IMG/VR virus record: IMGVR_UViG_3300005613_000001
Span: 463,113-527,112 of that record
Reading direction: 5' to 3' (one strand)
DNA: 64,000 nt
Shown: piece after piece, positions 1-64,000 of the stretch
Layout: the number at the start of each line of letters is the position of its first letter
Position numbering within the stretch: the first letter of the stretch is position 1
The notes under the pieces: model-generated
Seen by the model: the letters and a program-made list of their open reading frames with translations, nothing else
Database searches by the model: none
Told to the model about the DNA's origin: nothing
Made by a program: the position numbers and the translations under genes

Positions 1-6
1 GGGCTG

Positions 7-876
7 GTGGAAATCGGGTTCGGTATTTTCGGCTCGGTGGCCGATATTACCCCCCAAATGGCGGAGGATTGGTTGGCTACCAACACCAACAATCGTCGGC
101 CAAAAGAACGCTCGATCAAGAAGTATTCGGGCGATATGGCTGAAGGCTACTGGCGGCTCACTCACGAAGCGGTCGCGTTCGGCTTGGATGGTGAACTGAA
201 GGACGGTCAAAACCGCCTCAAGGCGATTGTTCGTTCTAACCAGACCGTCCGTATGATGGTTGTGGTCGGCATTTGCGACGAGGCGAAAGCCGTCATTGAC
301 CAGAACGTTCCCCGCACACCGCTGGATGCCGCCCGCTTTCAGGGGGTGGATGTTGGTCCCAATTCCCGCACCCGCATCGGTGGCGCTAAAATCGCCTATG
401 TTGGGATGAAGGGTCAGTCATTCAGCGTTTCGAACAGCAAGACCCTGGAATTGCTGGACGACTTCTGTGTGCCCCTGGATTTCGTTTGGGATCATCTTGA
501 TCGTGTCAAGGGTGTTTGCGTCGGCGGCGTGATCGGAGCCATCGTGCGGGCATACATCCACTGCCAGGACGATCCCAAGGCTATCGCCCGGCTCAAGCGA
601 TTCTGCGAAATCCTGAGTGACGGGCAGTACGGCAATGTGGACGCCGATGTTGCCGCCTTCCGCCTCCGCGAACGGCTGATGCAGAAGGAGCGTTACGGCA
701 GCACGGGCAGTAAGGAAGCCTACGCCCTGTGCGAAAAGGCGCTGATCTTGTTCTTGGATGGGAAAACCGTTAGCCGGTTGAACCCCGTCAAGGTCGAACA
801 GTTTCTCTTGGCCCACGAAGTGCCGCTCGATGAGTTGCACGAATTGCCCCTCGCGGCACAAAAGCGACGAGACTAA
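7..876 (+). CDS. ParB/Srx-like (DGQHR-type) domain protein, probably 5'-truncated by the window edge
   Basis: Motif NTNNRRP...Y..DM..G.W......VAF..DG.LKDGQNRL.AI; the frame is open back to base 1; visibly more GC-rich than the rest of the window. Confidence 0.6.
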   Translation: MEIGFGIFGSVADITPQMAEDWLATNTNNRRPKERSIKKYSGDMAEGYWRLTHEAVAFGLDGELKDGQNRLKAIVRSNQTVRMMVVVGICDEAKAVIDQNVPRTPLDAARFQGVDVGPNSRTRIGGAKIAYVGMKGQSFSVSNSKTLELLDDFCVPLDFVWDHLDRVKGVCVGGVIGAIVRAYIHCQDDPKAIARLKRFCEILSDGQYGNVDADVAAFRLRERLMQKERYGSTGSKEAYALCEKALILFLDGKTVSRLNPVKVEQFLLAHEVPLDELHELPLAAQKRRD

Positions 877-893
877 ACGTTGCGGAAACCTGG

Positions 894-928
894 AAAGCCG
901 CCTCAATTTTTTGGGGCGGCTTTTTTTT
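894..928. terminator. Bidirectional intrinsic terminator between convergent genes
   Basis: AAAGCCGCC...GGCGGCTTTTTTTT hairpin, A-run on the left and T8 on the right. Confidence 0.85.
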
Positions 929-1952
929 ATCGACTCAAAATGTGTAGGAATTCCTGAGTAGAAGTTCCTTTGTAGTCCCTTTTGCTGTCCGCTTTAAATC
1001 GTGAATAATCCTTTTCACGCATGTCATACTTGCCGTATTTCTCCATTATCTTCTGGATTTCTTCAAATGATAGCAAACCTTCATTGTTGTAACTCAAGAA
1101 GATGTAGTTGAACTTGGCGGCGCTGATTATCTCATCTAGAGATTCGGGCACAGTTTTCTTGGAACAATATGTTGACCGCTCATATTCCCGCAACCCTGTC
1201 TTCCCTCTCGGTAAAAATTCATCATATTTTGCAATCGTATTGAGCAAATGATAGTTAGCACCGTAATCACGTTGGTTATATGGGGGGTCCAGGTAGAGAA
1301 TTCCGCCTTCAATATGATGAATTAACTCGTTGGCATCCTGGTTGTAGGCTATGTTGCTGCCATCGTTAATGGTAAATTCCGGCGCATGCAACTGCATTGT
1401 GCGTATCGCTGTCTTTTTGAACTTCTTTAGGAATGCCCCATAGACAGAAGCAGTGTTGGCAACGCAATCTGCCGCCTCTAATAATGAACATAAGTAGAAG
1501 TAATATTCGTTATCGTTGATTGCGCCGCTGGACAACCATCTTTCTATTTCCATTCTAATAGCATCAATCTTTTTGCCATTCTCATCACTGAAATACATCC
1601 TTTCCGATCCACCAACGCAATAGTTGTTGAAGATAAACCCCTCTACTCCTGGTAGTTCGTTTAAATATTTGAGGCGGTCTACATGTGGAAAATGTTGGTT
1701 GTTGCGGATATAGTTGCGGCAGAAGACATAACTGTAATACTCAATATCGTTAGCAATGACGGATTGAACGTGGGGTTTGAAAAATCTCCCTACGATTCCC
1801 GTACCTGCAAACAGGTCACAGAATACTTGTTGTTCTAAATCTGGTACAGTCTCTTTAATTGTCTGATGAATAAAATCTAAAAGTCTGTATTTAGAACCAA
1901 TATAGTTAATCTGACATTTCGGTTTCATTAAAATTAGCTGGCAACTTAACAT
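927..1952 (-). CDS. Dam/FokI-like (D12 class) N6-adenine DNA methyltransferase
   Basis: NYIGSK, DLFAGTG (SAM binding), ANDIEYYS, LYLDPPYN catalytic motif; true start may be MKPK near 1928. Confidence 0.9.
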   Translation of the reverse strand: MLSCQLILMKPKCQINYIGSKYRLLDFIHQTIKETVPDLEQQVFCDLFAGTGIVGRFFKPHVQSVIANDIEYYSYVFCRNYIRNNQHFPHVDRLKYLNELPGVEGFIFNNYCVGGSERMYFSDENGKKIDAIRMEIERWLSSGAINDNEYYFYLCSLLEAADCVANTASVYGAFLKKFKKTAIRTMQLHAPEFTINDGSNIAYNQDANELIHHIEGGILYLDPPYNQRDYGANYHLLNTIAKYDEFLPRGKTGLREYERSTYCSKKTVPESLDEIISAAKFNYIFLSYNNEGLLSFEEIQKIMEKYGKYDMREKDYSRFKADSKRDYKGTSTQEFLHILSR

Positions 1953-3057
1953 TCTCTAAAGTCTTTTGGGTAAAGACATATCTCCCACCTGTTTTAAAGC
2001 CCAACTCCTCCCAATCAATTTGGTTGAGTTTGTCTCTCATCATCTCTAGACGCATGGGTATGGTTGGGAATATCGCCAAAATAGAGCCATCATAGTTTTT
2101 ACAAGGGTGTAGAAAGAAAGGATTCTTCGCCCTTGTCTTGCAATTGACATATATTCTGGGCTCATCACTCTTATGGCACTCTCTGCCCCACTTCCACCAA
2201 TCCGCCTCTTTAAATTTCTTAACCCTTCTATTTAAGAGGCGGTCTTTGTGTTGCATGAGGTAGTCATTTTCCACATTGTAGTACATTCTCTTCAGCTTAT
2301 TGGTCGTCCGCGTGTAGGAACAAACGAATTCCTCATTCCCATCTGGATGCTCAAACACTTCATCGAGACCACTAACTGCTCCTACTTTAACAAAGAACAA
2401 ATCTTTAAAATCTAAGGAGTAATCTTTCTTAGTGAAACATATCTGCCCATTCATGCAGACAAAGTTTCTTTCCCCTTTAGTAGTGATGGTCTTTCTGGTG
2501 AGATTATCTTTCTCATACCGCCAAACTGCGCATGTGGGCGAGAAGCCTTTGAATATCTGTTTGTCTCCTAAGTCAAAAAAATGGGTTATTGTTCCTTGAT
2601 CCCATAGAAGTTGATTCAATTTAAAGCTGGAAGTGGCTTTGATGAAATCTCGGGGCGTAATGAAGATGATCTCCCCCTGAGCTTCCAAATGCCGAAAACA
2701 CTTCTCAATAAAAAACAAATATAAATTGGCTCTTTTATCAAACAAATCAAACCGCAATTTGTTTTTGGTGCCTTCTTGTATGTTTTTAAAAGCAACATAG
2801 GGTGGGTTACCCATAATAGTGACGAATTTGTTTTCTATTGAATAATCAAAAAAATCCATACAAAGACAATCATCAGGGCACAACTCTTTGTCCAATTCAA
2901 TACAAGCGCTAGGTTCAAGGAGTGATAAGAAATCTCCCTCTCCCGCACTGGGCTCTAATGCTGTGCCATGATTCCGCCTCAAATGATTCATCTTCCCTAC
3001 AATTTTTTGAGGCGTGAATATTTGACCTAGTTGTTCAACATTTCTGTGGATATCCAT
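1906..3057 (-). CDS. Eco57I/TaqI-like (gamma class) N6-adenine DNA methyltransferase
   Basis: QIFTP, LEPSAGEGDF, GNPPY, NLYLFFIEKC, IFITP motifs in gamma order. Confidence 0.88.
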   Translation of the reverse strand: MDIHRNVEQLGQIFTPQKIVGKMNHLRRNHGTALEPSAGEGDFLSLLEPSACIELDKELCPDDCLCMDFFDYSIENKFVTIMGNPPYVAFKNIQEGTKNKLRFDLFDKRANLYLFFIEKCFRHLEAQGEIIFITPRDFIKATSSFKLNQLLWDQGTITHFFDLGDKQIFKGFSPTCAVWRYEKDNLTRKTITTKGERNFVCMNGQICFTKKDYSLDFKDLFFVKVGAVSGLDEVFEHPDGNEEFVCSYTRTTNKLKRMYYNVENDYLMQHKDRLLNRRVKKFKEADWWKWGRECHKSDEPRIYVNCKTRAKNPFFLHPCKNYDGSILAIFPTIPMRLEMMRDKLNQIDWEELGFKTGGRYVFTQKTLENVKLPANFNETEMSD

Positions 3058-3946
3058 TTTCGATTAGAAGATTTGCCATTCGCACATAATCCATATTAAT
3101 ATCAAATCCATAGGCAGTCATTCCCAAGCTTTTAGCAGCGTATAACTCACCGCCAGTACCAGCGAAAGGAACAACAACAATCCCATCTTCAGGTGGTTTT
3201 GATGCCAAGAGCAGCTTAGTGCTTAATTCCAAAGGTTTTTGTGTGGGGTGGGTAACAATTTCATGTTTATCATGTTCTTTCTTTTTCATAGATGCGAAAA
3301 TATTATCACAATCTTTGCAATAAAAGAACCTTTCTACACGGCCCGCTCCACCGGCTAGGGCTGGAATTTTAAATACATCTCTTGGCAAAGCACCCTTATC
3401 ATGTGCTTTGTATATAGTTGTTTTCCCTTTTGAGGAAAACCGACCCTCTGTATCTTTTCTTTCTTTTCCTGCTGCGTTTTTCAAAAAGGTTGGGGTATAG
3501 GGTTCTCTTACATCATCTAAATTAAAGATTCGATTTTCGTCAGTCTTCCAAATTGCCAGCACAGATTCATGGCTTCGTTGCCAGAATTTATTTGTTGCTG
3601 AATTCTTATTAGTGTAATGCCAAACTAACCACCTACAGGGGTAGTCTATAGTGACAAATAAATGGGCGAGTATTTCAGAAAAGCCATAAATATAAGTTGT
3701 GCCTGAGGGTTTTAAAACCCGCATGGAATGGTGTATCCATTCTTGAGCCCATTCCACATATTCTTCAATCTCCACTTTGCATGTGTTATTCCCGAAATCC
3801 TTTCCAATGTTATACGGAGGATCAATTAAAACGATATCAGAATATTCTCTGGGTAGGTTTCTAAGACCCAAAGTGGCATCCAATAATGTCACTCTATTTG
3901 GAAAGAAATGATTTTTGACTATGCACATATTATTGAGGGCTCCCAA
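3035..3946 (-). CDS. Beta-class N4-C/N6-A DNA methyltransferase
   Basis: IDPPYNIG, HPTQKP, VVVPFAGTG; insert CKDC...H..H before HPTQKP. Confidence 0.9.
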   Translation of the reverse strand: MGALNNMCIVKNHFFPNRVTLLDATLGLRNLPREYSDIVLIDPPYNIGKDFGNNTCKVEIEEYVEWAQEWIHHSMRVLKPSGTTYIYGFSEILAHLFVTIDYPCRWLVWHYTNKNSATNKFWQRSHESVLAIWKTDENRIFNLDDVREPYTPTFLKNAAGKERKDTEGRFSSKGKTTIYKAHDKGALPRDVFKIPALAGGAGRVERFFYCKDCDNIFASMKKKEHDKHEIVTHPTQKPLELSTKLLLASKPPEDGIVVVPFAGTGGELYAAKSLGMTAYGFDINMDYVRMANLLIENGYPQKC

Positions 3947-4740
3947 AGGAAACTACTGCCATTTTGGAAAACATCAATATAAGGGAAACCATGTGGCAAT
4001 TGCAAGTCATCTCTGTACGAAAAATCGCACCCCAATTTATTAAATGGCACTTCCATTTCAACCAACTTAGTAATTCTTGCGTCCTCTGGGTCATTTGCAA
4101 TAGAATCAAAAAAATCCCTCTTAATGTAATGCCATAATTGATGAGATTGTGTAAACGTTATTTTATGATGAATGTTTGATTTGTCTGCGTTTTTTGTTAT
4201 GTAACCATTATGGTTTCCACTCTTGCCATAGGTTTTTTCCCAATTCTTCGCAGAGGGCACTTTAAGCACTTTTGCTTCTATCCAATACACATAAAGCCTT
4301 AAACAATTTTCTATTAAATCTTCTTGTTGTACTAAAAGCCCAATATAATCATAATGAATAGAACTTATATATTTAACTTTAGCATCTATCTCTGGCAATG
4401 CTGGAAAAACCTTTATGGCACACTGAGTTCTGTAATTGCTTATTTCAACAAATGCGTTTTGCTTACATAAAACAACCTTCTTTTTAAACCGTTTGTTCCG
4501 TCTAATTGGATCATATTTTGTAGTCTTATTAGCAATATTCCCGTCGTCAGCCCTAACATCAGTGCCAGGTGCATGGGAACCCTTCTTCCTCTGCACGTTT
4601 TTGTGACCACTATGTTTCAAAGACTGCTCTGTGATGTGCTCCCAATCAGAATAACCTACTTCTGAAACAACTTTAAGAAGATGTCGCAAATGATCCTCTA
4701 ATGCATTGTGAAATTTCTTATCATATATTTGACGTTCCAT
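3919..4740 (-). CDS. Putative PD-(D/E)xK-type endonuclease heading the methyltransferase operon
   Basis: WE...GSH..GTD.....IANKT...ISNYR pattern resembles phage restriction-endonuclease-like proteins; first gene of the MTase operon. Confidence 0.4.
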   Translation of the reverse strand: MERQIYDKKFHNALEDHLRHLLKVVSEVGYSDWEHITEQSLKHSGHKNVQRKKGSHAPGTDVRADDGNIANKTTKYDPIRRNKRFKKKVVLCKQNAFVEISNYRTQCAIKVFPALPEIDAKVKYISSIHYDYIGLLVQQEDLIENCLRLYVYWIEAKVLKVPSAKNWEKTYGKSGNHNGYITKNADKSNIHHKITFTQSHQLWHYIKRDFFDSIANDPEDARITKLVEMEVPFNKLGCDFSYRDDLQLPHGFPYIDVFQNGSSFLWEPSIICA

Positions 4741-4769
4741 TAATATCCCTTTTAATACTAACTCACAGC

Positions 4770-4798
4770 ATTATAGGGAGATTAAATTAAATTGTCAA
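4770..4798 (-). promoter_or_regulatory. Consensus sigma70 promoter for the nuclease/MTase operon
   Basis: Minus strand TTGACA (4798-4793)-N17-TATAAT (4775-4770). Confidence 0.9.
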
Positions 4799-4802
4799 AT
4801 AC

Positions 4803-4831
4803 TTGATTTAAAATGCTTCCCATAGTAAAAT
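4803..4831 (+). promoter_or_regulatory. Sigma70 promoter, probably producing a leaderless primase mRNA
   Basis: TTGATT-N17-TAAAAT ending 6 nt before the ATG at 4838; no SD sequence. Confidence 0.65.
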
Positions 4832-4837
4832 GTCGCT

Positions 4838-5857
4838 ATGCCTGTAGATTTTGATACATTTGTTGATTGGGCCGAAAGCCGCTTCGGAGATATAATTGTC
4901 TCATATCCCGAAGTTAAAATCAATTCAATATTTAAAGACAATGACCAAGATCATAAACTCTGGTGTAATCCCGATGGCGGAAAAGACAATATTGAACTAG
5001 GCGTCTACCATTGCTGGAAAACAGGGGAAACAGGCACGCTCGCGGGACTTGTTATGGAAGTGGATGGCTGCGCCTTTGAAGATGCAGTTGATATCCTCGG
5101 CGGTGATACGCCACTCACGGAACTCCAAGGGAAAATAGAAGATTTCTTCGATAACCTACAAACAAAAGAGGCGGCAGAAACCGAAGAGTCTGTTGATCTA
5201 AAGCTACCTCATGACACATATGCTATTGATGAATTGCCGCCCTGGAATCCATATCGCCAAAGAGCAGAAATTTATCTTAGAAATAGAAAAATCCCTACCA
5301 CTAATCTAATGGTCTGCACAGAAGGGATCTACAGGAATAGAATTGTTATCCCGTATTATGACGAAAAAGGGAAATTAATCTATTTCAACTGCCGGGCATT
5401 AAATGATAAACAAATACCCAAATACCGTGGACCTGAGAAAGATTTGGGAATCGGGAAGGGCGATGTTATTTTCATGCCCAAATGGCCCCCTAAAGGCGAG
5501 AAATTATATATTACAGAGGGCGAATTCGATGCTCTATCACTCTTTTATTCAGAGCTTTATTCAGCAGCTATGGGCGGTAAAAATCTCTCCGCAAAGCAAA
5601 TTCAACTACTAAAGGATTATATCCCTGTTATCACGGTTGATAATGACGAGGCGGGCAGATTAGCTTTGCTCACCATAGGAGATTACCTACTAGAACAAGG
5701 ATTTGAAGTTTATTACGTCCGACCACCCCAAGGATTTAAAGATTGGAATGCGTTATTTGAGGAATATGACGCCCAAATTATAAAAGGCTATATCTCTACA
5801 AATGAGAAGCTCTACACCGAAAACACCAGTGTAGAGCTTCTTGAAAAGAGCTTGTGA
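4838..5857 (+). CDS. dnaG: DNA primase (phage TOPRIM type)
   Basis: YHCWKTG zinc-ribbon remnant, YLRNRKI, RIVIPYY, FNCR, PKY, ITEGEFDAL, DND TOPRIM motifs. Confidence 0.9.
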   Translation: MPVDFDTFVDWAESRFGDIIVSYPEVKINSIFKDNDQDHKLWCNPDGGKDNIELGVYHCWKTGETGTLAGLVMEVDGCAFEDAVDILGGDTPLTELQGKIEDFFDNLQTKEAAETEESVDLKLPHDTYAIDELPPWNPYRQRAEIYLRNRKIPTTNLMVCTEGIYRNRIVIPYYDEKGKLIYFNCRALNDKQIPKYRGPEKDLGIGKGDVIFMPKWPPKGEKLYITEGEFDALSLFYSELYSAAMGGKNLSAKQIQLLKDYIPVITVDNDEAGRLALLTIGDYLLEQGFEVYYVRPPQGFKDWNALFEEYDAQIIKGYISTNEKLYTENTSVELLEKSL

Positions 5858-5947
5858 ATAAAACTCGCTTTCTCCAGAACACTCTGGATGAGCGTGCAAC
5901 GATTTATTCTTTACTTATTTTATATAGAACAAACTGGTTAAATTATT

Positions 5948-6478
5948 ATGTCCCAATTAGAATACTTTAATGGTAAGATCGTTACGATACTTACAACTCC
6001 AATCAATCGCAACTTTAAAGAAGAGGCCGCAGCACTAGGAAAACCCAAGCTATTTCCTGCCAACCTCATGGATCACTTTGTCGGGCGTTTTGAGAGTTAT
6101 GATGCACTAGGGGTGATGTTGGCTCACCCTGATGCCGCTGTAGGTACAAAAGCCTACTATTTTTTGGATAAAATTGTAGGGATTGTTGAAGAACAGGAAT
6201 TAAATCCTGACGATCCCCAGGAAGCTGAATTAATTGAAAAATACAAGGCATTAAAGCAAACACCGCCTCAAGATAAGGTGTATTGCCCCAAAGGACATGC
6301 ACTAGATATACCACCTAATATCAAACCTGGATCACTTGTAGCTTGCCCTAAATGTCAAACTCAATTCCAATTGCCTGACGATAATCCGCCTCAAGATAAA
6401 CCCGCCCCAATAAATCAATCCAACTTTGTGGATATTGATGGGATGTCCAAACTAGCAGAAGAAGCTAAATCAAAATAA
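5948..6478 (+). CDS. Sm/Hfq-like fold candidate with C-terminal zinc ribbon
   Basis: GKIVTILT...GRFESYDALGVML...YYFLDKIVGIVE resembles Sm1/Sm2 spacing; CPKGH...CPKC. Confidence 0.45.
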   Translation: MSQLEYFNGKIVTILTTPINRNFKEEAAALGKPKLFPANLMDHFVGRFESYDALGVMLAHPDAAVGTKAYYFLDKIVGIVEEQELNPDDPQEAELIEKYKALKQTPPQDKVYCPKGHALDIPPNIKPGSLVACPKCQTQFQLPDDNPPQDKPAPINQSNFVDIDGMSKLAEEAKSK

Positions 6479-7573
6479 ATCATCTAAATCATCAAAATGA
6501 TCGTCGTCGGTGGGTGTAGATATAAGCGTATCAATATCACCGGGTTCAGGTGGTGGTGGTATAAACTTTGAAGGTTCAAAAATCTCTGGACCTTCTTTTT
6601 TCTTTGTAGTCTTTTTCTTCGTAGTCTTTTTCTTCTTCTTTTTAGCAGCCGCCGCCTTATCTTCCGCAGAGCGTAATTTAATTGTCATCGGTTTCTTTTT
6701 CTTTGGCGTTGACGTTGGTTTAGATTTTGATTTGGGTTCTGGTTTGGGTTCTGGAGGTTCTGGTTTGGGTTCTGGAGGTTCTGGTTTGGGTTCTGGAGGT
6801 TCTGGTTTGGGTTCTGGAGGTTCTGGTTTGGGTTCTGGTTTGGGATATTGTATGGCTGGTCGTGGGGGTTTACGATGTTTGGTAATATAAACAAGTATAT
6901 CATCACCTTCAACCCCTGCTTCTTTAGCATCAACTATCCACTTCTCCGCTTCAGAAGGCGTCAATTTCATTTTTATCAAACTATCATATACATCTTTCTC
7001 TGCTCCCTCAAATGATGCTCTGGAAGGCTTTGGAGGCTTCTTTTCTTTTTTCTCTTCTTGTGCTTGTGGAATTTTCCCTGCCCGAGTAATAGCAGCATCT
7101 AAATTCCTTCTAAACAGCCTTTTCATGGTGTCTGCAAATTGATTAAGTGCAGCCCCAATGTTATCATTGCCCAATTCATTTTCTAATTGCAGATAAGCAT
7201 TATGGGTATCTTTATAAACTCCCAGACTTGCATGTTCGAGTCCTAGTTTTTTCTTAATAGCTTGCCACCAGCGAGGAGACTCATATTCCGTGCCCGTCTG
7301 TGGGGATTCCCCCGTAGACCAGTTGCGCATCCGATCTCCTGTCGCTTGCATTTTGTCCCCTGCCCTCCATAACCAGTGAGCCAAACCAGAGCCCTTCCCA
7401 GGTTGATTTTGCATTATTTGGGTGTATAAAGAAGCAACCATTCTATCAATTTGTGCATCAATAGAAGGCAAAAGATCACTCATGATTTGATCTTTTGTTA
7501 CACCGGCTTCCAGTTCGTCAGCCTCAATTAATTTTTGGGGATTTGCAAATATTTCATTAAGTGGGAAGTCCAT
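6470..7573 (-). CDS. Low-complexity Pro/Lys-rich protein, possibly a virion internal protein
   Basis: (PEPKPEP)n, KKKKKKTTKKKTTKKK, acidic C-terminus; no transmembrane segment. Confidence 0.6.
   Translation of the reverse strand: MDFPLNEIFANPQKLIEADELEAGVTKDQIMSDLLPSIDAQIDRMVASLYTQIMQNQPGKGSGLAHWLWRAGDKMQATGDRMRNWSTGESPQTGTEYESPRWWQAIKKKLGLEHASLGVYKDTHNAYLQLENELGNDNIGAALNQFADTMKRLFRRNLDAAITRAGKIPQAQEEKKEKKPPKPSRASFEGAEKDVYDSLIKMKLTPSEAEKWIVDAKEAGVEGDDILVYITKHRKPPRPAIQYPKPEPKPEPPEPKPEPPEPKPEPPEPKPEPPEPKPEPKSKSKPTSTPKKKKPMTIKLRSAEDKAAAAKKKKKKTTKKKTTKKKEGPEIFEPSKFIPPPPEPGDIDTLISTPTDDDHFDDLDDLF
6735..6844. repeat. 21-bp coding tandem repeat (4 perfect units plus partial)
   Basis: GGTTCTGGTTTGGGTTCTGGA at 6735, 6756, 6777, 6798; encodes PEPKPEP on the minus strand. 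Confidence 0.95.
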
Positions 7574-8082
7574 TAGATACCTTCTAATACATAGTCACCT
7601 ATTTTTTTCAAGGACATAAGGCAGGCATCAAATCTATGAAATTCACTTGACAAATATTGTAATCTCAATTCTTGAAACCCATTCATACCTGTATCTGTTA
7701 AATCGAAAAAGAATGATTGTCCTCTTCTTCCTACCACCTTATTTTTCTTTTTCATAAGTATATAGGCTGCGGCACCTAAATCTGATACTTCCCCTATTTC
7801 CCCGACATTTGGCTCATGTTCTCTCATTTTCTTGAGAGACATTAAGCATGAGTCAAATTTATGAAAATCGCTTGAGAGATACTCAAAATTTAGATTATCA
7901 AAGTCATCAAGCTCAGACTCATTCATAAGGAAATATACTGCTTGTCCTTTCTTTCCGCCGATTTCGTGCTTGTTCATTAGACAAAAAGCAGCGGCACCTA
8001 AATCGGTTACATACTTTACAACTCGTTTTTCTTCCACTTTCTTTACCTTTCTTATACTGCATTTTCTGCGGCGATCAAACAT
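7573..8082 (-). CDS. Tandem DUF5659-like domain protein
   Basis: Two internal copies: VTDLGAAAFCLM...YLSSDFHKFDSCLMSLKK and VSDLGAAAYILM...YLSSEFHRFDACLMSLKK. Confidence 0.65.
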   Translation of the reverse strand: MFDRRRKCSIRKVKKVEEKRVVKYVTDLGAAAFCLMNKHEIGGKKGQAVYFLMNESELDDFDNLNFEYLSSDFHKFDSCLMSLKKMREHEPNVGEIGEVSDLGAAAYILMKKKNKVVGRRGQSFFFDLTDTGMNGFQELRLQYLSSEFHRFDACLMSLKKIGDYVLEGI

Positions 8083-9059
8083 CCCCTGCTAACGCTATAA
8101 AGCGGATCAGTAGGACGGATTATCTTACCTATCTTAATTGGCAATTTCGCTTGTTTAATAACATCATTAAACAACGCATCAAACCCATTTGGCAAACTTG
8201 ATCCTCCGGCAATTACAATATCAATTGGATCGTCTGTTCTTGCTTTCTTACCTGCACCTGCCAAACCTTCTTTAATGCCTGTAGCTGTCTTTTCCATCAT
8301 AATTCTATATTGAGTTTGAATGGCTCTTTCTACAAGCGTGCTTGGTTCTTTCGTTAAATCAATATTTCTCTTTTCTTTGTTGATAAAAGTAGCCGTTTCA
8401 CTAACCGCCTTGGCAGCCCTTTTGTCAATCCAGTCACCACTATTAACTAATGAAAAACTAAATACTGGCGCACTGTAAATAGAGAAGCACAGATTTACCA
8501 TTCCCGCCCCAAATGAAATTCCAATGCCTGTATATGCCTTTTTCCCAAGCTCAGCATACACCAATGCTAAGCCCTCGTTAATGGGTTGAGCATTTACTGT
8601 GTGTCCGGTTTCATCTTTAAACGCCTTAAAAATAGCCTCTAAGACTTTACCGTGATAATCTGCATCGGTCTCTTCATTAATGGCATTTGCCGGGACGCTG
8701 TAATATAAGGTTTCTTTGTCCTTAGACACATTATCCAACAGGCTGTGGACCATAATTTTTAAAATCTGAAAGGCATGAATCTCACCCGGATTCACACACC
8801 CTTCTTTCATAGGTCTCTTTAGATTTAACGCACTCATCGTATAAGCCATATCTACGGCTTTCTGTCCCAATGCATAAGCAATATCATCTCGCTCAACAAG
8901 AGGAACGCCTGCATTTTTCATCATATTAAATACAAAACGGTTCTCTAATGGGAATTCAAGGAAGGCATTTACTTCCTTCTTATGAACAAAATTCTTATTT
9001 TCATCTCGCTGACAAGTCACTAAATTATACGTGCCCGCGTCAAAACCGATTCCTGACAT
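8052..9059 (-). CDS. Actin-like (ASKHA) ATPase, volactin/ParM-like
   Basis: Phosphate-1 GFDAGTYN, connect-1 INEGLA, phosphate-2 GISFGAGMVN, adenosine IAGGSSLPNGF, connect-2 PLYSVSRG. Confidence 0.85.
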   Translation of the reverse strand: MSGIGFDAGTYNLVTCQRDENKNFVHKKEVNAFLEFPLENRFVFNMMKNAGVPLVERDDIAYALGQKAVDMAYTMSALNLKRPMKEGCVNPGEIHAFQILKIMVHSLLDNVSKDKETLYYSVPANAINEETDADYHGKVLEAIFKAFKDETGHTVNAQPINEGLALVYAELGKKAYTGIGISFGAGMVNLCFSIYSAPVFSFSLVNSGDWIDKRAAKAVSETATFINKEKRNIDLTKEPSTLVERAIQTQYRIMMEKTATGIKEGLAGAGKKARTDDPIDIVIAGGSSLPNGFDALFNDVIKQAKLPIKIGKIIRPTDPLYSVSRGCLIAAENAV

Positions 9060-9071
9060 TGCTTTACCTTT

Positions 9072-9296
9072 CTATTCCTGTACCTGTTCTCCAAATTTAA
9101 TCTTACCCCCCGCCTCAAAATCGGGGACCATAAAGGGCTCATCTTCTTTTTGAGCTATTTTACCCTTGCCATCAACGGAAACCTTTATGTCATTAGTAGT
9201 TATGTTTAAATTAAGGTCTAATGTGATATTAACATCACATTCACCGTCTTTAGTCACAACGGTAACTTTGGGTTTGCCTTTTAATAACTGTACCAT
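9072..9296 (-). CDS. Small hypothetical protein upstream of the actin-like gene
   Basis: 74-aa ORF in operon orientation; ends in TAG in frame with the actin ATG. Confidence 0.65.
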   Translation of the reverse strand: MVQLLKGKPKVTVVTKDGECDVNITLDLNLNITTNDIKVSVDGKGKIAQKEDEPFMVPDFEAGGKIKFGEQVQE

Positions 9297-9344
9297 GCTT
9301 TATATCTATCCTACCAAATACCCATTTAATCTAGTTACTGAGAT

Positions 9345-9506
9345 TTAAAACTCCCAAAAAGGGATGGTTTCGACAGGGATAGGACCATCACCACTACCAC
9401 TAGAACTGGAACTAGAACTGGATGATGTGGGTGGGCGTTGTAGACAATTTTTAATCCAATTAACGAGGCGCTTGAGGGCATCCAATAATTTCTTCAGCCA
9501 TTGCAT
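9345..9506 (-). CDS. 53-aa amphipathic/Ser-rich peptide missing from the ORF track
   Basis: GGAGG SD, then MQWLKKLLDALKRLVNWIKNCLQRPPTSSSSSSSSSGSGDGPIPVETIPFWEF; fills the gap between operon genes. Confidence 0.65.
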   Translation of the reverse strand: MQWLKKLLDALKRLVNWIKNCLQRPPTSSSSSSSSSGSGDGPIPVETIPFWEF

Positions 9507-9507
9507 T

Positions 9508-10503
9508 TTATCCTCCAATGATTTTCAATGGTTGCTTTAACATCTTATCTACTCCTAATAGAATCATGTCTGCTGTAAGTTCTGTCAAACAGGGTTTTGG
9601 ATATGCCTTACTTTTTGGGCAATCGGGCCAATTATAACAAGGTCCACAGTTCCAGTTGCCGTCGTCTCGATGCTTTTGTACAAGTGTCCAATTTTCATAC
9701 CACCTTCCATATACCTTTCCATCGACCATTGTGAAAATACCAACCTGGGGCTTTCCCAAACCCCCGGCCATATGAAAGGTCGCTGTATCGACTGAGACTA
9801 TATAATCCGCTGATGCAACAAAACTCATCCATTTTCTAATAGACCCCATAAGCAAAGGCACTTTTAGATGTTCAAGCATTGGGATTGGACCCGTATGTGT
9901 GTAAAACACATAGCATCCACGCTCCCGTAGTCCGTTTACGACCCCCTCCATTTGATGTGAAATTAAATTTTTAGTCGCCATTGCTGAAATTGGCGAAAAT
10001 AATACTGTTGGTCCACTCTGGGTGCGATGAGACTCAATTTCTCGCTTCGCCTCTATTAATTCTTGTTCACTGAATTGGAAGTGCATATTGTGGTTTTCTA
10101 GTGCAACCCCACAATGGTTAGCCCAAATATCACTTCTATTTTTGCCAGAGAGAGGGGCCATTCTGACTTCATACCGACAGCACGCATTGGTAGTATTATA
10201 AGATGTCAGATAGTCTCCCTGGTCTATTTTTCCAGAATCAACCAGTTCATCTACAAAGGGGTGTCCTTTGATTGCTTGGTGATATATCCCTGGGCAAGCA
10301 AAAACTATCTTAGCATCGGGCATAATCCTTTTAAAATCTTCAAAGATCATTCGGTGAACTAGAATATCCCCTAGTCCCCCATTAGCACGATAAATGAGTA
10401 TAGAATTTCGCTTGTCGCTAAATTCCCTTAAAGACAGATTGGTAGTTCTCTGGCTTTTTTTGACAAGTCTTGATAATAACTTCTTATGCTGAAGTGCTCT
10501 CAT
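9508..10503 (-). CDS. Glycosyltransferase family 9 (heptosyltransferase-like)
   Basis: NGGLGDIL, IVSVDTATFHMAGGLGKPQVGIF, C-terminal CGPC...C...C. Confidence 0.85.
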   Translation of the reverse strand: MRALQHKKLLSRLVKKSQRTTNLSLREFSDKRNSILIYRANGGLGDILVHRMIFEDFKRIMPDAKIVFACPGIYHQAIKGHPFVDELVDSGKIDQGDYLTSYNTTNACCRYEVRMAPLSGKNRSDIWANHCGVALENHNMHFQFSEQELIEAKREIESHRTQSGPTVLFSPISAMATKNLISHQMEGVVNGLRERGCYVFYTHTGPIPMLEHLKVPLLMGSIRKWMSFVASADYIVSVDTATFHMAGGLGKPQVGIFTMVDGKVYGRWYENWTLVQKHRDDGNWNCGPCYNWPDCPKSKAYPKPCLTELTADMILLGVDKMLKQPLKIIGG

Positions 10504-11087
10504 TCAAATAATTTCGCAGGGAATTTAGGAGGCGGCAATTGGTAGAACCGGGGTACTTGTCTTTGGCTGAACGACCCGTGCCCACGCCCTTGACCTTCGC
10601 CTTCGCCTTCTCCTTCACCCTCTCCTTCTACACCAAATGGTTGCCCCCTGCCTTTGCTGGGGTCTGTTGTACCTCTAAAGCTACCGCCTCTTTTTAAATG
10701 TTGTTGGATTGCATGTCCTTGTTCGTGTAACGCTCTGGAATAGGGCAATTCATAAACACGGGGCTCATCTTTTTTAACTTCGAATGGACTATCTTTTTCA
10801 TCAGTGGGGTTTAAATCTTTGGCCCAAACGAGGACACCACCTTCATCATTATCACTGGGTTCATTAATAATAATCCAATATACTTGGAATTTTTCTGGCA
10901 TTTGCTCTGTAGACGGCCAGCCGAACAAGCTATTAATTGCAAACCAAACACCAAAGCCCAAGAATAATGTTGCTGTAATGGTTATCATTTTAATTACCCA
11001 CAGACCTTTAGCTCCAATAACAAACCAAAGGATGAGGGCAGACAACACAATGAAAGCTATAGGAATAGCAGACGTTTCTAAACTCAT
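10500..11087 (-). CDS. Two-TM membrane protein, third gene of the MotA/ExbB-like trio
   Basis: Two N-terminal hydrophobic helices, soluble domain, (GE)n linker; 4-bp overlap with the upstream gene. Confidence 0.7.
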   Translation of the reverse strand: MSLETSAIPIAFIVLSALILWFVIGAKGLWVIKMITITATLFLGFGVWFAINSLFGWPSTEQMPEKFQVYWIIINEPSDNDEGGVLVWAKDLNPTDEKDSPFEVKKDEPRVYELPYSRALHEQGHAIQQHLKRGGSFRGTTDPSKGRGQPFGVEGEGEGEGEGEGQGRGHGSFSQRQVPRFYQLPPPKFPAKLFE

Positions 11088-11734
11088 GGGTCTACCTCCT
11101 CTTCATAATTATTTTCATCAAAACCTCCACCATTAACTGCTTTATCTGCAATGGTCTTGGGCAATTGATTCATACTTACCACGGAGCCCTTTTTGTCTAA
11201 TAAGAACCTGCAAACAGTTTTTTCATCACCATCTTCGTCTAGTGTAACCTTTTTTATAGCCACGGTTTTGAGTGTTGGATTAATTTTATCAATCTGGACG
11301 GTAACCTCAGTAGGTTTATTGGGAGTTCGCTTCGCATACATGTGTACGTTCATTACATACTCACCAGGGATAATACCTCGAATCGTTATAATTTCCCTAT
11401 TTTCGTTATATTTAATTGTCTCACCATCAGGAGTCTTAAAAGTATCATTGCTATGCCCTAAATCGTCACGATCTAAGTGCATTAGTCCATCTTCCCGCCT
11501 CCTAAAGAACACAAGATGGTCAGCGGGGTCTTGCAAATAAGAATCTACATCATTATTTAACTCATTATCCCAAGTGGTTGTAATAACAAACTCAGCTTTG
11601 GCTTCAGAGGCATTATCCAGTTTTGCTTCTGGATTAATTAAAATGTAAGCTATGAAGAATAACGCTACAAATCCCAATAGCGCATTGAATAGCAAATCTA
11701 AGAAGGCTGTATTAGCCCCATAATATTGTCTCAT
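11084..11734 (-). CDS. MotB/ExbD-like single-TM protein with DUF2135/YfaP-like periplasmic domain
   Basis: FLDLLFNALLGFVALFFIA (TM with conserved Asp); W...DVD...P...LDRDD.G...E.I...G.Y...V.MY beta-sandwich pattern. Confidence 0.7.
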   Translation of the reverse strand: MRQYYGANTAFLDLLFNALLGFVALFFIAYILINPEAKLDNASEAKAEFVITTTWDNELNNDVDSYLQDPADHLVFFRRREDGLMHLDRDDLGHSNDTFKTPDGETIKYNENREIITIRGIIPGEYVMNVHMYAKRTPNKPTEVTVQIDKINPTLKTVAIKKVTLDEDGDEKTVCRFLLDKKGSVVSMNQLPKTIADKAVNGGGFDENNYEEEVDP

Positions 11735-12315
11735 TAGATGTCCTTTTTGACTAAATTTAGTCCTTGAGCTAGATTAAAATACTGGATTTTAAGGAGTTGA
11801 GAACAAATTAAACCGATAAGAGTAGTATAGAGGGCTGTAGACATACCTCCACTCATGCTGCTTAACAAATCCTGTACGGACGTGATATCACTTACATCTA
11901 AGGTGCTAAATCCAACGAGCATTAAAATAAAACCACTTACTGTTCCAATCATACCTATATTGACACACATTTCACTTGAAAACCAACCAATTTCTTCCAA
12001 CCTAGATAGCTTCTCAACTTCATCTTCCCACTTTTTTCGTCTTACTTGTTGTCTTTTTCTTTGCTTTGGAGGAAGTGAAGCTTGCGGCCCAGGTCGCGGC
12101 GGCACATCCATATTCAGCACATTACTTAATTTGAATGTTTTCAATCCACACCAAGCTGAGACATATACAAATATCCCAAAAATAACAAAACTAAGTTTGG
12201 TTAAATCTCTTTCCCAAACCTTTTGAAAAGCATCCATATAAAAGGCTGCTACCACTCCCACAAGCACTAAACCGATTACAAGCCACCATTTTAAAAATAA
12301 TTTGTGTTTAATCAT
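11734..12315 (-). CDS. MotA/TolQ/ExbB proton channel family protein
   Basis: IGMIGTVSGF and GGMSTALYTTLIGL signatures; four hydrophobic segments. Confidence 0.88.
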   Translation of the reverse strand: MIKHKLFLKWWLVIGLVLVGVVAAFYMDAFQKVWERDLTKLSFVIFGIFVYVSAWCGLKTFKLSNVLNMDVPPRPGPQASLPPKQRKRQQVRRKKWEDEVEKLSRLEEIGWFSSEMCVNIGMIGTVSGFILMLVGFSTLDVSDITSVQDLLSSMSGGMSTALYTTLIGLICSQLLKIQYFNLAQGLNLVKKDI

Positions 12316-12348
12316 TATATTTTCCTCTCACAAGTAAGAGAGTAATCG

Positions 12349-12386
12349 AAAAAAAATCTCCTCGGGCCAAAGGACCGAGGAGATTT
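12349..12386 (-). terminator. Intrinsic terminator after the 12410-13021 gene
   Basis: AAATCTCCTCGG...CCGAGGAGATTT 12-bp stem followed by a T-run on the minus strand. Confidence 0.85.
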
Positions 12387-12409
12387 ATATTTAATCCGGG
12401 GTTTAATTC

Positions 12410-13021
12410 TTAGCTGTTGCAGCTTGAACGAATGGACAGAAGAACGGCAACATCGGCGTCAGCGGCACCAGATTCACTGTTTGCAACCTGAATCTTGGAG
12501 ACAGCCAAATCACCATTGTTGAAGATCTGCGTATCGGCAGCAGCCAACGTAAAGGTTGCTGTGGTTAGACCATTCAAGCGAACCTGAACAGAACCAGAAC
12601 CATTGTTGGTAATCTGCGTGAACACAGCGGCGGAACCGTATGTGGTCACAACATCTACCTCGTTGTCCGCAAAAGTAGTACCCGCAGTGGCGGAAATCGT
12701 GGTTGCAGCGGGATATGTATTCTCGCCAGCAACGTCAGAATAAACACTACCATCATCACTTACCACTTCAACAATTGCATCTTCAAGAGAGCACTGTGGG
12801 TAAGCAAATCTCTTCCAATAATTACAATCCGTAAATGTCTCCCCGTCAGACAACTTACGATTAATTAAATTTGGACCCATAACATAAACTTGACGTTGCT
12901 TAGAAGGATCAATCTGATCTCCAAGCCCTTGACCCGTAACGGCACCGGCTGATGCGGTGGAGGGGTCTTTGTCCAAAAGGCCCTGTTCAACGTTGTTCAA
13001 CGCAACTCTAAATACGCTCAT
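12410..13021 (-). CDS. Probable abundant virion structural protein
   Basis: Strong GAGGAG SD, own terminator, Ala/Thr/Gly-rich beta-type composition. Confidence 0.5.
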   Translation of the reverse strand: MSVFRVALNNVEQGLLDKDPSTASAGAVTGQGLGDQIDPSKQRQVYVMGPNLINRKLSDGETFTDCNYWKRFAYPQCSLEDAIVEVVSDDGSVYSDVAGENTYPAATTISATAGTTFADNEVDVVTTYGSAAVFTQITNNGSGSVQVRLNGLTTATFTLAAADTQIFNNGDLAVSKIQVANSESGAADADVAVLLSIRSSCNS

Positions 13022-13089
13022 ACCTAACTCCTCAAATATGAATATACAGTATGACTCTCAATCTTCAAAAGTATATATGCAGCTATTAA

Positions 13090-13698
13090 CTATTTTAGAT
13101 CCAAGATGTCCCCATTAAACATCTTTTCATAAAGAGAAGTGCCTAAACCAGTGGGTACTAAACTAGTCTTAATACCTTTTGAGGCGGCAAGATAAAGCGG
13201 TCCACACTCAACGCCTATTACCCAACCCGCATTTAGAACATCAGTAGTGATTTCTGGCTCAAACCCCTGTTTTGCAGCCATTTCGATGACCGCCTCTTTT
13301 TGGAAATAGGACATAGATTTGACAGGATGTAAACCTTCAGGGCATATTGCGCACTTGGCTGTGGGATCATGATGGGGAACATCTACCCGTTCGCAAGCAA
13401 TATTGGAATCATCTAATAAACCGATAATAGGATGTGTTCGCATATTAAATTTCAAGGGTTTAATTAAGGCAAAATCATTCTTTTTTTGGGTCATTTTAGA
13501 GTGACCAAACACCCTTGGATTATTAAACCAGCTTACAAGTTCATCTTTACAGCAAATAAAAATTTCAACACCATTTAATTCTCGTTCAAGAGTCGGTAGT
13601 AAACAATTTAATTGTACCACATATTCGGAAGACTCCCCTAAATACGATATACAAATCCTATCTTTTATTTTTGCATATATAGGTAAAGGCATTCCCAT
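13090..13698 (-). CDS. Degenerate GT9/GT-B-like protein
   Basis: CISYLGE N-terminal strand; AGWVIGVECGPLYLAASKGIKT resembles the GT9 xDSGPxHxAAA motif. Confidence 0.5.
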   Translation of the reverse strand: MGMPLPIYAKIKDRICISYLGESSEYVVQLNCLLPTLERELNGVEIFICCKDELVSWFNNPRVFGHSKMTQKKNDFALIKPLKFNMRTHPIIGLLDDSNIACERVDVPHHDPTAKCAICPEGLHPVKSMSYFQKEAVIEMAAKQGFEPEITTDVLNAGWVIGVECGPLYLAASKGIKTSLVPTGLGTSLYEKMFNGDILDLK

Positions 13699-13826
13699 GA
13701 GTCAATCCGATAAAGAAAAAGCCGCTGCGGCGAGGGCTGGGTTGCTAAGTTTTCTGGGTCAATTTGGCGAACCTGATCCCTATAATAAGATAGTTTTGGA
13801 AGTTCTTTTTGAGGAAATGATAAAAC

Positions 13827-14192
13827 ATGAAGGTATTTCTGTATCTGGCGAAAAGGGACAAAACAGGAGTCAAAGTGCTCGCTCATCTAAGAAGCAATAA
13901 GAGATTATTTGGACGAGTGACCAATCTAAAAGACTTAAATCTCCCGCAAGCATGGGAATCTAGAGTAGAAGGAATCATTCACGAAAACAGAATGTTGTGG
14001 GAACCTTGGGTAGAAACTGCTGAGTCCTATCAAGCATTAAAGAAAGCGATGTTATCTAGGGGTTATACCGCTCTACCAAGCCACTCCATGCCTGTAATTA
14101 GAGGGATAAACGCCTCTGACGAGGTGCAACCTAATAATACAGATAACTTTCAACCATCCAAAACTATGATCCGCAAAGGGAAAAGAAATTAA
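13827..14192 (+). CDS. Hypothetical protein
   Basis: 121-aa ORF with typical composition, divergent from 13090-13698. Confidence 0.65.
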   Translation: MKVFLYLAKRDKTGVKVLAHLRSNKRLFGRVTNLKDLNLPQAWESRVEGIIHENRMLWEPWVETAESYQALKKAMLSRGYTALPSHSMPVIRGINASDEVQPNNTDNFQPSKTMIRKGKRN

Positions 14193-14497
14193 TCCCTTTT
14201 CTTAACAAAACAACGATGAATAGAAAATCCACCTGTAGAAACTTCAATTAAAAAAGTAGTTCCATCCACATCAGCGATGCTTCCGCCATTCTTTTTAAAA
14301 TCTTCTGCTATTTCATGAAGATTACCGTCAAAAGAGATGACATTTGCCGCAATCCTTTTAGCACTGAGTTTGGATACTACCGCTAGTCCAACCAAACTAG
14401 AACTTTTTGGTTGGTTGAATCGAGCAACATTATCCTTTTGTTCTGCTACCCATTTTTTGAAGTCTTCTAGCGATAAATAATTCATTCCCATTCCCAT
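14189..14497 (-). CDS. Hypothetical protein with capsid-targeting-like N-terminus
   Basis: LSLEDFKKWVAE; GGAG SD upstream. Confidence 0.6.
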   Translation of the reverse strand: MGMGMNYLSLEDFKKWVAEQKDNVARFNQPKSSSLVGLAVVSKLSAKRIAANVISFDGNLHEIAEDFKKNGGSIADVDGTTFLIEVSTGGFSIHRCFVKKRD

Positions 14498-14498
14498 T

Positions 14499-15353
14499 TT
14501 AAGCTCCTTCTATATTGAAAAACTCATATATATCCTCTTCTTGTATATACGCTGCATTCGCATATTTAGGGCCACAAGAATGGTCTTTAATTTCTACATC
14601 TATCATTTCTTGATTCCTCAACCAATATAAATTTCCATCAATAATATCATGTGCTGTATGATGTTGTGGATACATATAGAGTTCATTTTCTAATTTTTCA
14701 GCCCCCGGTCTATTATCTTCAAAAGAATCATCACAGCACATAAGAAGAAGTTTGGTTACGCCGAAATGAAAAGCTAAACCAATTGCGGCACAAATGGGAT
14801 TTCTATAATCATCTATTCTATATGCACATCCCGCCCCTGTTCCTTTATAATCCCTTTGAGGGACAGGGACATACCTATAAAGATGACCCCTATACTTTTC
14901 AATAAATTTATGATATGTTCGGGTAGATGTAATGCATTTGGGGAAATATGAATGTTTCGTTGGGAGATAAGATAAACATTCCTGATAGGGGTTATTTACA
15001 ACATAATAATTAATTGCCCCTTTGTGACTTAAATCCCATTTTCGTAAAGCTGAATTAACAGCTAACACAGCGATTTGCCCTTTAGGTAACTTGCCAATTA
15101 TTTTTTGCTTTTCTTCGAAATTATACCCATCGGAAATGATAATAACATTAGGGTGCTCAATTTTGAGATCATCTATTTGTAATGATTTGTGGGAATTATT
15201 GGCTGTCTCATTATTTAAGAACACACTAAAATCTTTTTTTTGAATTAGCGTGTTTATATCTTGACAATTAGAAGTTTTTGCAAAATTGCGAACCCATATC
15301 CCTGATGTGGTTTGCAAATATTCATTGCCATTTCTGTGATTTTTTATTCTCAT
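14499..15353 (-). CDS. Maf/DUF115 (MptE-like) family protein
   Basis: VIIISDGYN, VLAVNSA, AIGLAFHFGVTKLLLMCCD correspond to the GxGPS / I.vN.a / Ai.lA..lG...I.L.G.D pattern. Confidence 0.6.
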   Translation of the reverse strand: MRIKNHRNGNEYLQTTSGIWVRNFAKTSNCQDINTLIQKKDFSVFLNNETANNSHKSLQIDDLKIEHPNVIIISDGYNFEEKQKIIGKLPKGQIAVLAVNSALRKWDLSHKGAINYYVVNNPYQECLSYLPTKHSYFPKCITSTRTYHKFIEKYRGHLYRYVPVPQRDYKGTGAGCAYRIDDYRNPICAAIGLAFHFGVTKLLLMCCDDSFEDNRPGAEKLENELYMYPQHHTAHDIIDGNLYWLRNQEMIDVEIKDHSCGPKYANAAYIQEEDIYEFFNIEGA

Positions 15354-15355
15354 AA

Positions 15356-18300
15356 CTAAACTCTAGGGCAAGGAACAATTGCAACACATTGCAATTCTTC
15401 TTCGCTAGCCCCAGTGAGCTTCTGTATGTCTAAATCAATCTTGACATTGACATCTATTGGCTTGCCCTTGTAAACCATTTCTACTTCCATATCTTCTGGA
15501 GCTTTGAGGTAAATTTCCTCGGGTATATTATGAATTAGAGTAATAGTCTCAGGGATTCCTGTTACTTTAATGCTGTTTGGAATGCCAGAAGCATCTAGCT
15601 GAATCGATTTGGGAAAATCTTCAGGCACTAAAAGATCAATAGATTCAGGTATCGCAGGAGCAATTAATTCAATAGATTTAGGAACATCTGTAGCTGTTAA
15701 CTCAATGGAAGTTGGAATTTCAAAATCAGAAACAATTTTAATTTGTTCTGGGATTTTGGGGCCATCAAATGTAATTTTTTCTGGAATATTCCCTTCTAAC
15801 TTAATAGATTCTGGCAAATCATGCTTTAATTTAATAGCCCTTGGCATCTTGGGGGCAACAACTTGAATAGTAGAAGGAATGCCAAGATCACCAACTTCAA
15901 CAGTCAAAGGGTCATCTTCTTTGAACATATCTTCATCAAAGAATCGTGATGATTGCCTGTTCTTTTTATTCTGCGAAAATGCCTGTGAGGTTGCACTAAC
16001 AGAGCTAGGACACGAAACCGTCACAACACAACTAATAGTGGGTGGATCACTCCATGTAACCGTTAGGTCGGGTGCCTCCATTGTAATCTGAGTTGGTATT
16101 TCACAATCACATACAATTGCAATTTCTGATGGAATATCACAATCACATGTAACATTAATTTCGGAAGGTATATCACAATCACATACAATTGTAATTTCTG
16201 ACGGTAGATCGCCAGAGACATCAGCCCCTAAAACAACTTCAATTTGTGAGGGAAGGGATTGGCTCAAATCATCAGCCGCTCTAATTTCAATTGTCGAAGG
16301 TATTGAACCAGCGCTCTCTCCGGCTTCAATAAGAATAACCGATGTGAAATTCTCCGGCATTGCCCCAAATCCAACCTCAGATGGAATTGGTGTTTCCATT
16401 GGAGCAAATCCAACTTGGGATGGAATTGGTGTGTCCATCGAGCCGAAATCAACTCGGGATGGAATTGGTGTTTCCATTGGAGTAAATCCAACTTGTGATG
16501 GAATTGGTGTGTCCATCGAGCCGAAATTAACTTGGGATGGAATTGATTCCATTGAACCAAATTCCACTACTGAAGGCACAGCATTCCCCGTAAATTCCAC
16601 TACCGAAGGTACAGCATTCCCCGTAAATTCCACTACCGATGGCACCTCATTCCCTGTAAGTGTAATCTCAGATGGAACTGTCCCTGTAAGTGTAATCTCA
16701 GAAGGCAGAGAACTCTCCCCGAATTCAACTACCGATGGCAAAGGACTGTCCGCAAAATCAATTATTGATGGTACATCATTCCCTGTAAGTGTAATCTCAG
16801 AAGGAACACTCAAACCCGTAAGTGTAATCTCAGATGGTATATCATCATTCACCTGAATCATTGATGGCACACTATCTGTAACTGTAATCTCAGACGGCAC
16901 TTCCAAACCCGTAAGCGTAATCTCAGATGGTATGTCATCCATCACCTGAAGCACTGATGGAATATCATGATTTACTTCAATTATTGATGGAATATGATCC
17001 GTAGGTCCAAAATTAATTACCGATGGAATATCATGTTCTACTGTAATTATTGATGGAATATGATCTGTGGGTCCAAATTGAATTAATGATGGAATATCAT
17101 GTTCTACTGTAATTATTGACGGAATATGATCCGTAGGACCAAATTGAATTATTGATGGCAAGTCATGTACTACTTCAATTACCGATGGGAAAGGAAGAGG
17201 TACAGGTCCAAAATTAATTACCGATGGAATATCATGATCTACTACAATTACCGATGGAATATGATCTGTGGGTCCAAATTCAATTATTGATGGTAAATCA
17301 TGCACTACTGAAATAATTGATGGAATATCATTGGGAAAATATCCAAATTCAATTAACGACGGAATATTAACAGGACTAAATGTAATATTCGATGGAATAT
17401 CAACGGGACCAAATGTAATCACAGATGGAATATCAACAGGGCTAAATGTAATCACAGACGGAATTTCAACTTCTCCGAATAAAATAATAGACGGGAAATT
17501 AACCGCGTCTCCAACAACTGAAATTACCGAGGGTATATTGACGGGTCCAAATAAAATAATTGATGGAATGTCAAGAGGCCCAAAATTGATTATTGATGGG
17601 ATTTCAAGAGGCCCAAATTCAATTAATGTTGGGATGAAAATGTCACCAAATGGACTAAAACTTAGAAGAAAACTTGGGATATCAAAATCTAAACTTATAC
17701 AAGGAAATAAAATAGGCGGCACAATAACTTCAGGCGGCAAGAAGTCGCAGTCAGGAATATCACAATTGGGATAATCAGGAACTTCAGGAACCGGAATTTC
17801 CAATATTGGATTTACATACCCCGGAGCAGGCAAATTAGATTGGTGTCGTATAGTAGGTGTTTGCACAACTTGGCAACGAGGGTCTGTTACAATTACCACT
17901 GGGTCAATAGTAGAATTAGGCGCATATCTGTGAGTGCCCTGTGTCTCAGTAGTGGTAAATGTTCCATCACCAAAATCTAATTTATATTGAGTGTATAGCC
18001 CTTCAATGTCTATATTGTATTCTAAATCAACACCAACACACTCATTGCTTGTCTCAGCAACCTTTGTTTCAAAGCTGCCCACTGTCACACAGAAATCATC
18101 TAAACACAAAGGGGTTTCATCAAGACACCGAATACGGAAATCTAAAGTTTCTGTATCAACGTCATAGTTGTAACCTATAAACTCTTCAAGATCTATTACA
18201 GCATCAGCTAACTGGTTGTGGTGTTCGGCAACTACCATACCGCGAACTATTGTGCCTGTTCGGGGGCAAATAGCAGTGCCAGCTATAGTTGAATTATATT

Positions 18301-18595
18301 GTGTTTCTTCACCACCTAGATTTCTTAAAGCCTTTTTGAGAACATTAATTTTACCATTAGCATCATATCCAACATCTGCATAATAAAATAATTCTCCTCC
18401 TATAGTTGCAAAACCGTTGGTAGGCCAGATTTCCGTTTCATTTATCCCAACTGGCACAATATAGACTTCTTCCGACCACGGCTGATTATCAGTCGCCAAC
18501 ACACTCTCTACAGTGTTATTGACTAGATAAAGCGTGTGATTGCTGTTAATCCCCAGGGGATATACAGGAGTTGGGGGGAAGTTTTGTTGTGCCAT
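15356..18595 (-). CDS. Repeat-rich PKD-domain fibre/appendage protein
   Basis: Shared YP...AEHHN.L.DA N-domain, DFGDG PKD motif, dozens of 11-12-aa (I/L)PS.I.(F/V) repeats. Confidence 0.7.
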   Translation of the reverse strand: MAQQNFPPTPVYPLGINSNHTLYLVNNTVESVLATDNQPWSEEVYIVPVGINETEIWPTNGFATIGGELFYYADVGYDANGKINVLKKALRNLGGEETQYNSTIAGTAICPRTGTIVRGMVVAEHHNQLADAVIDLEEFIGYNYDVDTETLDFRIRCLDETPLCLDDFCVTVGSFETKVAETSNECVGVDLEYNIDIEGLYTQYKLDFGDGTFTTTETQGTHRYAPNSTIDPVVIVTDPRCQVVQTPTIRHQSNLPAPGYVNPILEIPVPEVPDYPNCDIPDCDFLPPEVIVPPILFPCISLDFDIPSFLLSFSPFGDIFIPTLIEFGPLEIPSIINFGPLDIPSIILFGPVNIPSVISVVGDAVNFPSIILFGEVEIPSVITFSPVDIPSVITFGPVDIPSNITFSPVNIPSLIEFGYFPNDIPSIISVVHDLPSIIEFGPTDHIPSVIVVDHDIPSVINFGPVPLPFPSVIEVVHDLPSIIQFGPTDHIPSIITVEHDIPSLIQFGPTDHIPSIITVEHDIPSVINFGPTDHIPSIIEVNHDIPSVLQVMDDIPSEITLTGLEVPSEITVTDSVPSMIQVNDDIPSEITLTGLSVPSEITLTGNDVPSIIDFADSPLPSVVEFGESSLPSEITLTGTVPSEITLTGNEVPSVVEFTGNAVPSVVEFTGNAVPSVVEFGSMESIPSQVNFGSMDTPIPSQVGFTPMETPIPSRVDFGSMDTPIPSQVGFAPMETPIPSEVGFGAMPENFTSVILIEAGESAGSIPSTIEIRAADDLSQSLPSQIEVVLGADVSGDLPSEITIVCDCDIPSEINVTCDCDIPSEIAIVCDCEIPTQITMEAPDLTVTWSDPPTISCVVTVSCPSSVSATSQAFSQNKKNRQSSRFFDEDMFKEDDPLTVEVGDLGIPSTIQVVAPKMPRAIKLKHDLPESIKLEGNIPEKITFDGPKIPEQIKIVSDFEIPTSIELTATDVPKSIELIAPAIPESIDLLVPEDFPKSIQLDASGIPNSIKVTGIPETITLIHNIPEEIYLKAPEDMEVEMVYKGKPIDVNVKIDLDIQKLTGASEEELQCVAIVPCPRV

Positions 18596-18627
18596 ACCTA
18601 ATTATTTACATTCTATTTTATAGATTT

Positions 18628-19323
18628 TTACCGGATGTTGCTATTTTTCCTACGCTGATTAACTTCTGTGAGACCTTGTGAATTACACCAACCGTTTGTT
18701 TGGCTATGACAATTAGGACATAAAAATTGCAAATTAACAGGTCTATCGTCTAAAACATTTCCATTCTTGTGATCTACTTGCAATCTCAATTCTTCTCCAC
18801 ACCATGAATCTCCAATTCCGCACTTCTCACAAATATATTTTCTTCCACTTTCAATCAAAGCTCGCCGCAGGACATAAGATAGATGTCTTCTACCCTCTTT
18901 TCTTTTTACAAGTATTTCATTAGCACTTTTCCTTTTATTTCCACCTTTATGTCTTTTGCCCGAGTTTGCCTTTCTTCCCAAAAAATGGCTTGTATCTATT
19001 TGATATTCTTTAATTCTTGTTTTTAAATAATTGTGAATTCCACCGTGCCACTTTACGCCCAAATGATTACAAAGTTCTGCATACGATACACTTTTGGCTA
19101 CTGCATCTTGCAATACTTCTTTAGTATATTTGCGTGGATGATTTCGCCCGACAAAGTGTGATGTGTTTATTCCAAACAATTTAGCTTTCTTTTGCACGTT
19201 GCAAATGTTTCCTCCATGTACAGGCAGTCCCAAACCCCTCACTACGCCACTCCAAGTTATATTTTCGGAAATCAAATATTGTAATTTTTCTTTGTCCATA
19301 TGTTTATATATTAAATCATCCAC
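18628..19323 (-). CDS. Free-standing HNH homing endonuclease
   Basis: CEKC...LQVDHKNG...NLQFLCPNCHSQT; two repeated N-terminal helical units; inserted between paralogous fibre genes. Confidence 0.9.
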   Translation of the reverse strand: MDDLIYKHMDKEKLQYLISENITWSGVVRGLGLPVHGGNICNVQKKAKLFGINTSHFVGRNHPRKYTKEVLQDAVAKSVSYAELCNHLGVKWHGGIHNYLKTRIKEYQIDTSHFLGRKANSGKRHKGGNKRKSANEILVKRKEGRRHLSYVLRRALIESGRKYICEKCGIGDSWCGEELRLQVDHKNGNVLDDRPVNLQFLCPNCHSQTNGWCNSQGLTEVNQRRKNSNIR

Positions 19324-19344
19324 TTTTTTTCATCATCCACTGGT

Positions 19345-21756
19345 CTAATATATTGCCATCATCCATTGATCGCCAGAAGGTCTTGCTCCTAGAGATGAAA
19401 ATGTAAGGTCCGCCTCATTAAATTTAATAAAGGCATTAGGACTATAATCAAAGCTCATATAAGCCCTTCTGTCATCATCCGACACAGCAAGAAGTGGCTG
19501 GTCTAAATTACTAAATCCTGCCACGGTTTTATCTTGAAGTGATCCAAAAGCAACAGAATTTGTTCCTGCACCACCTGTTTCCCATACGCCGCTTGTATCG
19601 TTGTAAGCGGAAATATTAGCTGAGTTATTTAAAAAGTACATGCCACTTGTTAAACCAACCAATTGACCTTCTAGTTTTGTAGTGCCAGCTATATCCACTA
19701 GTTTTTTAAGATCCCTAAGGGGATTTGATAAAATGCCTTCCGTTCGGTAGAAGCTTTTGATTCTAAAAAATGCTCCAACACCATCATTTCTTGCAAAATA
19801 TCCAACATTATTTTTTGTTGCAGCCCGATAAACACTGAAATGTCCTTCTTCTGGCACACCTGTTGTGGGGTCATAGTTTGCTATATTTTGCTGAAGTTCG
19901 TCCGCCCCATTTAAATAATTAGCAAATTGAAAGTCAACTGAAGTGCTAGACAAGTCTGTTACATCTACGGCGAGTTTTGCTGCATTTGTAGGAGATGTAT
20001 CAGGCGGTATTACAGCATCGGTTGTATTTCCTAGAATGAAGTAAGCATTAGAATAGATGTTCATACCTACCCAATTCCACGGTCTTGAAACTGTAGGAAC
20101 ACCGGGAGTGATATAAACGTCATCAAACCCATTAAACTCTCTAATTTTAATTTTCTCTGTGGCAGGAGACGCTGCGGAATCTCGTCCACCAGCCCAAAAC
20201 AGCAACGATGTGCCATGAGCAACAGCCCCAGATGTAGTTGTAGATCGTTGAGAGAAGAATGTATTTCTTTTAAATTCTCTTAACAACTGTTCTGCATTAT
20301 CATGGTCTTTAAGAAAATCTGTGTTTCTGCTGATAGTCAAAGGCGTTGATCGCGTTTTAAAGGTTTCGCTAATCAACCCAAATTCGCGTACTGAAGCTTG
20401 TCCGTTTGAATATATCCACAACCATACATTTTCTCGCTCTACTACATCAAATGCATCTTCATAAGTTGTAATTCTATAAGCACCATATTCTGTATCGACT
20501 CTTAAAATTAAATCATATAATCCACCAACACTATAAGAAGCCCTGGTAGAGCGGGCGTTTCCATGCGTTAAGTCATCACTAAGCTCCCAGTTGTAATCTA
20601 CAATTGGATCAATAGCGCTACCTTGAGCATCCAATAACTCCCCGGCATATGAAACACTTGGAGTATTGGGATTTTCCCCTTCCGCTATCACTAAATCTAT
20701 AAAAGTATCTACAGGTGTTTTGATAAAGGGTGTTGTTACAAAAGGCCCGCCCAATGGACTACCCTGTGTAACATCTTGTCCGCTTCTCTGGTCAATTTCA
20801 ATAATAGCTTCATCTGGGGCGGGGATTCTCGCTTGGATATAATCGTAAAATGTAACTGTGTCCGTCCCATATCTATTTCTCACCGTGAAACTAACATCAT
20901 ATTTGCCCGGAGAAGTATATGTTTTAGTAATATTGCCACCATCAATGTCTAGCACCTTTACTCCTACCTGCTCCACAGGAACTACACTAGCTACTGAAAT
21001 GGTTGAAGGGCAACCTGATATATCAAGATAATTACAATGTTCCACTAAAGCACAAGATATAGATGATATTGTTGAGATTGTTGAAATACAAGAAATATTA
21101 GAAATACACGATATCATTGAACAATCATAATCACCAAAATCCCATTCAAAAACCGTGGGAGATACAAGGCAGTATTTTTCATTTGTGCCATACCAATTGC
21201 CCCCCATATTAAAACTTTTCTCTGTAAATGTAACCTTGAAAGGAACTAAACCAACTTGCTTATCCACCGAAAACCAAGCTCTCGGTTGTAAGACCAATCG
21301 GTGTAGGAAGTTGATGCGCCCCTCCATTGTGTCGCCATAAGGAGCTAAATCAATAGTTCCCTTGATTCCAACAAAGGTTTCAATAGCAATAATGGCATCT
21401 TTTAAAGCATTGTGATATTCCGCCATTACGTTTTGAGTGACATTAGTGACCCTTTTCGGCTTGGCAACATCTGTATGTGTTGATAGTAAAGACAAACCAC
21501 TGAAAGTAAATGAATTATCACTCTCCTGTGATTTTGCACTATAATTGAAAGATATAGCACGATCATCTACATCACTACATTGCTCCGTAAGAGTGATATA
21601 TCCTGTAGAGGGGAAATTGTTATAAATATCAACATCGCCCTCAACACTAATACTTGTGTCCCCAGGAGTATAATCATCTGTTAATCGCAACCTTAAAGCA
21701 TCATGGGCAATTAATAAATTTTGTTCTGTATCAAGTGACTCTGGATAATTACTCAT
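19345..21756 (-). CDS. PKD-domain virion (tail/baseplate) protein
   Basis: YPESLD N-terminus, VMAEYHNALKDAIIAIE, WDFGD and YTSPGKYDVSFTV PKD motifs. Confidence 0.75.
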   Translation of the reverse strand: MSNYPESLDTEQNLLIAHDALRLRLTDDYTPGDTSISVEGDVDIYNNFPSTGYITLTEQCSDVDDRAISFNYSAKSQESDNSFTFSGLSLLSTHTDVAKPKRVTNVTQNVMAEYHNALKDAIIAIETFVGIKGTIDLAPYGDTMEGRINFLHRLVLQPRAWFSVDKQVGLVPFKVTFTEKSFNMGGNWYGTNEKYCLVSPTVFEWDFGDYDCSMISCISNISCISTISTISSISCALVEHCNYLDISGCPSTISVASVVPVEQVGVKVLDIDGGNITKTYTSPGKYDVSFTVRNRYGTDTVTFYDYIQARIPAPDEAIIEIDQRSGQDVTQGSPLGGPFVTTPFIKTPVDTFIDLVIAEGENPNTPSVSYAGELLDAQGSAIDPIVDYNWELSDDLTHGNARSTRASYSVGGLYDLILRVDTEYGAYRITTYEDAFDVVERENVWLWIYSNGQASVREFGLISETFKTRSTPLTISRNTDFLKDHDNAEQLLREFKRNTFFSQRSTTTSGAVAHGTSLLFWAGGRDSAASPATEKIKIREFNGFDDVYITPGVPTVSRPWNWVGMNIYSNAYFILGNTTDAVIPPDTSPTNAAKLAVDVTDLSSTSVDFQFANYLNGADELQQNIANYDPTTGVPEEGHFSVYRAATKNNVGYFARNDGVGAFFRIKSFYRTEGILSNPLRDLKKLVDIAGTTKLEGQLVGLTSGMYFLNNSANISAYNDTSGVWETGGAGTNSVAFGSLQDKTVAGFSNLDQPLLAVSDDDRRAYMSFDYSPNAFIKFNEADLTFSSLGARPSGDQWMMAIY

Positions 21757-21763
21757 TTCACTC

Positions 21764-22795
21764 CTATAAAACTACCAATTGCTCGGTTAAAACGCCTCGT
21801 TTTTGTAATGTGCTCCCAAACACTAACAATAATGAAGGCTCATATGTACCAGGCTGTTGATATACGTGTTCGGTAGCATGTATGTTGGGATCAAGTTCCA
21901 CTTCTTTTTCAGTATCACCAAAAGCCCAATATCTCTGCATAATGTCCCCATCGGTTTGATCTACAAAACTAAATGTTGTTGGGGAAACGCCTAATTCCGC
22001 TGCCGTTTCTACAGAGTAAGCTTTGGAACCGCCATCTTTGGGAACAACATAAAAGAAAGGCTCTATCTGTTCTTCATCTACAATTATATATGCCGCCTTG
22101 GTCGTTATTCCAGTTCCGCCCAGGTCCGTTACTACGTCTAACCTTACGGTATAATGACCTTCTGCTAAATAAGTATGACTTGGACTGCGCTCTGAAGATG
22201 TTGTGCCATCCCCAAAATCCCACAAAAATCGCAATGAATGACCTAATGTGAAATTGTGAAATGAAACTTTTAGAGGCGGGGGTCCAACTACGGGGTGGGC
22301 TCTAAAAATAGCTCTAGGTGCTAACCATTTTTCTTCTAAAGCCTGAAGAATATAATTTAATGATCCTTCTGCTGGCTCATCTTCCACTCCTAAGTTTGTT
22401 TCAATGTTAACAAGTGCATCTCTTAATGCATTGTGATGCTCGGCCATTACCCCATGAATGACGGGACTTCCAATAGACCACCTATTTTGACGAGTTTTAG
22501 CAAAACCACGGTGTAAATCAGAAAAAACCCCATTAGTTCTAGAATCATACCAAATTAACTCATGACTCCCCGGAACGCCTGGTTCTGTTCCTATGCGTAA
22601 TAATCCCTTTTGAGGGAAAGCTGAGGCATCATTAACAATTATTCGTGATCCTGTAAAGCTTAGAGTTTGTTTTAGGGTTGTTTGCGCATTATTAGTAACA
22701 ATATGCAAATCGTCCCGGTCGTCTACAACCTCGGGATAAACAGACAAATCTCCTATCGTATATCCGTCGTCAAGGGATGAAATCTTCTCTACCAT
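21764..22795 (-). CDS. PKD-domain virion protein
   Basis: VMAEHHNALRDAL, GPPPLKVSF, WDFGDG...PSHTY...G.YTV.L, second WAFGD...HVY..PG.Y. Confidence 0.8.
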   Translation of the reverse strand: MVEKISSLDDGYTIGDLSVYPEVVDDRDDLHIVTNNAQTTLKQTLSFTGSRIIVNDASAFPQKGLLRIGTEPGVPGSHELIWYDSRTNGVFSDLHRGFAKTRQNRWSIGSPVIHGVMAEHHNALRDALVNIETNLGVEDEPAEGSLNYILQALEEKWLAPRAIFRAHPVVGPPPLKVSFHNFTLGHSLRFLWDFGDGTTSSERSPSHTYLAEGHYTVRLDVVTDLGGTGITTKAAYIIVDEEQIEPFFYVVPKDGGSKAYSVETAAELGVSPTTFSFVDQTDGDIMQRYWAFGDTEKEVELDPNIHATEHVYQQPGTYEPSLLLVFGSTLQKRGVLTEQLVVL

Positions 22796-22803
22796 TATAA
22801 CTC

Positions 22804-23499
22804 CTATTTATCATGCTTTTCCAGGCTTTTTTTAAGTTTCTGATCTTGCTTCACATGCATGAGTTGAACCTTTTCTATTATATTTACCAATTCTTTTTTA
22901 ATTGGCGCATCATCATTTAAAGATAAAATGGTTTTAGCTAATTCTACATCAATTGGATGATGCAATAGCAGCCTCAAATTCATATCTTGACGGAGGCGTT
23001 CATCCCAGTATTGCTTTTGAGATTCTAGGTCGTCAAAAGGCTTTAAAGGCTCTATTTTCTGCAATTCCTCTAAAGTCCGTAGGAACCATTCGGACTCTTC
23101 TGTGGTTTCTTTCATTCTCACTTTCAACTCAGAAATAGAACTATTAACTGCATCCATGTGCCTGTTAAATTTTCTTAATTTAATAGCAGATTCATCAAGA
23201 TGTAGCCTATTTTCATCATCTGAATAGGGCAAAGTCTCTTTTACCTTCTCCTCGGTCATTTTTTGCCTTCTTATCTCAATTTCCAACAACTCCTTCTGAT
23301 CTTGGCTTTCTGCGATCTCCCGACGTAGATTTTCAAGAGTATCCTTCCTGGTCCGTATTTCCCTAATGCATTGCCACATCTTACTTTGTAACGTAGGCTC
23401 TTTATTTACAATGAAATGTTGAAGCTGAAAGAAGCTCATCCGATTAACAATATCGTTTTCTAAGACCTTATTCATCTCGGTTACTATATCTCTTGACAT
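22804..23499 (-). CDS. Coiled-coil hypothetical protein
   Basis: E/K/R/L heptad-rich helix over most of the length. Confidence 0.65.
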   Translation of the reverse strand: MSRDIVTEMNKVLENDIVNRMSFFQLQHFIVNKEPTLQSKMWQCIREIRTRKDTLENLRREIAESQDQKELLEIEIRRQKMTEEKVKETLPYSDDENRLHLDESAIKLRKFNRHMDAVNSSISELKVRMKETTEESEWFLRTLEELQKIEPLKPFDDLESQKQYWDERLRQDMNLRLLLHHPIDVELAKTILSLNDDAPIKKELVNIIEKVQLMHVKQDQKLKKSLEKHDK

Positions 23500-23550
23500 T
23501 TTATTCTCCTTTGGTAATAATAGAGTTGGGCATATTCAGAAAGGAAGGGA

Positions 23551-24132
23551 ATGACAGGATTACTCAAGCGTTTTAATTGCCTTACTAGCAAACTCACCGA
23601 GTCCGTAGTGCCGCCGACAAGCGTTTTACAAGGCAAACGTGGATACCTTAGCGGACCCATTGAAAATGATGCTACAAACTTTAACTGGCGAGTAGAACCA
23701 CTTAGAGTTTTGCGTGATGAATTCAAAATTAACATGTTTGATCCTCATGCTGATCCCAAACAACAATGGGTTCCAATTTTAAGAGAGGCAAGAGATAAAA
23801 GGGATTACGGAAAAATAGCCCATATCGCTAGAGATTTTGTTAGAAAAGACCTAGCAATGGTAGATCGTTCTGACCTCTTAATTGCCTATCTACCTCGCAA
23901 TGTTTATACAACTGGCACTCATCATGAAGTGATTAATAGCGATAGCGCTAAAAAACCTACACTTTTGATCTGTCCAGAAGGGAAGGAACACATTCCAATT
24001 TGGTATCACGGGTTTATTCCTCACGAATTTATGTTTGGTAGTTGGGAAAGTCTGTATGAGTATTTAAGGGAAGTTAATGAGTGCAAACATACGGAAAATC
24101 GTAGGTGGCATTTCGTCTATGGGTTAATCTGA
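23551..24132 (+). CDS. Nucleoside 2-deoxyribosyltransferase-like (dNMP N-glycosidase) protein
   Basis: YLSGPIE, DP, DLAMVDRSDLLIAYL, GTHHEV, KKP. Confidence 0.75.
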   Translation: MTGLLKRFNCLTSKLTESVVPPTSVLQGKRGYLSGPIENDATNFNWRVEPLRVLRDEFKINMFDPHADPKQQWVPILREARDKRDYGKIAHIARDFVRKDLAMVDRSDLLIAYLPRNVYTTGTHHEVINSDSAKKPTLLICPEGKEHIPIWYHGFIPHEFMFGSWESLYEYLREVNECKHTENRRWHFVYGLI

Positions 24133-24498
24133 TTTTGCCCAACTGACAGTTACATATTCATATTCTTTTATACTTAAAGTTACGTCAGTAAAATGACAAT
24201 AACCTATAACACCAGAAAATTCAGCCACTAGAAGCACGTCTTTATAATAATAATTTATAACTGCCTTCCCTGCTTTGCTATAATACACAAACTCCAATTC
24301 AGATACCTCTGTGGCGTCAGTGCTTATTTTAAACGCCTCTCTAATTTCAACATTTTCAACTTTAAATGTGCGATTATTAAATGGACTAATAGGTTGAATT
24401 TGAACGGGTTCAAAAACTATCTTTTTGTTTTTGAACCCAGTTGCCATCCAACAATCTTTAGGCTTATCTGCTATTCTTTCTAACCAATAATTCTTCAT
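24124..24498 (-). CDS. Hypothetical protein (start reassigned to MKNYWLE)
   Basis: ATG at 24498 overlaps the upstream TGA (ATGA coupling). Confidence 0.6.
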   Translation of the reverse strand: MKNYWLERIADKPKDCWMATGFKNKKIVFEPVQIQPISPFNNRTFKVENVEIREAFKISTDATEVSELEFVYYSKAGKAVINYYYKDVLLVAEFSGVIGYCHFTDVTLSIKEYEYVTVSWAKSD

Positions 24499-24713
24499 AC
24501 CGGACCTTTCGGACCCTTTACCCCTTTTGGCCCTTTGGGGCAAGTGTGTCCTCTTAATTGCCAAGCATCTTTTACTTGAGTTGTATCTAATATTTTCTTA
24601 AGATGCTTAGCAAAAGATTCTAAATCTTTATGGTGTGACAAATCATGCATCTGTGCTGCTTTTTTCTTTAACAATTCTTTATCTTTAATCTTTTCTAACC
24701 AATGATTTTTCAT
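24495..24713 (-). CDS. Small hypothetical protein
   Basis: MKNHWLE N-terminus; C-terminal PKG repeats; coupled to its neighbours. Confidence 0.6.
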   Translation of the reverse strand: MKNHWLEKIKDKELLKKKAAQMHDLSHHKDLESFAKHLKKILDTTQVKDAWQLRGHTCPKGPKGVKGPKGPV

Positions 24714-25237
24714 AGGATAGCTGCTCCCAAAATAGCCTTAAATTTAGTTTTACATGACGCGGTGGCAATTAAAGCCCATCTTTCTTTACACTGTTCAATC
24801 TGGCCCTGTTCTTGAAATGGCCCTGCTTTTTTAAATGTTTTCTTATTTATACACAATCCATTCAATGTGGCCTGCTTAAAATTTGAAATTCTATCTACAA
24901 TGGGGAATAATACGTCCGCCTCGTTTGTTGCGAATCTTGAATACTTTACAGGCAAATTGCGGCGTATCCAAGTGCCTGCCATTGTAAATATCCCCCAATT
25001 AGACGGCACATTTCGCATACCCGTGTTTAACAATGAGGTAATGGTGTCCTTAGCTCGGAAAACAGGGCATATTGCTTTCATTTCATTAACAACATCTGCT
25101 TTGAAATTATTCGGGATCACAGCGATAAAATCATTGGGATAGCCTAATTTCAAAGATTTAACTGTACTTTGAAGTAAAATAGCATTTGGTTCAGTGCATA
25201 ATATAATGAAGCTGAACTCTTCACTCTTAAATGGCAT
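24710..25237 (-). CDS. Degenerate GT-A (GT2-like) fold protein
   Basis: FSFIIL...TVKSL...NTG....NW.IF pattern, but no DxD. Confidence 0.4.
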   Translation of the reverse strand: MPFKSEEFSFIILCTEPNAILLQSTVKSLKLGYPNDFIAVIPNNFKADVVNEMKAICPVFRAKDTITSLLNTGMRNVPSNWGIFTMAGTWIRRNLPVKYSRFATNEADVLFPIVDRISNFKQATLNGLCINKKTFKKAGPFQEQGQIEQCKERWALIATASCKTKFKAILGAAIL

Positions 25238-25252
25238 CTATTATCTCTTTAC

Positions 25253-26020
25253 TTATAACTGCACATCAAAATCAATTCTAATTACATCACTGGCTGTGAT
25301 TGCTGTATCTAATTTAAACGTCCCTGCGGCAGCGGTAGGGGTGAACTTATTTAAAGTCCAAGCATCGGTGGGTAATTCGCCTGGAACATATATGGCTTCA
25401 TCTTCGCCTAATCTGGTTCCATTAATGTAGACTCTAAGGCTTCCTGTCATATATGGAGTGCTAACAGAATTTACCTTATAATTCTTGTAGTTGGAAACAT
25501 GAACAGGCTGTATGTCATAATAATGTCTATGAATTGCTGTTAATGGGAAATTTAAATCCAAGTACATCTTGCCTGTCTGGTATCGCCAAGCGGTGCTAAC
25601 GGAATCTGCCATTACTACCGTACCATTCTCAAAAAGCACCGGCGTATTAGAAGCCCCTGCTGTCTCAAAGTTAAATTCAATTAAATTAGATTCATCTTCA
25701 ATCAAAGTGAGCTTATCCCGCTCAGCACTCAGCATTCTGACATATGTGGAACTATCAGTGTGTTCTTCAATATCATGTAATGCCGCATCCACAGCACTTG
25801 TCTTTAAAGCACCACTATCCTGTAGAGAGGCAGAAAGTCTAGCGTTCACGCTACTTGCTGAACCATGAGCACCATCTAGCTCATTGCGGTTTGTATCTAC
25901 AGCGTTATTAATAATAGTTTGTCTGCCCAGGATGTTACGAAGGGGCATATTGTCAAATTCATGACGGTAGGGCATTAAGCCTGTGTAATATACTTCTGGA
26001 ATAGAATAAATATTTGGCAT
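25253..26020 (-). CDS. Virion structural (tail-associated) protein
   Basis: SLRVYINGTRL...VIRIDF C-terminal module typical of tail proteins; tail gene context. Confidence 0.6.
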   Translation of the reverse strand: MPNIYSIPEVYYTGLMPYRHEFDNMPLRNILGRQTIINNAVDTNRNELDGAHGSASSVNARLSASLQDSGALKTSAVDAALHDIEEHTDSSTYVRMLSAERDKLTLIEDESNLIEFNFETAGASNTPVLFENGTVVMADSVSTAWRYQTGKMYLDLNFPLTAIHRHYYDIQPVHVSNYKNYKVNSVSTPYMTGSLRVYINGTRLGEDEAIYVPGELPTDAWTLNKFTPTAAAGTFKLDTAITASDVIRIDFDVQL

Positions 26021-26084
26021 TATTTCCTCACAATTTCCCTTATGCGATCAAGATTATATAGCCCTACATTGCCAAAGATTTGCT

Positions 26085-26393
26085 TCAATCAAAATCATCT
26101 TTATTGGGTGTCATAATTAAAAGTGACTCGGTGGCCTTCCAATTAAAGTAATAAGTCTTGCCTTCTATGGTCAGGGGCACTACTTCTCCCGCTGAAAGTG
26201 TAGTATGGGTACTTGCTAAATCTTCATCTATTACTACAATGTTAATTTTGGAATTTAATGTAGGGCCTACTAATTCAGATTTATTTTTGCCATCTTCTAT
26301 AAATTCAACGACTACAAAAATGTAGCCTATCACACAAAGTAGCCCTACTACAACTAATGACCAAAAGATCATCCTATGCATTGATCGCCTCAT
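26085..26393 (-). CDS. Single-TM membrane protein
   Basis: Basic N-terminus followed by a long hydrophobic helix. Confidence 0.6.
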   Translation of the reverse strand: MRRSMHRMIFWSLVVVGLLCVIGYIFVVVEFIEDGKNKSELVGPTLNSKINIVVIDEDLASTHTTLSAGEVVPLTIEGKTYYFNWKATESLLIMTPNKDDFD

Positions 26394-26400
26394 TTATTTC

Positions 26401-26868
26401 TTAAACAAAATTCAATCGCCAATTCCAGGTAATTTGCATTTGGTTGGTTTTGGTAAGATCGGGGAAAGTAACCATACTGTATAGTTGGCCGTTTTGCATT
26501 CGGAGAGCCATTTCATTTAATATGGCTGAATTAGCTTCTGTAAAACTAATCACGGAGGTAAAAATCACTTGTGTTTCATCTCTGCTTGCAATTACAGATT
26601 TGGAGAGTTCCGTAACGCCAAACAAACCTGTACGGCTAGCTGCCACAAATTTTTGAACACCACCACTTGCACCATTTGTCCCAAAAATCATTTGGGAAAT
26701 ATAGAAGTCATAAGTATCATCTACTTCATTTGCTAGTGATTTCGCCAAGGCAATACGACCGTTGCGAAGAATGGTATTTTTGAAGGTTTTAACTTCCTTT
26801 CGCCCATCACGATAATCAATAATTCGTTCTATTGTGCCCTCGGGCTGTATCTGTTCATTAACGTTCAT
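26401..26868 (-). CDS. Baseplate/tail-fibre attachment protein (DUF3751/gp8-like); start reassigned to MNVNE
   Basis: NTI...GR..LA...IFGT.G...F..V.....AN...L.EMAL...YS..TFP...K; AGGAG SD and ATGA overlap at 26868. Confidence 0.6.
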   Translation of the reverse strand: MNVNEQIQPEGTIERIIDYRDGRKEVKTFKNTILRNGRIALAKSLANEVDDTYDFYISQMIFGTNGASGGVQKFVAASRTGLFGVTELSKSVIASRDETQVIFTSVISFTEANSAILNEMALRMQNGQLYSMVTFPDLTKTNQMQITWNWRLNFV

Positions 26869-29800
26869 ATTTCTCCTTTTTCTTCTAAGCCGCTTGCCCA
26901 CTCAATATTGAATGAAATATCCTCGGATTGCTGAATAGTCTCAACAATTTCATCTTTGTTTGCGGCATTTAACATTGCAGCCTTAAATGCCATAGGGGCT
27001 GCTGTTTCCACAGTATTTACAATGATATCTTTACCCCTTCTATCTACGAAATCAAATGCATGTCCCGGTCCTGCCGGATCTCTTTGTGGTCGCACGGTCA
27101 AGTCCTCTTTCATTGCTTTATAAATAGTAAAATCTGTATTAGCCACCCCAGCGGTTCCCCAAACTTGAGCAGGACCGCCAAGAGTAATTTCTGTTCCATT
27201 TATGTCATTAATAACAAAATAATCTGCATCAACATAAAGTAGAAAGTCTTCTTTAAAATGCCCATCGCTAAATGGCGGAGTCCATTCGGTTGAAGGGGCA
27301 TCTGTTCCCGTGCCTTGTTCTAAGAACCCACCATCTTCCCAAGGGTATCCTGGCGCACTAGCTCCGTTCTGGATATTTAGATTAGTTTCATAATTTGTAC
27401 TTGTAGTAAGTGTAGCACCGGAATATGCCACATACCCCACTTCATTATCTACCAATCTACGATATACGCTAATTGCGCCCGCACCAGCGACTCCGTTGTA
27501 ATCCATATAAAGGGTCTTAGAGGCTCCCTCTTCAAATCCTATAACTTCATATTCAGAACCGCCCCAAACTACGTAATCCCCAATATTAATTAAAATTCTA
27601 ATATCAGACGTTGCGGCATCTGTGATTACAACCTTGCCCCTTGCTGTTACCGTTAATGCCCCAGTTGTGCTTGTCGTAATAGGAACAGAACCATCATCTA
27701 GAAGGGTATAGGTTATTCCTGTGCCCGCTACACCACCATCATCTATCAATAGTGTGCCATCTGGAAGGGTGGTAAGAATGGTATAAGTGGAAGCACCTAT
27801 TTTAATCTCCCATGCTCCTCCGCTGTAGTCTGCATCATTATCTACATCCCACTGTGTCTTTACTCCCAATAATCCAAAATTAACAGAGGCGTCAGAGAAG
27901 TTATTGACATCATCGCGTGAAATGGTATTCACGGCGTTGGTATAAACAATATTGGATAGCCTGAATGTAAATTCGCCTGTGCGAAAAGGACTTTCAGAGA
28001 TCGTATCAGGACTAGCTGGGTCAATCCATATTGTATTTTTAGTTGGTTCTCCTGAGACTGTGTAAGTTCCCGCCCTACCAATAGCCGGAGCTAAAATTTC
28101 AAGCACATTATCATTAGTTCCTGCCACATAGGCAGCAGGATCATTAATGTATGTGGAATTATTAAAATTAAGCTCTTGGAAATCTACATTAGGCGCATAA
28201 AGAACAATGTGATCGTTACTTACAGTACCCTTCACACCTGTCACCACGGCCCGCAAATCAGCGGTCTCAGTTCTTTTGACCATTTCAGGTGGCATCTCCC
28301 ACATATTGTGTTCCATTGATCTACTAAAGATGGTTTGAGCCGTACCACAATAAACATTTTCATCTACAGCTACCGTAACCAAAGCTTCAACTTCCTCCAC
28401 ACCGCAGTTTACAAACTCTTCAACTCCCCCGGAGAAATTCATAGTATGAAGAACGGCATGAAATGGCTTAAATTCATCTATAATTGATAATGCTTCAATA
28501 ATCCTATCATCTGACAAACTCTCAATTTCAATATCTACTGTAAATTTGCTACCCAAACATTTCGTACAGCAGTCTAAGAAGTCTTTGTCAATATCACAAG
28601 GGTCAGTTGAATCCCTTAAACTACCATTATACTCCTCCATATTGTAAATATTTTCTGAGAACGGGAACTCAGTTCTTATCTGACCAAAAACAACTGCCGG
28701 AGTGTAAGGTTGCCTGTCGGGTATGATAACGTCAAATAGAGGATCATCCTCCTCAATAACACGTACATTCCAGTTTTTCAACGGATATGTTTGATCCCTG
28801 AAATCTCTTTGATCGTCTAACGGTAATGTTCTAATATAATCCTCAATAGATTGTTGAGTGGCATTAGGAACGTTGTTTACTTCATACGTTATCTTTAAAA
28901 GGTCATCTTCTGCTAAAACAATGGGGCTCATAGAAAGTTGATGACCTACCCATGTCATCGTGGTTACGCCATCCACTGTTACAAATGTAACGTAGTCTGA
29001 TGTTAAATCAACAAAATCATCACTTCCCGCTGGGCGAATGGAAAGTTCAAAATTATTAGTATCAATAGGCAAAATTGGGTTTTTGTCTAATGTGAATTCT
29101 GTTTGTCCATTGCTTGATACCAATAACCCTTCTACCCAAGTATAAGGAGAAACAACCTGCCAAAGTCTTGTTAATTTAGTCAAAACAATGTCTGCTTGTG
29201 CAAGTGCCTCTTCCAATGCTAAATATGTTCCTTTTCGCTTAAATAATGGAATGGACCTCTTGATCTGCCTCCTCCACAATGTAGGATCACCACTTCTAAG
29301 CTGAAGATTGAACATGTTTGCCAGCAAGTTTAAAAATGATTCATTGGTTACATTGGCATCCATTAAATCAATTAGTTGATTGGCTAAATCTTCTACAAAA
29401 GTGAATCCTTTTGCTATCGCCCCATTAAAATTGTCTATAACTTCAGGTGTCAAATCATGGTCACCCAAGTAACTCTTAAACATTTGAGGCGTATATCTAT
29501 CCAACAGAGTGTCATACTTGAGAGGATCAGTAAAATGCGTGGGAACAGCGGTAGTAATTTGTGTTGCGCCAAAAAGATCAAATTGTCGGTAATTTGTTGA
29601 AGTATCCCCGGCTACATTCACAGTCCAAGTCCAACAAACAAAATATTGTCCCTCTCGCCTTCCATCGGGCTCCCAAGTCAGTTGGAAAGTACCTGTGCTT
29701 GTTCTTTCTAAAATGGCATTATCTGTGTCGGTAGACAGCCAGGCGGGAAACAACTCGGTGCCAAAGTTATCAGAAGGGGTTGCTTCATTATAATAAAAAG

Positions 29801-30104
29801 TAGAGGCAACCACACTTTGTTCTGCATCTTGTCTTAACTTGGTTGCATTTTCAATATTATCAGCAGTTGGAGTCGTGCAAGCCAATTCTTCAGCAGCAAT
29901 CGCAGCAGTTAGCTTGTCTTGATTGTAATTTTTAGATTCATGCTCTCTAAGGTTGCCACTAATAAAATCCCTTTCAATGAAGTAGATTGTCACATTGTCA
30001 ACTTTATATGGATCAACCAAACACCCATCGGTATCTGTTGTTTCTAAATCAATAAGCACTGTGTCCGCCATTGTAGGCGATTCATCAAGTGTTTTTATTG
30101 CCAT
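26865..30104 (-). CDS. Baseplate wedge protein (gp7 / P2 gpI-like)
   Basis: FLNLLANMF...LWRRQIKRSIPLFKRKGTYLAL...; FKPFH motif; follows the gp6-like gene. Confidence 0.75.
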   Translation of the reverse strand: MAIKTLDESPTMADTVLIDLETTDTDGCLVDPYKVDNVTIYFIERDFISGNLREHESKNYNQDKLTAAIAAEELACTTPTADNIENATKLRQDAEQSVVASTFYYNEATPSDNFGTELFPAWLSTDTDNAILERTSTGTFQLTWEPDGRREGQYFVCWTWTVNVAGDTSTNYRQFDLFGATQITTAVPTHFTDPLKYDTLLDRYTPQMFKSYLGDHDLTPEVIDNFNGAIAKGFTFVEDLANQLIDLMDANVTNESFLNLLANMFNLQLRSGDPTLWRRQIKRSIPLFKRKGTYLALEEALAQADIVLTKLTRLWQVVSPYTWVEGLLVSSNGQTEFTLDKNPILPIDTNNFELSIRPAGSDDFVDLTSDYVTFVTVDGVTTMTWVGHQLSMSPIVLAEDDLLKITYEVNNVPNATQQSIEDYIRTLPLDDQRDFRDQTYPLKNWNVRVIEEDDPLFDVIIPDRQPYTPAVVFGQIRTEFPFSENIYNMEEYNGSLRDSTDPCDIDKDFLDCCTKCLGSKFTVDIEIESLSDDRIIEALSIIDEFKPFHAVLHTMNFSGGVEEFVNCGVEEVEALVTVAVDENVYCGTAQTIFSRSMEHNMWEMPPEMVKRTETADLRAVVTGVKGTVSNDHIVLYAPNVDFQELNFNNSTYINDPAAYVAGTNDNVLEILAPAIGRAGTYTVSGEPTKNTIWIDPASPDTISESPFRTGEFTFRLSNIVYTNAVNTISRDDVNNFSDASVNFGLLGVKTQWDVDNDADYSGGAWEIKIGASTYTILTTLPDGTLLIDDGGVAGTGITYTLLDDGSVPITTSTTGALTVTARGKVVITDAATSDIRILINIGDYVVWGGSEYEVIGFEEGASKTLYMDYNGVAGAGAISVYRRLVDNEVGYVAYSGATLTTSTNYETNLNIQNGASAPGYPWEDGGFLEQGTGTDAPSTEWTPPFSDGHFKEDFLLYVDADYFVINDINGTEITLGGPAQVWGTAGVANTDFTIYKAMKEDLTVRPQRDPAGPGHAFDFVDRRGKDIIVNTVETAAPMAFKAAMLNAANKDEIVETIQQSEDISFNIEWASGLEEKGEI

Positions 30105-30115
30105 ATTTTTCTCCG

Positions 30116-31681
30116 TTACTCATAAATGAATGAAATAGTCACATCGTCATAACGGATTATTTCATTAAAATCGGCTGTGACGGTCAATCCACTATTATCA
30201 GGGTCAGAAGTTGTAAGCGTAATGTCGCTATTAGTAACTTCTCTTACATCGGATAAGATTTTAATTATATCTGTATCTTTCAAATCTTGACCATATTCCC
30301 AATTGTTTAAAGCAAAAAATGAATCAATACGCCTTACAATCCTTGTTCTTATTTCTTCCTCATATTTTCTTCGTGCTCTAGCTACGGTGACATCTAAACT
30401 GACATCTACTTCAATGATTACACCATCTCGAATACATAATTCATCCGTAAACATTTTTTTCTCATCTAACTCATTCTGCAAATCAACTTTTAATTCATTT
30501 GAAGCTTCTTCTAATCCATCTGAACCATCTTTTGCTAATATGTATAGATCAATAATGTTTGCTGCACATCCATAGTTTCTCAATACCGCCGTTGATTTGC
30601 CAACTTGACCATGATAAACACTTGCAAATTGATCTGCCAATGTTTTATAATCGGTTCCGGTGACTGCTCTATCTTGTGTGCGGATATACCGGGGTAGCTT
30701 CTGACGAATCTCTTCAATACCATCTCCGTTATATCCATATTCACCTTTGGTGTAGTTGGTAAATTCTACTGCCACCCCAAAAGGAAACACATCTATACCA
30801 ATTGCGCCTTGTGCCGTAACGCCTCCCGTAACAATATTCCCTCTGGTTCCGCCACCAACACGATAAACCACTTTAATTTCTGCGCCTTCACTTGGAATCA
30901 TACCCGCACGATTATTACCAAAAACAACATAAGCTGAATAATCGGGATTATATTCTAAACGAAATTCCCTTCTAGGTTGAGAATCTGTGAAATATTCAAC
31001 TTGATCCCATTGAACGCCTTCCACATAAACACGGACGGATTGATAAATAATTGGCAAATTGGGAATTAAAACCGTCTGCCCAATACTGCCGTCTCCTTCA
31101 AAGAAGGCTTCTATTGTCACACCTTCTAAACCAACTATATTAGATATTGTAGTTTTTCCAGCGGGAACTACAATATCTTCATCTAAAATAGGGTTATCAT
31201 CAGAGTCAGCAGGGAAAAGCTCAATTGTAATAGCACCCTCATTAGTTCCACTTTCAATTGTATAAGGCGTAGGAATAGTCAGATGTTCTGTCAAAACCTT
31301 ATTTGTTGTTGCTGTCCACATTGATTTTGATGCTATTGGAGGCAATGGATCAAAGCCAACCAACTTAGACAGCCTAAATGCATTGTCAATTTCTGTTACT
31401 GTGTCAATGAAAATTTCATTGGCTATTTGATCGATTTTAAAACTTAAGGTATCTCCGATGAAAGCAAAATTCTCCATCAACATAATTGCCAAAGACGACT
31501 CTACAAAGTCATTAAAGTCATCGGAAAACTTTTCATTAATAAAATTGATTAATCTACTTTTAATTGACCAAAAATCTTGGTTCGTATAATTAAAATTAGC
31601 TATATTTGTAGTCGAAATAGGCTCTGATATGTCATAGGGCCTTACTTCAAAAGGACAATTAACTGCCATCAAATCCTCCAA
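30116..31681 (-). CDS. gp6: Baseplate wedge subunit gp6-like
   Basis: DFWSIK...DFVESSL...GDTLSF.ID, V.FGN..AG.IP..G..I.V.YR.GGG.RGN, QDRAVT..DY. Confidence 0.9.
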   Translation of the reverse strand: MEDLMAVNCPFEVRPYDISEPISTTNIANFNYTNQDFWSIKSRLINFINEKFSDDFNDFVESSLAIMLMENFAFIGDTLSFKIDQIANEIFIDTVTEIDNAFRLSKLVGFDPLPPIASKSMWTATTNKVLTEHLTIPTPYTIESGTNEGAITIELFPADSDDNPILDEDIVVPAGKTTISNIVGLEGVTIEAFFEGDGSIGQTVLIPNLPIIYQSVRVYVEGVQWDQVEYFTDSQPRREFRLEYNPDYSAYVVFGNNRAGMIPSEGAEIKVVYRVGGGTRGNIVTGGVTAQGAIGIDVFPFGVAVEFTNYTKGEYGYNGDGIEEIRQKLPRYIRTQDRAVTGTDYKTLADQFASVYHGQVGKSTAVLRNYGCAANIIDLYILAKDGSDGLEEASNELKVDLQNELDEKKMFTDELCIRDGVIIEVDVSLDVTVARARRKYEEEIRTRIVRRIDSFFALNNWEYGQDLKDTDIIKILSDVREVTNSDITLTTSDPDNSGLTVTADFNEIIRYDDVTISFIYE

Positions 31682-32113
31682 TTACGCCAATGGTACTTCC
31701 AATACTAACTCTTGAACCGACTGTATATCTTCAGGATCATACAATGTAATCCGAATGCCTAAAATATGCTCCAAATCTTGCATCGCATCTGATTCGTTTA
31801 TACTGTCTTCCCAATCACTATGCGATCCTATCTTTATATCTATCTGATCCACTACAACTCTTGGCTCCCAAGCCTGAATTGAAGTTGAAATCATAGATTT
31901 TGCCTGTTCAATGATTTCCTGGTCATTTGGATTAAAAAACAATTTCTTAAGAGGCGTGCCAAATTCGGGCAACATTACTCGTTCCCCAATATTCGTTAAT
32001 AATAATATGAGTAAATCTGATTTAATTGTATTTAAACCAGTTTGAGTACGAAGATACCCTCTAGGGTGTGTGTTAATTGGATATGGTGCGCCTCTAAATT
32101 TTTCTTCTGCCAT
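31682..32113 (-). CDS. gp25: Baseplate wedge gp25-like
   Basis: IKSDL.ILLLT..GERVM.P.FG..L..L.F...I..WEPRV. Confidence 0.93.
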   Translation of the reverse strand: MAEEKFRGAPYPINTHPRGYLRTQTGLNTIKSDLLILLLTNIGERVMLPEFGTPLKKLFFNPNDQEIIEQAKSMISTSIQAWEPRVVVDQIDIKIGSHSDWEDSINESDAMQDLEHILGIRITLYDPEDIQSVQELVLEVPLA

Positions 32114-32117
32114 TGTT

Positions 32118-34268
32118 TTATCCTATTACTGGACCTATTCTTGGTACATCAAATACTCCTTCGCATTCATCCGGCCTCTTAGCGGAAGCAAATACTCTTT
32201 CACTCAAAGATTTTTCGGTAATGTGCAATAACATTGGGAAAATCGGGCACCTAGTAATACATCTGCCCACTAATACGGGATATAAACACGGACCCATTTC
32301 TTCGGGAGTGGGATTATCAACACCAGGCGGGGGACAATCACGACCAGCAAACAGTAAAATATACTTTTCAGCAAAGAAAATATGTTGATCTGCGTGATTG
32401 AAGTATAAATCTTTAGGAATATCTATTAAATATTTACCATTTAAAACAAATAAAGTTTTATCGGTTGGGCCTAAGCACCCTTCTTCATCTCCTACTATTA
32501 CGTGTTCATGTCCCAATGTGTGCCTTATGTAATCCCCGCCTGCTCGCACGAATATCTGCCCGCAGGTGTTGTTGGTATTTTCTTGCAATCTGATTTCATG
32601 ATGACCACAACAAGATCCCTTTTGAGGAGCCACTATTCTAATATATTGCTGATCCATTACCTCCTGAGATTGAGCATCATTCATCTCCATCATTAGACCA
32701 TAACCTGATCTAATTCTTACATAAGCATTCTTAGCCTTAGGGGCCGGAACTCCACCCTCTCTTCTTTTTGAAGATGGTTGCTCATTGTTAAAGTCAATCA
32801 TCTCAAGTGTGTGATTGCTTGTGCTTTGCATGGTAATCCCACGACTCGGACCACCTATATCGCCAGGAAGTGTATCATCATTTAATTCAACTCTATTCCC
32901 ATTAGCAGTTAATAGGAGAATTCCATTTCTAGCTGGACGAGGACGGGGAACCATATCAAGATCTTCATTGATCTGAGATGGAAGTGCCGTTACATCCCAA
33001 GGATCGTATTCTCCATCATCTGCTGGTGTCCTGCCCCCTCTTAAACCAGGAGGAGAATTTTCATCCCCGCCCCCAGGTTGATATTCTTCGTCATTTAATT
33101 CAACACGGTGTCCCGTCATAGATTTAAATAACATCTTACCCTTACACTCGTTCCTGCAACCCCAGTCAAAAGGTTCCTGTGATCGTTCCCATTTTGGTAT
33201 ACCTATAGGCTCGGCAACTGAATCGTCAAAAATTGCTGTGTGACCACCAAAAGTTAAAATTTGGATACCACTTTGAGGTAATTCTGCCTTATTATTTTGA
33301 GGCGTGCCTGGCCCCGTATAAGGCCGACATTCATTTTTATGTTTAAAATATTTATTTTGACATTCTCCTTGGAGAACAGCCTTATCATCACAGCTTTCCA
33401 TTTTTTCAATGGGGTTGCCTTCTTCATCAAGACAATCAGCATTCCCCGATGTGTTACCACAACATTGAGGGTGAGCCCACTGCCCAGCGTCATGCATATG
33501 ATCGTCTTTAAAGATCATCCAGTTTCCCGTACTGGACATAAGCTCCATTCTCTTCCAACGATAATTACACTTAGGGTCACCATCATCCATTTTAAGCATG
33601 TGTTTTTGAACACTCTTGATGCCCGATTGGTGTGGAATAGTGGCTCTTAGAAATGCATCAGGATCAACTTCAATTTCATTTAAAGAATCAGGGTCAAACA
33701 TCTGATAATTGTCAGTGTTCCACGGCGGTAAAACTTGTGATTCATCATTAGGGTCGCCCTCTCCTGGTCCAATGAAATATCCTTTTCGGGTGCCTTCATG
33801 AATATCATCATATTCCTTCATGGTCACAATGCTATCCCAAATCCTTGACCCTGACGTTCCTCTGTTTCTAGTCCAAATTGAACCTAAATAATATGGGGCA
33901 AGACTATGACCAGCCTCAAAAATAACCATAATAGTCGAACCGGCAGGCGGCACTGCTACCATTCCTGAATCATCAAAACCACTATAAGATGAGATTGGCG
34001 AAGCAAAAGGATATTTCTTGGTATTCATATCCGGCTTATGAAGATAAGGGCTAAAAAATCGCACCCGACCTTGTAAATGCGGATCTTCTGTGCTAATCAC
34101 CCACGCCTTATACACAGACATCTCAGCGGGATTTCGATGGGGAACTTGATCTGTGCTATGTTTTATACTCCCAACAAATTGTGCCATGCTGAAAAGTTCA
34201 TCTGATAACTTTTCTTCAAGCGATCTTATCCTTTGTCGTGATTCGTGTACTACTGAAAAAAATGACAT
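32118..34268 (-). CDS. gp5: Central spike gp5/VgrG-like (OB fold plus beta-helix; no lysozyme domain recognised)
   Basis: DP..QGRVR...PP.GS.I.V.FE.G....P.Y.GS; repeated GHRVEL.D / GNRVEL.D / NHTLEM.D units. Confidence 0.8.
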   Translation of the reverse strand: MSFFSVVHESRQRIRSLEEKLSDELFSMAQFVGSIKHSTDQVPHRNPAEMSVYKAWVISTEDPHLQGRVRFFSPYLHKPDMNTKKYPFASPISSYSGFDDSGMVAVPPAGSTIMVIFEAGHSLAPYYLGSIWTRNRGTSGSRIWDSIVTMKEYDDIHEGTRKGYFIGPGEGDPNDESQVLPPWNTDNYQMFDPDSLNEIEVDPDAFLRATIPHQSGIKSVQKHMLKMDDGDPKCNYRWKRMELMSSTGNWMIFKDDHMHDAGQWAHPQCCGNTSGNADCLDEEGNPIEKMESCDDKAVLQGECQNKYFKHKNECRPYTGPGTPQNNKAELPQSGIQILTFGGHTAIFDDSVAEPIGIPKWERSQEPFDWGCRNECKGKMLFKSMTGHRVELNDEEYQPGGGDENSPPGLRGGRTPADDGEYDPWDVTALPSQINEDLDMVPRPRPARNGILLLTANGNRVELNDDTLPGDIGGPSRGITMQSTSNHTLEMIDFNNEQPSSKRREGGVPAPKAKNAYVRIRSGYGLMMEMNDAQSQEVMDQQYIRIVAPQKGSCCGHHEIRLQENTNNTCGQIFVRAGGDYIRHTLGHEHVIVGDEEGCLGPTDKTLFVLNGKYLIDIPKDLYFNHADQHIFFAEKYILLFAGRDCPPPGVDNPTPEEMGPCLYPVLVGRCITRCPIFPMLLHITEKSLSERVFASAKRPDECEGVFDVPRIGPVIG

Positions 34269-35933
34269 TTAAGGTTTTAATCTCCCATTTAAATAATCTA
34301 TACCACAGGAATCCCGGCCTCCCAATGGCACATCTTTATTCATTACTACGCCCGGCGCTCGCAATCCCAACTTTAATATAGTGTGATATGAACCCTCTTT
34401 TATCTGGTGGTCTACCCCTTCAATTAGCCAATTTCTATTAGTCAACAAAGGATTACAAGGTGGCTTTACTGTATAATCGCCGCAATTAGTTTGATTATCA
34501 CTTCCCCGTAGGTGGAAAGGATTGACAACAACTACAGTAACATACCTACTTGTCAACAGTAATACTTTTGAATAAAAAGGATCACCCTGAATAATAAGAT
34601 TTGCTGAAACTGCATCAGCATGAATAAGCTGCGCTTTCTCATTGGCTTCTAATGATGTTGCTTGTTCTTCGGCTGCCTTATCTTTAAATTGATGTTGTAT
34701 ATCATCTGGAATTGGAGCACTCGATCCTTCTCCCTGCCCTGTTATTTGAGGACAAATTCTTGACTGTGGCTCTTTTTGAGCCGCTGGTTTACCACCAGCA
34801 TCACTAATACTACTCCCAGGATGTACCGTGGGCGGAAATACAGTAATTTTTGGATCAAATTTAATAACCGGACTACACGAACCTCCATGAACAATATATG
34901 TACCAACATTTAAGGGGGTAGAAGTGTTCATAGTGCCATCGCAATCTGGTTCTCCCGATTCCCAGAAAATTACAATAGGTAATCCCTTGACTGAATTATC
35001 TGTCCTTATTATAAATCCCTTGTCATTAGTTGTCCTATAGCTTTGTAACCATTGTGATGCTGCCTCAATAGGGTTCCTTTGATTCGGTTGCCATCCCCAT
35101 CGTTTCCCATTAATGTCTTCATAATTCCCATAAAAGGCCCATTCATATAAACCTCCAAGATCCATAGCTCCTGATGGTACAAGATTGTGTTCTTCGCCAA
35201 GTTGTGCTGATGCTTTCCTAGTTCCAGGCCCGGCCTTTCTAGTTAAAAATAAAACACCTATACTGTACCTTGCAAAAAGTATTCTGATTGCCTTTTTTAA
35301 AGCAATCCGATCTTTTTCTTCTCCCTCTACTTCTCCTATTGTCCCAGAGTCGGAAGTTTGCGCCATCAATGCAGGCACCCAGTTGGCATGAATTGTAAAT
35401 TTAATTTTACCTTGTTCAAATTCAATATCTATTCCTGTTGGCATTGCAAAATTGTTCTTAGGCGATGACTGAGCAGCCTCGCGGCCTCCTGAAATCCCAT
35501 CCACTGTACCGGAAGCATGACATGAAGTGGTTGTCCATCCATATTCAAACCTCATTGAAAATGCTTCCTGTATAGTTTGCCCCATGTCTCGATTTTTAGG
35601 CCATGAATCTAATATAAAAGCTTCAAAGTCACCCCCCTCTTCATCAAATACTTCTACTGTAACTTCATCTGATGCATTCGGTCCACCTCCAAAAGCAAAA
35701 TGAAAAGATTTAATTACTGCTGAGTTTTTTAATGCCCCCTCTGCGACTCCCATATTTGAAGATTCATTTCCCACAGTAATTATGCGGCCACTATCGGCAA
35801 CACATTCTATTCTAACCCAGGGAGCTATTCCCTCTGCATTTATTGGCTTGTTAAATTTAGGTGAAGCACTAGAACACCCGCATTTAGACAAAAAGGCAGT
35901 ACAAGATGCCCTGTTTGGTTTATACGCTGGCAT
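34269..35933 (-). CDS. Baseplate hub (gp27/late-control D-like)
   Basis: A.L.IQGDP...V.V.NP...W.I.GV.H.I..G.Y.T.L.L C-terminal hub motif; lies between gp5 and gp53. Confidence 0.7.
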   Translation of the reverse strand: MPAYKPNRASCTAFLSKCGCSSASPKFNKPINAEGIAPWVRIECVADSGRIITVGNESSNMGVAEGALKNSAVIKSFHFAFGGGPNASDEVTVEVFDEEGGDFEAFILDSWPKNRDMGQTIQEAFSMRFEYGWTTTSCHASGTVDGISGGREAAQSSPKNNFAMPTGIDIEFEQGKIKFTIHANWVPALMAQTSDSGTIGEVEGEEKDRIALKKAIRILFARYSIGVLFLTRKAGPGTRKASAQLGEEHNLVPSGAMDLGGLYEWAFYGNYEDINGKRWGWQPNQRNPIEAASQWLQSYRTTNDKGFIIRTDNSVKGLPIVIFWESGEPDCDGTMNTSTPLNVGTYIVHGGSCSPVIKFDPKITVFPPTVHPGSSISDAGGKPAAQKEPQSRICPQITGQGEGSSAPIPDDIQHQFKDKAAEEQATSLEANEKAQLIHADAVSANLIIQGDPFYSKVLLLTSRYVTVVVVNPFHLRGSDNQTNCGDYTVKPPCNPLLTNRNWLIEGVDHQIKEGSYHTILKLGLRAPGVVMNKDVPLGGRDSCGIDYLNGRLKP

Positions 35934-35941
35934 GATGACTC

Positions 35942-36268
35942 CTATATTTTATGTGGGATTCTAATATTCTTACCGGCTGTGAATTCAAAAACATCCCATA
36001 TGTTGTTAATTTGCATGATCTTCCACCAATAGTCAGGGAAGCCATAAACGTCATATGAAAGTAAATCCGGTCTATATTCATATTTTGCTGATAGCAAAGT
36101 GAATTGATCGTCGGCGGACTCTTGCACTTCATTTTCATTTCGCTTGTATGTTTCAAATGTTAAATATCCCTGCTCAGAATATCTCAAAACAGTTGAACCT
36201 GAATATCTACTTGAATTTGTTACAAGCGTAGTAGCTTTAATGTCGGTTACTTCAATAAGATTAGCCAT
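35942..36268 (-). CDS. gp53: Baseplate wedge gp53-like (LysM-like)
   Basis: RPDLLSYDVYG...YWWKI..IN.I.D...G..IRIP. Confidence 0.85.
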   Translation of the reverse strand: MANLIEVTDIKATTLVTNSSRYSGSTVLRYSEQGYLTFETYKRNENEVQESADDQFTLLSAKYEYRPDLLSYDVYGFPDYWWKIMQINNIWDVFEFTAGKNIRIPHKI

Positions 36269-36269
36269 T

Positions 36270-36860
36270 TTATTTGCCTATTTGCCATATTCTATTTTGA
36301 TTGGGCAAATGATCGCTCCGATATACCACTCGCCATTTTGAACTTATATTAAATTTAAAAGGAATTAGAGTGGCAGGGTCAAAAGGAACACTTGTATCAA
36401 ATTTTACGCTGTAATTATCTAAAACCATACATATGCCTTCTATCGGGTTACTTTGACTCCCTGTTATCATTTGACCACAACGAAATTTACAAACAGGAGG
36501 CGGGACATAAGGGGCTTCTGATGTTGGTCCTCGCGGATAAGCAGCACTCTCAACGGCTCTTAAAATTGCCTTATTGTATAAAAAACTCCCTGGTTCTGAT
36601 TCACTCCCATTATTTGTTGCAATCAAAGGTATATCAATAGTTATCATTCGTATATCAGAGTGCGAGTAAGTCGTAAGTGGCGTTGCTCGCCCCATAATAG
36701 GCTCATCATTCCATTTTGCGCCTTTTGAATCTTGAATGATTGGCATAGTATTAAAACGCACAGTTCTTGCGCCAGGAATATCCAAAGCGCAACCTGGAAT
36801 TTCATTAAGTTGTCCTTGTGGATCTGTTGCTTTAGGATATGGACCTGTTCTTCTTGCCAT
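36270..36860 (-). CDS. Tail tube initiator (gp48/gp54-like CIS tube protein)
   Basis: W....IMGR..P...YS.S.R...I...YP.....PPP...C.L....V.FD. Confidence 0.75.
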   Translation of the reverse strand: MARRTGPYPKATDPQGQLNEIPGCALDIPGARTVRFNTMPIIQDSKGAKWNDEPIMGRATPLTTYSHSDIRMITIDIPLIATNNGSESEPGSFLYNKAILRAVESAAYPRGPTSEAPYVPPPVCKFRCGQMITGSQSNPIEGICMVLDNYSVKFDTSVPFDPATLIPFKFNISSKWRVVYRSDHLPNQNRIWQIGK

Positions 36861-36872
36861 TTTATCTTCCTA

Positions 36873-39800
36873 TTAGTAAGGTCTAGTGGATTGGCCGAAT
36901 CTACCCTGTCGTCCTGGGCTCGCTGCGGCAAGTCCAACATTTAGTGCTGGGTACTTAGCGGGGGCAATAGGTTTTGAGGAGCCTGGAGAAGCATCGCCCA
37001 TAGAATTATCTTCATAAGGTATAATCTCGGACCCTTCGCCCATAATGCTAACCATTTCTATTAAGTGAGCATTCATTGCTGTTAAAAGGTCAACATTTTT
37101 CTTTAAATGTGTAACCATTTCACTTAATTCTTCGCCTGCTACCTTTGTAGTGGTAGGTTCGCCGCCAGCTTGTTCTTTCTTGATTTCATCATGAACTTCT
37201 GGCAATGCTGTAGTAGCAACTGGGGCTGCCTCACCCATCAAGGCTGTAGTAGCTGTAGCTGCGGCACCTGTGAAGTCACCGCTTAACAATTTACCACCCG
37301 CCTCTGTAAGTCCTCCCATAACTCCGAGAGGATCATCAATTAATCTACCACCTACAGTTTTTAATGTTTCATAAGATTTAGAAACGAAACCTTTTGCTGT
37401 TTCGCCTAATCCTTTGATTGTATCCATAGGATTCGTAGCAAAATTAATTGCAGCACCTTTTATCTTATCAAATGCACCACCAAGGAAGCCCCCAACCTTC
37501 TTTACAGTCTCTAAAGGATTCATAGCCATATTGGTTATGTTTTTGAAAGACTTACCAATAAAGCCGGTAACGCCATCCAACACGCCTCGGAACGGACCAT
37601 CCCCTTCAGCCTTTATTCCTTTTAGAGCTTCATTAGGTATAACCGCTTCCCCTTCATGCAAAACACCAAGACCAGTTTTTGTGATTTCTCTACTTCCTTC
37701 TTTAAACCAATTAAATGGATTTAAAGCTGAACCAACGGCTTTCACGCCACCCCAAGCTGCTTTTGCTGTTCCCGTAACCGCACCAACACCTGTTTCTAAA
37801 GCCCCACCTGCAATTTTACCTGCACCTTGAAGCAAATCGCCCTTAAGCATGTCACCAACACCACCGGCCATTCCTCCAAGTCCGTGCATTACGCCTGGAC
37901 CCTCTGTTAGCATAGTGTTCATTTGCTCGCCAGCAGTTTCTCCATATCCTTTAGAGGCGTCAGCGGCAGCACCACCAAATAAATTCTTAACCCAAGCAGG
38001 TATTGCATCAATAAGAGCACCAATGGTGTGATCCCAAAGCCAAGTGCCTAAATTAGCAAGACCTTGTGTAACTGAAGTGAATAGCCAAACTGGGAAATCA
38101 AGGAATACACTTTTCATTCCTCCAAGTAATGACTGTCCGAGCCAAATTGGGAAATCAATAAGCGTAGCCTTTAATCCGCTTAGCAAACTACTACCAAGCC
38201 AAATTGGGAAATCAATAAGTGTAGCCTTTAATCCGCTTAGCAAACTACTACCAAGCCAAATTGGGAAATCAACAAACACTGCCTGCAACCCGTTTAAGAA
38301 ATAGCCTCCCAATATCTTAGGAATTTCCCAGAAGACCGCTTTTATGGTGCCTCCAAGCGAAGTGAAAATGCCACCAACTAAGCTAACAAATCCATCCCAA
38401 ATTCTTTTGAATCCTTCTTTGATTTTATCCCAATCAAATGTTAATATTCCTGTTAAAATGTGTACGAATCCAGCAATAGAATTTACTACGCCTCCAATAA
38501 TTTTACCAATACCCATAATGGCTGGTTTGAGCAGGGTAACAATTACTTTAACAACAACCCCAATAGTGTTAATTAGGAATTTTGCTGCCAAACCAAGCCC
38601 TTGTATTCCCACTTGCAATGGTACAAGTGCCGCGCTTGCAACCCAACCGACTACTGTTCCAAGTGGTTTTAATACTGTACCGATTAACCATCCAATTTGC
38701 TTAGCCACCCACCCAATAGCTCCTACAATGCCGCCCAATGCTGTTCCTAACATTCCAAAGAATCCAGAAACACTAGCTAATCCTGATTTAACATCTAACA
38801 ACGGCCCAAAGAACGGTTGGAAAACGGTCATCAAGGTATTCTTGATATCACTGAACACACCTTTGAGCATTGCAAAGGTGGCTTCAAATGGTTCAATGAT
38901 TCCCATTATCACACCTTTAATGCTATTCCACCCATCTAACATAGGTTGGAAAATAGGAGCGAAAATACCCTTAGAAAGACTTTCCAAACCACTACTAATG
39001 GCATTCATTAAATACTTTGGCAAATCAACAAATATTTTGCCAAACATATTCAAGAAGAATTGAGGCACATTACCGACCACAGCTATAAGTGATTTGCCGA
39101 TCATGCCAATAACATTTCCAACCATATTTGGCAGAGCTATGATGGCTCGTCCAAATCCTTCTTTAATTGTTTCAAAATCAAAACTAAACAATCCAACCAC
39201 CGTGCTAAACAAACCACCAAGAACGCCACCTATTCCCCCGGCTATTTCACCAATGAGCTTAAATGGTGTCAAAATAGTCTTTAATATAGCCCCAATCGGA
39301 CCTGTAACCTTGTCCGCCATTCCGCCTATACTGGTAAAGATGCCAGCCACAGCCTGATATAATAACTGCGGGAGCTTTAATATCACTGCTGCAAAATACT
39401 TAGGCAATGCGATAATTTGTTTGCCAATTGCTGGGACGATTGCCACGACACTCTTGTATAGCATTTTTGGAACTGCGAGTAGCATTGTCACCAGCCCATC
39501 ACCCATAGATTTAAAATCAAGAGTAAAGAGCCCCTTAATGACTTGCCATGCTCCACTAAATGTTGCTTTTATGCCCTCGGCTAGATATTTTAATGGTTTA
39601 ATAATTGCATCAATGCCTGGTGCCCATGACATGAGAAATTTTCTTAGAGGCGACCCAGCATCGGTCATTATTTTATATAGTTCAGCTACACCACCACTAA
39701 CAGCACCAGCAATAGCTCCCATGCCTGTGCCAATAACGGGAACAACACTACCAAGAGCAGCACCAGCCATTGCCCCTGTTCCAGCAGCACCCATGATGCC

Positions 39801-42800
39801 CATAGCTTCATCCCCAGCACCGCCTTTTTTAATGCCAAAGAATCTACTAAACATACTGCCTGTGTCTGCGCCTCCGGTTAATGCTCCTAATATGGAAGAT
39901 TCAACAGCACCGGCTATACCTTCGCCCTTAAACACGCCGGTTGCAGCATCTCTTTCAAGGAAGCCACTAAGAGCACCCAACATATGACTAAGACCAGGAA
40001 TCTTTAAAACTTTTCCCGCACCCTTACCTACAGTGCCAGCGGCTTTACTAAGAGCAGAAACAGGGGCTACCTTTAATGCCTTTATGCCTCTATCAAGTGC
40101 TTTAGCCCCATCAGCAATTTTAGCTGCGGCTGGCGTCATCATCTTCGTCACAACAGGCGGAGAGATGCCCTTAGCCACACCCTTAGCAGTGGTTAATGCT
40201 TTTGCAATTTTACCACTTTCTACAACTGGTTTTGCTCCCCCACCCACCAGCATTCCAGCTTTTCTCATCTGTTCAACTTGTGCTGCTTTTTTGGCTCCTT
40301 CTGCTGCCTTTGTGGCTTTTTCAATTGCTGTCGCCATTTTGCCGGGAGCCTCACCAATAGCTTTTATTGCCTGCGCAACATATGGTGGCGTCACTTGTTT
40401 AACAACTTCTGCTGCCTTGAGACCTTTAATCCATTCTTTTGCCATGCCAGCCTTAGCAATTACATTAGATTTAGCTGCCGCTGCAAACTTTCCCGCTCTG
40501 GTTGCGGGTGGCATTTTAGCTGCCGAGAATGGAACCACAGGAGCTTTTGTAATTCCAAGAGCTTGTGATACGTCTTTTACTGTTTTCCCAAATCTACTAC
40601 CAGCGATAGCCTTGGCTCCTCTTTCTGTCAAAGCTACTGCTCTCCCTAGAACTGGAATTCTCTTAGAGAATTCCAGCATTCTCTTCCCATATTTAATTAA
40701 ATTGGTTGCTCGACTTGCAGTGTAGATGGCAGTAAAAGCTTTCCTGCCATAATTTACCATTTTCGCAAAAATACTAGCAGTTTGTTTGCCCCATTTAGCG
40801 GCCTCATCTGTCAGACCTGTCATAAACTTTCCAACATTACCAAATTCTATTTGTTTGGTATATTGAAGGAATCTAAAGGCATGATCTTTAGCGGCTGCCA
40901 TTCCCACTCTTGCATAATCAGTCATCCTTGATATGTCTTTATTTCTAAACACACCAGCAGCTACGTCGCCAAGAGCAGAAAGATGTTGTTTGCCCTTCAT
41001 AGTAACTGATGTCATAGCCTGGTTGAACATTGGAATTTGTTTAGCCGCAACAAAGTTCATCAAGGCTGGGGAGAAAGGCATTCCGCCCTCTGCCGCAGTT
41101 TTATAATCTCTTGCTGGTTCTGCCATTTGTGCAAAATTCATAGCCGCTATTTCAGGGGCAACGCCGACAACACCACCCTCAGCGAAATGAGGAAGCGAAG
41201 AACCATATCGATCTTTTAAGAATTGCAAAACACCAGCCACACCCTTTGCGGTATAGTCAGCAGGAATAATAAGTTCTCCCCCATGAACAACAGCCGGGAC
41301 AGCCCCGGAACCTGGAACTTTACCACCATCTTCCCAAAGCCAACCACGACCAACTAAAGCCGACCCAAATCCAGCTATACCCTCAGCCGCACCACCTATC
41401 ATCTTGCCTGCGCCAACTACTCTACCCACTGTATGTCCATACAAACCACCTTCTTCACTCCCCGTGACTACATCTGCAAGTCCACCACCCCAACGACCAG
41501 CACCTCTAGCCATTCCCCAACTTTCACCTTCCATACCAGCAGCACCAGCTTGGAAGTTTTTAACCATCTCAGAATTAACTATTGCTTCTTTTGTTTCTTT
41601 CCAAGGACGGGTGATAACACTCCAAAGCCAATCACCTATACCAATTAATGCTTCTGTAATTGTAGTCCATAAGAATGAACCAACTTTCTGTATGGCTTTT
41701 GGAAGAGCCCGGAAAGCCCCTCCAATTGTCTCGAAGATCACCCCAGGCAGTCTAAGGAATACCCCTACTAGCATTTCCCAAATAAATTGCCCAGCACCAT
41801 AAAGTGCCGTTCTTAATCCATCTGTGAACATAGTGCCATCAAGCGTGAAAATGCCTTTTAAGATTTTTCCTATGCCACTAAAGAATTTCATAAGTGCCTT
41901 CACTACAGGCAACACAACTTTCAAGACGCCTTTAACCAAACCGGCAAGTGCTCCAACAATCAATCTAATTGGAACTAAAACAACGCGGATAATCCAACCA
42001 ACAACCCATCCAATTTGTTTTAATACCCAACCAATAGCTTTTCCTACCCCCCCGATTACGGAAGCTAGTGTTTCCACGATACCAATAGCATCTTTGGCTT
42101 TCATCCCAAATCCACCAAAGGCTTTTTGGAAATCCTTAAAGATATCGCCCAGCATTTCCCCAAACTCTTGGAAAGGCTTAAATATCTCTTTTATACCATC
42201 CCATAACCCAATGAATACATTTTTAATAAATCTTCCTATACCCTTAAGAATTCCCCAAAGTATCTTTACGGGTATCATTACTGTTTGTAGTGCCCAAGCA
42301 AGAGGCGGGAAAGCATCAAACAGAAGAGCAAGTTTCTGAGTCAGCCACCCGGTAGGTCCAAGAGCCCCTTTGAATAATCCAAATGTAAGGGTATTCAACA
42401 CTCCGGTCATAAATCCAGCACCCTCAGCGGCCCACTTTTGGTTTAAAGTCAATTCGTCTAACGAAGTATTAAATATATCTGTGGCGTGTTCGGCAGCATG
42501 GAATGCATGTACTATTCCACCTATTGCTCCCGCAACTGCCCCAATGGCAAGTAGCCCTGTAGCTGCGCCGCCACCCAACGCTCCACCAACCATGCCAAGT
42601 CCACCCTTCACACCGACACCACCGGCACTCAAAAGATGAAGCCCTTTACCAATGTTTATCAGCCCACCACTCAATTCCCCGAAGATTGATTTAAACGTTC
42701 CTGTCATGACACCCAGGCCAGCAATTGCAATTCCACCAGCCCCTAACAAGGTGAACATATAATTCATAATTTTCCCTGTGTTTGAAGCAACCAATTCATT

Positions 42801-44837
42801 TGCTTCCATTATGCGGTACTGAATAGATTTAACAGGGTCTAACTTCCTCTCCCTAGCAGTTTCTATTTTTTGCAAGTCTTCATTTAAGGTGCTCATTGCT
42901 TCACGAATTAATGAATCTCTCTTATCCTCCGGGCCTTGTAATGCTTTCTGCATCATTTTAGAAGTAGATTTTATATCAACATCAAATTCATTTCCCATTT
43001 TAGCAACAAGATCAAAACGAGTTTTGTATAGCCCATTTATTTTTTCTTCATGTGATGCACCCGCTAATCCTAATTTGGCAAATGCGCCCGTGCTACGTTC
43101 CATTTCCTGTTGGAATCTTGCCCCACTTCCTGCAAACATCTCTTCTAAGGGGGCTCCTGCAAGATCTAACTTTTCAGCCTTTGTAATTGCAGTGCTATAC
43201 TCATTCAACAATTGACCCGTTTTCTGCAATGTGGTGCTGGCTATCTTTTGCTGATATTGCATATACTCTTGAGTTGTTCTAAAGTTTTGATCTCGTTCAG
43301 TTTCTAATTGCTTCATCCTTTGCTCAAAGCTCATAAAGCCTTCTTCAGTGGCTTTAATTGCCATCTGCATATCACCCAAACCCTTAAATGTCCCTCCTGT
43401 TATTTGTTGTGTTACCTCATTTAAGTATTGCCTGATTTCAAATGGAATATCTTGCAAATCAGCTTCTAGTATGTTGCCCGATAAAGCCTTCCTTATTTCT
43501 TTAGGAGCTAAACTTACAATGTGCTCCATGTGTTTTTTCAAACCACCAACAAATCGCTGCCCAAGTCTAGGATCATGCATTACTTCTGTGGTGAAAACTT
43601 CATGTGCAACTCCGGCAAGTTCACCGGCTCGCATTAAGAACGCTCTAAACCCAGCATCGGCTCGTCTAAAATCACTCAAACTACTGAGTGCTTGTTGTAT
43701 CGAAGAAACCTGTTCTTCAACACCATATTTTTGTGCCGCTGCCGTCATTGCAATCATATTCTTAGCAGCGGTGGTAGATAGGTTTGCTGAGTTTCGAAGA
43801 TTCTTCATGAACTTATCTGAAGCCTGCACAGCTTGCTCTAAATTCTCTCCCGTAACCCCTGTCATCTTGGCTATTTCACCCGTTGCACCACTTAAAACTT
43901 GCAACTCCCCTGTATTTAATCTAAGTTGCATATGCCAATCATGAAATCTTGAGGCGGTTGCGTCTACATTCATTCCTAATTGTTTGGCTGTAAACAACCC
44001 AAGCTGCGTCACCTTCAAGCTTTGCTGTTGGCTCTTAATGCCTTTCTTGAGGTTTTTCATATAGGCTGCTAAGAATTTATGCCTGATGACCCCTGTGTAT
44101 TTAACCTGTTTTCCTATCTCTCTTAATCGCCCCTGAATATTAAACATGGATGAATCAAGTGCATCAGTTTGATATGCAATTTCTCTCATCCCCCGAATGA
44201 ATTTATATTCTTCTACCAATGCTCCTTCAAATATTGATTGAAAAGCAATTGCTGTGCCACCAATTTCTGCAATTCGCCTCATACCGCTCATAAACCCGCG
44301 ACCTAACCTGCCACCTCCCCAATTCCAGCCACCACCTCCTTGACTCCCAACATCAGCGCCACCACCCATACCTGCATTAATTAAATCATCTATATTATCA
44401 ATAACAACGTGCTGGGCGCTTCCGAACACAAAGCGATTATTTTGTTTAACGGTTACATCGAGCAATTTCCTAACTTGCCCCATTAATGAACCTAAATTAT
44501 TAAGAGGCGAAGAAACACTTCCCAAATCGCCACCTAAAGCAGTTTGGAATCCTCTCACCATCTCTCGCATAGACATGCCCATCCCCACATCCTTGAGTTT
44601 GGGGGATCTAGTCTTAGGTTCCCTTTTAGCATCCTTAGCATCACGCCTTTCTTTATAGTCGTCACTTACAGATTTAATAAGTTTTGAGGCACTCTCTAAT
44701 CGATCACCAAAATTATCAGCAAACTTGTCTAAAATTGCCTGCAACTCTTCAGCAACATCAGATTTTTTGACAGTTTCCCCTTGGGCAACTTCTGCTGTCA
44801 TTCCTCTTACTAGATCATCAACTGTAAAATCTGCCAT
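36873..44837 (-). CDS. Tail tape measure protein (2654 aa)
   Basis: Ala/Gly-rich amphipathic repeats, F..D...IKEG units, two H.GE.(I/V)IP motifs; directly upstream of the baseplate genes. Confidence 0.92.
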   Translation of the reverse strand: MADFTVDDLVRGMTAEVAQGETVKKSDVAEELQAILDKFADNFGDRLESASKLIKSVSDDYKERRDAKDAKREPKTRSPKLKDVGMGMSMREMVRGFQTALGGDLGSVSSPLNNLGSLMGQVRKLLDVTVKQNNRFVFGSAQHVVIDNIDDLINAGMGGGADVGSQGGGGWNWGGGRLGRGFMSGMRRIAEIGGTAIAFQSIFEGALVEEYKFIRGMREIAYQTDALDSSMFNIQGRLREIGKQVKYTGVIRHKFLAAYMKNLKKGIKSQQQSLKVTQLGLFTAKQLGMNVDATASRFHDWHMQLRLNTGELQVLSGATGEIAKMTGVTGENLEQAVQASDKFMKNLRNSANLSTTAAKNMIAMTAAAQKYGVEEQVSSIQQALSSLSDFRRADAGFRAFLMRAGELAGVAHEVFTTEVMHDPRLGQRFVGGLKKHMEHIVSLAPKEIRKALSGNILEADLQDIPFEIRQYLNEVTQQITGGTFKGLGDMQMAIKATEEGFMSFEQRMKQLETERDQNFRTTQEYMQYQQKIASTTLQKTGQLLNEYSTAITKAEKLDLAGAPLEEMFAGSGARFQQEMERSTGAFAKLGLAGASHEEKINGLYKTRFDLVAKMGNEFDVDIKSTSKMMQKALQGPEDKRDSLIREAMSTLNEDLQKIETARERKLDPVKSIQYRIMEANELVASNTGKIMNYMFTLLGAGGIAIAGLGVMTGTFKSIFGELSGGLINIGKGLHLLSAGGVGVKGGLGMVGGALGGGAATGLLAIGAVAGAIGGIVHAFHAAEHATDIFNTSLDELTLNQKWAAEGAGFMTGVLNTLTFGLFKGALGPTGWLTQKLALLFDAFPPLAWALQTVMIPVKILWGILKGIGRFIKNVFIGLWDGIKEIFKPFQEFGEMLGDIFKDFQKAFGGFGMKAKDAIGIVETLASVIGGVGKAIGWVLKQIGWVVGWIIRVVLVPIRLIVGALAGLVKGVLKVVLPVVKALMKFFSGIGKILKGIFTLDGTMFTDGLRTALYGAGQFIWEMLVGVFLRLPGVIFETIGGAFRALPKAIQKVGSFLWTTITEALIGIGDWLWSVITRPWKETKEAIVNSEMVKNFQAGAAGMEGESWGMARGAGRWGGGLADVVTGSEEGGLYGHTVGRVVGAGKMIGGAAEGIAGFGSALVGRGWLWEDGGKVPGSGAVPAVVHGGELIIPADYTAKGVAGVLQFLKDRYGSSLPHFAEGGVVGVAPEIAAMNFAQMAEPARDYKTAAEGGMPFSPALMNFVAAKQIPMFNQAMTSVTMKGKQHLSALGDVAAGVFRNKDISRMTDYARVGMAAAKDHAFRFLQYTKQIEFGNVGKFMTGLTDEAAKWGKQTASIFAKMVNYGRKAFTAIYTASRATNLIKYGKRMLEFSKRIPVLGRAVALTERGAKAIAGSRFGKTVKDVSQALGITKAPVVPFSAAKMPPATRAGKFAAAAKSNVIAKAGMAKEWIKGLKAAEVVKQVTPPYVAQAIKAIGEAPGKMATAIEKATKAAEGAKKAAQVEQMRKAGMLVGGGAKPVVESGKIAKALTTAKGVAKGISPPVVTKMMTPAAAKIADGAKALDRGIKALKVAPVSALSKAAGTVGKGAGKVLKIPGLSHMLGALSGFLERDAATGVFKGEGIAGAVESSILGALTGGADTGSMFSRFFGIKKGGAGDEAMGIMGAAGTGAMAGAALGSVVPVIGTGMGAIAGAVSGGVAELYKIMTDAGSPLRKFLMSWAPGIDAIIKPLKYLAEGIKATFSGAWQVIKGLFTLDFKSMGDGLVTMLLAVPKMLYKSVVAIVPAIGKQIIALPKYFAAVILKLPQLLYQAVAGIFTSIGGMADKVTGPIGAILKTILTPFKLIGEIAGGIGGVLGGLFSTVVGLFSFDFETIKEGFGRAIIALPNMVGNVIGMIGKSLIAVVGNVPQFFLNMFGKIFVDLPKYLMNAISSGLESLSKGIFAPIFQPMLDGWNSIKGVIMGIIEPFEATFAMLKGVFSDIKNTLMTVFQPFFGPLLDVKSGLASVSGFFGMLGTALGGIVGAIGWVAKQIGWLIGTVLKPLGTVVGWVASAALVPLQVGIQGLGLAAKFLINTIGVVVKVIVTLLKPAIMGIGKIIGGVVNSIAGFVHILTGILTFDWDKIKEGFKRIWDGFVSLVGGIFTSLGGTIKAVFWEIPKILGGYFLNGLQAVFVDFPIWLGSSLLSGLKATLIDFPIWLGSSLLSGLKATLIDFPIWLGQSLLGGMKSVFLDFPVWLFTSVTQGLANLGTWLWDHTIGALIDAIPAWVKNLFGGAAADASKGYGETAGEQMNTMLTEGPGVMHGLGGMAGGVGDMLKGDLLQGAGKIAGGALETGVGAVTGTAKAAWGGVKAVGSALNPFNWFKEGSREITKTGLGVLHEGEAVIPNEALKGIKAEGDGPFRGVLDGVTGFIGKSFKNITNMAMNPLETVKKVGGFLGGAFDKIKGAAINFATNPMDTIKGLGETAKGFVSKSYETLKTVGGRLIDDPLGVMGGLTEAGGKLLSGDFTGAAATATTALMGEAAPVATTALPEVHDEIKKEQAGGEPTTTKVAGEELSEMVTHLKKNVDLLTAMNAHLIEMVSIMGEGSEIIPYEDNSMGDASPGSSKPIAPAKYPALNVGLAAASPGRQGRFGQSTRPY
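38084..38272. repeat. 57-bp (19-aa) tandem repeat within the tape measure
   Basis: GCCAAATTGGGAAATCAA at 38141, 38198, 38255; encodes FPIWLGSSLLSGLKATLID. Confidence 0.92.
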
Positions 44838-44845
44838 TTATTACC

Positions 44846-45472
44846 TTAAATTTGCTCCGGTGGTGCCACAGGAGGAGGATTATTTATATCTATGAAACCT
44901 TGTTGCTGTTGTCCTCGCATCATTTCTATGTATTTACCTGATAACTCTTCTGCCTTAGGTTGAGCCCGCCTCCTAATTTGTTCTTGGATTACTTTGCGTA
45001 GATTATCGACTTCATTAGGATCTAACGCACGAACAGAGGCGAGAACATGCAGAATAAAATCACAATCTAGGGTTTTAAGTCTTTTTATGCCTGCACGTTT
45101 ATATGTTCTAAAGGCATTTACTATATATTGATCTCCTCTAATGTTATAATAAGAAAAGCCATTATTATCACAGTTAGCTTGTAACAAATTTTTAATATAG
45201 GGAAAAGTCAGGTAGTGTAGATTTACGCCTCGGATATACAAGGGGAAAATATCAGTAACGACAACAAGGGGATATGGGTCGTGTTGCCAGAACTGATAAT
45301 TAAAGTGGACTAAACTGCCTTTACCGATAGGTTTAACACTTGGTCCATACTGGTTGGCAGCGACTCGGCGTACTGGTCCTTGCTGTTGGGTAATTCTTTT
45401 GAATTGATTTTGCATACTAGCGGGGATGCCGAGTCCCGCTGGTAATCCCATACTATTCCTAATTGGAGGCAT
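44846..45472 (-). CDS. gp2: T4 gp2-like DNA end protector
   Basis: G.L..F.Y....D.YPL........GVNLHYL. Confidence 0.65.
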   Translation of the reverse strand: MPPIRNSMGLPAGLGIPASMQNQFKRITQQQGPVRRVAANQYGPSVKPIGKGSLVHFNYQFWQHDPYPLVVVTDIFPLYIRGVNLHYLTFPYIKNLLQANCDNNGFSYYNIRGDQYIVNAFRTYKRAGIKRLKTLDCDFILHVLASVRALDPNEVDNLRKVIQEQIRRRAQPKAEELSGKYIEMMRGQQQQGFIDINNPPPVAPPEQI

Positions 45473-45491
45473 ATTTTATATATGCCTCCAA

Positions 45492-46001
45492 TTAGTTTGT
45501 TGTTGTTCCGTGGGTCCATCCTTGGACCTGATTGGCGTAATCCGTGCCAGTAGTTCGTACTGTGACTCTACCGAGTGGGTCACCAGATTTATCAAATTCT
45601 GATTGTTTCAATTCGTTTTCGGCTTCTGCACTTTTTTGAAAAAACCTGTTTAATTCTTCAACAATAGATTTTATTACTGCTTTACCGGCTTTTTCTTGAT
45701 TTTTGGTATCTGTCATATAATCGGAGAACATGTCCTCTATATCTAGGGGGTATGCTTTACCGAACGGATGTGTTTTTTCTTCTCTTTGAATACGATAAGC
45801 TAGAGAGTCTGCGATTTTATAGATTCTTACACCATCAAATGAGGTTCTGCCATCGGGGCATTTCAGGAACAAATGAGGCTCTTCATCTTCACGGTGGTCG
45901 CCAACAATTTGATTATTTTTTTCTAGTATTTTTTTAACAATACCAAGTTGTTTCTTAGCTTCTCTTGACTTTTTATCAATAAATTCATTAAATGTATTCA
46001 T
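45492..46001 (-). CDS. Hypothetical protein with capsid-targeting-like N-terminus
   Basis: MNTFNEFIDKK. Confidence 0.65.
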   Translation of the reverse strand: MNTFNEFIDKKSREAKKQLGIVKKILEKNNQIVGDHREDEEPHLFLKCPDGRTSFDGVRIYKIADSLAYRIQREEKTHPFGKAYPLDIEDMFSDYMTDTKNQEKAGKAVIKSIVEELNRFFQKSAEAENELKQSEFDKSGDPLGRVTVRTTGTDYANQVQGWTHGTTTN

Positions 46002-46204
46002 TAGAATTGTGGCTCCACTTCATCTCCGCATTGAGTACACCAAAAACGATTGCCTTTTCTGAGAATTCTGCCATCGTGTCTGCATTTGTACACGCTAACA
46101 CCTAAACCAGAACCTACACGGGCGGCTCCCTGTTCCCGTTCTTTTCTTCGGTCGGGATCTCTCGTTCTGAAATCTACTTCCGCTAACCATTGTTTAAATT
46201 TCAT
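46001..46204 (-). CDS. Small zinc-ribbon protein with capsid-targeting-like N-terminus
   Basis: MKFKQWLAE; CRHD...CTQC. Confidence 0.65.
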   Translation of the reverse strand: MKFKQWLAEVDFRTRDPDRRKEREQGAARVGSGLGVSVYKCRHDGRILRKGNRFWCTQCGDEVEPQF

Positions 46205-46464
46205 TAGTGGTGATCCCCTTCAACCTTTTTCAACTTTGTATAGTATTTAGGGTCTTCTCTAAGATGAGCCACAGCAATTTTCATAATTGTTCCCTTGTCA
46301 TGACCAGGAACTACATCTGTGTCTTTGCCCATCTTATCGTCGTGTTCCTTTTCTACTTCCATGCCCATCGCCAACTCTTTCATATTTACGCCTTTAATAT
46401 CTACTTTTGCTGTTTTGGCGATTTGTTCTAAACTATTTGATTCAAAAAACTGTTTAAAATTCAT
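46204..46464 (-). CDS. DUF5661-like protein
   Basis: LAMG.EVE.EH...KIA.AHL.EDP.YYTKL; MNFKQFFE start. Confidence 0.75.
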   Translation of the reverse strand: MNFKQFFESNSLEQIAKTAKVDIKGVNMKELAMGMEVEKEHDDKMGKDTDVVPGHDKGTIMKIAVAHLREDPKYYTKLKKVEGDHH

Positions 46465-47777
46465 TATGGATTCCTCAGCAGCATTTCACTGACATCTGGC
46501 ACACTTCTAGATAAAGCCTTTAAGTCACTTGGGTTGCCATTATAGGGTATTTCTTTAAAACTCATTCCCTGCAAGGTGGAAGCTGCATTCTGAAGCAGTT
46601 CTACATCTGCCAACAAGAACAACATTCCATCTCTCCGTTCCATAAATGGGAGCTTTTGCATCTCTTTAGCTCCACTAGCATCAAGCTTTCCTGTAGGTTT
46701 TAAGTAATCAATTTTTAAATCCAACATAGGCACAATTGATCCATTGTCATCAATCATTGCCTCTGAATTTTCAGACCTAACTGCTCTGACTACCATTTTG
46801 CCTTCTTTGTATGCGCCTCTTAATGAATTGGATAAATCCCATCCAAGGCAATAAACTGTACCGTCTTCACCTACAACACTTATTAAAAATGCTCTTGTCT
46901 TATACTTGTTAGCAATAGATTCCATTACCACACGCCTACGGAGCACATCGCGTTCTTCAGGGCTTCCTTCTTCCATTCGGTCCAACTCAGGCTCTTCCAG
47001 GTAAGTTTCAGGGTCATCCTCTTGCAATGCCCACTTCCCGATTAGAACGTCACCAAATTCAGAATTAAATCTTGTAGAAATACCAATAGAGAACTCTCGC
47101 TCATTAAAGACAACATCCTCTTTTGTAGAACCAGAACCCACTTGTACGCCTCCAATTAAAGAGGCGATGTATTTTCTATGTGCATCCCCTTTAGCCCCAT
47201 ATAGCCCAGTCATCTTAATAAATACATTATTCAATTCGGGCATGGTTTTAAGAACATCTTGTATGTGATTGCATAAACTGGTCGCAGGATTGTTTTGATC
47301 CAATTGATCTCTGATGAGCTTTCTAACCTTATCTGACGCCTGTTTGACATTAGCGTTTTGACGAAGATATTGAACTTGAATATTATCTTCAACAAATTTT
47401 CTTTCATATGGTTCTAACTCTCTATTGCGAACACCTTTAAGTAATTCCAAAAGATCATTAGGATCACCCTTCACAGATTCTTTAATATATTTTTGTTTCC
47501 ATTCCTCAAAATCTAGATCTTCCCGGTCTTCTGGCATATCTGGGGCCGGAGGATCATTTGTAATATCTTCTGGGGGCTGCTCTGGCATCCCTTGATTGGT
47601 GATGTTGGGATCAGGAGGCTGATTAGGGTCAGGCTGTTGTGCGGTTTGGTCAGGATAACCGCCTGGTCCTGCACCTAAAGGATTTGCCCCGCCTGGTCCT
47701 GCACCCGCATCCGGTTGCCCACCAAGCGACGGAATATCAAACTCTGCCAGCCAATCGTCATAAACAATATCGCTCAT
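46464..47777 (-). CDS. Hypothetical protein with Pro/Gly/Gln-rich N-terminus
   Basis: 437-aa coupled ORF; AGPGG duplicated; globular C-terminal part. Confidence 0.7.
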   Translation of the reverse strand: MSDIVYDDWLAEFDIPSLGGQPDAGAGPGGANPLGAGPGGYPDQTAQQPDPNQPPDPNITNQGMPEQPPEDITNDPPAPDMPEDREDLDFEEWKQKYIKESVKGDPNDLLELLKGVRNRELEPYERKFVEDNIQVQYLRQNANVKQASDKVRKLIRDQLDQNNPATSLCNHIQDVLKTMPELNNVFIKMTGLYGAKGDAHRKYIASLIGGVQVGSGSTKEDVVFNEREFSIGISTRFNSEFGDVLIGKWALQEDDPETYLEEPELDRMEEGSPEERDVLRRRVVMESIANKYKTRAFLISVVGEDGTVYCLGWDLSNSLRGAYKEGKMVVRAVRSENSEAMIDDNGSIVPMLDLKIDYLKPTGKLDASGAKEMQKLPFMERRDGMLFLLADVELLQNAASTLQGMSFKEIPYNGNPSDLKALSRSVPDVSEMLLRNP

Positions 47778-48238
47778 TTTTTACCCTTTTTACTATGTTT
47801 ATCTATTTCATCCATGAGCATTTGTTTGGCATCTTCCTCTGATTTGTTAGGGCCAAAATTGTAAGTGTTGTGCTGTTGTGCTGCTAAGTAACCCGGCATC
47901 GTATTCCGCTCTTTAAGCTTAATTCGTGTCATCAGGTCAGCAATCTTAATTTTTTTGTCTGCTGTGTCTGCTTTTAATTTCATTAAATTAACAATAGCTT
48001 CCTTTGCCGCAGCACTAGACTCACCATCATTTGTTACCATATCTATGAATGTCGCAAGCAACTCACTCGCCTCATCTCTGTCCTTTTCTATCTGATCTAA
48101 TACACTGTCATAAACGCCTAATAATTTATCGTCTGTGACTAGTGGATTTTCTTCGCCTTGAGCTTGTAATTCAGTAGATTTAGCCTTTTCCAATGCTACA
48201 CTTTCGTCTATAATTTCCGGTTCTTTGATTTCTTTCAT
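47774..48238 (-). CDS. Acidic helical hypothetical protein (start reassigned to MKEIKE)
   Basis: ATG at 48238 follows an AT-rich TATATAT element. Confidence 0.6.
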   Translation of the reverse strand: MKEIKEPEIIDESVALEKAKSTELQAQGEENPLVTDDKLLGVYDSVLDQIEKDRDEASELLATFIDMVTNDGESSAAAKEAIVNLMKLKADTADKKIKIADLMTRIKLKERNTMPGYLAAQQHNTYNFGPNKSEEDAKQMLMDEIDKHSKKGKK

Positions 48239-48296
48239 AACGTAAATATATATCAATATAGTACAGTATTCCGAAAGTAATTAGGTACATATAAGT

Positions 48297-48662
48297 ATGG
48301 CTGACTTTGAAAATCAAGTTTCTGAATCTATCCGATCCCTGTATGAATTAACCTCTCGTATCGATGAGAGAGTAAAGAATATGGGTAGTTCACTATCTAC
48401 AACGGATGGTAAAATAGAAAAAGATCGCCAAAGTCAAACTGAATTACTACAGAGAATAGCAGCGCTGGAAAGTAAAAATGGGGCGGGGGCTCAAATTAAA
48501 GAATTGGGCGACCGGCTGCGAAAACTAGAGTTGCAAGTTGGAGCCGTAGAAATTATATCTACCGGAAATCAAAGCAAATGGGCGCTGATGACCGATGCAT
48601 TTATGAAAATCGCTGTCATCCTCGCAGCATCCATCCTTATTTGGAAATTGGGTATAAATTAA
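48297..48662 (+). CDS. Coiled-coil protein with C-terminal TM anchor (XhlA/holin-like architecture)
   Basis: Heptads followed by FMKIAVILAASILIWKLG. Confidence 0.65.
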   Translation: MADFENQVSESIRSLYELTSRIDERVKNMGSSLSTTDGKIEKDRQSQTELLQRIAALESKNGAGAQIKELGDRLRKLELQVGAVEIISTGNQSKWALMTDAFMKIAVILAASILIWKLGIN

Positions 48663-48663
48663 T

Positions 48664-50283
48664 ATGAGAACATTTAAAGAATACGTTTCATTAAAAGAGG
48701 CGGCTGGAAAAGAGTCAAGCGGGGAGAATATTGTTGCCAAAAATACCACTATCTTAGGTAAAGATGAAGAAGGCGTTGAACCCTTCATGGTTGGCGCACA
48801 ATATAACCGGAAAAACCTTGGCACACTTGTTAAAGCATTTCTTGCCAGCCCCGAAGTAGAATTTGGTCCCAATATGCTTGATAGCAAAGCCACGACAAAC
48901 CCAGGGCAAAGCACAAGCGGTTTGACCAAAAACAAGCTAAAAAAGAAGACCTTGTATCTCGTTGGAGGGGCAGTAAGAGATCACATGTTGGGCCAAACCC
49001 CCAGTGATTATGACTTGGCTACCGATGCTACAATGGATGAAATCCGCCTCATTTTAAAACATGCTGGATTTGCAGAACTTAGACCACAAACTGCGGTGGA
49101 TAAGAAAAAAGAGGATAAAAAGCCTGATCCAAAATACGACAATCTCCCCGCTGCTTCTGATAATCCGAAAAAGTTCTATGTAAAAGGCACAGACATTAAA
49201 GGCACAGAATTCGTCATGGGAGCTAAAATTCATGGCGAAGAATTTGAAATTGCCACCTTTAGAAAAGATTCCAAAGGGGAAAGCGACGGTAGAACAACTC
49301 GTATGAGCTTCACACCCAAGCTTGAAGAGGACGCTGCAAGGCGTGATTTTACAGTCAATTCAATGTATATCCCACTAACAAGTGAGAATGGCCCAAATAA
49401 TAAATTAATTGATATTTATGGTGGGGTGAGAGACTTAAAACGCAAAAAAGTAAGATTCGTAGGCGATCCAAAAGAAAGATTAGAAGAAGATGAATTGCGG
49501 GCTCTTCGTTATGCTAGATTTGCCTCAATTTTTGAAGATTTGGACATGCCAGATGATATTGTAGATGCCATCGGACAAATGGCTGGACTTAAATCTCTAC
49601 AACCGTTCACTGATAAAGCAGGAAGGCAAAGAGATAGAAGAAAAAGAATTCGTGATGAATTCTTAAAAACAATGAAGAAGGCAAGTGTTAATCCTAAAAA
49701 ATACTTGATGGCGTTAAAAAGACTAGGATTAATACCAGCTATATTCCCTAATTTAAAAATTAGATTAGATGGGCCTGATGATATAAGCGATAAAAGAGAA
49801 AAACATTTAGCTATCGCCTGGTTGCTTAAAGACAATGATCCAGCTAGTGTTTATAGTATACTTACAGATGCACACTGGACTCAAGATGAAGCAAAGCGAA
49901 TTAGTTTTCTAATTAAATTCCTTCACTTCCACCCAGAAATTGATCCTGATAACCTCAACCAAATGTCTTCTGCTTTTATGAAAAGTGGCTTATCAAGTGG
50001 TTACCTCGGCGGAAAAGAAATGGGACAAAAATCACTACTTTCAACTTGGGCTCAAATGAATCCTGATAGATTCCCCGAAGGCTCTGTTGATGCTTTCTTG
50101 AAACACGTTAGCCACGGCCCAATTAAAGTATCCCATGAAGATCCAATGTTCGCTGATTTGTTCGTAGTTGATCCCTTCAGCGGCAAAAGGCGTGGAACAC
50201 CAGGCATTGCACAAAGACAAGCAGAATTGGCACATAAGAGATTTTTAGATATCTTTAAAAGCGGCCAAGCAAAAAATGTATGA
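48664..50283 (+). CDS. cca: Class II CCA-adding tRNA nucleotidyltransferase
   Basis: LYLVGGAVRD...DYDLAT, EIATFR, DAARRDFTVN, D..GG..DL, EDELRALRYARF; no HD domain; no poly(A)-polymerase G(R/K)(R/K)F signature. Confidence 0.9.
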   Translation: MRTFKEYVSLKEAAGKESSGENIVAKNTTILGKDEEGVEPFMVGAQYNRKNLGTLVKAFLASPEVEFGPNMLDSKATTNPGQSTSGLTKNKLKKKTLYLVGGAVRDHMLGQTPSDYDLATDATMDEIRLILKHAGFAELRPQTAVDKKKEDKKPDPKYDNLPAASDNPKKFYVKGTDIKGTEFVMGAKIHGEEFEIATFRKDSKGESDGRTTRMSFTPKLEEDAARRDFTVNSMYIPLTSENGPNNKLIDIYGGVRDLKRKKVRFVGDPKERLEEDELRALRYARFASIFEDLDMPDDIVDAIGQMAGLKSLQPFTDKAGRQRDRRKRIRDEFLKTMKKASVNPKKYLMALKRLGLIPAIFPNLKIRLDGPDDISDKREKHLAIAWLLKDNDPASVYSILTDAHWTQDEAKRISFLIKFLHFHPEIDPDNLNQMSSAFMKSGLSSGYLGGKEMGQKSLLSTWAQMNPDRFPEGSVDAFLKHVSHGPIKVSHEDPMFADLFVVDPFSGKRRGTPGIAQRQAELAHKRFLDIFKSGQAKNV

Positions 50284-51019
50284 ACTTAATGTCTTAACTT
50301 GTAGACCTGATTACTTTTATATCACCCTGGCATCTTTGTTGTCTTCCGATTGGACCGATGATATTAATATATGCCTGGGTGTGGCAAATGGAAGATATAT
50401 TACACAATACCTGCAAGAAGGTAGAATTAAATTAAGAAGATTACATACTAAAAAATCTTATGCTGAAATTAAAGAATGGTTGAAACAAAGACAAGCCTCT
50501 TGGAATTTCTCTAAAATATTAAGAGGCGCTAATAGAAATAAAAGGGGCATCTTTGTTCTTGAAGATGATATAATTCTAAATCCCGATTGGTTCGCACACG
50601 CACATGAAGTAATAAATGAAATAGAAAAAATATCAGATAAGTTCATTCTGTCCATATATAGCCCACATAGGAAAATGGAAGTGGGTGAAAACGGTTTCGC
50701 AGAATACCCAATTGATAGGTTCTTTGGCACGCAAGGGATGTATTACACTCCTTCTGTTGCAATTAAATTGGGGCGGTTCCTACGCGATGGTAATTACCAG
50801 CCAGGACATGATGTGATGATGCATGATTTTTGCAAAGATGAGAAAATAAAAGTGTATGTTCCAAACCGCATAACAATTCAACATATTGGTGAGAAATCAG
50901 CATTTCATGGCACCACGCTCAAAAAAGGACAAGGACCAGTACCCGGTTACTTGTGGCCGACAACTTACGAAATGCCACACTTCCACACTTCAAAGAAATA
51001 CAAGCATCAAAATCTCTAA
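50276..51019 (+). CDS. GT-A fold glycosyltransferase (GT25/GT2-like)
   Basis: IFVLEDDIIL, FGTQGMYY, D.MM, IQHIG. Confidence 0.7.
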   Translation: MYELNVLTCRPDYFYITLASLLSSDWTDDINICLGVANGRYITQYLQEGRIKLRRLHTKKSYAEIKEWLKQRQASWNFSKILRGANRNKRGIFVLEDDIILNPDWFAHAHEVINEIEKISDKFILSIYSPHRKMEVGENGFAEYPIDRFFGTQGMYYTPSVAIKLGRFLRDGNYQPGHDVMMHDFCKDEKIKVYVPNRITIQHIGEKSAFHGTTLKKGQGPVPGYLWPTTYEMPHFHTSKKYKHQNL

Positions 51020-51022
51020 TCG

Positions 51023-51063
51023 AAAAGAAAGACCCCTTATCGTTGTTTCCAACAATAAGGGGT
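51023..51063 (-). terminator. Intrinsic terminator ending the ncRNA transcript
   Basis: ACCCCTTATTGTTG-GAAA-CAACGATAAGGGGT then CTTTCTTTT on the minus strand. Confidence 0.88.
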
Positions 51064-52045
51064 ATTCCCAGCAAGCACGTTCAGGATTCAGCACTCGTTA
51101 GAATAACTAAACCCTCCATTGAGTTCCATCACCTTTTGCCAGTCTCCGCAGGTAGTGCTTACCTTGAGGCTTTTAACCTCACCGCACGCAATTGGTATAA
51201 CCTACGGCGTGATAGTTGTGGGTAGTTTACCTGTTACTTGAACTTTCCGTGCTTCTGATGATTAAATTCCAACATGCTGCTGTTACCACAGTTTAGCTGG
51301 GCCTAATCTCAGGGTGTCACTTGAGCCCTTATAACGGCTCTACTCCTCAACTTCCCATTTTGTTTCGTGGTTGGATTCCACGTCGTTTCTGAATGCCATT
51401 AGGTTGGCATTAGGCTCAACGTTGCTATACAGCCCGACGACTGTGCCCGATATTCTCGGGGGATTTGCTCACAAGCAACTGGCTGCTTGTGGTCTATCCC
51501 GCAACGTGCTAGGGTGTCAGTAAATCCTCAGTTTATCGGCACCAAGCGATCACTTGGCTCCGTATCCGACTGAAGATGCTGATGTTGGGCTGACTTTGTT
51601 CCTTGTCACATTTCTGCGCACAAGGTTTATGTGCCAATCCCACCCTCTAGACGCTTACCACGTTAAATTCGCCTGACTGACAGTTCAGACAAAACCTAAT
51701 ATGGTTGGAAGAGAGACCTACAAATTAATGCTGGGTAGCTGTCAACAACCCGTCTCTAATCCACGCCTCGCATCGAAGCCTGCCTGTGAGTATCCGGTTT
51801 GAATTCTCAGACTTTGCCGTTTCGGCGCTGTCTGTTTCATCATTCCGTGACTTCAAGCTAAAAGGCTCTTTAGAATACCCGTCCGAAGACAAGCTCCCTT
51901 GGATACCTCCGCCTGAGAGTCCCCACCCCTTTTTATGCGGATTGGGGTTTTGTACCCGTGGTCCTATTTTTCAAGAGCCATCGGGTTCCACAGGACTCCT
52001 TGAGGCCACTTACACTTTACAGTATAAGTGCGGAACTCAGTACCA
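51064..52045 (-). ncRNA. ~1-kb highly structured non-coding RNA (GOLLD/ROOL-class candidate)
   Basis: No credible minus-strand ORF; dense hairpins with GNRA/UUCG loops; long-range TGAGTTCC (52039-52032)/GGAACTCA (51127-51120) closing helix; boxA upstream, terminator downstream. Confidence 0.8.
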
Positions 52046-52048
52046 AAT

Positions 52049-52060
52049 TGTCAAAGATCA
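52049..52060 (-). promoter_or_regulatory. boxA antitermination element
   Basis: TGATCTTTGACA vs rrn boxA TGCTCTTTAACA. Confidence 0.75.
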
Positions 52061-52063
52061 AAG

Positions 52064-52235
52064 TGAACAGAGCAGGGCTTGCACCTGCATTTCCTGGTTT
52101 ATCTAGTAGTTAAACTAAATTCCCAAGCGTTCTACAAAATTGATACACCTGTTGGGGTGTCCTCTAATCTCAACTTACCGGAGGCAGTGATAAAATTAGA
52201 GGCGAGATCAACTCCGTTAATTGAACTATCTGTTC
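52064..52235 (-). ncRNA. tRNA-like RNA B (172 nt) with 90-nt D-loop domain and extended anticodon arm
   Basis: GAACAGA/TCTGTTC acceptor, U8A9, GTTC/GAAC D-stem, CTTGG/CCAGG stem, AAAT, GCAGG-TGCAAGC-CCTGC T-arm, A73. Confidence 0.8.
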
Positions 52236-52236
52236 A

Positions 52237-52368
52237 GGCGAACAGGGCAGGATTCTCACCTGCATTTCCGGTAGCGGTGCTTTGGACAACGCTTCCAGCG
52301 TTTTGCACTATTCACTTGACACTGCCGGATGGCCGAGCAACTAATTAGTGCAGTTAAACTACCTGTTC
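52237..52368 (-). ncRNA. tRNA-like RNA A (130 nt plus encoded CC) with 52-nt D-loop domain and extended anticodon arm
   Basis: GAACAGG/CCTGTTC acceptor, U8A9, GTTT/AAAC D-stem, CTGG/CCGG stem, AAAT, GCAGG-TGAGAAT-CCTGC T-arm, G73-C-C. Confidence 0.8.
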
Positions 52369-52380
52369 TTGTGTTTCGTT

Positions 52381-52512
52381 CCCAGCATTTTAACAAATCA
52401 TTTGGCTGTGTCAAGCCCAATTTTTTGTCCGGTCTGCTGAGTAACCTTTGCCTTCTTCTCTGTTCTGTGCCCAGCATTTTAACAAATCATTTGGCTGTGT
52501 CAAGCCCAATTT
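52381..52512 (-). promoter_or_regulatory. Tandem duplicated sigma70 promoters (43-bp exact direct repeat, 89-bp period)
   Basis: Each copy TTGACA-N16-TAAAAT with extended -10 TG; -35 at 52503-52498 and 52414-52409. Confidence 0.88.
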
Positions 52513-52529
52513 GTTCGGACTGCTGGTGA

Positions 52530-52835
52530 CCTTTTGCTAAATTTTTCTCAATTCACTTATCAACCGTAGTTGATGCATTGTGATTGCGAATGGCTTTAGC
52601 TGCCTGGGTTCCCTCCACATGATTGACAACTTTTCCGAAGAGGTTGTCACAGTTTTTTTTCAGGGCTCCTCTTGTACTCCGTTGCCACACGGGCGGGTTC
52701 CCAAATCTCTCAAGGTGGCTTTATGATAACGACTTCTCCTCTTCTGTCAAGGGCAGAAGTTTGGGGATCGCTGCCTCTCTCCCTAGAGGCAGCAATTCCC
52801 CAGGAGCGTTAAAGGCTTCCATCGCCACCGATTGT
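52530..52835 (-). ncRNA. Second structured ncRNA candidate (~300 nt)
   Basis: GGTGGC/GCCACC enclosing helix, 16-bp GGGGA..CCTCT/AGAGG..TCCCC hairpin, cUUCGg and cUACGg loops; preceded by boxA. Confidence 0.6.
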
Positions 52836-52836
52836 G

Positions 52837-52864
52837 TTTTCAAAGAACGTTTGCCCCGAAGGAC
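52837..52864 (-). promoter_or_regulatory. boxB-like hairpin plus boxA
   Basis: GTCC-TTCG-GGGC hairpin followed by CGTTCTTTGAAAA. Confidence 0.7.
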
Positions 52865-52908
52865 GAGAGCCAAGTATAGCGGTTTGCCAAATCCATGCAA
52901 CCCCAATT

Positions 52909-55164
52909 TCACCGCTTGGAGGACTTTTTCTTGGAGAAGCGTAGCTTTTTAAATTTTCTACGCATATTGTCTTTTTTGTCTATCTCACCAGGAGGGTCGG
53001 AGTCACCGCATTGTCCCCTAAATGCCCCGCTTCCATCACCACTAGAAGAAAATGTATTCAGATCACCGTCTTCCCAAAAGCGGTTTTCTCCAAGACTACC
53101 GAGGAACTCACTATGATGTTTCCGAATATCAGCAGCATCTTTGGAACTAATTATACCTAATTTCTGTTGAAAGTCTATCCAATCACTAAGGGCTTCGCCT
53201 CCCCATGATATTCTTTCAAACCCGCTTAGTTTATTAAGAGGTTTAAACCGTACTGCTTTATCAATATGGTCTAACTTTTCTTCTCCTGGGTAGTTAATTT
53301 GGAAGAATTTTTTAGCCCTACGAATATTTGGTACAAATGCCTGGCCGTAAGATTTCCTGTCAGGAAGCTCATCTGATTCCATTGCATCGTGAAGATGCTT
53401 AAGCCTTCTTAAGAATTCGGACATATACACTTTCATGTCGGCATCTTGCATTGCTTGATCGTAAAACCTTTTAAGTATTTGACGATTATTCAAGGATGGT
53501 TTTTCTTTTGTTAATTTTCGCCAAGAATAAACTAAGTGTATTGCATGTGTTGTCTGTCTTATTGCTCTTTTTTCCCAATCTTCACGCTTTGAATCTACTG
53601 CCGCCTCTATTACTTCAAGCGTTTTCCTTAGAGTTGTTTCCAAAGAATGTTTTGTCATTTCCTCTGTGGTGCCTCTAATTGAAGAGCGATTTTTATAACC
53701 GGATGATCTACCATAGGAAACTATACTGTGAGCGCCTCTGTCTTCATCCCAATAATCAGCTTCATCTTTTAGATTGTTAAACCAATCATTGAATTCCCCG
53801 GTTAATTCAACCGAATCACTTATATCAAAATCTTGAGGAAGTCCTTTCCGTTTCCTCCACTCCGCCTTTAGGAAACTTTTCCACAAATTCATATCCCAAA
53901 GATATTCATTAGAAACTTTATATTGTCTTCTAAATTGATCTGCTAATTGGGCATATTTCAAACTAGGTCGTCCTTCAACTTGTTTATGTGTAGGATTTTC
54001 AAAGTTTGGAACTGTTGCAACGTGTTCCCAAGTACCAGGCGTAAGAAAAACAGCTTGCGTTGGCTCAGACGCATAAATAGTATCCGTCCCTATATCAGAG
54101 ATCCCAGAGACTCCCATTTTTCTTAGAATAGCTGACCACGTAATCCACGGGCGAGTATCACTAAGTTTGTCTGACCATCGTTTTGCCACCTGATAGAGAA
54201 CACCTATATCTGAATTGAAGCTATTTGATTTCACCCATTCTTTTGTTTTCTCAAAATCAACCTCAGGATGTTTTTCAGCAAATTTTTTCAACACATCCTC
54301 AAAAGGAATTCTACCCTGTTTACCCCTTTTGATTAATCTTTTTACATGCGTCCAATATTCTTTAAGTGTCTTGTTTATAAAGCGTATTGATTTTTCGCCA
54401 AGATTTTCTTCAATATCTAAATACTCACTGTTTTTCAAAATATCCCAAAAACCATCAACAAGCTCGTCCCAATTCACCTTTTTTATATCTCTAATAGAAC
54501 CAGACAAAGTAAGACTTTTATAAAGTGACTGCTGTAATGAATCTAGTGCTCTTGCTATCACTTGATACCATTGAACTTCATCCCTGGGTTCTCCAAAAAA
54601 CTCCTCAAGGTCTTCATTTTCTATTTTCCACACTTTCTGTAAGTGCTTAGAGATAACCATTCTATACTGATTTAACAAATACAAAGGATCTCGCCCGGCA
54701 TTGATAGACGAAGTTTGCATCATCTTGCCTTTATCATTCTTCTTCTTTGTTATTAAGACTTGAATCCAAGGCTTAGCAGAGGCAAACAAATCATCTGGGT
54801 TATCTCTCATCATTTTGATTGCATAACGAATTGGATATGCATAAAGACCTATAGGCGTCTCTGTCCATGTTGTCTTGGGATTAATGCCTAATTTTTCAAG
54901 ATCAGTGAAACTAACCCATATTTCCTTGGGATGTACACCTTTAGTTTTTAAAGCTTTTTTAATAAACTCTAAATGTGTTATTCTTTCATCATAACGATAT
55001 GTCCGCCCCGTTTTTGGATTGATAAGAGGGTGTTTCACATGGGCGGGAACTATCTTCTTTTGACCTTCTAAGATAGACTCAATGAGCATCTCCATCTCCG
55101 TGTTGTGGAGATCAAGTAAAATGTCCTCACATTCGGAGGTTATTAAATACTCAGAGAACTTCAT
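52909..55164 (-). CDS. Large probable virion internal protein (start reassigned to MKFSEYL)
   Basis: ATG at 55164 preceded by TATAAATA; capsid-targeting-like start; KLGINP..TP.G.Y.YP and GVSGISD.G...EPTQAVF motifs. Confidence 0.7.
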   Translation of the reverse strand: MKFSEYLITSECEDILLDLHNTEMEMLIESILEGQKKIVPAHVKHPLINPKTGRTYRYDERITHLEFIKKALKTKGVHPKEIWVSFTDLEKLGINPKTTWTETPIGLYAYPIRYAIKMMRDNPDDLFASAKPWIQVLITKKKNDKGKMMQTSSINAGRDPLYLLNQYRMVISKHLQKVWKIENEDLEEFFGEPRDEVQWYQVIARALDSLQQSLYKSLTLSGSIRDIKKVNWDELVDGFWDILKNSEYLDIEENLGEKSIRFINKTLKEYWTHVKRLIKRGKQGRIPFEDVLKKFAEKHPEVDFEKTKEWVKSNSFNSDIGVLYQVAKRWSDKLSDTRPWITWSAILRKMGVSGISDIGTDTIYASEPTQAVFLTPGTWEHVATVPNFENPTHKQVEGRPSLKYAQLADQFRRQYKVSNEYLWDMNLWKSFLKAEWRKRKGLPQDFDISDSVELTGEFNDWFNNLKDEADYWDEDRGAHSIVSYGRSSGYKNRSSIRGTTEEMTKHSLETTLRKTLEVIEAAVDSKREDWEKRAIRQTTHAIHLVYSWRKLTKEKPSLNNRQILKRFYDQAMQDADMKVYMSEFLRRLKHLHDAMESDELPDRKSYGQAFVPNIRRAKKFFQINYPGEEKLDHIDKAVRFKPLNKLSGFERISWGGEALSDWIDFQQKLGIISSKDAADIRKHHSEFLGSLGENRFWEDGDLNTFSSSGDGSGAFRGQCGDSDPPGEIDKKDNMRRKFKKLRFSKKKSSKR

Positions 55165-55169
55165 AAAAA

Positions 55170-55177
55170 TATTTATA
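55170..55177 (-). promoter_or_regulatory. T4-type late promoter motif
   Basis: Exact TATAAATA 5 nt upstream of the ATG at 55164. Confidence 0.5.
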
Positions 55178-55309
55178 GTTTGGCACTCAATTTGCGTCCA
55201 AATTAACTTAATTAAATTAGCTGTCAATATGGCAGCTAGAAGCCTAGACCTTGTAGGATGGGCTAACTGGACGTAGTTACGACAGTTTTTATAGAAAGAG
55301 AGGTATAGT

Positions 55310-55813
55310 ATGTTACGTCGCAATCGTCATGGGCATGGACACGGTAGATGCCGAAATGATTTTCTTTTCCCAATTGAAACGCAACTCAATAAGCTTTTTG
55401 ACCAATTCTTTGAAAGTGATGGTTTAAAAGATTCTGTCAAATCAACTCAGGGATATCCAAAAATGGATGTTATTGAAGATGATAATTGTTTGCAATTCAA
55501 ATTGGCGGTTCCTGGTGTGAAGTTAGATGATCTTCAAATTGAAGTTGAGGACTTTTTGGACAGGGTATCGCCCCATAGAATTTTAACAATCTCGGGTAAA
55601 ATGTCGGAAGAGTACGCTTCAAAAGATGATGCTGTATTCCACATCAGAGAACTAAGACACTCCCAATTCCAGAGAGTGCTTCAAATTCCTGATCTTGTAG
55701 AAGGAGAACCTGAAGCTGAACTTCATGATGGCATTTTGGTTCTCAAATGGAAAATCAAAAAGGAAGAATTGCCTCCTACAAAGAAAGCAATTCCAATTAA
55801 AACTACTGAATAA
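55310..55813 (+). CDS. hsp20: Small heat-shock protein Hsp20
   Basis: YPKMDV.E......VPGV...DL.I.....L.ISG...ELR.S.F.R....P.....A.L.DGIL.L. Confidence 0.95.
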   Translation: MLRRNRHGHGHGRCRNDFLFPIETQLNKLFDQFFESDGLKDSVKSTQGYPKMDVIEDDNCLQFKLAVPGVKLDDLQIEVEDFLDRVSPHRILTISGKMSEEYASKDDAVFHIRELRHSQFQRVLQIPDLVEGEPEAELHDGILVLKWKIKKEELPPTKKAIPIKTTE

Positions 55814-55819
55814 CCGAAA

Positions 55820-55854
55820 GAAACGCCCCGGTTTTACCGGGGCGTTTCTCTTTT
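55820..55854 (+). terminator. Intrinsic terminator after hsp20
   Basis: GAAACGCCCCGGT-TTT-ACCGGGGCGTTTC then TCTTTT. Confidence 0.88.
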
Positions 55855-55860
55855 AATTCT

Positions 55861-56703
55861 ATGGATTATCTAGTTATCATTGACAATACGCCCCATTTTC
55901 ATTGGCAAGCCGAACTGCTTATCGAAAGCTTTAAAATGAAAGGCTTAGAAGATAAGCTGGCTATAGGAATCGTTGATAATAGATCAAAACAAAGAGTTAA
56001 TCATACGCGAAACCTCATTGACCATAAAAGAAACTTCTCATTTAAGGGGCGGACAACACAATACGACCCCTCTAATTTCCCCTATGGGGCCTATTTGGCA
56101 ATTAAAGAGGAGATCATTAAACAACCATTCGTTTTATTGCACGCTGATACAATATTATTAAAACCCATAGAAGCGGAAGAAACAAATGTCACCTTTTCCC
56201 GTGATGATGACCCCCTAGAAGAAATCTTAGAGCATACTGATTTTAAAACATATTTTAATTTAATTTTAAAGAGAAGAGAAATTCCTACCCTCAACATCTC
56301 TCCCGTTGGTGGCATTTGTCAATTTAATGATATCCCGCCTCTGTTTTTTGAACAAATGATCATGTGGGCTGACTCTTTGACAAATAAATGGTCTGAAAGA
56401 AATTGGAAATATATAAACAAAGCCGCATTGATGTTGACTTTAACGGACTTTTTAGGGATACTAACCCTCCAAGGTAAAAATTATGAAGTGCCTTTAATTG
56501 CTCATTTGGGGGAACATAATTTCATTCATTACTCCAAAGGCTTGCCGCCTCATTTTCATAAATCAATGTTTACCTATAGTCCGACAAAGGTTGCATTTTC
56601 TAATATTGATAACCCCTTCCAGGTATTGTTAGAAAACAACCCGACTACGACTACCGATTATGTACAAAACGTTATCAATTCATATAAAAGAAGGAAAACA
56701 TGA
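55861..56703 (+). CDS. Hydroxyproline O-arabinosyltransferase-like (GT-A) protein
   Basis: WQAELL..SF, Y...N.PY, LHAD.ILL.P, FIHYS pattern. Confidence 0.5.
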   Translation: MDYLVIIDNTPHFHWQAELLIESFKMKGLEDKLAIGIVDNRSKQRVNHTRNLIDHKRNFSFKGRTTQYDPSNFPYGAYLAIKEEIIKQPFVLLHADTILLKPIEAEETNVTFSRDDDPLEEILEHTDFKTYFNLILKRREIPTLNISPVGGICQFNDIPPLFFEQMIMWADSLTNKWSERNWKYINKAALMLTLTDFLGILTLQGKNYEVPLIAHLGEHNFIHYSKGLPPHFHKSMFTYSPTKVAFSNIDNPFQVLLENNPTTTTDYVQNVINSYKRRKT

Positions 56704-56888
56704 GAAAATCATTAGCATCATTAACAACTGGGATAGCTGGCATCATTTGCTTTGTAGGCGCTTGGAAAATCTGTGAGGCGGGGAACCCTAATTGGCCCTG
56801 GTTTCTATTAGCTGGGACGGCGGCGGTACTTCTAAGCTGTGCAACTGCGGCGGTTCCCGAAGAGGAAAAAGAAGACGAAGACCTATGA
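56700..56888 (+). CDS. Small two-TM membrane protein
   Basis: Two hydrophobic segments and an acidic tail. Confidence 0.6.
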   Translation: MRKSLASLTTGIAGIICFVGAWKICEAGNPNWPWFLLAGTAAVLLSCATAAVPEEEKEDEDL

Positions 56889-57724
56889 TGTATCATGGTG
56901 ATGCAATTAAATTGCTTCCCACTTTAGACCCAGGATTTGATGCTGCTATTGTTGACCCCCCGTACAGCACCGCATTTGTTGGTAAGTTCTATAACGTCCT
57001 AAAGAAATATCAAAAAAAAGCCTCCCTGAGTGAAAAGAGAGATTGCAACGCATGGGCGTGGGGTGGGTTGCCCGGCTATTGGTCGGACCAGTTTTATAAG
57101 ACAAGCCCTGAGTTCGAACAATTTACTGAGGCGTGGATGAAAGAGGTTTTCCGTCTTTTAAAGCCAGGGAGCTTCTTCGCCTGTTTTGGCACGAACAAGT
57201 TGGTCCATGTGAATGTCCGATTAGCGGAGTCAGTAGGCTTCCAAAATAGGGACTTGCTCATCTGGCGTTACACCCCTACATTTACCAAAGGATACTCTCT
57301 CAAACGGATTGATGGAAAGCCTGAATCCAAACGGTTTTCCACGGCACTAGCCGCCTCTTATGAGCCAATCATGCTTTTCCAGAAACCGTTTTCAGGAACC
57401 AATAAAGACAATTACGCTCAGAACCAAACGGGCTTTTTGGACACAGAGGCACTTCCATCTAACATCATTGAAATAAATAAACCAGATAAAGCAGAGAAGG
57501 TTGATAATCCACATTATGCTATCAAACCCCTCAAATTAATGGAAGTTTTATGCAAAGGACTAAGAGCAACGAGAATAATTGATCCTTTTATGGGGTCAGG
57601 TCCATTGGCTGTAGCTAGTGCAAAATTGCGTTGTGAATACGTGGGCATGGAATTAGAACGTGAATTTTATGATTATGCCCTTGACTCAGTTCAGCATTTT
57701 TTTATAACTAAAGGGCATGTCTGA
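56885..57724 (+). CDS. Beta-class N4-C/N6-A DNA methyltransferase (start reassigned to MMYHGD)
   Basis: YHGD, IVDPPY, H...KPL.LM..L, IIDPFMGSG; ATGA overlap at 56885. Confidence 0.9.
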   Translation: MMYHGDAIKLLPTLDPGFDAAIVDPPYSTAFVGKFYNVLKKYQKKASLSEKRDCNAWAWGGLPGYWSDQFYKTSPEFEQFTEAWMKEVFRLLKPGSFFACFGTNKLVHVNVRLAESVGFQNRDLLIWRYTPTFTKGYSLKRIDGKPESKRFSTALAASYEPIMLFQKPFSGTNKDNYAQNQTGFLDTEALPSNIIEINKPDKAEKVDNPHYAIKPLKLMEVLCKGLRATRIIDPFMGSGPLAVASAKLRCEYVGMELEREFYDYALDSVQHFFITKGHV

Positions 57725-57944
57725 ATTAGCCTTCCACACAAATGAAGAACTAATCAGCGAACTGCTCTCCCGAGCCACATTCGCTGGTTTCATCGTTCGC
57801 CCCAAAAGACCTACTGAAGAGGCTGAAAAAGAAGCCTCAGTAGAATTTGATTTAAGTTGGAGTCCCCGCCTCAGAATTGTTGTTGTAAAAGAGCTTCTTA
57901 AAGAGGCTTTGTGCAAATTAGAACCCATTGATGAAACGAATTAG
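57717..57944 (+). CDS. Small hypothetical protein
   Basis: Coupled 75-aa ORF. Confidence 0.6.
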   Translation: MSELAFHTNEELISELLSRATFAGFIVRPKRPTEEAEKEASVEFDLSWSPRLRIVVVKELLKEALCKLEPIDETN

Positions 57945-57952
57945 GTGATTAC

Positions 57953-59278
57953 ATGAATGGCTGTTGTAACCCTGACCCCGCCCCAGTTGATCTTAACAAG
58001 CCCGAACGATGGACTCCCTGCTATCCGGGTCTGCTTGAATTAAAACAAGCCATGCCCAAAATAGCGGAATTGTTAGACACAACCACGGATAACCTTAATG
58101 TTATTGAATTTTGGAGCTTTCCTACACACCACATGGCGAGTTCATTCAATGATCGGCCAATAAAAAGCCGAGGGCTTCACGGAGATTTGCCTCTCATCCA
58201 AAGTGGTCCCCTTCATGGTAAAAAGGGTCGCCCCGGTTTGGGGATGTTTTTGTATCAATGTCGTAACATAGATGATCCTAAATTGTTAGTGGGAACAGAT
58301 ATTGCGGAAGAGCGTGGTGATTATGTTTTATACAACACAAAGAATCTCAGCGGTTGGACCGACACCTATATAATTTGCCGAAAAGGAGAGGCATATAGAA
58401 TCATAAGGAATTGCCACCGCCTCGCTAAATTGGCTAATGTTGAAGAGAAGCCGGTTTTAGAAGAGGGATTAATGGAAGAAATTGTTGCTTCTAGTATTCA
58501 TTTCCTTTTGAACTCTAAACAGATTGAAAAGTATGGTGTGAGAATTAAAAGAGGCATTCTATTAGATGGACCTCCGGGTAACGGCAAAACGATGGCTTGT
58601 CGTTATATTCAAAATCTATGTACTGCCAACGATATTGACTGGGGAACTGTAAATGCCAGCGATATTGATAAGGCGTATGCAGACAACGAAATGGAACATC
58701 TTTTCAATCGTTACACCGTGACTTTCTTTGACGATATCGATATTTCGTATCTCAGTCGTAAGCACGGCAACGGGAAAATGGCTTGTTCCATCTTAACGTG
58801 TATGGATGGTATGTCCCGCACAAGTCATGCTGTGCGAATTTTTACCACCAACGAAGCAATTGACGATTTGGACCGTGCTTTTATCAGACCAGGAAGAATT
58901 GATAAGCGGTTCATCTTTAACATCCCAACTGCCGCTTTGCGGGCTCGTTTATTGGAAACTTGGCCTGAAGAAATTACTGACAATATCGATACCGCGAAAC
59001 TCGTAAAAGCGACACACGACAACTCATTTGCAGAGATTGAGGCCATTCGGGCTAATTTGGTGACTAACTTCATCTTTGGGGATCAAACTTGGGATTTGGA
59101 AAAAGCACTTGATGACTTCAAGAACAGCGCAGGATCGTTCTTCTTGAAGAAAAACAACGTGGGTTTCTCAAAACAATCCGGTGTGGAGCCCCATGTGCCA
59201 GATGCCTCTGAGCCAGATATAACAGAGAACCCCCCAAGCAGGAGGGGTAATGGGCAACCAATCCGAGTTGGTTTTTAA
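57953..59278 (+). CDS. AAA+ ATPase
   Basis: GILLDGPPGNGKT, FFDDID, IFTTN, DRAFIRPGRID. Confidence 0.92.
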   Translation: MNGCCNPDPAPVDLNKPERWTPCYPGLLELKQAMPKIAELLDTTTDNLNVIEFWSFPTHHMASSFNDRPIKSRGLHGDLPLIQSGPLHGKKGRPGLGMFLYQCRNIDDPKLLVGTDIAEERGDYVLYNTKNLSGWTDTYIICRKGEAYRIIRNCHRLAKLANVEEKPVLEEGLMEEIVASSIHFLLNSKQIEKYGVRIKRGILLDGPPGNGKTMACRYIQNLCTANDIDWGTVNASDIDKAYADNEMEHLFNRYTVTFFDDIDISYLSRKHGNGKMACSILTCMDGMSRTSHAVRIFTTNEAIDDLDRAFIRPGRIDKRFIFNIPTAALRARLLETWPEEITDNIDTAKLVKATHDNSFAEIEAIRANLVTNFIFGDQTWDLEKALDDFKNSAGSFFLKKNNVGFSKQSGVEPHVPDASEPDITENPPSRRGNGQPIRVGF

Positions 59279-59323
59279 AATCACTTACCATTAGCTTAAT
59301 CTATGGTAGAGTGTAAATAAGGT

Positions 59324-60013
59324 ATGAAGACGGAGATCATCGCTCATAGAGGCATCAAAACCCACTGGGCTCCTGAAAATACCTTACATGCCATCGCTGG
59401 AGCTTGGAAACGGAATATCAGTGCAGAAATCGATATCCGCCTCACAAAAGACGGAAGAATCGCTGTCATTCACGATTCTAACACAAAACGGTTACTTAGG
59501 AAGAATTGGCAAGTTAGCAAAACACCCCTGAAACGACTGGCTTCTAGGAAGATTGTAGATTCCAATAAAACCATTTCTGCTTTAGGACAAATCCTAAAAC
59601 GATTTCCCAAAGGAAATTCCCGCCTCTTTATTGAAATCAAATGTGGAGATGCAATTCTTCCGGTGTTAAAGAATTGCTTGTTAAGGTTTCCTGATAAACT
59701 AGATCAAATTGCCATTGTCTCTTTTCATCTTAACATGCTTGCGAAGTGTGTAGATGAACTTCCTAAAACCAAACTTTATTGGACGGGACCAAAAGTAAGG
59801 GATCACCGAGGAATTCCAATTAGCGGCTTCTTGTGTCGTTGGATATCCGAAGAAAGTGTTAAAGTTGCTCACGAACAAGGACATGAGATATACGCTTGGA
59901 CTATTAATTCATACGATAGAGCCCAATGCCTTATAAATTGGGGCGTGGATGGCATTATCACCGATAGAGCATTGCAAATTCTGGAATTCTTAAAAAGACG
60001 GATCAGGTTGTAA
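59324..60013 (+). CDS. glpQ: Glycerophosphodiester phosphodiesterase
   Basis: IIAHRG, PENT, EIDIRLTKDG..AVIHD, IEIK, WTIN, GVDGIITD. Confidence 0.93.
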   Translation: MKTEIIAHRGIKTHWAPENTLHAIAGAWKRNISAEIDIRLTKDGRIAVIHDSNTKRLLRKNWQVSKTPLKRLASRKIVDSNKTISALGQILKRFPKGNSRLFIEIKCGDAILPVLKNCLLRFPDKLDQIAIVSFHLNMLAKCVDELPKTKLYWTGPKVRDHRGIPISGFLCRWISEESVKVAHEQGHEIYAWTINSYDRAQCLINWGVDGIITDRALQILEFLKRRIRL

Positions 60014-61521
60014 TGGATAGCAAATACAAATTTGTCAGACATGGCAAATCAGCTTTTGTCGTAGAGGGAAAAGGAAGAGGAAGTGTAATTGTTCGTCTAG
60101 ATGCCCTCGGTAGATCAATTGAGATACAAACCGCAAATGAGTACATAAAAGAAAAAGAGGCAACGGGCGTCTTTTCAACGGGAAAGGGTAGCCTCTCAGG
60201 GTTAGGATTTGAACCTTGTAGTCTGGGGCATGGCAGGCAAAAGAATAAATTTAAACTACATGCCTTTCGGATGTTGATTAGATCGGTAGTCAACCTCCTT
60301 TGGACTAGAGAAGCTGTAGAGAGTTTGCAACCGCCACCTGGAAAAAAACAATTCCCCAAAATCAAAGCGTGGGCGACACAGAAAACTGGAAAGGCTATAT
60401 GTCATAGATTCAAAGAAGAGTGGAAATATTTACTGTCACAGGTTGAGCCGCAAGTCATTGAATTGGACAAGCGGCTTTTTCATTGCACCTTTAGAAATGA
60501 ACCTACTCCATTCTTAAAAATACCTAACATCTTAGAAGAAAAGTATTTAATTTCAGATGTTTTAAAATATAGAGCAGCAGCTTGCGTGATGGATGCTCAT
60601 GATTATTTTATCCCTGACGATATGTTTATCTCTAATGATATGGATTGGGGTGCTCGGCTGGATGCTTTAAAAGATTGGAAGTCGTTATTTGCCTTGGATG
60701 GCAAAACTTATACAAGTCTCAATCGAACACTAATGAATCTTCCGGGTGGTATTCCTCCCCAAATGTTAAGGTATTTTAATCGGGTTCGATTAGAAAGACC
60801 CATTTTTGATAGACTAGAACTCCTGTTCCTTCTAGCAGCCGTCAGTAATAATCGTAATGTGTTTTTTCACGATCATGAAGCCTTTGGGCCAAACGTACAC
60901 ATATTCCAACACACAACAAGAAAACAGCTTAAGACTGCAATGAAACGTGTAGGGGAGCATACTAGAAATCGTTATAGTGCCCGAAAATTACGCCACATTA
61001 CAGATGTAGTGCTGTTTTTAATGGATTATCCAGTAAGACACTCTGGAAATGTCGTGGGTTTAGCTACAAAATCTATTCGTTGGCATCGACAACAACGATT
61101 AGATCGCTTTAAGCGGAGTATGAAGGACTATAACCTCCAAGATGAAGTTGCAAAACCTACCATTGAATTGCCTGACGATCCTAGAATAAAATTCTTGGCA
61201 ACCGTCCAAGATATTTTAAATGAAGCTCAAGACATGAATCATTGCATTAATGGTTATGTCAAGTACGCAATGAGGGGGGATTGCTATTTGTTCCACGTTG
61301 AGTATAAGGGGGAACACGCCTCTATTGAAGTTGATCCTTTTGGTCAAGTAAGGCAATCCCACGGACCTTACAACAAAGACAATGAGGCGAGTAAATGGGG
61401 AAGAAGGCGATTGGGGCGTTGGGCAAAAGAGATATTAGGAGAACGGCCCCGCCCCACCACTAATCCCTGTGCGGAAATACCAATTCCTGCGAATTTTGTA
61501 GAAGAGTTAGCTCAACTCTAA
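60013..61521 (+). CDS. PcfJ-like domain protein
   Basis: I..EA..M.HCI..Y...G...LF...A.IEV C-terminal PcfJ pattern. Confidence 0.7.
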   Translation: MDSKYKFVRHGKSAFVVEGKGRGSVIVRLDALGRSIEIQTANEYIKEKEATGVFSTGKGSLSGLGFEPCSLGHGRQKNKFKLHAFRMLIRSVVNLLWTREAVESLQPPPGKKQFPKIKAWATQKTGKAICHRFKEEWKYLLSQVEPQVIELDKRLFHCTFRNEPTPFLKIPNILEEKYLISDVLKYRAAACVMDAHDYFIPDDMFISNDMDWGARLDALKDWKSLFALDGKTYTSLNRTLMNLPGGIPPQMLRYFNRVRLERPIFDRLELLFLLAAVSNNRNVFFHDHEAFGPNVHIFQHTTRKQLKTAMKRVGEHTRNRYSARKLRHITDVVLFLMDYPVRHSGNVVGLATKSIRWHRQQRLDRFKRSMKDYNLQDEVAKPTIELPDDPRIKFLATVQDILNEAQDMNHCINGYVKYAMRGDCYLFHVEYKGEHASIEVDPFGQVRQSHGPYNKDNEASKWGRRRLGRWAKEILGERPRPTTNPCAEIPIPANFVEELAQL

Positions 61522-61531
61522 GGAGTCCATC

Positions 61532-61693
61532 ATGGACATTGCTTGCGCTCTAGAAGCAAGAATTAGGCGACTAGCTTACGACAATTGGGAGGCGGCTGGA
61601 TGCCCCATGACCACGGATGAAGACCGCCAGAAATTTTGGTATGAAGCCGAAAAAAGCGTTCTGGCAGAGGACAGTGAAAAACAAAAGGAATGA
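61532..61693 (+). CDS. DUF2934-like small protein missing from the ORF track (53 aa)
   Basis: AGGAG SD; IRRLAYDNWEAAGCP...D..FW.EAE. Confidence 0.8.
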   Translation: MDIACALEARIRRLAYDNWEAAGCPMTTDEDRQKFWYEAEKSVLAEDSEKQKE

Positions 61694-61696
61694 AAC

Positions 61697-61882
61697 ATGC
61701 TTCTAGATGGCTTTTTGTTCGGGCTAGGAATTATCTTAGCCGTAACTGCATTTATCGCTGTATTCTCTGGAATCACAATAGGAGTTGTTCACTTATGGGA
61801 ACGACACGATAAGAAGAAGGAAAAACAGCAAACTCCTGTGTTTGTAAATAGGTTGAAAGAATATGAGCGAAGCAACAACTGA
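61697..61882 (+). CDS. Small membrane protein
   Basis: Long hydrophobic N-terminus and basic tail. Confidence 0.6.
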   Translation: MLLDGFLFGLGIILAVTAFIAVFSGITIGVVHLWERHDKKKEKQQTPVFVNRLKEYERSNN

Positions 61883-62108
61883 AAAACTTAAACAACTCCT
61901 TAAAGAGTGCATCAACCCACTTAGCCAATGTGGTTGTCCCACTGCAAAGAATTTAGCGCATAAAATACGAGACGAACTTAACATTCAAACTAGTGTTTGG
62001 GAAAGACTACCCAATTCTTGCTCTCCTAACTATGACGATCCCAAAAATACAAGAGAAGGACAAATAAGGAGAATAATGCAGTGCTTAGAAGAGACATGCT
62101 TAAAATAA
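61863..62108 (+). CDS. Small Cys-containing hypothetical protein
   Basis: Coupled ORF with QCGCP. Confidence 0.5.
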   Translation: MSEATTEKLKQLLKECINPLSQCGCPTAKNLAHKIRDELNIQTSVWERLPNSCSPNYDDPKNTREGQIRRIMQCLEETCLK

Positions 62109-62950
62109 TGGGAGGCGCAGTTCTACTGCCTTCACTTCCCGCCCCAAAAAAAGAAGTTAAACCTTTTGTGGAGCTTTCCCCTTTTGTTAATTTTGCACGA
62201 CGCGCCAAAATTAAGAATTCATCGTTTTACGTAGGGCATTATTTTTATGATCCCACAAGTGCCCAATTGCGAGTAGTAGATGCATTTGACAATTACGATT
62301 ATGTAATTATCAACAAGTCGCGTCAAGTAGGCATGACTACAACTGCCGCTCTTTGGGCGTTGCAGAAATGCATGACCCAAGAAAACCAAACCATCGTAAT
62401 AGCGGTAATTGGTCATGGGCTTGCAATGCGTATATGGGATATAATTACCTCGGCAGAAGGAAATGTGCTTGCAGAGGGAAATTTGTCCTGGTCTAATTCT
62501 ATCAGGGGTTATCTTGGTGTTAAAGAATTTCCACGCACACGCAGCCATTTAATTCTTGATTGGGAACACCGCAACCGATATCAAGCCCCTGTATATAAAA
62601 ACACAGAATTTACCTATATTCTTGATGAAGCTGCATTTATTAAAGACATGGGCAACTATTGGCATGACATAATGAGAAAGGATGCTAAAGTTGTAGCTTA
62701 TAGTACGCCTAATGGTTCGCCTAATGGGCGTGATTGGTTTGCAACAGCCTATCATTACCCACATTTTAACTGGGAAAGAAATTGGTTTGCTACTAGAGGT
62801 TCGAATCCTCTCGGGGATACTCATAAAGCCTTGCTGGCGAAACACTGGCTCGGGACAGGCCACCAATTCCACAAAGAAGTTATCACACGCGAAGAAATAC
62901 CATATGGCGGTGTACCCCCCCCCACATTTGGTACAATTCACAACTTTTGA
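62081..62950 (+). CDS. Terminase-large-subunit-like ATPase domain with twin-arginine-like leader
   Basis: KSRQVGMTT (Walker A), ILDEAAF (Walker B), STPNG; no nuclease domain; MLRRDMLK leader. Confidence 0.75.
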   Translation: MLRRDMLKIMGGAVLLPSLPAPKKEVKPFVELSPFVNFARRAKIKNSSFYVGHYFYDPTSAQLRVVDAFDNYDYVIINKSRQVGMTTTAALWALQKCMTQENQTIVIAVIGHGLAMRIWDIITSAEGNVLAEGNLSWSNSIRGYLGVKEFPRTRSHLILDWEHRNRYQAPVYKNTEFTYILDEAAFIKDMGNYWHDIMRKDAKVVAYSTPNGSPNGRDWFATAYHYPHFNWERNWFATRGSNPLGDTHKALLAKHWLGTGHQFHKEVITREEIPYGGVPPPTFGTIHNF

Positions 62951-63017
62951 GAAGACATTTAGGCGAAAAAGCCTGGCGTAGTGAGTATAATAATGAATTC
63001 ATAGGAAAGGGAATAGA

Positions 63018-63533
63018 ATGCTAAGACGAGATGCACTTAAAATAATGGGAGGCGCAGTTCTACTGCCCTCACTTCCCGCCCCAAAAAAAGAAGAACCCAT
63101 ATTCATTCCCAGAACCCCTCTAAAACTGAGGCTTCTCCCTCCTTACAGGTTGAAAATGTGGCATAACGGTATTGATACTGTTATCGCTGAAAACATTGAC
63201 GAGGCGAGACTATTAGTTGCTAAGACCTATTTTGGGGAAACAGCATGCCCTGGAGCAAAGCAAGGTGAGCCGAATATATGGGGATTCCATATAACCACCA
63301 CGCCACGATCCGCCAAGTTCATGGCGAAATTTCCCAACGCTACGCCTACCGTAATGGATGGAATGAATGATATTTATTACGACGAAGTAGATGGTTATGG
63401 AAATTGGACGCACCTACTTCCTGGTCAAACTTTCACCCTTTGGGACTACCACCCAACTAACGAAACAACCAAACCCGTACAAGAATGGATAGATGAACAT
63501 GGCAAAGGATACTTCGCCTCCACAGAATACTAA
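63018..63533 (+). CDS. Hypothetical protein with twin-arginine-like leader
   Basis: MLRRDALKIMGGAVLLPSLPA; leader DNA nearly identical to that of 62081. Confidence 0.7.
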   Translation: MLRRDALKIMGGAVLLPSLPAPKKEEPIFIPRTPLKLRLLPPYRLKMWHNGIDTVIAENIDEARLLVAKTYFGETACPGAKQGEPNIWGFHITTTPRSAKFMAKFPNATPTVMDGMNDIYYDEVDGYGNWTHLLPGQTFTLWDYHPTNETTKPVQEWIDEHGKGYFASTEY

Positions 63534-63555
63534 AGTAAGTGGATTTAAACAAAGT

Positions 63556-63750
63556 ATGAAATTAGTAATACTGGCATTAGCCATAATTTGTGGCATTTTA
63601 GTTATCCAAACATTCAGGGCAAATCGGACAAAACCTGAAACATTTGAACAACATAGACAAACTTGCCCCGAATGCGGTCAGGATAATCCAAATGTTCCCC
63701 TGTGCGAACGTGGATTTGAACTCATGAAGGAGGCTCTTAAAAATGAATGA
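63556..63750 (+). CDS. Small signal-anchored protein with CxxC
   Basis: MKLVILALAIICGILVI...CPEC...C. Confidence 0.6.
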   Translation: MKLVILALAIICGILVIQTFRANRTKPETFEQHRQTCPECGQDNPNVPLCERGFELMKEALKNE

Positions 63751-63925
63751 CGATTTAAAAAATGGCGATTCATTCCGTCTAAAGCATGATACCGGAACTG
63801 AATCCGTTGGTTATAATCGGCGGCGTAAAACCATGACATTTTTGCAACGCAAAAATGCTGGCACTGAAAGTGAGTTGAGCGAAGCGAGACGAACGAAAGT
63901 GCCAGCCCTTGGGTCGTGGATGTAA
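63743..63925 (+). CDS. Small hypothetical protein
   Basis: Coupled 60-aa ORF. Confidence 0.4.
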   Translation: MNDDLKNGDSFRLKHDTGTESVGYNRRRKTMTFLQRKNAGTESELSEARRTKVPALGSWM

Positions 63926-64000
63926 GCCGCCATAGTGGAAAATAATTTTGAGAAAAGTTATATAAAAATAACAGAAGAATACTATATAATAGTATGCTGT

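What the first reader, a model, noticed from the sequence alone, without database searches (positions are those of the whole stretch)
7573..9296. Actin-like ATPase operon with volactin-type signatures
Seen: a complete actin-fold motif set flanked by a small protein and a tandem DUF5659-like protein. From memory, the motifs GISFGAGM.N, GDWID..AA.A and PLYSV.RG.L.AA match the haloarchaeal volactin family better than ParM/MreB; this needs verification. Established: jumbo phages position DNA with tubulin PhuZ, while phage actins are less studied. Inference: a three-part cytoskeletal or positioning system for replication or virion trafficking.
Basis: partly seen in the sequence, partly recalled or inferred. 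Interest (0 to 1): 0.6.

Follow-up and report, generated by a model that had tools for sequence, protein, structure and literature searches.

The report
Huge-phage volactin-type actin operon
A 527-kb phage carries a tightly packed four-gene operon built around an unusually conserved actin-like ATPase of the volactin family and three dedicated partner proteins; well over a hundred huge-phage contigs share it, so it is probably a phage-made cytoskeleton whose cargo is still unknown.

Summary
Three minus-strand genes lie exactly at 7573-9296. The 335-aa product matches Pfam Volactin over its full length (225 bits against a cut-off of 35), while MreB scores below threshold and ParM, FtsA, actin and Hsp70 do not match. 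The window is the end of a 527-kb tailed-phage record that has no tubulin, MreB or ParM gene.

The actin forms a monophyletic, slowly evolving phage clade (63-76% identity, against 33-48% for neighbouring genes) on at least 145 IMG/VR contigs.

Its neighbours are conserved with it:
- an upstream 74-aa protein with a C-terminal peptide motif, with weak in-silico support for binding the actin;
- a downstream protein made of two copies of a roughly 70-aa domain, DUF5659-like in fold only;
- a fourth gene (6470-7573), probably homologous, encoding a helical domain plus a long PEPK/Lys-rich tail.

In the reverse test, 76 of 77 loci fetched through the tandem protein also carry the actin.

No centromere-like repeats or basic DNA-binding adaptor were found, so a ParMRC-type reading is weak. 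The most likely reading is a dynamic filament system that organises replication or assembly. The function is inferred, not shown. I found no published description.

The parts
9072..9296 (-). g74: a 74-aa protein. It has a conserved N-terminal beta segment (KDGE..LDLNLN), a variable acidic linker and a conserved C-terminal peptide (consensus WAIPDFxxxxKIxFGK; here FMVPDFEAGGKIKFGE).
   Evidence: ORF. Alignment of 52 homologues: A3. Found upstream of the actin in 76 of 85 actin-fetched loci and 72 of 77 tan-fetched loci. No Pfam, PHROG, NCBIfam or Atlas lead. Predicted complex with the actin: weak support.
9062..9072 (-). GAAAGGTAAAG, a ribosome-binding-like motif 2 nt before the actin ATG. It overlaps the last base of the g74 stop codon.
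   Evidence: direct repeat D7, shared with 8038-8059.
8052..9059 (-). Volactin-family actin-fold ATPase, 335 aa.
   Evidence: Pfam PF25216: E 1.7e-66, 225 bits, profile positions 3-321 of 321. AF2 model: pLDDT 94, pTM 0.91. Nearest solved folds are BeeR, MreB, MamK and crenactin. 32% identical to a Halogeometricum family member, E 1e-60. Monophyletic phage clade.
8041..8051 (-). GAAAGGTAAAG, the same ribosome-binding-like motif, 3 nt before GTG 8037.
7573..8037 (-). tan: a 154-aa protein made of two copies of a roughly 70-aa beta-alpha-beta-beta-alpha-alpha domain with a DUF5659-like fold. The longest ORF starts at ATG 8082 (169 aa) and overlaps the actin gene by 31 nt.
   Evidence: AF2 model: pLDDT 89, pTM 0.80. 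No solved structural relative: Foldseek best E 0.1, VIA Z at most 5.1. Atlas DUF5659 cluster: TM 0.73. Single-domain versions of 70-88 aa occur in at least 13 loci. Downstream of the actin on the same strand in all 76 tan-fetched loci that hold an actin.
6470..7573 (-). Probable fourth member, 367 aa. It has an N-terminal helical domain (about residues 27-162), then PEPKPEP repeats, a Lys-rich stretch and an acidic C-terminus. Its ATG overlaps the tan stop codon (TAATG).
   Evidence: BLAST finds no homologue. hhalign of its N-terminal domain against the K/E/P/A-rich family encoded after tan in other loci (A5): probability 88.5%, E 2.7e-6 over 123 columns. No Pfam or PHROG family.

Best explanation
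This is a translationally coupled operon of a 527-kb tailed phage. It encodes a phage-specific branch of the volactin family of actins together with dedicated accessory proteins.

Shown:
- family membership of the ATPase;
- an intact nucleotide-binding motif set, with the family-wide Ser/Met variant of phosphate-2;
- unusually strong sequence conservation;
- strict co-occurrence and fixed gene order with g74 and tan across a large huge-phage clade and into 43%-identity sister lineages.

Inferred:
- The ATPase polymerises with ATP into dynamic filaments in the infected cell, as volactin, MamK, MreB and BeeR do.
- g74 docks on the actin through its conserved C-terminal peptide, while its N-terminal part acts as a variable anchor.
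- tan is a pseudo-dimer (a presumed homodimer in phages with a single-domain version). It binds two equivalent sites, for example as a nucleator, capper or cross-linker.
- The fourth protein supplies a long flexible or rod-like tether.
- Together they position or move something large during infection. The most likely cargo is replicating genomes or the replication/assembly site, in a phage that has no tubulin (PhuZ) gene.
For: Family and fold:
- Pfam Volactin 225 bits; MreB_Mbl 21 bits, below its cut-off; no other ASKHA family matched.
- Profile search of the PDB: MamK 1e-11, MreB 6.5e-9.
- Structural neighbours: BeeR Z 27.8, MreB 26.2, crenactin 24.8; MamK filament TM 0.73-0.75.
- The volactin family separates from MreB on a branch with 100% support, and the phage clade is monophyletic at 99%.

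Constraint:
- Median identity to the window protein is 67% for the actin. It is 47.5% for tan, 48% for p203, 43% for the primase, 42% for GT9 and 37% for g74.
- All phage-clade actins collapse into one 50%-identity cluster.
- An intein and free-standing homing endonucleases target the gene, as they do for highly conserved essential genes.

Linkage:
- Among actin-fetched loci, g74 is present in 76 of 85 and tan in 80 of 85.
- Among tan-fetched loci, 76 of 77 carry the actin upstream on the same strand, and 49 of those actins are absent from the first set.
- A tan homologue also lies next to the actin in L086 (actin 43% identical; hhalign 98.9%) and in L102 (E 1.8e-27).

Operon structure:
- Gaps between genes are 12, 14 and -1 nt, with a shared RBS motif.

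g74-actin complex prediction:
- Verdict: weak support. Score 0.57, best of 3 controls 0.00.
- The mark was reached by 58 of 80 solved complexes and 2 of 110 mismatched pairs. At 0.60 or under it was reached by only 7 of those 80 solved complexes and by both mismatches that passed.
- The runs agree in at least 88% of contacts. The partner's pLDDT is at least 43.

Other:
- Volactin forms dynamic filaments in vivo (PMC10869688).
- G000 has no tubulin, MreB or ParM match.
- In most loci the module lies beside replication genes: primase in 43 of 85, Pol III alpha and a 5'-3' exonuclease in L102, and RNR in L087.
Against: - No experiment exists on any phage member. Polymerisation, partners and cargo are all inferred.
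- Phosphate-2 lacks the Asp and Thr of MreB and MamK. This is shared with haloarchaeal members, but its effect on hydrolysis is unknown.
- The Hsp70 nucleotide-binding domain is structurally only 3-4 Z units behind the best filament-formers.
- The complex prediction is only 'weak support', the partner's fold is uncertain, and no interface was returned.
- tan-actin binding was not tested.
- The fourth gene's homology rests on one hhalign hit at 88.5%.
- The module also borders structural-looking genes and a glycosyltransferase, so genomic context does not single out replication.
Confidence: 0.55

Rival explanations
1. ParMRC/AlpAC-type DNA segregation. The actin pushes or pulls phage genomes through a DNA-binding adaptor (tan or g74) bound to a centromere-like site. 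The purpose would be to partition an episomal, pseudolysogenic megaphage genome or to place replicating copies.
For: - The gene order, with a small adaptor-sized gene immediately next to the actin, resembles parM-parR, alp7A-alp7R and alpA-alpC.
- AlpA links phage DNA to AlpC filaments and is needed for efficient replication (PMC4446434).
- Volactin dynamics resemble ParM (PMC10869688).
- No tyrosine integrase was found in G000.
- Replication genes lie nearby.
- The window's fourth protein has a Lys-rich tail that could bind DNA non-specifically.
Against: - There is no ParM/StbA HMM match. That search also rang in none of the 14 control genomes, so it is weak evidence.
- No iterated repeats occur in the intergenic DNA of the module. 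The only repeats are coding ones.
- tan and g74 are mildly acidic (median pI 6.1 and 5.3) and have no ribbon-helix-helix, HTH or other known DNA-binding fold.
- The intergenic gaps are only 12-48 nt.
Confidence: 0.15
2. Host cell-shape or envelope takeover. The phage actin acts like MreB or volactin on the host envelope, for example to keep or enlarge the cell for a long infection that makes very large virions. It might act together with the neighbouring GT9-family glycosyltransferase.
For: - MreB is among the nearest solved relatives.
- Volactin is a cell-shape determinant (PMC10869688).
- A GT9-like gene lies upstream of g74 in 62 of 85 loci, and also in L086 and L100.
- In L100 the small upstream protein has an N-terminal transmembrane helix and a C-terminal KFG-type motif, which suggests membrane anchoring of filaments in some lineages.
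Against: - The protein starts directly at the phosphate-1 strand and has no N-terminal amphipathic helix, unlike the four MreBs aligned with it.
- Sequence conservation is independent of whatever hosts these diverse contigs have.
- The protein has its own dedicated, phage-only partners, rather than partners resembling the host MreB interactors RodZ or MreC.
- It is only about 16% identical to MreB structures.
Confidence: 0.15
3. Non-filamentous ASKHA ATPase. The protein would be a chaperone-like or regulatory nucleotide switch that works as a monomer or dimer with g74 and tan as clients or co-factors.
For: - The Hsp70 nucleotide-binding domain scores Z 23.4, not far below the best hits.
- In the viral structure library the best hits are Hsp70 homologues.
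- The phosphate-2 motif is deviant.
Against: - There are no Hsp70, FtsA, PilM or sugar-kinase HMM hits at E<0.1.
- There is no substrate-binding or extra domain: 335 aa is a bare actin core.
- The characterised family member polymerises in vivo (PMC10869688).
- The top structural and profile hits are all filament formers.
Confidence: 0.1

Closest known systems
Volactin (VolA, HVO_2015) of Haloferax volcanii; Pfam PF25216
   Same: Same Pfam family over the full length. About 32% identical to a haloarchaeal member, with the shared signatures G[IV]SFGAGM.N, GDWIDK.AA.A and DPLYSV.RG.L.AA. The size and bare actin core are the same.
   Different: This one is encoded by a phage, in a separate monophyletic clade far from the acidic (haloarchaeal-type) sequences in the tree. 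It comes with g74 and tan partners, which are absent within 5 kb of the Halogeometricum and Planctomycetota genes. [quoted passage not shown]
MamK with MamJ (magnetosome chain actin)
   Same: Best profile hit among solved structures (E 1.1e-11), with TM 0.73-0.75 to the MamK filament. Both combine an actin with a repetitive, low-complexity partner that tethers cargo (established knowledge for MamJ).
   Different: Only about 16% identical. NCBIfam MamK scores 27 bits against a cut-off of 400. There are no magnetosome genes. The repetitive partner here is K/E/P-rich and unrelated.
MreB
   Same: Shares the RPMK[DE]G, GD..D and DPL...A.G motifs and the overall fold (Z 26.2).
   Different: Pfam MreB_Mbl scores 21 bits, below its cut-off of 27. 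The two are separated by a long, fully supported branch. The protein has no N-terminal amphipathic helix, a different phosphate-2 motif, an extra N-terminal insert and a shorter IIB region.
AlpC/AlpA of prophage CGP3; ParMRC, Alp7ARC and AlfAB
   Same: A mobile-element-encoded actin co-transcribed with small partner gene(s). AlpAC is needed for efficient phage DNA replication (PMC4446434).
   Different: A different actin family: ParM R1 Z 19.3, Alp7A 18.2, AlfA 17.5, and no StbA HMM hit. There are no centromere repeats and no recognisable DNA-binding adaptor.
PhuZ tubulin spindle of nucleus-forming jumbo phages
   Same: A phage-encoded cytoskeletal polymer in very large phages, and the functional precedent for positioning replication compartments and capsids (PMC7950403, PMC8314001).
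   Different: PhuZ has the tubulin fold, not the actin fold. G000 has no tubulin match. Whether this phage builds any compartment was not tested.
BeeR (Verrucomicrobiota three-stranded tubular actin)
   Same: Best structural match: Z 27.8, 301 residues aligned, rmsd 3.5.
   Different: Only a remote sequence relative: profile E 2e-8, 16% identity. BeeR is a cellular protein of unknown function (PMC11929497).

Membership tests
Volactin family (Pfam PF25216) | Scores above the curated HMM cut-off over the full length of the model | tested here: met
   225.3 bits against a cut-off of 35, covering profile positions 3-321 of 321. The genome-level search gives the same result, and only 1 of 14 control genomes is over the cut-off.
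Volactin family (Pfam PF25216) | Groups with family members and apart from MreB in a tree | tested here: met
   99 family rows separate from 4 MreB rows on a branch with 100% SH-aLRT support. This was a quick ML search under LG+G4.
Volactin family (Pfam PF25216) | Shares signature motifs with a haloarchaeal member | tested here: met
   32% identity over 331 aa, E 1e-60, to a Halogeometricum borinquense protein. The motifs GVSFGAGMTN, GDWIDKQAAQA and DPLYSVARGALVAA are shared. HVO_2015 itself was not available to compare.
Volactin family (Pfam PF25216) | Forms dynamic filaments in vivo and contributes to the rod-to-disk shape transition | not testable with these tools
   Shown only for HVO_2015 (PMC10869688).
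MreB/Mbl | Pfam PF06723 above its cut-off, plus a membrane-targeting element | tested here: not met
   21.4 bits, below the cut-off of 27. No genome-level match at E<=0.01. No N-terminal amphipathic helix.
ParMRC-type segregation system | A ParM/StbA-family actin | tested here: not met
   No PF06406 hit. The genome search also rang in no control genome. ParM structures rank well below MreB and BeeR.
ParMRC-type segregation system | Centromere-like iterated repeats next to the operon | tested here: not met
   Only coding repeats were found in 5800-9600. A k-mer scan of 84 loci found repeats only inside the low-complexity gene downstream.
ParMRC-type segregation system | A small DNA-binding adaptor (a ribbon-helix-helix or HTH dimer) | tested here: inconclusive
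   tan has a beta-alpha-beta-beta-alpha-alpha fold with no DNA-binding relative (Z at most 5.1), and its pI is about 5.6-6.1. Binding was not assayed.
DUF5659 (Pfam PF18903), for the tandem protein | HMM match above the cut-off | tested here: not met
   No hit for the window protein at E<=0.1 or in the genome at E<=10. Only 1 of 15 homologous domains hits, at E 0.009.
DUF5659 (Pfam PF18903), for the tandem protein | Same fold | tested here: met
   Atlas cluster in which 92% of members carry PF18903: TM 0.73 by target, 67 residues aligned, rmsd 2.0 A, to model residues 18-88. A language-model feature hit of 0.82 to a cluster with 37% DUF5659 members is a lead only.
PhuZ/tubulin phage spindle | A tubulin/FtsZ-family GTPase in the genome | tested here: not met
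   No PF00091 match in G000, while 13 of 14 control genomes rang.
Hsp70 / sugar-kinase ASKHA enzymes | HMM match or extra substrate domains | tested here: not met
   No such Pfam hit at E<0.1, and 335 aa is the bare actin core. Structurally, BiP's nucleotide-binding domain scores Z 23.4 and hexokinase 16.8, against 26-28 for MreB and BeeR.

The most novel reading that the evidence does not exclude
The four genes form a complete, self-contained phage actin cytoskeleton: a filament, a peptide-docking anchor, a two-fold symmetric nucleator or cross-linker with a fold not seen in solved structures, and a long tether. It organises megaphage replication or virion assembly inside the cell. It would be an actin-based counterpart of the PhuZ spindle, widespread in a tubulin-less clade of environmental huge phages and maintained under actin-like sequence constraint.
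Probability: 0.35. Interest if true: 0.8.

Novelty: new variant of a known kind. Interest (0 to 1): 0.62.

Why it matters
Phage-built cytoskeletons are so far known mainly from the PhuZ tubulin of nucleus-forming jumbo phages and from a few ParM/AlpC-type actins. Here a different actin family, characterised only once (in a haloarchaeon) and with no solved structure, turns out to be a hallmark gene of a large clade of environmental huge phages.

Three features make it worth following up:
- It is one of the most conserved genes in its neighbourhood.
- It is always accompanied by the same uncharacterised partners.
- It gives a compact set of four small proteins with which to test how phages with half-megabase genomes organise the infected cell.

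It also offers a tractable, non-halophilic route to the biochemistry and structure of volactin-family filaments and of the DUF5659 fold. In addition, database names such as 'disk-shape morphogenesis protein volactin [Planctomycetota bacterium]' on short MAG contigs probably label phage genes.

Tried and rejected
- phmmer of the actin against PDB sequences found nothing at E<=1. Only the family profile reached MamK and MreB.
- NCBIfam has no model that claims the actin: MamK scores 27 bits against a cut-off of 400.
- The listing of cluster members on 20 family representatives gave almost no names or taxa, so the tree could not be labelled by organism. 'Acidic' was used as a crude proxy for haloarchaeal origin.
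- The tan model has no convincing solved relative. A winged-helix or RHH reading was therefore dropped.
- g74 has no Pfam, PHROG, NCBIfam or Atlas lead.
- The search for centromere-like repeats was negative.
- Promoter-like sites are fewer than in shuffled sequence (13 against 20.6), and no terminator-like site lies within 7573-9296. This gives no information on operon boundaries beyond the gene spacing.
- The look-up of sequencing runs listed no run for the 1.7-kb stretch. Read laying was therefore not used, and there is no expression evidence.
- BFVD holds no close viral structural relative.
- Recent capture from a host was considered and rejected. The nearest sequences outside the phage clade are at most 43% identical, and at least three of them (L086, L087 and L102) lie in phage-like contexts. 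The four 'genome' hits lie in MAGs of four unrelated phyla and keep the phage synteny, which points to mis-binned phage contigs.
- The host was not identified.
- No alternative genetic code was needed: table 11 gives 92% coding.
Full report
**What is there**

The window is the last 64 kb of a 527,112-bp IMG/VR virus record (G000:C1:463113-527112; CheckV completeness 100%, linear). Several features identify the record as a tailed huge phage that uses the standard genetic code:
- GC content is 41%.
- It is 92% coding under table 11.
- It carries 59 tRNA genes.
- It encodes a DnaG-type primase and a baseplate wedge protein.

At the reported coordinates three minus-strand ORFs lie head to tail: 9072-9296 (74 aa, 'g74'), 8052-9059 (335 aa) and 7573-8082 (169 aa, 'tan').

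**The actin**

Family assignment by sequence:
- Pfam gives Volactin (PF25216) at E 1.7e-66 and 225 bits, covering profile positions 3-321 of 321.
- The only other hit is MreB_Mbl at 21 bits, below its cut-off of 27. ParM/StbA, FtsA, actin and Hsp70 do not match at E<0.1.
- NCBIfam offers only MamK, at 27 bits against a cut-off of 400.
- No PDB sequence matches by phmmer. A profile of 82 family members reaches MamK (1.1e-11), MreB (6.5e-9), BeeR (2e-8) and FtsA (1e-4).

Structure:
- An AlphaFold model built on that alignment is confident (pLDDT 94, pTM 0.91).
- By Foldseek its nearest solved folds are the MamK filament (TM 0.73/0.75), C. crescentus MreB and BeeR.
- By VIA-align the order is BeeR (Z 27.8, 301 residues, rmsd 3.5), MreB (26.2) and crenactin (24.8). 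Below them come the Hsp70 nucleotide-binding domain (23.4), eukaryotic actin (23.0), ParM R1 (19.3) and hexokinase (16.8).
- Structure alone therefore ranks filament-forming actins first, but only by a few Z units. The sequence evidence decides the family.

Comparison with cellular family members:
- The protein is 32% identical (E 1e-60) to a Halogeometricum borinquense protein.
- It is 33% identical to a protein on a cellular Planctomycetota contig.

Motifs:
- Phosphate-1 is DxGT.
- RPMKEG is present.
- The connect-1 Glu (E162) aligns with the MamK/MreB catalytic Glu.
- GDWID corresponds to MreB's GDE.D.
- The adenosine motif GG is present.
- Phosphate-2 reads S-F-G-A-G-M where MreB and MamK have D-I-G-G/A-G-T. 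Ser182 is invariant in all 82 aligned family sequences.
- There is no N-terminal amphipathic helix.

**A phage clade under strong constraint**

- A search of 5.8 billion proteins found 1267 relatives. The best 120 are all 68-96% identical and all carry PF25216.
- At least 145 IMG/VR contigs (up to 533 kb) encode a relative of 63-76% identity. So does the 595-kb uncultured phage LR756511.1, at 65%.
- In the 50%-identity representative library the whole clade collapses to one full-length cluster plus an intein-bearing one and some fragments. Identity then drops to 43%.
- A maximum-likelihood tree puts the family apart from MreB with 100% support. The phage clade is monophyletic (99%) and has very short internal branches.
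- That clade sits inside a 27-row group whose other sampled members also lie in phage-like contexts. Examples are ribosomal protein S21, an RNR with an intein, ClpP and Pol III alpha.
- Acidic, haloarchaeal-type sequences lie elsewhere in the tree.
- Only four hits came from 185,579 species genomes. They lie in MAGs assigned to four unrelated phyla and keep the phage gene order, so they are probably mis-binned phage contigs.
- Median identity to the window's proteins is 67% for the actin. For the neighbours it is 47.5% (tan), 48% (p203), 43% (primase), 42% (GT9), 37% (g74), 35% (p202) and 33% (zn176).
- The gene is also a target of selfish elements. A LAGLIDADG intein sits inside the phosphate-2 loop in L004, and about 14 family representatives of roughly 700 aa are split at the same place. 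GIY-YIG homing endonuclease genes lie just upstream in several loci.

**The partners**

g74:
- Its homologues share an N-terminal beta segment, a variable acidic linker and a conserved C-terminal peptide, WAIPDFxxxxKIxFGK.
- In the more distant loci L100 and L101 the small upstream protein differs, but again ends in a KFG/RFG motif. In L100 it begins with a transmembrane helix.
- A controlled complex prediction of actin with g74 returned 'weak support': score 0.57, best of 3 controls 0.00.
- The mark was reached by 58 of 80 solved complexes and 2 of 110 mismatched pairs. At 0.60 or under it was reached by only 7 of those 80 solved complexes and by both mismatches that passed.
- The runs agree in at least 88% of contacts, and the partner's pLDDT is at least 43. 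No interface was reported.

tan:
- It consists of two copies of a roughly 70-aa domain. At least 13 loci instead have a single-domain protein of 70-88 aa.
- Its probable start is GTG 8037 (154 aa). This start follows the same GAAAGGTAAAG motif that precedes the actin start.
- The model (pLDDT 89, pTM 0.80) shows beta-alpha-beta-beta-alpha-alpha twice, packed as a pseudo-dimer.
- No solved structure resembles it: Foldseek E is at best 0.1 and VIA Z is at most 5.1.
- An ESM-Atlas cluster in which 92% of members carry DUF5659 aligns at TM 0.73 (67 residues, rmsd 2.0 A).
- The DUF5659 HMM itself does not match. The label 'DUF5659-like' is therefore right for the fold and wrong for family membership. 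DUF5659 has no known function, and the paper library holds no mention of it.

Linkage between tan and the actin:
- A tan homologue also follows the actin in L086 (actin 43% identical; hhalign 98.9%, E 1.8e-17) and in L102 (E 1.8e-27).
- No tan homologue lies within 4-5 kb of the actin in the Planctomycetota locus, the Halogeometricum locus, LR745208.1, L088, L100 or L101.
- In the reverse test, 77 new loci were fetched through tan motifs alone. Of these, 76 hold a volactin-type actin upstream on the same strand; the exception is cut at the contig end.
- Of the same 77 loci, 72 hold g74, and 49 of the 76 actins were not in the first set.

**A fourth gene**

- The gene after tan (6470-7573) starts in a TAATG overlap with the tan stop codon.
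- It encodes a helical N-terminal region, PEPKPEP repeats, a Lys-rich stretch and an acidic tail.
- BLAST finds no homologue. In most related loci the same position holds a 250-950-aa protein rich in K, E, P and A, and 34 unique sequences of these form one BLAST-connected family.
- hhalign matches that family's N-terminal domain to residues 27-162 of the window protein: probability 88.5%, E 2.7e-6, 123 columns.
- I treat it as a probable member.

**What argues about function**

- The genes are packed with gaps of 12, 14 and -1 nt.
- G000 has no tubulin, MreB or ParM match. The ParM search rang in no control genome either, so that absence is weak evidence.
- G000 has no tyrosine integrase and one ParB_N-domain protein, which lies elsewhere in the genome.
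- No iterated intergenic repeats flank the module.
- tan and g74 are mildly acidic.

A ParMRC/AlpAC-type DNA-adaptor mechanism (PMC4446434) is therefore possible but unsupported. Volactin itself forms dynamically unstable cytoplasmic filaments whose tips touch the membrane (PMC10869688). The best-supported reading is a dynamic filament with dedicated regulators and anchors that organises replication or assembly. The cargo is unknown.

**Novelty**

None of the 17 papers that mention volactin were phage studies by title or abstract. Searches combining huge or jumbo phages with actin found no description of this system. The Nature 2020 huge-phage paper mentions only tubulin/PhuZ. The library is incomplete, so prior description cannot be excluded.

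**Limits**

- There is no expression data: none was listed.
- The host is unknown.
- HVO_2015 itself was not compared.
- The tree came from a quick search, and its rows are not labelled by taxon.
- Every mechanistic step is inferred.
- No alternative genetic code and no broken toxin gene were involved.

Noticed in passing
L004:4995-7130: The actin homologue on this contig is 712 aa because a LAGLIDADG intein (Hint, LAGLIDADG_3 and Intein_splicing domains) sits inside the phosphate-2 loop (GIGIS|C...HN|CGAGM). About 14 of the 150 family representatives are roughly 700 aa and split at the same place.
   Followed up: partly
L002:2897-3595, L064:4275-4988 (also L006, L009, L029): Free-standing GIY-YIG/NUMOD3 homing endonuclease genes are inserted between g74 and the actin gene in several related phages.
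   Followed up: partly
L007:6025-6675, L010:6020-7015, L027:6041-6811 and others: In about a third of related loci, an extra gene for a 217-332-aa protein of unknown function lies between the actin and tan. It has no Pfam hit. G000 has no homologue.
   Followed up: partly
window 9345-9506 (-): A 53-aa ORF with a strong GGAGGA ribosome-binding site lies between the GT9-like gene and g74. It has an amphipathic helix, a run of nine Ser and a C-terminal IPFWEF. No homologue was found in 85 related loci.
   Followed up: partly
window 10500-12315 (-): A MotA/ExbB-family protein (11734-12315) is followed by two predicted membrane proteins (11084-11734 and 10500-11087). The same trio occurs in six related loci. 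It could be a phage-encoded proton-channel or stator-like complex.
   Followed up: no
window 9508-10503 and 12410-13698 (-): A GT9-family glycosyltransferase-like gene and two unknown acidic proteins (p203, p202) precede the module in a conserved order (p202-p203-GT9-g74-actin-tan) in most related loci.
   Followed up: partly
window 927-3946 (-) and 56792-57724 (+): Three DNA methyltransferase genes lie in a row (D12 class, Eco57I-like, N6_N4), and a fourth lies further on.
   Followed up: no
window 36873-44837 (-): A single 2654-aa ORF lies next to the baseplate/tail gene block.
   Followed up: no
G000:C1:167265-167425 (outside the window): Among the genome's 59 tRNA genes, two neighbouring ones have anticodons CTA and TTA (suppressor-type). 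Even so, the genome reads as 92% coding under the standard code.
   Followed up: no
L099:3800-4699: In Halogeometricum borinquense the volactin-family gene follows a gene with a CdpA_N domain (the division-ring anchor family). This may be a cellular partner worth checking in haloarchaea.
   Followed up: no
L002-L005: Contigs carrying the phage module are binned into MAGs labelled Chloracidobacterium, Acidimicrobiaceae, Neisseriaceae and Verrucomicrobiales. Each of these MAGs has its own ordinary MreB elsewhere. The contigs are probably phage DNA mis-binned into those MAGs.
   Followed up: partly
L100:3728-3982: In a distant relative, the small protein upstream of the actin has an N-terminal transmembrane helix and ends in ...KPAKFGIDD. 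This resembles the C-terminal motif of g74 and hints that the motif docks on the actin while the N-terminus sets the anchor.
   Followed up: no

What the first reader, a model, noticed from the sequence alone, without database searches (positions are those of the whole stretch)
10500..12315. Phage-encoded MotA/ExbB + MotB/ExbD-like ion-motor trio inside the late region
Seen: three coupled genes encoding a four-TM MotA/TolQ/ExbB channel, a single-TM partner with the conserved Asp (FLDLLF) fused to a DUF2135-like domain rather than an OmpA or ExbD domain, and a two-TM protein with a (GE)n linker. Established: 5:2 stator-type complexes power flagella, Ton/Tol, gliding and Zorya defence. Inference: a phage-owned proton-motive-force device, possibly for superinfection exclusion, sabotage of host Ton/Tol/Zorya, or envelope remodelling.
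Basis: partly seen in the sequence, partly recalled or inferred. Interest (0 to 1): 0.66.

Follow-up and report, generated by a model that had tools for sequence, protein, structure and literature searches.

The report
Phage-borne three-gene stator-like ion motor
A 527-kb phage carries three tightly coupled membrane-protein genes (a miniature MotA/ExbB-type channel, a single-helix partner with the key aspartate and a DUF2135/TerD-like head, and a two-helix accessory protein) that belong to a large family I found no description of, shared by hundreds of phages and about 4% of sampled proteobacteria; it is probably an ion-driven envelope machine, but its job is unknown.

Summary
On the minus strand, 11734-12315 (A), 11084-11734 (B) and 10500-11087 (C) form a translationally coupled trio.

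- **A:** passes Pfam MotA_ExbB and keeps the channel glycines and threonines.
- **B:** has one transmembrane helix with an invariant Asp13, then a beta-sandwich. The sandwich is remotely homologous to E. coli YfaP (DUF2135) and structurally closest to TerD.
- **C:** is a two-helix hairpin plus a small domain. The (GE)n run is a disordered loop inside that domain.

New findings:

- The trio is a fixed module, in the same order in 78/80 viral and 79/80 bacterial loci.
- It occurs in at least 254 IMG/VR contigs, in cultured Rhizobium phages and in Sinorhizobium phage 16-3.
- It also occurs as a chromosomal operon in 17 of 401 sampled Pseudomonadota genomes, so it is not exclusive to phages.
- The window's copy lies in a well-supported clade that is almost entirely viral, so it is not a recent host capture.
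- The "late region" label is not supported.

The function is untested. My best reading is a compact 5:2-type ion-driven motor acting at the inner-membrane/periplasm face, carried by phages as an envelope-related auxiliary module. Sabotage of host Ton/Tol/Zorya looks less likely. I rate it a new variant of a known kind.

The parts
12349..12386 (-). Intrinsic-terminator-like hairpin (12-bp stem) plus a U8 tract, between the upstream gene (12410-13021) and gene A. It marks the trio as the head of its own unit.
   Evidence: Sequence read. RNA fold -21.8 kcal/mol, z-score -3.77, 0 of 200 shuffles as stable.
11734..12315 (-). Gene A, 193 aa: a miniature MotA/TolQ/ExbB-family channel subunit with four TM segments, a short charged cytoplasmic loop, and conserved G121/G124/T125/G128 and A161/L162/T164/T165/G168.
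   Evidence: Pfam PF01618 34.8 bits, above the 22.9 cut-off. Hydropathy. Alignment A4. hhalign against E. coli TolQ TM2-TM3, E 2.3e-5. Only weak ZorA/TolQ/MotP model hits, far below cut-offs.
11084..11734 (-). Gene B, 216 aa: the axle-type partner, made of one TM helix with Asp13, a linker of about 12 residues, and a beta-sandwich head.
   Evidence: Alignment A1, D13 invariant in 64 sequences. AlphaFold2 model pLDDT 89.7. 1740 family representatives at E<=1e-3.
11639..11713 (-). B transmembrane helix (residues 8-32) carrying the invariant Asp13 (codon 11696-11698) in FLDLLF.
   Evidence: A few family members give weak ExbD (3/64) or MotB_plug (2/64) Pfam hits.
11165..11599 (-). B periplasmic beta-sandwich (residues 46-190) with invariant acidic motifs (DDVD, HLDRDDLG, N..E). 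It has a DUF2135/PPC/TerD-like fold.
   Evidence: VIA-align: TerD 2qz7_B Z 9.1 (133 residues aligned) and 2kxt Z 8.6; the next hit is 5.8. Foldseek also finds TerD. PPC Pfam hits in 7/64 members. hhalign against YfaP, E 2.2e-6.
10500..11087 (-). Gene C, 195 aa: a TM hairpin (residues 3-54; 10926-11081) followed by a small alpha/beta domain with conserved GWP and PR.Y.LPYS..LHE motifs. It is an accessory subunit of unknown fold class.
   Evidence: Alignment A3. Model pLDDT 80.7. No Pfam family in 47 members. No PDB match beyond the helical hairpin. All database names are 'hypothetical'.
10593..10628 (-). (GE)n low-complexity run (C residues 154-165), within a poorly modelled loop (pLDDT below 50 at residues 152-156 and 169-174). 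Its length and composition vary between homologues.
10512..10556 (-). Conserved C-terminal motif of C (F..LPPP.(L/F)P.K; K192 invariant). It is modelled as a strand that packs back onto the C domain.
   Evidence: Alignment A3. Strand 180-183 with pLDDT 83-86.
9508..10503 (-). GT9-like (heptosyltransferase-family) glycosyltransferase, joined to C by an ATGA overlap. It is a neighbour in this phage and seven related viral contigs, not a constant member of the module.
   Evidence: Pfam Glyco_transf_9 4.5e-7. Junction read. Distribution.

Best explanation
The three genes encode one compact inner-membrane complex of the MotA/ExbB 5:2 motor kind.

Inferred mechanism, by analogy with TolQR, ExbBD and MotAB:
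- Five copies of A form a ring around the TM helices of a B dimer.
- Protons (or Na+) pass between A's conserved threonines (T125, T164/T165) and B's Asp13, and this drives A to rotate relative to B.
- B differs from the known motors. It has no peptidoglycan-binding domain and only a linker of about 12 residues. Its acidic beta-sandwich head, of a DUF2135/TerD-like fold and probably Ca2+-binding, must stay at the membrane surface.
- C, with its TM hairpin and small periplasmic domain, is the likely third subunit that takes the output. It fills the role TolA or TonB play but is unrelated to them.

The module is an ancient three-gene unit found as an accessory operon in proteobacteria. Phages have kept their own lineage of it, with a shortened A and a lengthened C.

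In this phage it heads its own transcription unit and is translationally coupled to an LPS-type glycosyltransferase. I therefore take it to be an auxiliary envelope module that maintains or remodels the infected cell's envelope at the periplasmic face of the inner membrane.

My odds for the sub-claims:
- A and B form an ion-conducting stator-type pair: about 0.8.
- C is a subunit: about 0.6.
- The role is envelope-directed: about 0.35.
For: Shown:
- A passes Pfam MotA_ExbB. It keeps the G-x-x-G-T and T-T motifs that align with TolQ TM2/TM3.
- B's Asp13 is invariant in 64 diverse homologues.
- B is modelled as one TM helix plus a beta-sandwich at pLDDT 89.7. TerD is the clear top structural match, at Z 9.1 and 8.6 against 5.8 for the next. 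B is remotely homologous to YfaP/DUF2135.
- C is modelled as a TM hairpin plus a small domain.
- Gene order A-B-C is kept in 78/80 viral and 79/80 bacterial loci, with overlapping or abutting reading frames.
- All three are recognisable in Rhizobium phage RHph_I1_18 and in phage 16-3 as p038/p040/p042.
- There is a separate phage clade.
- In bacteria B was found only in Pseudomonadota-type genomes, which are diderms.
- Envelope-related neighbours recur: GT9 here; GDP-mannose dehydratase directly downstream in 23 of 85 viral-type loci (80 IMG/VR contigs, the window and 4 reference loci); L,D-transpeptidase and a vWA-TM-FHA protein in gammaproteobacterial loci; a fasciclin protein and an O-antigen-ligase-like gene in Geminicoccaceae loci.

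Precedent: TolQ-like motors whose Asp-bearing partner carries a non-TolR head (vWA) have been described (PMC12204202, read).
Against: - No experiment exists, and no structure of any member.
- The only complex prediction (A+B+C, one copy each) scored 0.07 and returned 'no answer'. A 5:2 assembly could not be modelled with the tools at hand.
- B's TM helix alone gives no significant sequence match to TolR, so the pairing rests on the Asp, the topology and the gene order.
- C's topology (domain in the periplasm) is inferred from charge distribution only.
- Many phage neighbours are replication or regulatory genes rather than envelope genes. Bacterial neighbours differ between lineages. Context therefore gives only a weak pointer to the role.
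- The short linker of B argues against a Tol/Ton-like reach to the outer membrane, so the output target is unknown.
Confidence: 0.5

Rival explanations
1. Superinfection exclusion or counter-defence. The phage proteins poison or mimic host Ton/Tol/Zorya motors, for example by forming mixed or dead-end complexes, to block entry of other phages or to disarm Zorya.
For: A's best subfamily-level hits are ZorA models (NCBIfam ZorA_4 2.9e-5; PADLOC ZorA 1.5e-5). Small phage membrane proteins often act in exclusion (general knowledge). The phage lineage has a shortened A.
Against: The ZorA scores are about 20 bits against cut-offs of 500-700, and A lacks the long ZorA tail. The same operon is chromosomal in proteobacteria next to transporter, transpeptidase or trehalose genes, not in defence islands. 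The phage copies keep the Asp and Thr residues and always bring their own B and C, which a decoy would not need.
Confidence: 0.15
2. Membrane-potential control or lysis timing. An unplugged mini-channel leaks ions to depolarise the membrane at a set time, or C tethers or regulates a muralytic step.
For: No plug or peptidoglycan-binding domain was detected in B. An ESM Atlas cluster of viral proteins carrying Phage_lysozyme superposes on C at TM 0.58-0.62 over about 148 residues. This is a lead only.
Against: No endolysin, holin or spanin was seen next to the trio in the viral loci clustered. A constitutively leaky channel is hard to square with stable chromosomal operons in free-living bacteria, including streamlined Pelagibacteraceae. 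The lysozyme-fused cluster was not recovered by sequence search.
Confidence: 0.1
3. Cytoskeleton-coupled motor. The stator-like unit works with the neighbouring actin-like (Volactin-family) filament, as AglRQS works with MreB in gliding motility, to move or position something in the infected cell.
For: A Volactin-family gene (Pfam 1.7e-66) lies 1.4 kb downstream in the same unit. A four-gene cassette (GT9, a 74-aa protein, the actin-like gene, a 169-aa protein) stays within 2-4 kb of the trio in seven viral loci despite changes of order and strand. An unrelated bacterial lineage (Geminicoccaceae-type, 4 loci) also has a true Volactin gene (6e-74) 1.5-4 kb from its trio.
Against: Only 7 of 80 viral loci (plus the window itself) and one bacterial lineage show the link. 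In 401 sampled Pseudomonadota genomes, the 14 with Volactin and the 17 with B do not overlap at all. Phage A proteins have almost no cytoplasmic domain to touch a filament.
Confidence: 0.07
4. A passenger gene set recently picked up from a host, with no phage-specific role.
For: Cellular homologues exist. The Pelagibacteraceae-type cellular copies share the short-A/long-C architecture and branch next to the viral clades.
Against: The window's B is at most about 53% identical to any cellular copy found and 58-60% to the nearest viral ones. At least 254 viral contigs carry it. Reading frames and order are intact in 78/80, across genomes from 60 kb to 527 kb. The viral label needs only 4 changes on the tree, against 55 for shuffled labels.
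Confidence: 0.05

Closest known systems
TolQ-TolR-TolA and ExbB-ExbD-TonB (Tol-Pal and Ton motors)
   Same: A three-gene inner-membrane set: a MotA/ExbB-family channel subunit, a single-TM partner with an essential Asp in the helix, and a third membrane-anchored protein. The conserved Thr residues of the last two TM helices align with TolQ. Found in diderm proteobacteria.
   Different: A has four TM segments and is only 165-193 aa in phages. B's head is a DUF2135/TerD-like beta-sandwich on a linker of about 12 residues, not the TolR/ExbD fold. C has a TM hairpin, no conserved His or SHLS-type motif and no periplasm-spanning domain. NCBIfam TolQ model: 15 bits against a cut-off of 221.
MotA-MotB / PomAB flagellar stators
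   Same: Four-TM topology of the A subunit with a loop between TM2 and TM3. Asp in the B helix. Adjacent, coupled genes.
   Different: No torque-generating cytoplasmic domain (in most phage copies the loop is reduced to a short linker; the window's A retains about 55 residues, including a roughly 25-residue charged insertion). No plug and no OmpA-like peptidoglycan-binding domain. No flagellar genes nearby.
ZorA-ZorB (Zorya anti-phage defence)
   Same: A non-flagellar MotAB-like pair. ZorA models give A's best subfamily hits.
   Different: Scores are far below cut-offs. A lacks the long coiled-coil tail of ZorA. No ZorC/D-type genes are nearby. The module is carried by phages themselves and by bacteria outside defence contexts.
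TolQ-like motors paired with Asp-bearing 'transpore helix'-vWA proteins (Mol Biol Evol 2025, PMC12204202)
   Same: The same design principle: a TolQ-like ring whose dimeric partner keeps the Asp helix but carries a different periplasmic head. The function is likewise unknown.
   Different: The head here is DUF2135/TerD-like, not vWA. There is a constant third subunit C, and the family has a large phage branch. In gammaproteobacterial loci a vWA-TM-FHA protein lies downstream of C but is a separate gene.
YfaP (DUF2135) of E. coli, and TerD tellurite-resistance proteins
   Same: The beta-sandwich of B aligns to the DUF2135 part of YfaP and superposes best on the Ca2+-binding TerD fold. It shares the W..D.D / G.Y.V..Y pattern also seen in PPC domains.
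   Different: YfaP and TerD are not fused to an Asp-bearing TM helix and are not paired with a MotA/ExbB gene. The Pfam DUF2135 and TerD models do not hit B.

Membership tests
MotA/TolQ/ExbB proton channel family (Pfam PF01618), protein A | Score above the family's curated cut-off | tested here: met
   34.8 bits against a cut-off of 22.9, E 1.6e-8. Confirmed on the whole genome record.
MotA/TolQ/ExbB proton channel family, protein A | Conserved Gly/Thr motifs in the last two TM helices that line the ion path | tested here: met
   G121, G124, G128, A161, L162, T165 and G168 are invariant; T125 and T164 are >=90% conserved in 35 sequences. They align with TolQ residues 132-208. That these TolQ threonines are functional is from the literature, not tested here.
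5:2 stator-type complexes (MotAB, TolQR, ExbBD) | Adjacent gene for a single-TM partner with a conserved Asp in the helix | tested here: met
   Asp13 is invariant in 64 homologues. The helix is modelled at residues 8-32. The A and B reading frames abut.
5:2 stator-type complexes | Pentamer of A around a dimer of B | not testable with these tools
A 1:1:1 run gave 'no answer' at score 0.07, which is neither support nor evidence against.
ExbD/TolR family (Pfam PF02472), protein B | Match to the family model and a TolR/ExbD periplasmic fold | tested here: not met
   No hit for the window's B at E<=0.1. Only 3/64 relatives hit weakly, best 1e-3. hhalign against E. coli TolR is not significant. The fold is a beta-sandwich.
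MotB/OmpA-like stator anchors, protein B | OmpA-like peptidoglycan-binding domain and plug helix | tested here: not met
   No OmpA hit. MotB_plug hits weakly in only 2/64 relatives. The model shows a linker of about 12 residues leading straight into a beta-sandwich.
DUF2135 (Pfam PF09906), head of B | Match to the Pfam model | tested here: not met
   No hit at E<=0.1 by hmmscan and none at E<=1 in the whole genome record.
DUF2135, head of B | Homology to a bona fide member (E. coli YfaP) | tested here: inconclusive
   hhalign of the B-family profile against YfaP: probability 89%, E 2.2e-6, 84 columns over YfaP 139-226. An Atlas cluster named YfaP/DUF2135 superposes at TM 0.79/0.88. This amounts to remote homology, not family membership.
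TerD family, head of B | TerD fold | tested here: met
   2qz7_B Z 9.1 (133 residues aligned, rmsd 3.9) and 2kxt Z 8.6 (144 aligned), with the next hit at 5.8. Foldseek gives E about 1e-3. This is fold similarity only, at 10-13% identity and with no TerD Pfam hit.
Zorya ZorA, protein A | Score above the ZorA model cut-off, a long C-terminal tail, and ZorC/D partners | tested here: not met
   23.2 bits against 500 and 12.8 against 700. A ends 16 residues after its last TM. No such neighbours.
TolA/TonB-type force transducers, protein C | Single N-terminal TM helix with a conserved His (SHLS-type motif) and an extended periplasm-spanning region | tested here: not met
   C has two TM helices. Its conserved positions are L20, K33, G56, W57, P64, R110, Y116, H121 and K192, with no conserved His in the TM part. 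Its domain is small, and its only long linker is a variable loop.

The most novel reading that the evidence does not exclude
The trio defines an undescribed class of minimal 5:2 ion-driven machines. It combines a mini-MotA ring, an Asp helix fused to a Ca2+-binding-type DUF2135/TerD head, and a dedicated hairpin subunit. It works entirely at the inner-membrane surface rather than reaching across the periplasm. Phages of many sizes have maintained it for a long time as their own tool to reprogramme the host envelope. In some lineages it may work together with an actin-like filament cassette.
Probability: 0.35. Interest if true: 0.75.

Novelty: new variant of a known kind. Interest (0 to 1): 0.6.

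Why it matters
Ion-driven 5:2 motors are known to power flagella, Ton uptake, Tol-Pal, gliding, type 9 secretion and Zorya defence. Each new partner domain has so far revealed a new use of the same engine.

Here the engine comes with an unfamiliar axle head and an unfamiliar third subunit. It is stripped to near-minimal size and is carried by hundreds of phages, from a 60-kb temperate Sinorhizobium phage to a 527-kb megaphage. A cellular counterpart is found in about 4% of sampled proteobacteria, including Pelagibacteraceae.

This makes one question directly testable: why would a virus need its own proton-motive-force transducer? The question can be asked in existing culture systems (phage 16-3, and Rhizobium phages of the P10VF and RHph groups). 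The small size also makes the module an attractive target for structural work on how such motors couple to their loads.

Tried and rejected
- **Nucleotide search of 8 kb against cultured phages:** no match.
- **tblastn of A against cultured phages:** no match, although A-like genes are there and were found by profile.
- **First genome scan with the 64-row alignment:** It was repeated with 15 rows.
- **Complex prediction with A, B and C (one copy each, own alignments, C as partner):** score 0.07, 'no answer'. This is neither support nor evidence against. A 5:2 assembly exceeds the tool's chain and residue limits.
- **Fold of C:** the PDB-wide search matched only the generic helical hairpin. BFVD found only the Rhizobium-phage orthologues. 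The soluble domain was not searched on its own, so I do not claim a new fold.
- **Lysozyme-fused Atlas cluster resembling C:** not recovered by the profile word search. That search sees only proteins 0.55-1.75 times the query length and lists the best 120. It stays a lead.
- **General link between the trio and the Volactin-type actin:** rejected as a rule. There is no overlap between the 14 Volactin-positive and 17 B-positive genomes among 401.
- **'Late region':** rejected.
- **vWA partner in this phage:** the only VWA_2 hit in the 527-kb record lies about 145 kb away from the trio.
- **Sequencing runs:** one marine metagenome holds 6% of the sampled words. This is too little to name a habitat with confidence.
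- **Literature:** seven full-text searches found no description of this trio or of phage-encoded MotA/ExbB modules. The library lacks most subscription journals.

Only genetic code 11 was used.


Full report
**Setting.** The window is the last 64 kb (463113-527112) of a 527,112-bp IMG/VR virus record that CheckV rates complete. Baseplate and tail genes (Tail_P2_I, Phage_base_V, PKD-domain proteins and a 2654-aa protein) fill 15-47 kb on the minus strand, so this is a very large tailed phage. No tRNA lies in the window.

**The three genes.** On the minus strand lie A (11734-12315, 193 aa), B (11084-11734, 216 aa) and C (10500-11087, 195 aa).
- A's stop and B's start share a base.
- B/C and C/next-gene overlap by ATGA.
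- Thirty-odd bases upstream of A sits a 12-bp hairpin followed by eight U. It folds at -21.8 kcal/mol, z -3.8.
- The trio therefore opens its own unit. That unit continues without large gaps through a GT9-like glycosyltransferase, two small ORFs, a Volactin-family actin, a 169-aa internally duplicated protein and a 367-aa protein, down to 6470.

**Protein A.**
- It passes Pfam MotA_ExbB (34.8 bits, cut-off 22.9).
- It has three clear hydrophobic segments and a fourth, more polar one.
- In an alignment of 35 orthologues the motifs around G121-G124-T125-G128 and A161-L162-T164-T165-G168 are (nearly) invariant. They align with TM2-TM3 of E. coli TolQ (hhalign E 2.3e-5).
- Subfamily models (TolQ, MotP, ZorA) reach only 13-23 bits against cut-offs of 221-700. 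A is therefore a family member but belongs to none of the named subfamilies.

**Protein B.**
- No Pfam, NCBIfam or PADLOC family matches it. One partial PHROG of unknown function does.
- The family is nevertheless large: 1740 representatives at 50% clustering with E<=1e-3, nearly all about 200 aa.
- Asp13 in the single TM helix is invariant, as are W55, D62, D64, D90, D91, G93, E114, G124 and N129.
- AlphaFold2 gives a confident model (pLDDT 89.7): helix 8-32, a short linker, then a beta-sandwich at 49-189.
- The PDB-wide structural search puts two TerD proteins clearly on top (Z 9.1 and 8.6, 133-144 residues aligned; the next hit is 5.8). Foldseek agrees.
- Some relatives give weak PPC, ExbD or MotB_plug hits.
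The Pfam model itself does not hit. The family profile aligns to the DUF2135 part of E. coli YfaP (probability 89%, E 2.2e-6). An Atlas cluster named after YfaP superposes at TM 0.79/0.88.

**Protein C.**
- It has no family in any library, and every database name is 'hypothetical'.
- Conserved features are the TM hairpin, a GWP motif just after it, a PR.Y.LPYS..LHE block, and a C-terminal F..LPPP.(L/F)P.K motif with an invariant Lys.
- The model (pLDDT 80.7) shows the hairpin and a small alpha/beta domain. The C-terminal motif returns to that domain as a strand. The (GE)n run lies in a disordered loop whose length and composition vary between homologues.
- The (GE)n run is therefore not a periplasm-spanning tether of the TolA/TonB type.

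**The module elsewhere.** Fetching loci through B alone gave the following.
- At least 254 IMG/VR contigs matched.
- Twenty-nine cultured phage records matched, all Rhizobium or Sinorhizobium phages.
- A, B and C homologues sit together in the same order and tightly spaced in 71 of 80 loci of each set. All three are present in 78/80 viral and 79/80 bacterial loci, and the two viral exceptions are cut by contig ends.
- In Rhizobium phage RHph_I1_18 the gene before B passes MotA_ExbB (26.8 bits against the 22.9 cut-off), and the gene after it resembles C.
- In the temperate phage 16-3, p038, p040 and p042 are A-, B- and C-like.

**Cellular copies.**
- They lie on long chromosomal contigs of Alpha-, Beta- and Gammaproteobacteria, including the isolates Sphaerotilus mobilis, Ideonella paludis, Methylohalomonas lacus, Azohydromonas lata and Pseudaquabacterium pictum.
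- In an even sample of 401 genomes of the phylum, 17 carry B at E<=1e-10.
- Their neighbours differ by lineage:
  - an ABC transporter with a binding protein and a beta-propeller in Sphaerotilaceae and Pelagibacteraceae;
  - an L,D-transpeptidase, DUF302 and a vWA-TM-FHA protein in Gammaproteobacteria;
  - a fasciclin protein, trehalose genes and an O-antigen-ligase-like gene in Geminicoccaceae.

**Phage lineage.** A maximum-likelihood tree of 165 B proteins (quick search, SH-aLRT support, midpoint root) separates the sequences as follows.
- Two bacterial clades: 61 Alpha-, Beta- and Gammaproteobacteria rows (SH-aLRT 93), and a further 10 Alphaproteobacteria rows, mostly Geminicoccaceae-type (97).
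- A group of 93 rows: 84 viral plus 9 labelled bacterial.
- The viral label needs 4 changes on the tree, against 55 for shuffled labels.
- The window's B lies in a clade with support 95 that holds 71 viral rows and 2 short MAG contigs of non-proteobacterial bins, whose neighbours are uninformative.
- Seven Pelagibacteraceae-type rows form their own clade beside the viral ones. They have genuinely bacterial neighbours.
- They share with phages the short A (165-193 aa against about 245-260) and the long C (about 190-210 against about 165-172).

Caveats: both sets are the 80 best matches to the window, and the root is not inferred. The direction of transfer between phages and Pelagibacterales therefore stays open. 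What is clear is that the window's copy is not a recent capture. Its nearest relatives are viral (58-60% identity), and no cellular copy found exceeds about 53%.

**Context in phages.** Besides the trio no neighbour is constant.
- The commonest is a GDP-mannose 4,6-dehydratase directly downstream, in 23 of 85 viral-type loci (the 80 IMG/VR contigs plus the window and four reference loci).
- Others are an ERCC4 nuclease, a sigma-70-type factor, a DnaG-like primase (also in the window at 4838-5857), a PD-(D/E)XK nuclease, ClpP and GlpX.
- This is not a late structural context.

**How it probably works.** The family membership of A, the Asp helix of B and the fixed coupling make a stator-type ion-conducting pair the natural reading.
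- The features that differ from known motors are informative. B has no peptidoglycan anchor and a very short linker. C is small and hairpin-anchored. In most phage copies A has lost almost all of its cytoplasmic loop and its C-terminal extension; the window's A keeps about 55 residues between TM2 and TM3, including a roughly 25-residue charged insertion.
- The whole machine should therefore sit at the membrane and its periplasmic face, rather than bridging to the outer membrane.
- The invariant acidic clusters on a TerD/PPC-like sandwich suggest Ca2+ binding. This is an inference from the fold relatives.
- Recurrent glycan and cell-wall neighbours give a weak pointer to the envelope.
- A published precedent exists for TolQ-like rings whose Asp-bearing partner carries a different head (vWA), also of unknown function (PMC12204202).
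- I found no paper on this trio or on phage-encoded MotA/ExbB modules in seven searches.

**Rivals.**
- *Sabotage of host motors or Zorya* is disfavoured by the cellular operons and by the conserved functional residues.
- *A depolarising or lysis-timing role* has only a structural lead (a lysozyme-fused viral cluster resembling C), and no lysis genes lie nearby.
- *A link to the neighbouring actin-like gene* is striking locally. The cassette stays near the trio in seven viral loci despite rearrangement, and a true Volactin gene lies near the trio in Geminicoccaceae. It is not general, because there is no overlap of carriers among 401 genomes.
- *A functionless passenger* is excluded by the breadth and integrity of the phage clade.

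**Limits.**
- No 5:2 model could be built, and the 1:1:1 complex run returned no verdict.
- A itself was not folded, because both fold jobs went to B and C.
- C's topology is inferred, and the role in infection is untested.
- Read laying was not used. The one run found holds only 6% of the sampled words and is a marine metagenome.

Noticed in passing
window 8052-9059 (-), with 9072-9296 (-), 7573-8082 (-) and 9508-10503 (-): A Volactin-family actin homologue (Pfam 1.7e-66) sits in a four-gene cassette: a GT9-like transferase, a 74-aa protein, the actin-like gene, and a 169-aa protein made of two internal repeats. Seven viral contigs share the cassette at 67-71% actin identity, always within 2-4 kb of the trio but in different order and strand.
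   Followed up: partly
L037:238-1239, L046:2833-3843, L054:485-1495, L066:2641-3645: A true Volactin-family gene (Pfam 6e-74 in L066) lies 1.5-4 kb upstream of the bacterial trio in four related Geminicoccaceae-type Alphaproteobacteria. A fasciclin-domain protein lies divergently next to the trio. Genome-wide, Volactin and B carriers do not co-occur (0 overlap of 14 and 17 among 401 genomes). The repeated adjacency is unexplained.
   Followed up: partly
L006:8669-9448 (also L007): In a 179-kb marine viral-type contig a radical SAM/SPASM gene and two small ORFs are inserted between B and C, so C lies 1 kb downstream. The module tolerates insertions between its genes, as also seen in phage 16-3 (p039, p041).
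   Followed up: no
L027:7119-8639, L043:7110-8621 and about 20 gammaproteobacterial loci: A 500-aa protein with an N-terminal vWA domain, a membrane segment and a C-terminal FHA domain directly follows C. An L,D-transpeptidase (YkuD) and a DUF302 protein precede A. Rhizobium phage RHph_I1_18 also has a vWA protein 2.3 kb downstream of its trio.
   Followed up: partly
window 36873-44837 (-): A single 2654-aa ORF lies between baseplate-type genes and a 437-aa ORF. By position it is presumably a giant tape-measure or tail protein. It was not analysed.
   Followed up: no
window 48664-50283 (+): A 539-aa protein with a PolyA_pol head domain (3.2e-28), that is, a CCA-adding or poly(A) polymerase-type nucleotidyltransferase, encoded by the phage.
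   Followed up: no
window 9345-9505 (-): A small ORF right after the GT9-like gene, with a good ribosome-binding site. It encodes a 53-aa peptide with an amphipathic N-terminus and a serine-rich stretch with a run of nine Ser. No ORF of this exact extent was listed by the ORF finder, which reports a 57-aa TTG-start version.
   Followed up: no
window 4838-5857 (+): A DnaG-like primase (Toprim_2 7e-14, DNAG_N) on the opposite strand near the unit that the trio heads. Homologues occur near the trio in 16 viral-type loci, which shows that the trio's usual setting is the replication/accessory part of these genomes.
   Followed up: partly
G003 (genome of L043): C1:732417-732989 and C1:2535531-2536118: One gammaproteobacterial genome carries two B copies of similar score at distant places, so the module can be duplicated within a cell.
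   Followed up: no
PDB 11pb_C (virion structural protein, 864 aa), residues 273-314: The B-family profile weakly matches (E 0.089) a DDVD-containing stretch of a solved phage virion protein. PHROG 1735 (673 positions, unknown function) matches B residues 46-195. The same sandwich type may occur in phage structural proteins.
   Followed up: no

What the first reader, a model, noticed from the sequence alone, without database searches (positions are those of the whole stretch)
48664..50283. CCA-adding enzyme with a T4-like capsid-targeting N-terminus, beside tRNA-like RNAs lacking complete CCA ends
Seen: it starts MRTFKEYVSLKE, has all class II NTase motifs plus a charged insertion, and ends about 0.75 kb from the ncRNA locus terminator (about 1.8 kb from tRNA-like B); those RNAs encode only G-C-C or A-C after the acceptor stem. 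Established: T4 internal proteins carry MKT(F/Y)xEF capsid-targeting leaders cleaved after Glu by the prohead protease. Inference: the enzyme may be packaged and injected to mature the phage tRNA mimics or to repair tRNA ends cut by host defences right after infection.
Basis: partly seen in the sequence, partly recalled or inferred. Interest (0 to 1): 0.7.

Follow-up and report, generated by a model that had tools for sequence, protein, structure and literature searches.

The report
CCA enzyme with capsid-targeting leader
A giant bacteriophage's only tRNA-tail-building (CCA-adding) enzyme begins with the same short tag that phage T4 uses to load proteins into its capsid, which suggests, but does not prove, that the enzyme travels in the virus particle and enters the cell with the DNA.

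Summary
The ORF at 48664-50283 (+, 539 aa) is real. It is a full-length class II tRNA nucleotidyltransferase and the only such gene in a 527-kb phage genome. That genome has 59 tRNA genes, and none encodes CCA.

The N-terminus MRTFKEYVSLKE is not a chance resemblance. In 101 aligned homologues (32-78% identity, from huge-phage contigs), F4 is invariant, F/Y7 occurs in 100/101, and an L-(K/R)-E site follows. T4 ipI starts MKTFKEF, and ipII/ipIII start MKTYQEFIAE. In T4, residues 4 and 7 direct targeting and residues 8 and 10 direct cleavage.

The same leader heads about 20 unrelated small proteins in this genome and at least 11 in a 595-kb relative. It is absent from phiKZ, Atu_ph07 and another huge phage. 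The genome encodes a T4 gp21-type protease, a gp23-type capsid protein and a gp22-like acidic protein between them.

Packaging and cleavage remain inferred. The proposed special link to the neighbouring tRNA-like RNAs is weak. Those RNAs are sub-threshold tRNA mimics found only in the nearest relative, and the obvious substrates are the phage's own CCA-less tRNAs.

By-products: a clade-wide N73-C74-U75 signature at tRNA gene ends, and a ~970-nt structured RNA of no known family that appears in metatranscriptomes.

The parts
48664..50283 (+). Gene for a 539-aa class II tRNA nucleotidyltransferase (CCA-adding type). It is the only PolyA_pol-family gene in the 527-kb genome.
48664..48699 (+). Leader, residues 1-12 (MRTFKEYVSLKE). 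It is a T4 CTS-like propeptide with aromatic residues at 4 and 7 and an L-K-E site ending at Glu12.
48700..48738 (+). Low-complexity linker, residues 13-25. Residues 16-23 have pLDDT <50 in the model, and the length varies between homologues.
48739..48939 (+). Family-specific structured N-terminal extension, residues 26-92. pLDDT rises from ~69 (residues 21-30) to 96-98 (residues 41-70) and is ~80 for residues 71-90. Other phage and cellular CCA enzymes lack it.
48964..49014 (+). Motif A, GGAVRD...DYD (residues 101-117), carrying the catalytic carboxylates.
49075..49215 (+). Charged insertion in the head domain, residues 138-184.
49258..49293 (+). Basic/acidic motif and flexible-loop region, FRKDSKGESDGR (residues 199-210).
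49339..49359 (+). Motif B, RRDFTVN (residues 226-232).
49486..49521 (+). Motif D, EDELRALRYARF (residues 275-286), the nucleotide-templating EDxxR.
48297..48662 (+). Upstream 121-aa gene (coiled coil plus C-terminal hydrophobic helix). Its stop codon lies 1 nt before the CCA start. This gene pair is conserved in relatives.
50276..51019 (+). Downstream 247-aa gene overlapping the CCA stop codon, with no family match. It is conserved only in the closest relative.
45492..46464 (-). Three consecutive small genes with leader-like starts (MNTFNEF.., MKFKQWL.., MNFKQFF..), inside the structural gene block.
51032..51063 (.). 14-bp hairpin, with a T-run on the minus strand, that ends the ncRNA operon. 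It lies just past the stop of the convergent plus-strand CCA operon (51019).
51071..52040 (-). Discrete ~970-nt structured RNA of no known family, recovered as whole contigs from metatranscriptomes.
52063..52154 (-). tRNA-like element A: an acceptor-like stem plus a T-arm-like hairpin, ending ..A-C then T.
52237..52313 (-). tRNA-like element B, with the same T-arm-like hairpin, ending ..G-C-C then T.
52387..52750 (-). Three near-consensus sigma-70-type promoters (52750-52723, 52503-52476, 52414-52387; the last two lie in a tandem repeat). All face the tRNA-like elements and the 970-nt RNA.

Best explanation
The gene encodes the phage's own class II tRNA nucleotidyltransferase. Its everyday job is to complete the 3' ends of the 59 phage tRNAs. 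All of those genes stop at discriminator-C74 and are followed by T, so at least C75 and A76 must be added after trimming.

The first 12 residues form a T4-type capsid-targeting propeptide. The proposed route follows T4 internal proteins and Alt:
1. The leader, through the aromatic residues at positions 4 and 7, binds the scaffolding core of the assembling prohead.
2. The gp21-family prohead protease cuts after Glu12 at the L-K-E site.
3. The mature enzyme stays in the head and enters the next cell with the DNA.
4. There it can finish or repair tRNA 3' ends before any phage protein is made.

Uncleaved precursor in the cytoplasm would do the same job during the rest of the cycle.

Shown: the enzyme family and fold, the conservation and modularity of the leader, the T4-type head genes, and the CCA-less tRNA genes.
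Inferred: prohead targeting, cleavage, injection and early action.
For: Enzyme:
- Pfam, PHROG, PDB sequence and fold matches, and all class II motifs.
- It is the single PolyA_pol-family gene in the genome.

Substrates:
- 59 tRNA genes, none with CCA; C74 in 57/59 and T75 in 58/59.
- The same pattern in the 595-kb relative LR756511: 51/55 and 53/55.

Leader:
- More than 100 homologues start with M-(R/K)-(K/R)-(S/T)-F-x-(E/D)-(F/Y)-h-x-L-(K/R)-E. F4 is invariant and F/Y7 is 100/101.
- Codons differ between homologues.
- T4 ipI begins MKTFKEF and ipII/ipIII begin MKTYQEFIAE.
- In T4, residues 4 and 7 carry targeting and residues 8 and 10 carry processing (PMC9026906; PMC8442874).

Modularity:
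- About 20 otherwise unrelated proteins in this genome carry the leader. With leaders trimmed there is no BLASTP similarity between them.
- All 11 pattern hits in LR756511 are ORF starts.
- A second protein family keeps the leader across 47-77% identity.

Specificity of a strict DNA pattern for the leader:
- T4: 5 hits, 3 of them the proven CTS genes.
- This genome: 9. LR756511: 13. Atu_ph07: 1 weak hit. LR745206: 0. phiKZ: 0.
- Reversed-pattern controls: 0-1.

Machinery:
- Peptidase_S77 protease (92.8 bits), 31% identical to T4 gp21 including the N-terminal LLVE/LLIE site.
- Gp23-family capsid protein, 278 bits.
- T4-like gene order of portal, protease, acidic 311-aa protein (24 [LIVM]xE sites, 27% D+E), capsid protein.

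Model and context:
- The leader is a helix (residues 4-14) followed by a disordered stretch (16-23) before the folded body.
- The gene adjoins the structural block, in conserved synteny.
Against: - There is no direct evidence of packaging or cleavage. The phage is uncultured and no virion proteome exists.
- The protease-leader co-fold gave no answer.
- The leader sits on the phage's only copy of the enzyme. It must also work in the cytoplasm, so a purely virion role is impossible.
- T4 gp61.1, a small early protein not known to be packaged, also starts MKTFKEF. The motif alone is therefore not proof.
- Atu_ph07 has a gp21-family protease but no such leaders, and its CCA enzyme lacks any extension.
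- F4 is as invariant as the catalytic residues, which could also mean the helix is part of the enzyme.
- NCBIfam cannot separate CCA-adding from PcnB-type poly(A) polymerase; all scores fall far below the cut-offs.
- RNA runs show no contigs on this gene.
Confidence: 0.5

Rival explanations
1. This is an ordinary cytoplasmic phage CCA-adding enzyme. The N-terminal helix is a working part of this enzyme family, for example docking on the extra N-terminal domain or on tRNA. Its likeness to the T4 leader is convergent.
For: - F4 and F/Y7 are conserved as strongly as the catalytic residues.
- The family also has a structured 65-residue N-terminal extension and a conserved insertion that other CCA enzymes lack.
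- It is the only copy of the enzyme, so it must act in the cytoplasm.
- CCA-adding enzymes are already known in huge and jumbo phages as translation or repair genes (PMC7162821; PMC7824862).
Against: - The same leader heads about 20 unrelated, mostly tiny proteins in this genome and at least 11 in a relative. None of these can share an enzyme-specific role.
- A disordered, length-variable linker separates the leader from the fold.
- The L-(K/R)-E site two residues after the hydrophobic position mirrors T4's processing determinants.
Confidence: 0.27
2. The leader is a shared tag for something other than the capsid. Candidates are recognition by a phage chaperone or unfoldase, co-translational assembly, another compartment, or regulated turnover. 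The CCA enzyme would be one client among many.
For: - The leader is modular and clade-specific.
- A relative's locus carries Clp_N/AAA genes near the CCA gene.
- T4 gp61.1 shows the motif on a protein not known to be in heads.
Against: - The only experimentally defined function of this exact motif is capsid targeting in T4.
- This genome has the matching T4-type protease, capsid protein and scaffold-like protein.
- The conserved Glu-terminated site fits a protease that cuts after Glu.
Confidence: 0.13
3. One reading: the enzyme is dedicated to the neighbouring ncRNA operon, maturing tRNA-like RNAs A and B that carry incomplete CCA ends.
For: - A and B end in N-C-T and N-C-C-T, the same signature as the phage's true tRNA genes. 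The T-arm-like stem shows one compensatory change in each element in the nearest relative.
- Class II CCA enzymes accept acceptor/T-arm minihelices (established knowledge).
- The operon has near-consensus host-type promoters, so it could be transcribed immediately after injection.
Against: - A and B fail default ARAGORN and the Rfam tRNA model.
- The ncRNA locus was found only in this lineage and one close relative.
- Three more distant CCA loci have other downstream neighbours.
- 59 genuine CCA-less tRNAs already explain the enzyme.
- The compensatory change is the same in A and B. That could reflect copy correction between the two repeats rather than independent events.
Confidence: 0.07
4. 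The protein is a poly(A) polymerase (PcnB-like) or an A-only adding enzyme rather than a full CCA-adding enzyme.
For: - The top NCBIfam hit is the PcnB subfamily (112 bits), just above a CCA equivalog (109 bits). Both are far below their cut-offs.
- E. coli PAP structures are among the matches.
Against: - The best sequence and fold matches are CCA-adding enzymes: human mitochondrial, Planococcus and Bacillus.
- The flexible-loop region is present.
- The genome's tRNA genes lack C75 and A76, so both C- and A-addition are needed.
Confidence: 0.1

Closest known systems
Phage T4 internal proteins IPI, IPII, IPIII and their capsid targeting sequence (CTS)
   Same: - A 10-19-residue N-terminal leader starting M-K-T-(F/Y)-x-E-F.
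- Aromatic residues at positions 4 and 7.
- A hydrophobic-x-Glu processing site.
- The leader is shared by otherwise unrelated proteins.
- The genome encodes a gp21-family protease and a gp23-family capsid protein.

   Different: - The cargo here is a 60-kDa RNA-processing enzyme conserved across more than 100 lineages, not a small, fast-evolving anti-restriction protein.
- The cleavage site is L-(K/R)-E at residues 10-12 rather than I-A-E at 8-10.
- Packaging is untested.
T4 Alt (packaged ADP-ribosyltransferase), and the virion RNA polymerase and ejection proteins of phiKZ/SPN3US-type giant phages
   Same: These are enzymes carried in the head, processed by a Glu-specific prohead protease and delivered with the DNA to act before phage gene expression.
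   Different: - They act on host RNA polymerase or transcribe early genes. No packaged enzyme of the translation apparatus is described in the papers read.
- phiKZ-type propeptides are long and unlike this leader. phiKZ has no match to the leader pattern.
Class II CCA-adding enzymes (human mitochondrial TRNT1, Planococcus halocryophilus and Bacillus stearothermophilus CCA enzymes)
   Same: Head-neck-body-tail fold, motifs A, B and D, and the basic/acidic loop region.
   Different: - About 90 extra N-terminal residues: leader, linker and a small structured domain.
- A 47-residue insertion in the head domain.
- Only 20-24% identity over the fold.
CCA-adding enzymes of other large phages (Atu_ph07, XacN1, Brevundimonas and roseophages, mycobacteriophages)
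   Same: A phage-encoded tRNA nucleotidyltransferase in genomes with many tRNA genes. It has been interpreted as tRNA maturation or repair.
   Different: - They align only from residue ~100 onward.
- The Atu_ph07 enzyme starts 22 residues before motif A and has no leader.
- The XacN1 enzyme was not reported among virion proteins.
T4 tRNA region with the stable RNAs rnaC and rnaD; the large phage ncRNAs GOLLD and ROOL
   Same: Stable non-coding RNAs of unknown function lying next to tRNA or tRNA-like genes in a phage (for T4). That GOLLD and ROOL lie near tRNAs is from my own knowledge.
   Different: The 970-nt RNA here matches no Rfam family, GOLLD and ROOL included. Its relation to them is untested.

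Membership tests
Class II tRNA nucleotidyltransferase (CCA-adding enzyme) | PolyA_pol head domain with motif A (GGxVRD...DxD) | tested here: met
   Pfam PF01743 at 3e-28. Motif A lies at residues 101-117. G101, G102, R105 and D106 are invariant and D117 is nearly invariant in 101 homologues.
Class II tRNA nucleotidyltransferase (CCA-adding enzyme) | Motif B (RRD) and motif D (EDxxR nucleotide template) | tested here: met
   RRDFTVN at 226-232 and EDELRALRYARF at 275-286, aligned to the human enzyme.
Class II tRNA nucleotidyltransferase (CCA-adding enzyme) | Full head-neck-body-tail architecture | tested here: met
   AlphaFold2 model with mean pLDDT 92. The top 46 Foldseek matches are all class II nucleotidyltransferases, and the best are CCA-adding enzymes (E 3e-14).
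Class II tRNA nucleotidyltransferase (CCA-adding enzyme) | Ordered C, C, A addition, as opposed to poly(A), A-only or CC-only | tested here: inconclusive
   - NCBIfam PcnB and CCA models score alike and far below their cut-offs.
- PDB sequence and fold ranks favour CCA enzymes.
- The context of 59 tRNA genes lacking C75-A76 argues for CCA or CA addition.
- An enzyme assay is needed.
T4-type CTS (capsid-targeting propeptide) proteins | N-terminal M-K-T-(F/Y)-x-E-(F) leader with aromatic residues at positions 4 and 7 | tested here: met
   MRTFKEY here. T4 ipI is MKTFKEF and ipII/ipIII are MKTYQEF. Family conservation is given. The T4 mutational determinants are in PMC9026906.
T4-type CTS (capsid-targeting propeptide) proteins | Hydrophobic-x-Glu processing site within 10-20 residues of the start | tested here: met
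   L10-K11-E12 here. Across the family, L/I/F is 81/101, K/R 88/101 and E 85/101.
T4-type CTS (capsid-targeting propeptide) proteins | The leader is shared by unrelated proteins of the same phage | tested here: met
   - 29/765 gene starts against 17/2087 internal Met positions carry it.
- There is no similarity between carriers once leaders are trimmed.
- 9 strict pattern hits here and 13 in LR756511, against 0-1 for the reversed control.

T4-type CTS (capsid-targeting propeptide) proteins | A gp21-family prohead protease and a T4-type head module in the same genome | tested here: met
   - Peptidase_S77 at 92.8 bits, 31% identical to T4 gp21.
- Gp23-family capsid protein at 278 bits.
- Portal protein.
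- An acidic 311-aa protein at the gp22 position. It has no sequence similarity to gp22, so the scaffold assignment rests on position and composition only.

T4-type CTS (capsid-targeting propeptide) proteins | Physical incorporation into proheads and removal of the leader by the protease | not testable with these tools
   The phage is uncultured. The co-fold of protease and leader returned 'no answer'.
tRNA (for the neighbouring RNAs A and B) | Cloverleaf recognised by a tRNA detector or covariance model | tested here: not met
   ARAGORN at default settings finds 0 in the window. Rfam tRNA gives no hit at E<5. The elements are found only with ARAGORN -ps80. The T-loops read TGCAAGC and TGAGAAT, so they lack the usual T-T-C.
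tRNA (for the neighbouring RNAs A and B) | Acceptor stem stacked on a T-arm (minihelix), the part that CCA enzymes recognise | tested here: inconclusive
   A 5-bp hairpin with a 7-nt loop plus a 6-7-bp acceptor-like stem. There is one compensatory pair in each T-stem compared with the single relative. Acceptor pairing of B is only partly kept in that relative.

The most novel reading that the evidence does not exclude
A whole clade of huge phages delivers a tRNA 3'-end-building enzyme inside the virion, as part of a private tRNA system.

In this reading, every phage tRNA gene (and the tRNA-like RNAs) is deliberately cut short at N73-C74 followed by U. The phage's translation apparatus then becomes functional only through the phage's own, pre-loaded CCA/CA-adding enzyme. 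That enzyme would also rebuild tRNA tails removed or blocked by host defences, such as the tail-cleaving Cas12a3 (PMC12851939).
Probability: 0.15. Interest if true: 0.85.

Novelty: new variant of a known kind. Interest (0 to 1): 0.63.

Why it matters
Proteins known to be carried in phage heads block restriction, modify or replace RNA polymerase, or help DNA entry. None of the papers read here describes a packaged enzyme of the translation apparatus.

If this enzyme is packaged, huge phages would start an infection with their own tRNA-finishing and tRNA-repair activity already in place. Three observations make that plausible:
- Their roughly 60 tRNA genes all lack CCA.
- Hosts are now known to attack tRNA tails.
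- The authors of that defence study wrote that viral countermeasures are unknown.

The work also shows that the T4 capsid-targeting leader, used as an engineering tool, exists almost unchanged in uncultured 500-600-kb phages. There it marks about 10-25 proteins per genome. This gives a sequence-only way to predict the injected proteome of phages that cannot be grown.

The clade-wide N73-C74-U75 rule at tRNA gene ends points to an unusual, testable 3'-processing pathway.

Tried and rejected
- Co-folding the gp21-like protease with residues 1-30 of the enzyme gave score 0.00, 'no answer'. It is not evidence either way.
- I laid metatranscriptome contigs on a 5.8-kb phage tRNA cluster to look for non-templated CA/CCA. 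No contigs were laid. None were laid on the CCA gene or on tRNA-like A/B either. Contigs cannot show absence.
- Pfam and PHROG scans of 20+ leader-bearing proteins gave almost no families. There was one weak GNAT match. The PrkA kinase hit is a false positive because its start is part of the PrkA domain.
- I sought a late-promoter signal shared by leader-bearing and head genes. Two upstream motif classes (CTATATA-type and CTAAATA-type) are enriched near start codons, but I could not tie either to timing. I dropped this.
- I looked for a second, leaderless copy of the enzyme, as with virion and non-virion RNA polymerases. There is none.
- Exact-pattern scans for relatives of the ncRNA locus in viral, metagenome and genome collections found only the window's own sequence and one close relative. 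I did not build a covariance model of A/B.
- Rfam at gathering and at E<5 gives no family for the 1.9-kb non-coding region. The two hits (DLEU2_6, ncr1241) are chance-level. ARAGORN's permuted-tmRNA calls at relaxed thresholds were judged to be noise.
- BLASTP of the 311-aa acidic protein against T4 gp22 shows no similarity. The scaffold assignment therefore rests on position and composition only.
Full report
**Where the window lies.** The window is the last 64 kb of a single-contig 527,112-bp virus genome with 40.8% G+C. In the GenBank phage collection its nearest relative by this gene is the uncultured 595-kb phage LR756511. Their CCA enzymes are 43% identical over residues 3-481.

**The gene.**
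- ORF 48664-50283 (+) is 539 aa and starts MRTFKEYVSLKE.
- It matches the Pfam PolyA_pol head domain (3e-28) and PHROG 2244, tRNA nucleotidyltransferase (1e-42).
- By sequence its best solved relatives are the human mitochondrial and Planococcus CCA-adding enzymes (about 1e-24). E. coli poly(A) polymerase (1e-18) and the Bacillus CCA enzyme follow.
- All class II motifs are present: motif A at residues 101-117, the basic/acidic loop region at 199-210, motif B at 226-232 and motif D at 275-286.
- An AlphaFold2 model built on 101 homologues has mean pLDDT 92. Its 46 significant PDB fold matches are all class II nucleotidyltransferases, with CCA-adding enzymes first.
- NCBIfam cannot separate CCA-adding from PcnB-type enzymes, because every model scores far below its cut-off.
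- Compared with the human enzyme, two regions are unmatched: about 90 N-terminal residues and a 47-residue charged insertion (138-184). Both are conserved in the family.
- It is the only PolyA_pol-family gene in the genome.

- The genome has 59 tRNA genes, all on the minus strand between 55 and 321 kb. They include two suppressor-type anticodons.
- None encodes CCA. After the discriminator, 57/59 have C and 58/59 then have T.
- LR756511 shows the same rule in 51/55 and 53/55 of its tRNA genes.
- Every phage tRNA therefore needs at least C75 and A76 added. That alone explains a phage CCA-adding enzyme. Such enzymes are already listed for huge and jumbo phages (PMC7162821; PMC7824862).

**The leader is conserved.**
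- Of 120 listed homologues (32-78% identity, many on contigs of 300-670 kb), nearly all begin with the same motif.
- In the 101-sequence alignment, F4 is invariant, position 7 is F/Y in 100, position 10 is L/I/F in 81, position 11 is K/R in 88 and position 12 is E in 85. A gap-rich, variable linker follows.
- The codons differ between homologues, so selection acts on the peptide.
- In the model, residues 4-14 form a helix and residues 16-23 are disordered. A confidently folded extra domain follows at about residues 26-92.

**Comparison with T4, read directly from its genome.**
- ipII and ipIII begin MKTYQEFIAE, followed by A. ipI begins MKTFKEF and continues to ..ITE followed by A.
- The literature states that the first 10 residues of IPIII suffice for packaging. 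Residues 4 and 7 carry targeting and residues 8 and 10 carry processing, and foreign proteins fused to the leader are packaged and cut (PMC9026906; PMC8442874; PMC3012670).
- The huge-phage leader keeps exactly these features: aromatic residues at 4 and 7, then a hydrophobic-x-Glu site.

**Modularity and specificity of the leader.**
- With a crude set of 765 genes, 29 starts fit M-x(1-3)-[FYW]-x-[EDQ]-[FYW], against 17 of 2087 internal Met positions (p = 2e-7).
- With a following [LIVMFA]xE the counts are 17 against 2 (p = 2e-8).
- A profile built from the orthologues' leaders gives 8 gene starts against 1 internal site at 10 bits or more.
- Apart from one false positive (PrkA) and a weak GNAT match, the carriers are small proteins with no family. 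They show no similarity to each other once the leader is removed.
- Three of them lie in this window, inside the structural block (45492-46464).
- In LR756511, 11 strict pattern hits are all ORF starts, for example MKTFKEFAALKE and MKTFIDWLKVKE.
- A slightly wider DNA pattern was run on six genomes:

| Genome | Hits | Note |
|---|---|---|
| T4 | 5 | ipI, ipII, ipIII, gp61.1 and one weak hit |
| This genome | 9 | |
| LR756511 | 13 | |
| Atu_ph07 | 1 | weak |
| LR745206 | 0 | |
| phiKZ | 0 | |

- Reversed-pattern controls gave 0-1 hits in each genome.
- A second leader-bearing family (350 aa) keeps the leader in four of five homologues.

**The matching machinery is present.**
- At 416-434 kb the genome has, in T4 order, a portal protein, a gp21-family protease, an acidic 311-aa protein and a gp23-family major capsid protein.
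- The protease is 31% identical to T4 gp21 (8e-25). The match includes the N-terminal LLVE, aligned with T4's LLIE.
- The 311-aa protein has no sequence similarity to gp22. It does share gp22's position, acidity (27% against 22% D+E) and density of [LIVM]xE sites (24 against 21).

**Context of the gene.**
- The arrangement [437 aa, minus][160 aa, minus] then [~120 aa, plus][CCA, plus] adjoins the tail/baseplate block. It is conserved in three relatives' loci. The genes downstream are not conserved.

**The neighbouring RNAs.**
- The 1.9-kb non-coding, G+C-richer stretch (51020-52900) is a minus-strand operon.
- It has three near-consensus sigma-70-type promoters and then two sub-threshold tRNA-like elements (B at 52313-52237, A at 52154-52063). 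After 22 nt comes a large RNA, then a 14-bp terminator.
- A and B end in A-C-T and G-C-C-T. In the one relative that has the locus, each T-arm-like stem carries one compensatory change.
- They fail default tRNA detection.
- The locus is absent next to the CCA gene in the three more distant loci.
A and B could still be substrates, like any acceptor/T-arm minihelix.

**By-product: a 970-nt RNA.**
- Nineteen runs, 18 labelled RNA, from about ten studies hold part of the region.
- Laid contigs define a discrete RNA: a 970-nt contig equals 51071-52040 with one mismatch. A 972-nt variant (~97% identity) has different terminal letters. More distant variants have two internal segments replaced.
- The minus strand folds far better than shuffles (z = -7.7, against -2.3 for the plus strand).
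- It matches no Rfam family.

**Verdict.**
- The enzyme assignment is secure at family level.
- The capsid-targeting reading is the best-supported explanation of the leader, at roughly even odds. It rests on homology of a short signal plus the matching machinery, not on any physical evidence.
- The dedicated-to-tRNA-mimics reading is unlikely.

Noticed in passing
window 51071-52040 (minus strand): A discrete ~970-nt highly structured RNA (MFE z = -7.7), recovered as whole contigs from metatranscriptomes of several environments. Variants at 90-97% identity have different termini or replaced internal segments. It matches no Rfam family. It lies downstream of two tRNA-like elements and three strong host-type promoters, and upstream of a strong terminator.
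   Followed up: partly
whole genome G000, 55-321 kb (outside the window), and LR756511 loci L046-L075: Every tRNA gene lacks CCA. Almost all read discriminator-C74-T75: 57/59 and 58/59 here, 51/55 and 53/55 in the 595-kb relative. This is a clade-wide 3'-end rule, which suggests a specific processing step before C/A addition.
   Followed up: partly
G000 167265-167425 and 118940-119023, 158908-158994: Adjacent tRNA genes carry anticodons CTA and TTA (amber and ochre suppressor types). Two tRNA-like genes have eight-base anticodon loops. The window's long ORFs read normally in code 11.
   Followed up: no
window 52382-52425 and 52471-52514: A tandem ~44-bp repeat. Each copy carries a TTGACA-16-TAAAAT promoter with an extended TG, facing the ncRNA operon on the minus strand.
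   Followed up: partly
T4 genome NC_000866 18966-19130 (locus L083): T4 gp61.1, a 54-aa early protein of unknown function, starts with the same 21 nucleotides as ipI (MKTFKEF). Either it is an unrecognised packaged protein, or the motif is not exclusive to head proteins.
   Followed up: partly
G000 425196-426131 (L031 9197-10132, minus): A 311-aa protein sits between the protease and major capsid genes. It is 27% Asp+Glu and has 24 [LIVM]xE sites. By position and composition it is a scaffold candidate analogous to T4 gp22, without sequence similarity.
   Followed up: partly
G000 307842-308213 (locus L017): A 123-aa protein with weak GNAT acetyltransferase matches also starts with a leader-like MQFRQWLEE. 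Besides the CCA enzyme, it is the only leader-bearing protein with an enzyme-like domain.
   Followed up: no
genome-wide, upstream of start codons: Two short motifs are strongly enriched within 45 nt upstream of gene starts: CTATATA/TATATA(A/G) and (C/T)TAAATA(A/G). They often lie only 7-14 nt from the ATG. They may be phage promoter classes giving near-leaderless mRNAs.
   Followed up: partly
window 1-1000: The first kilobase has 55.6% G+C against about 40% elsewhere. It holds a 289-aa GTG-start ORF at 7-876.
   Followed up: no
window 36873-44837 (minus): A 2654-aa protein with long Gly/Ala-rich and hydrophobic repeat segments (tape-measure-like). It lies next to small genes with leader-like starts. 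Its homologue in a relative is only about 1320 aa.
   Followed up: no
window 52909-55323 (minus): The listed 804-aa ORF has a TTG start. An internal Met 53 codons in (near 55164) gives MKFSEYLITSE, another leader-like start and probably the true one.
   Followed up: no
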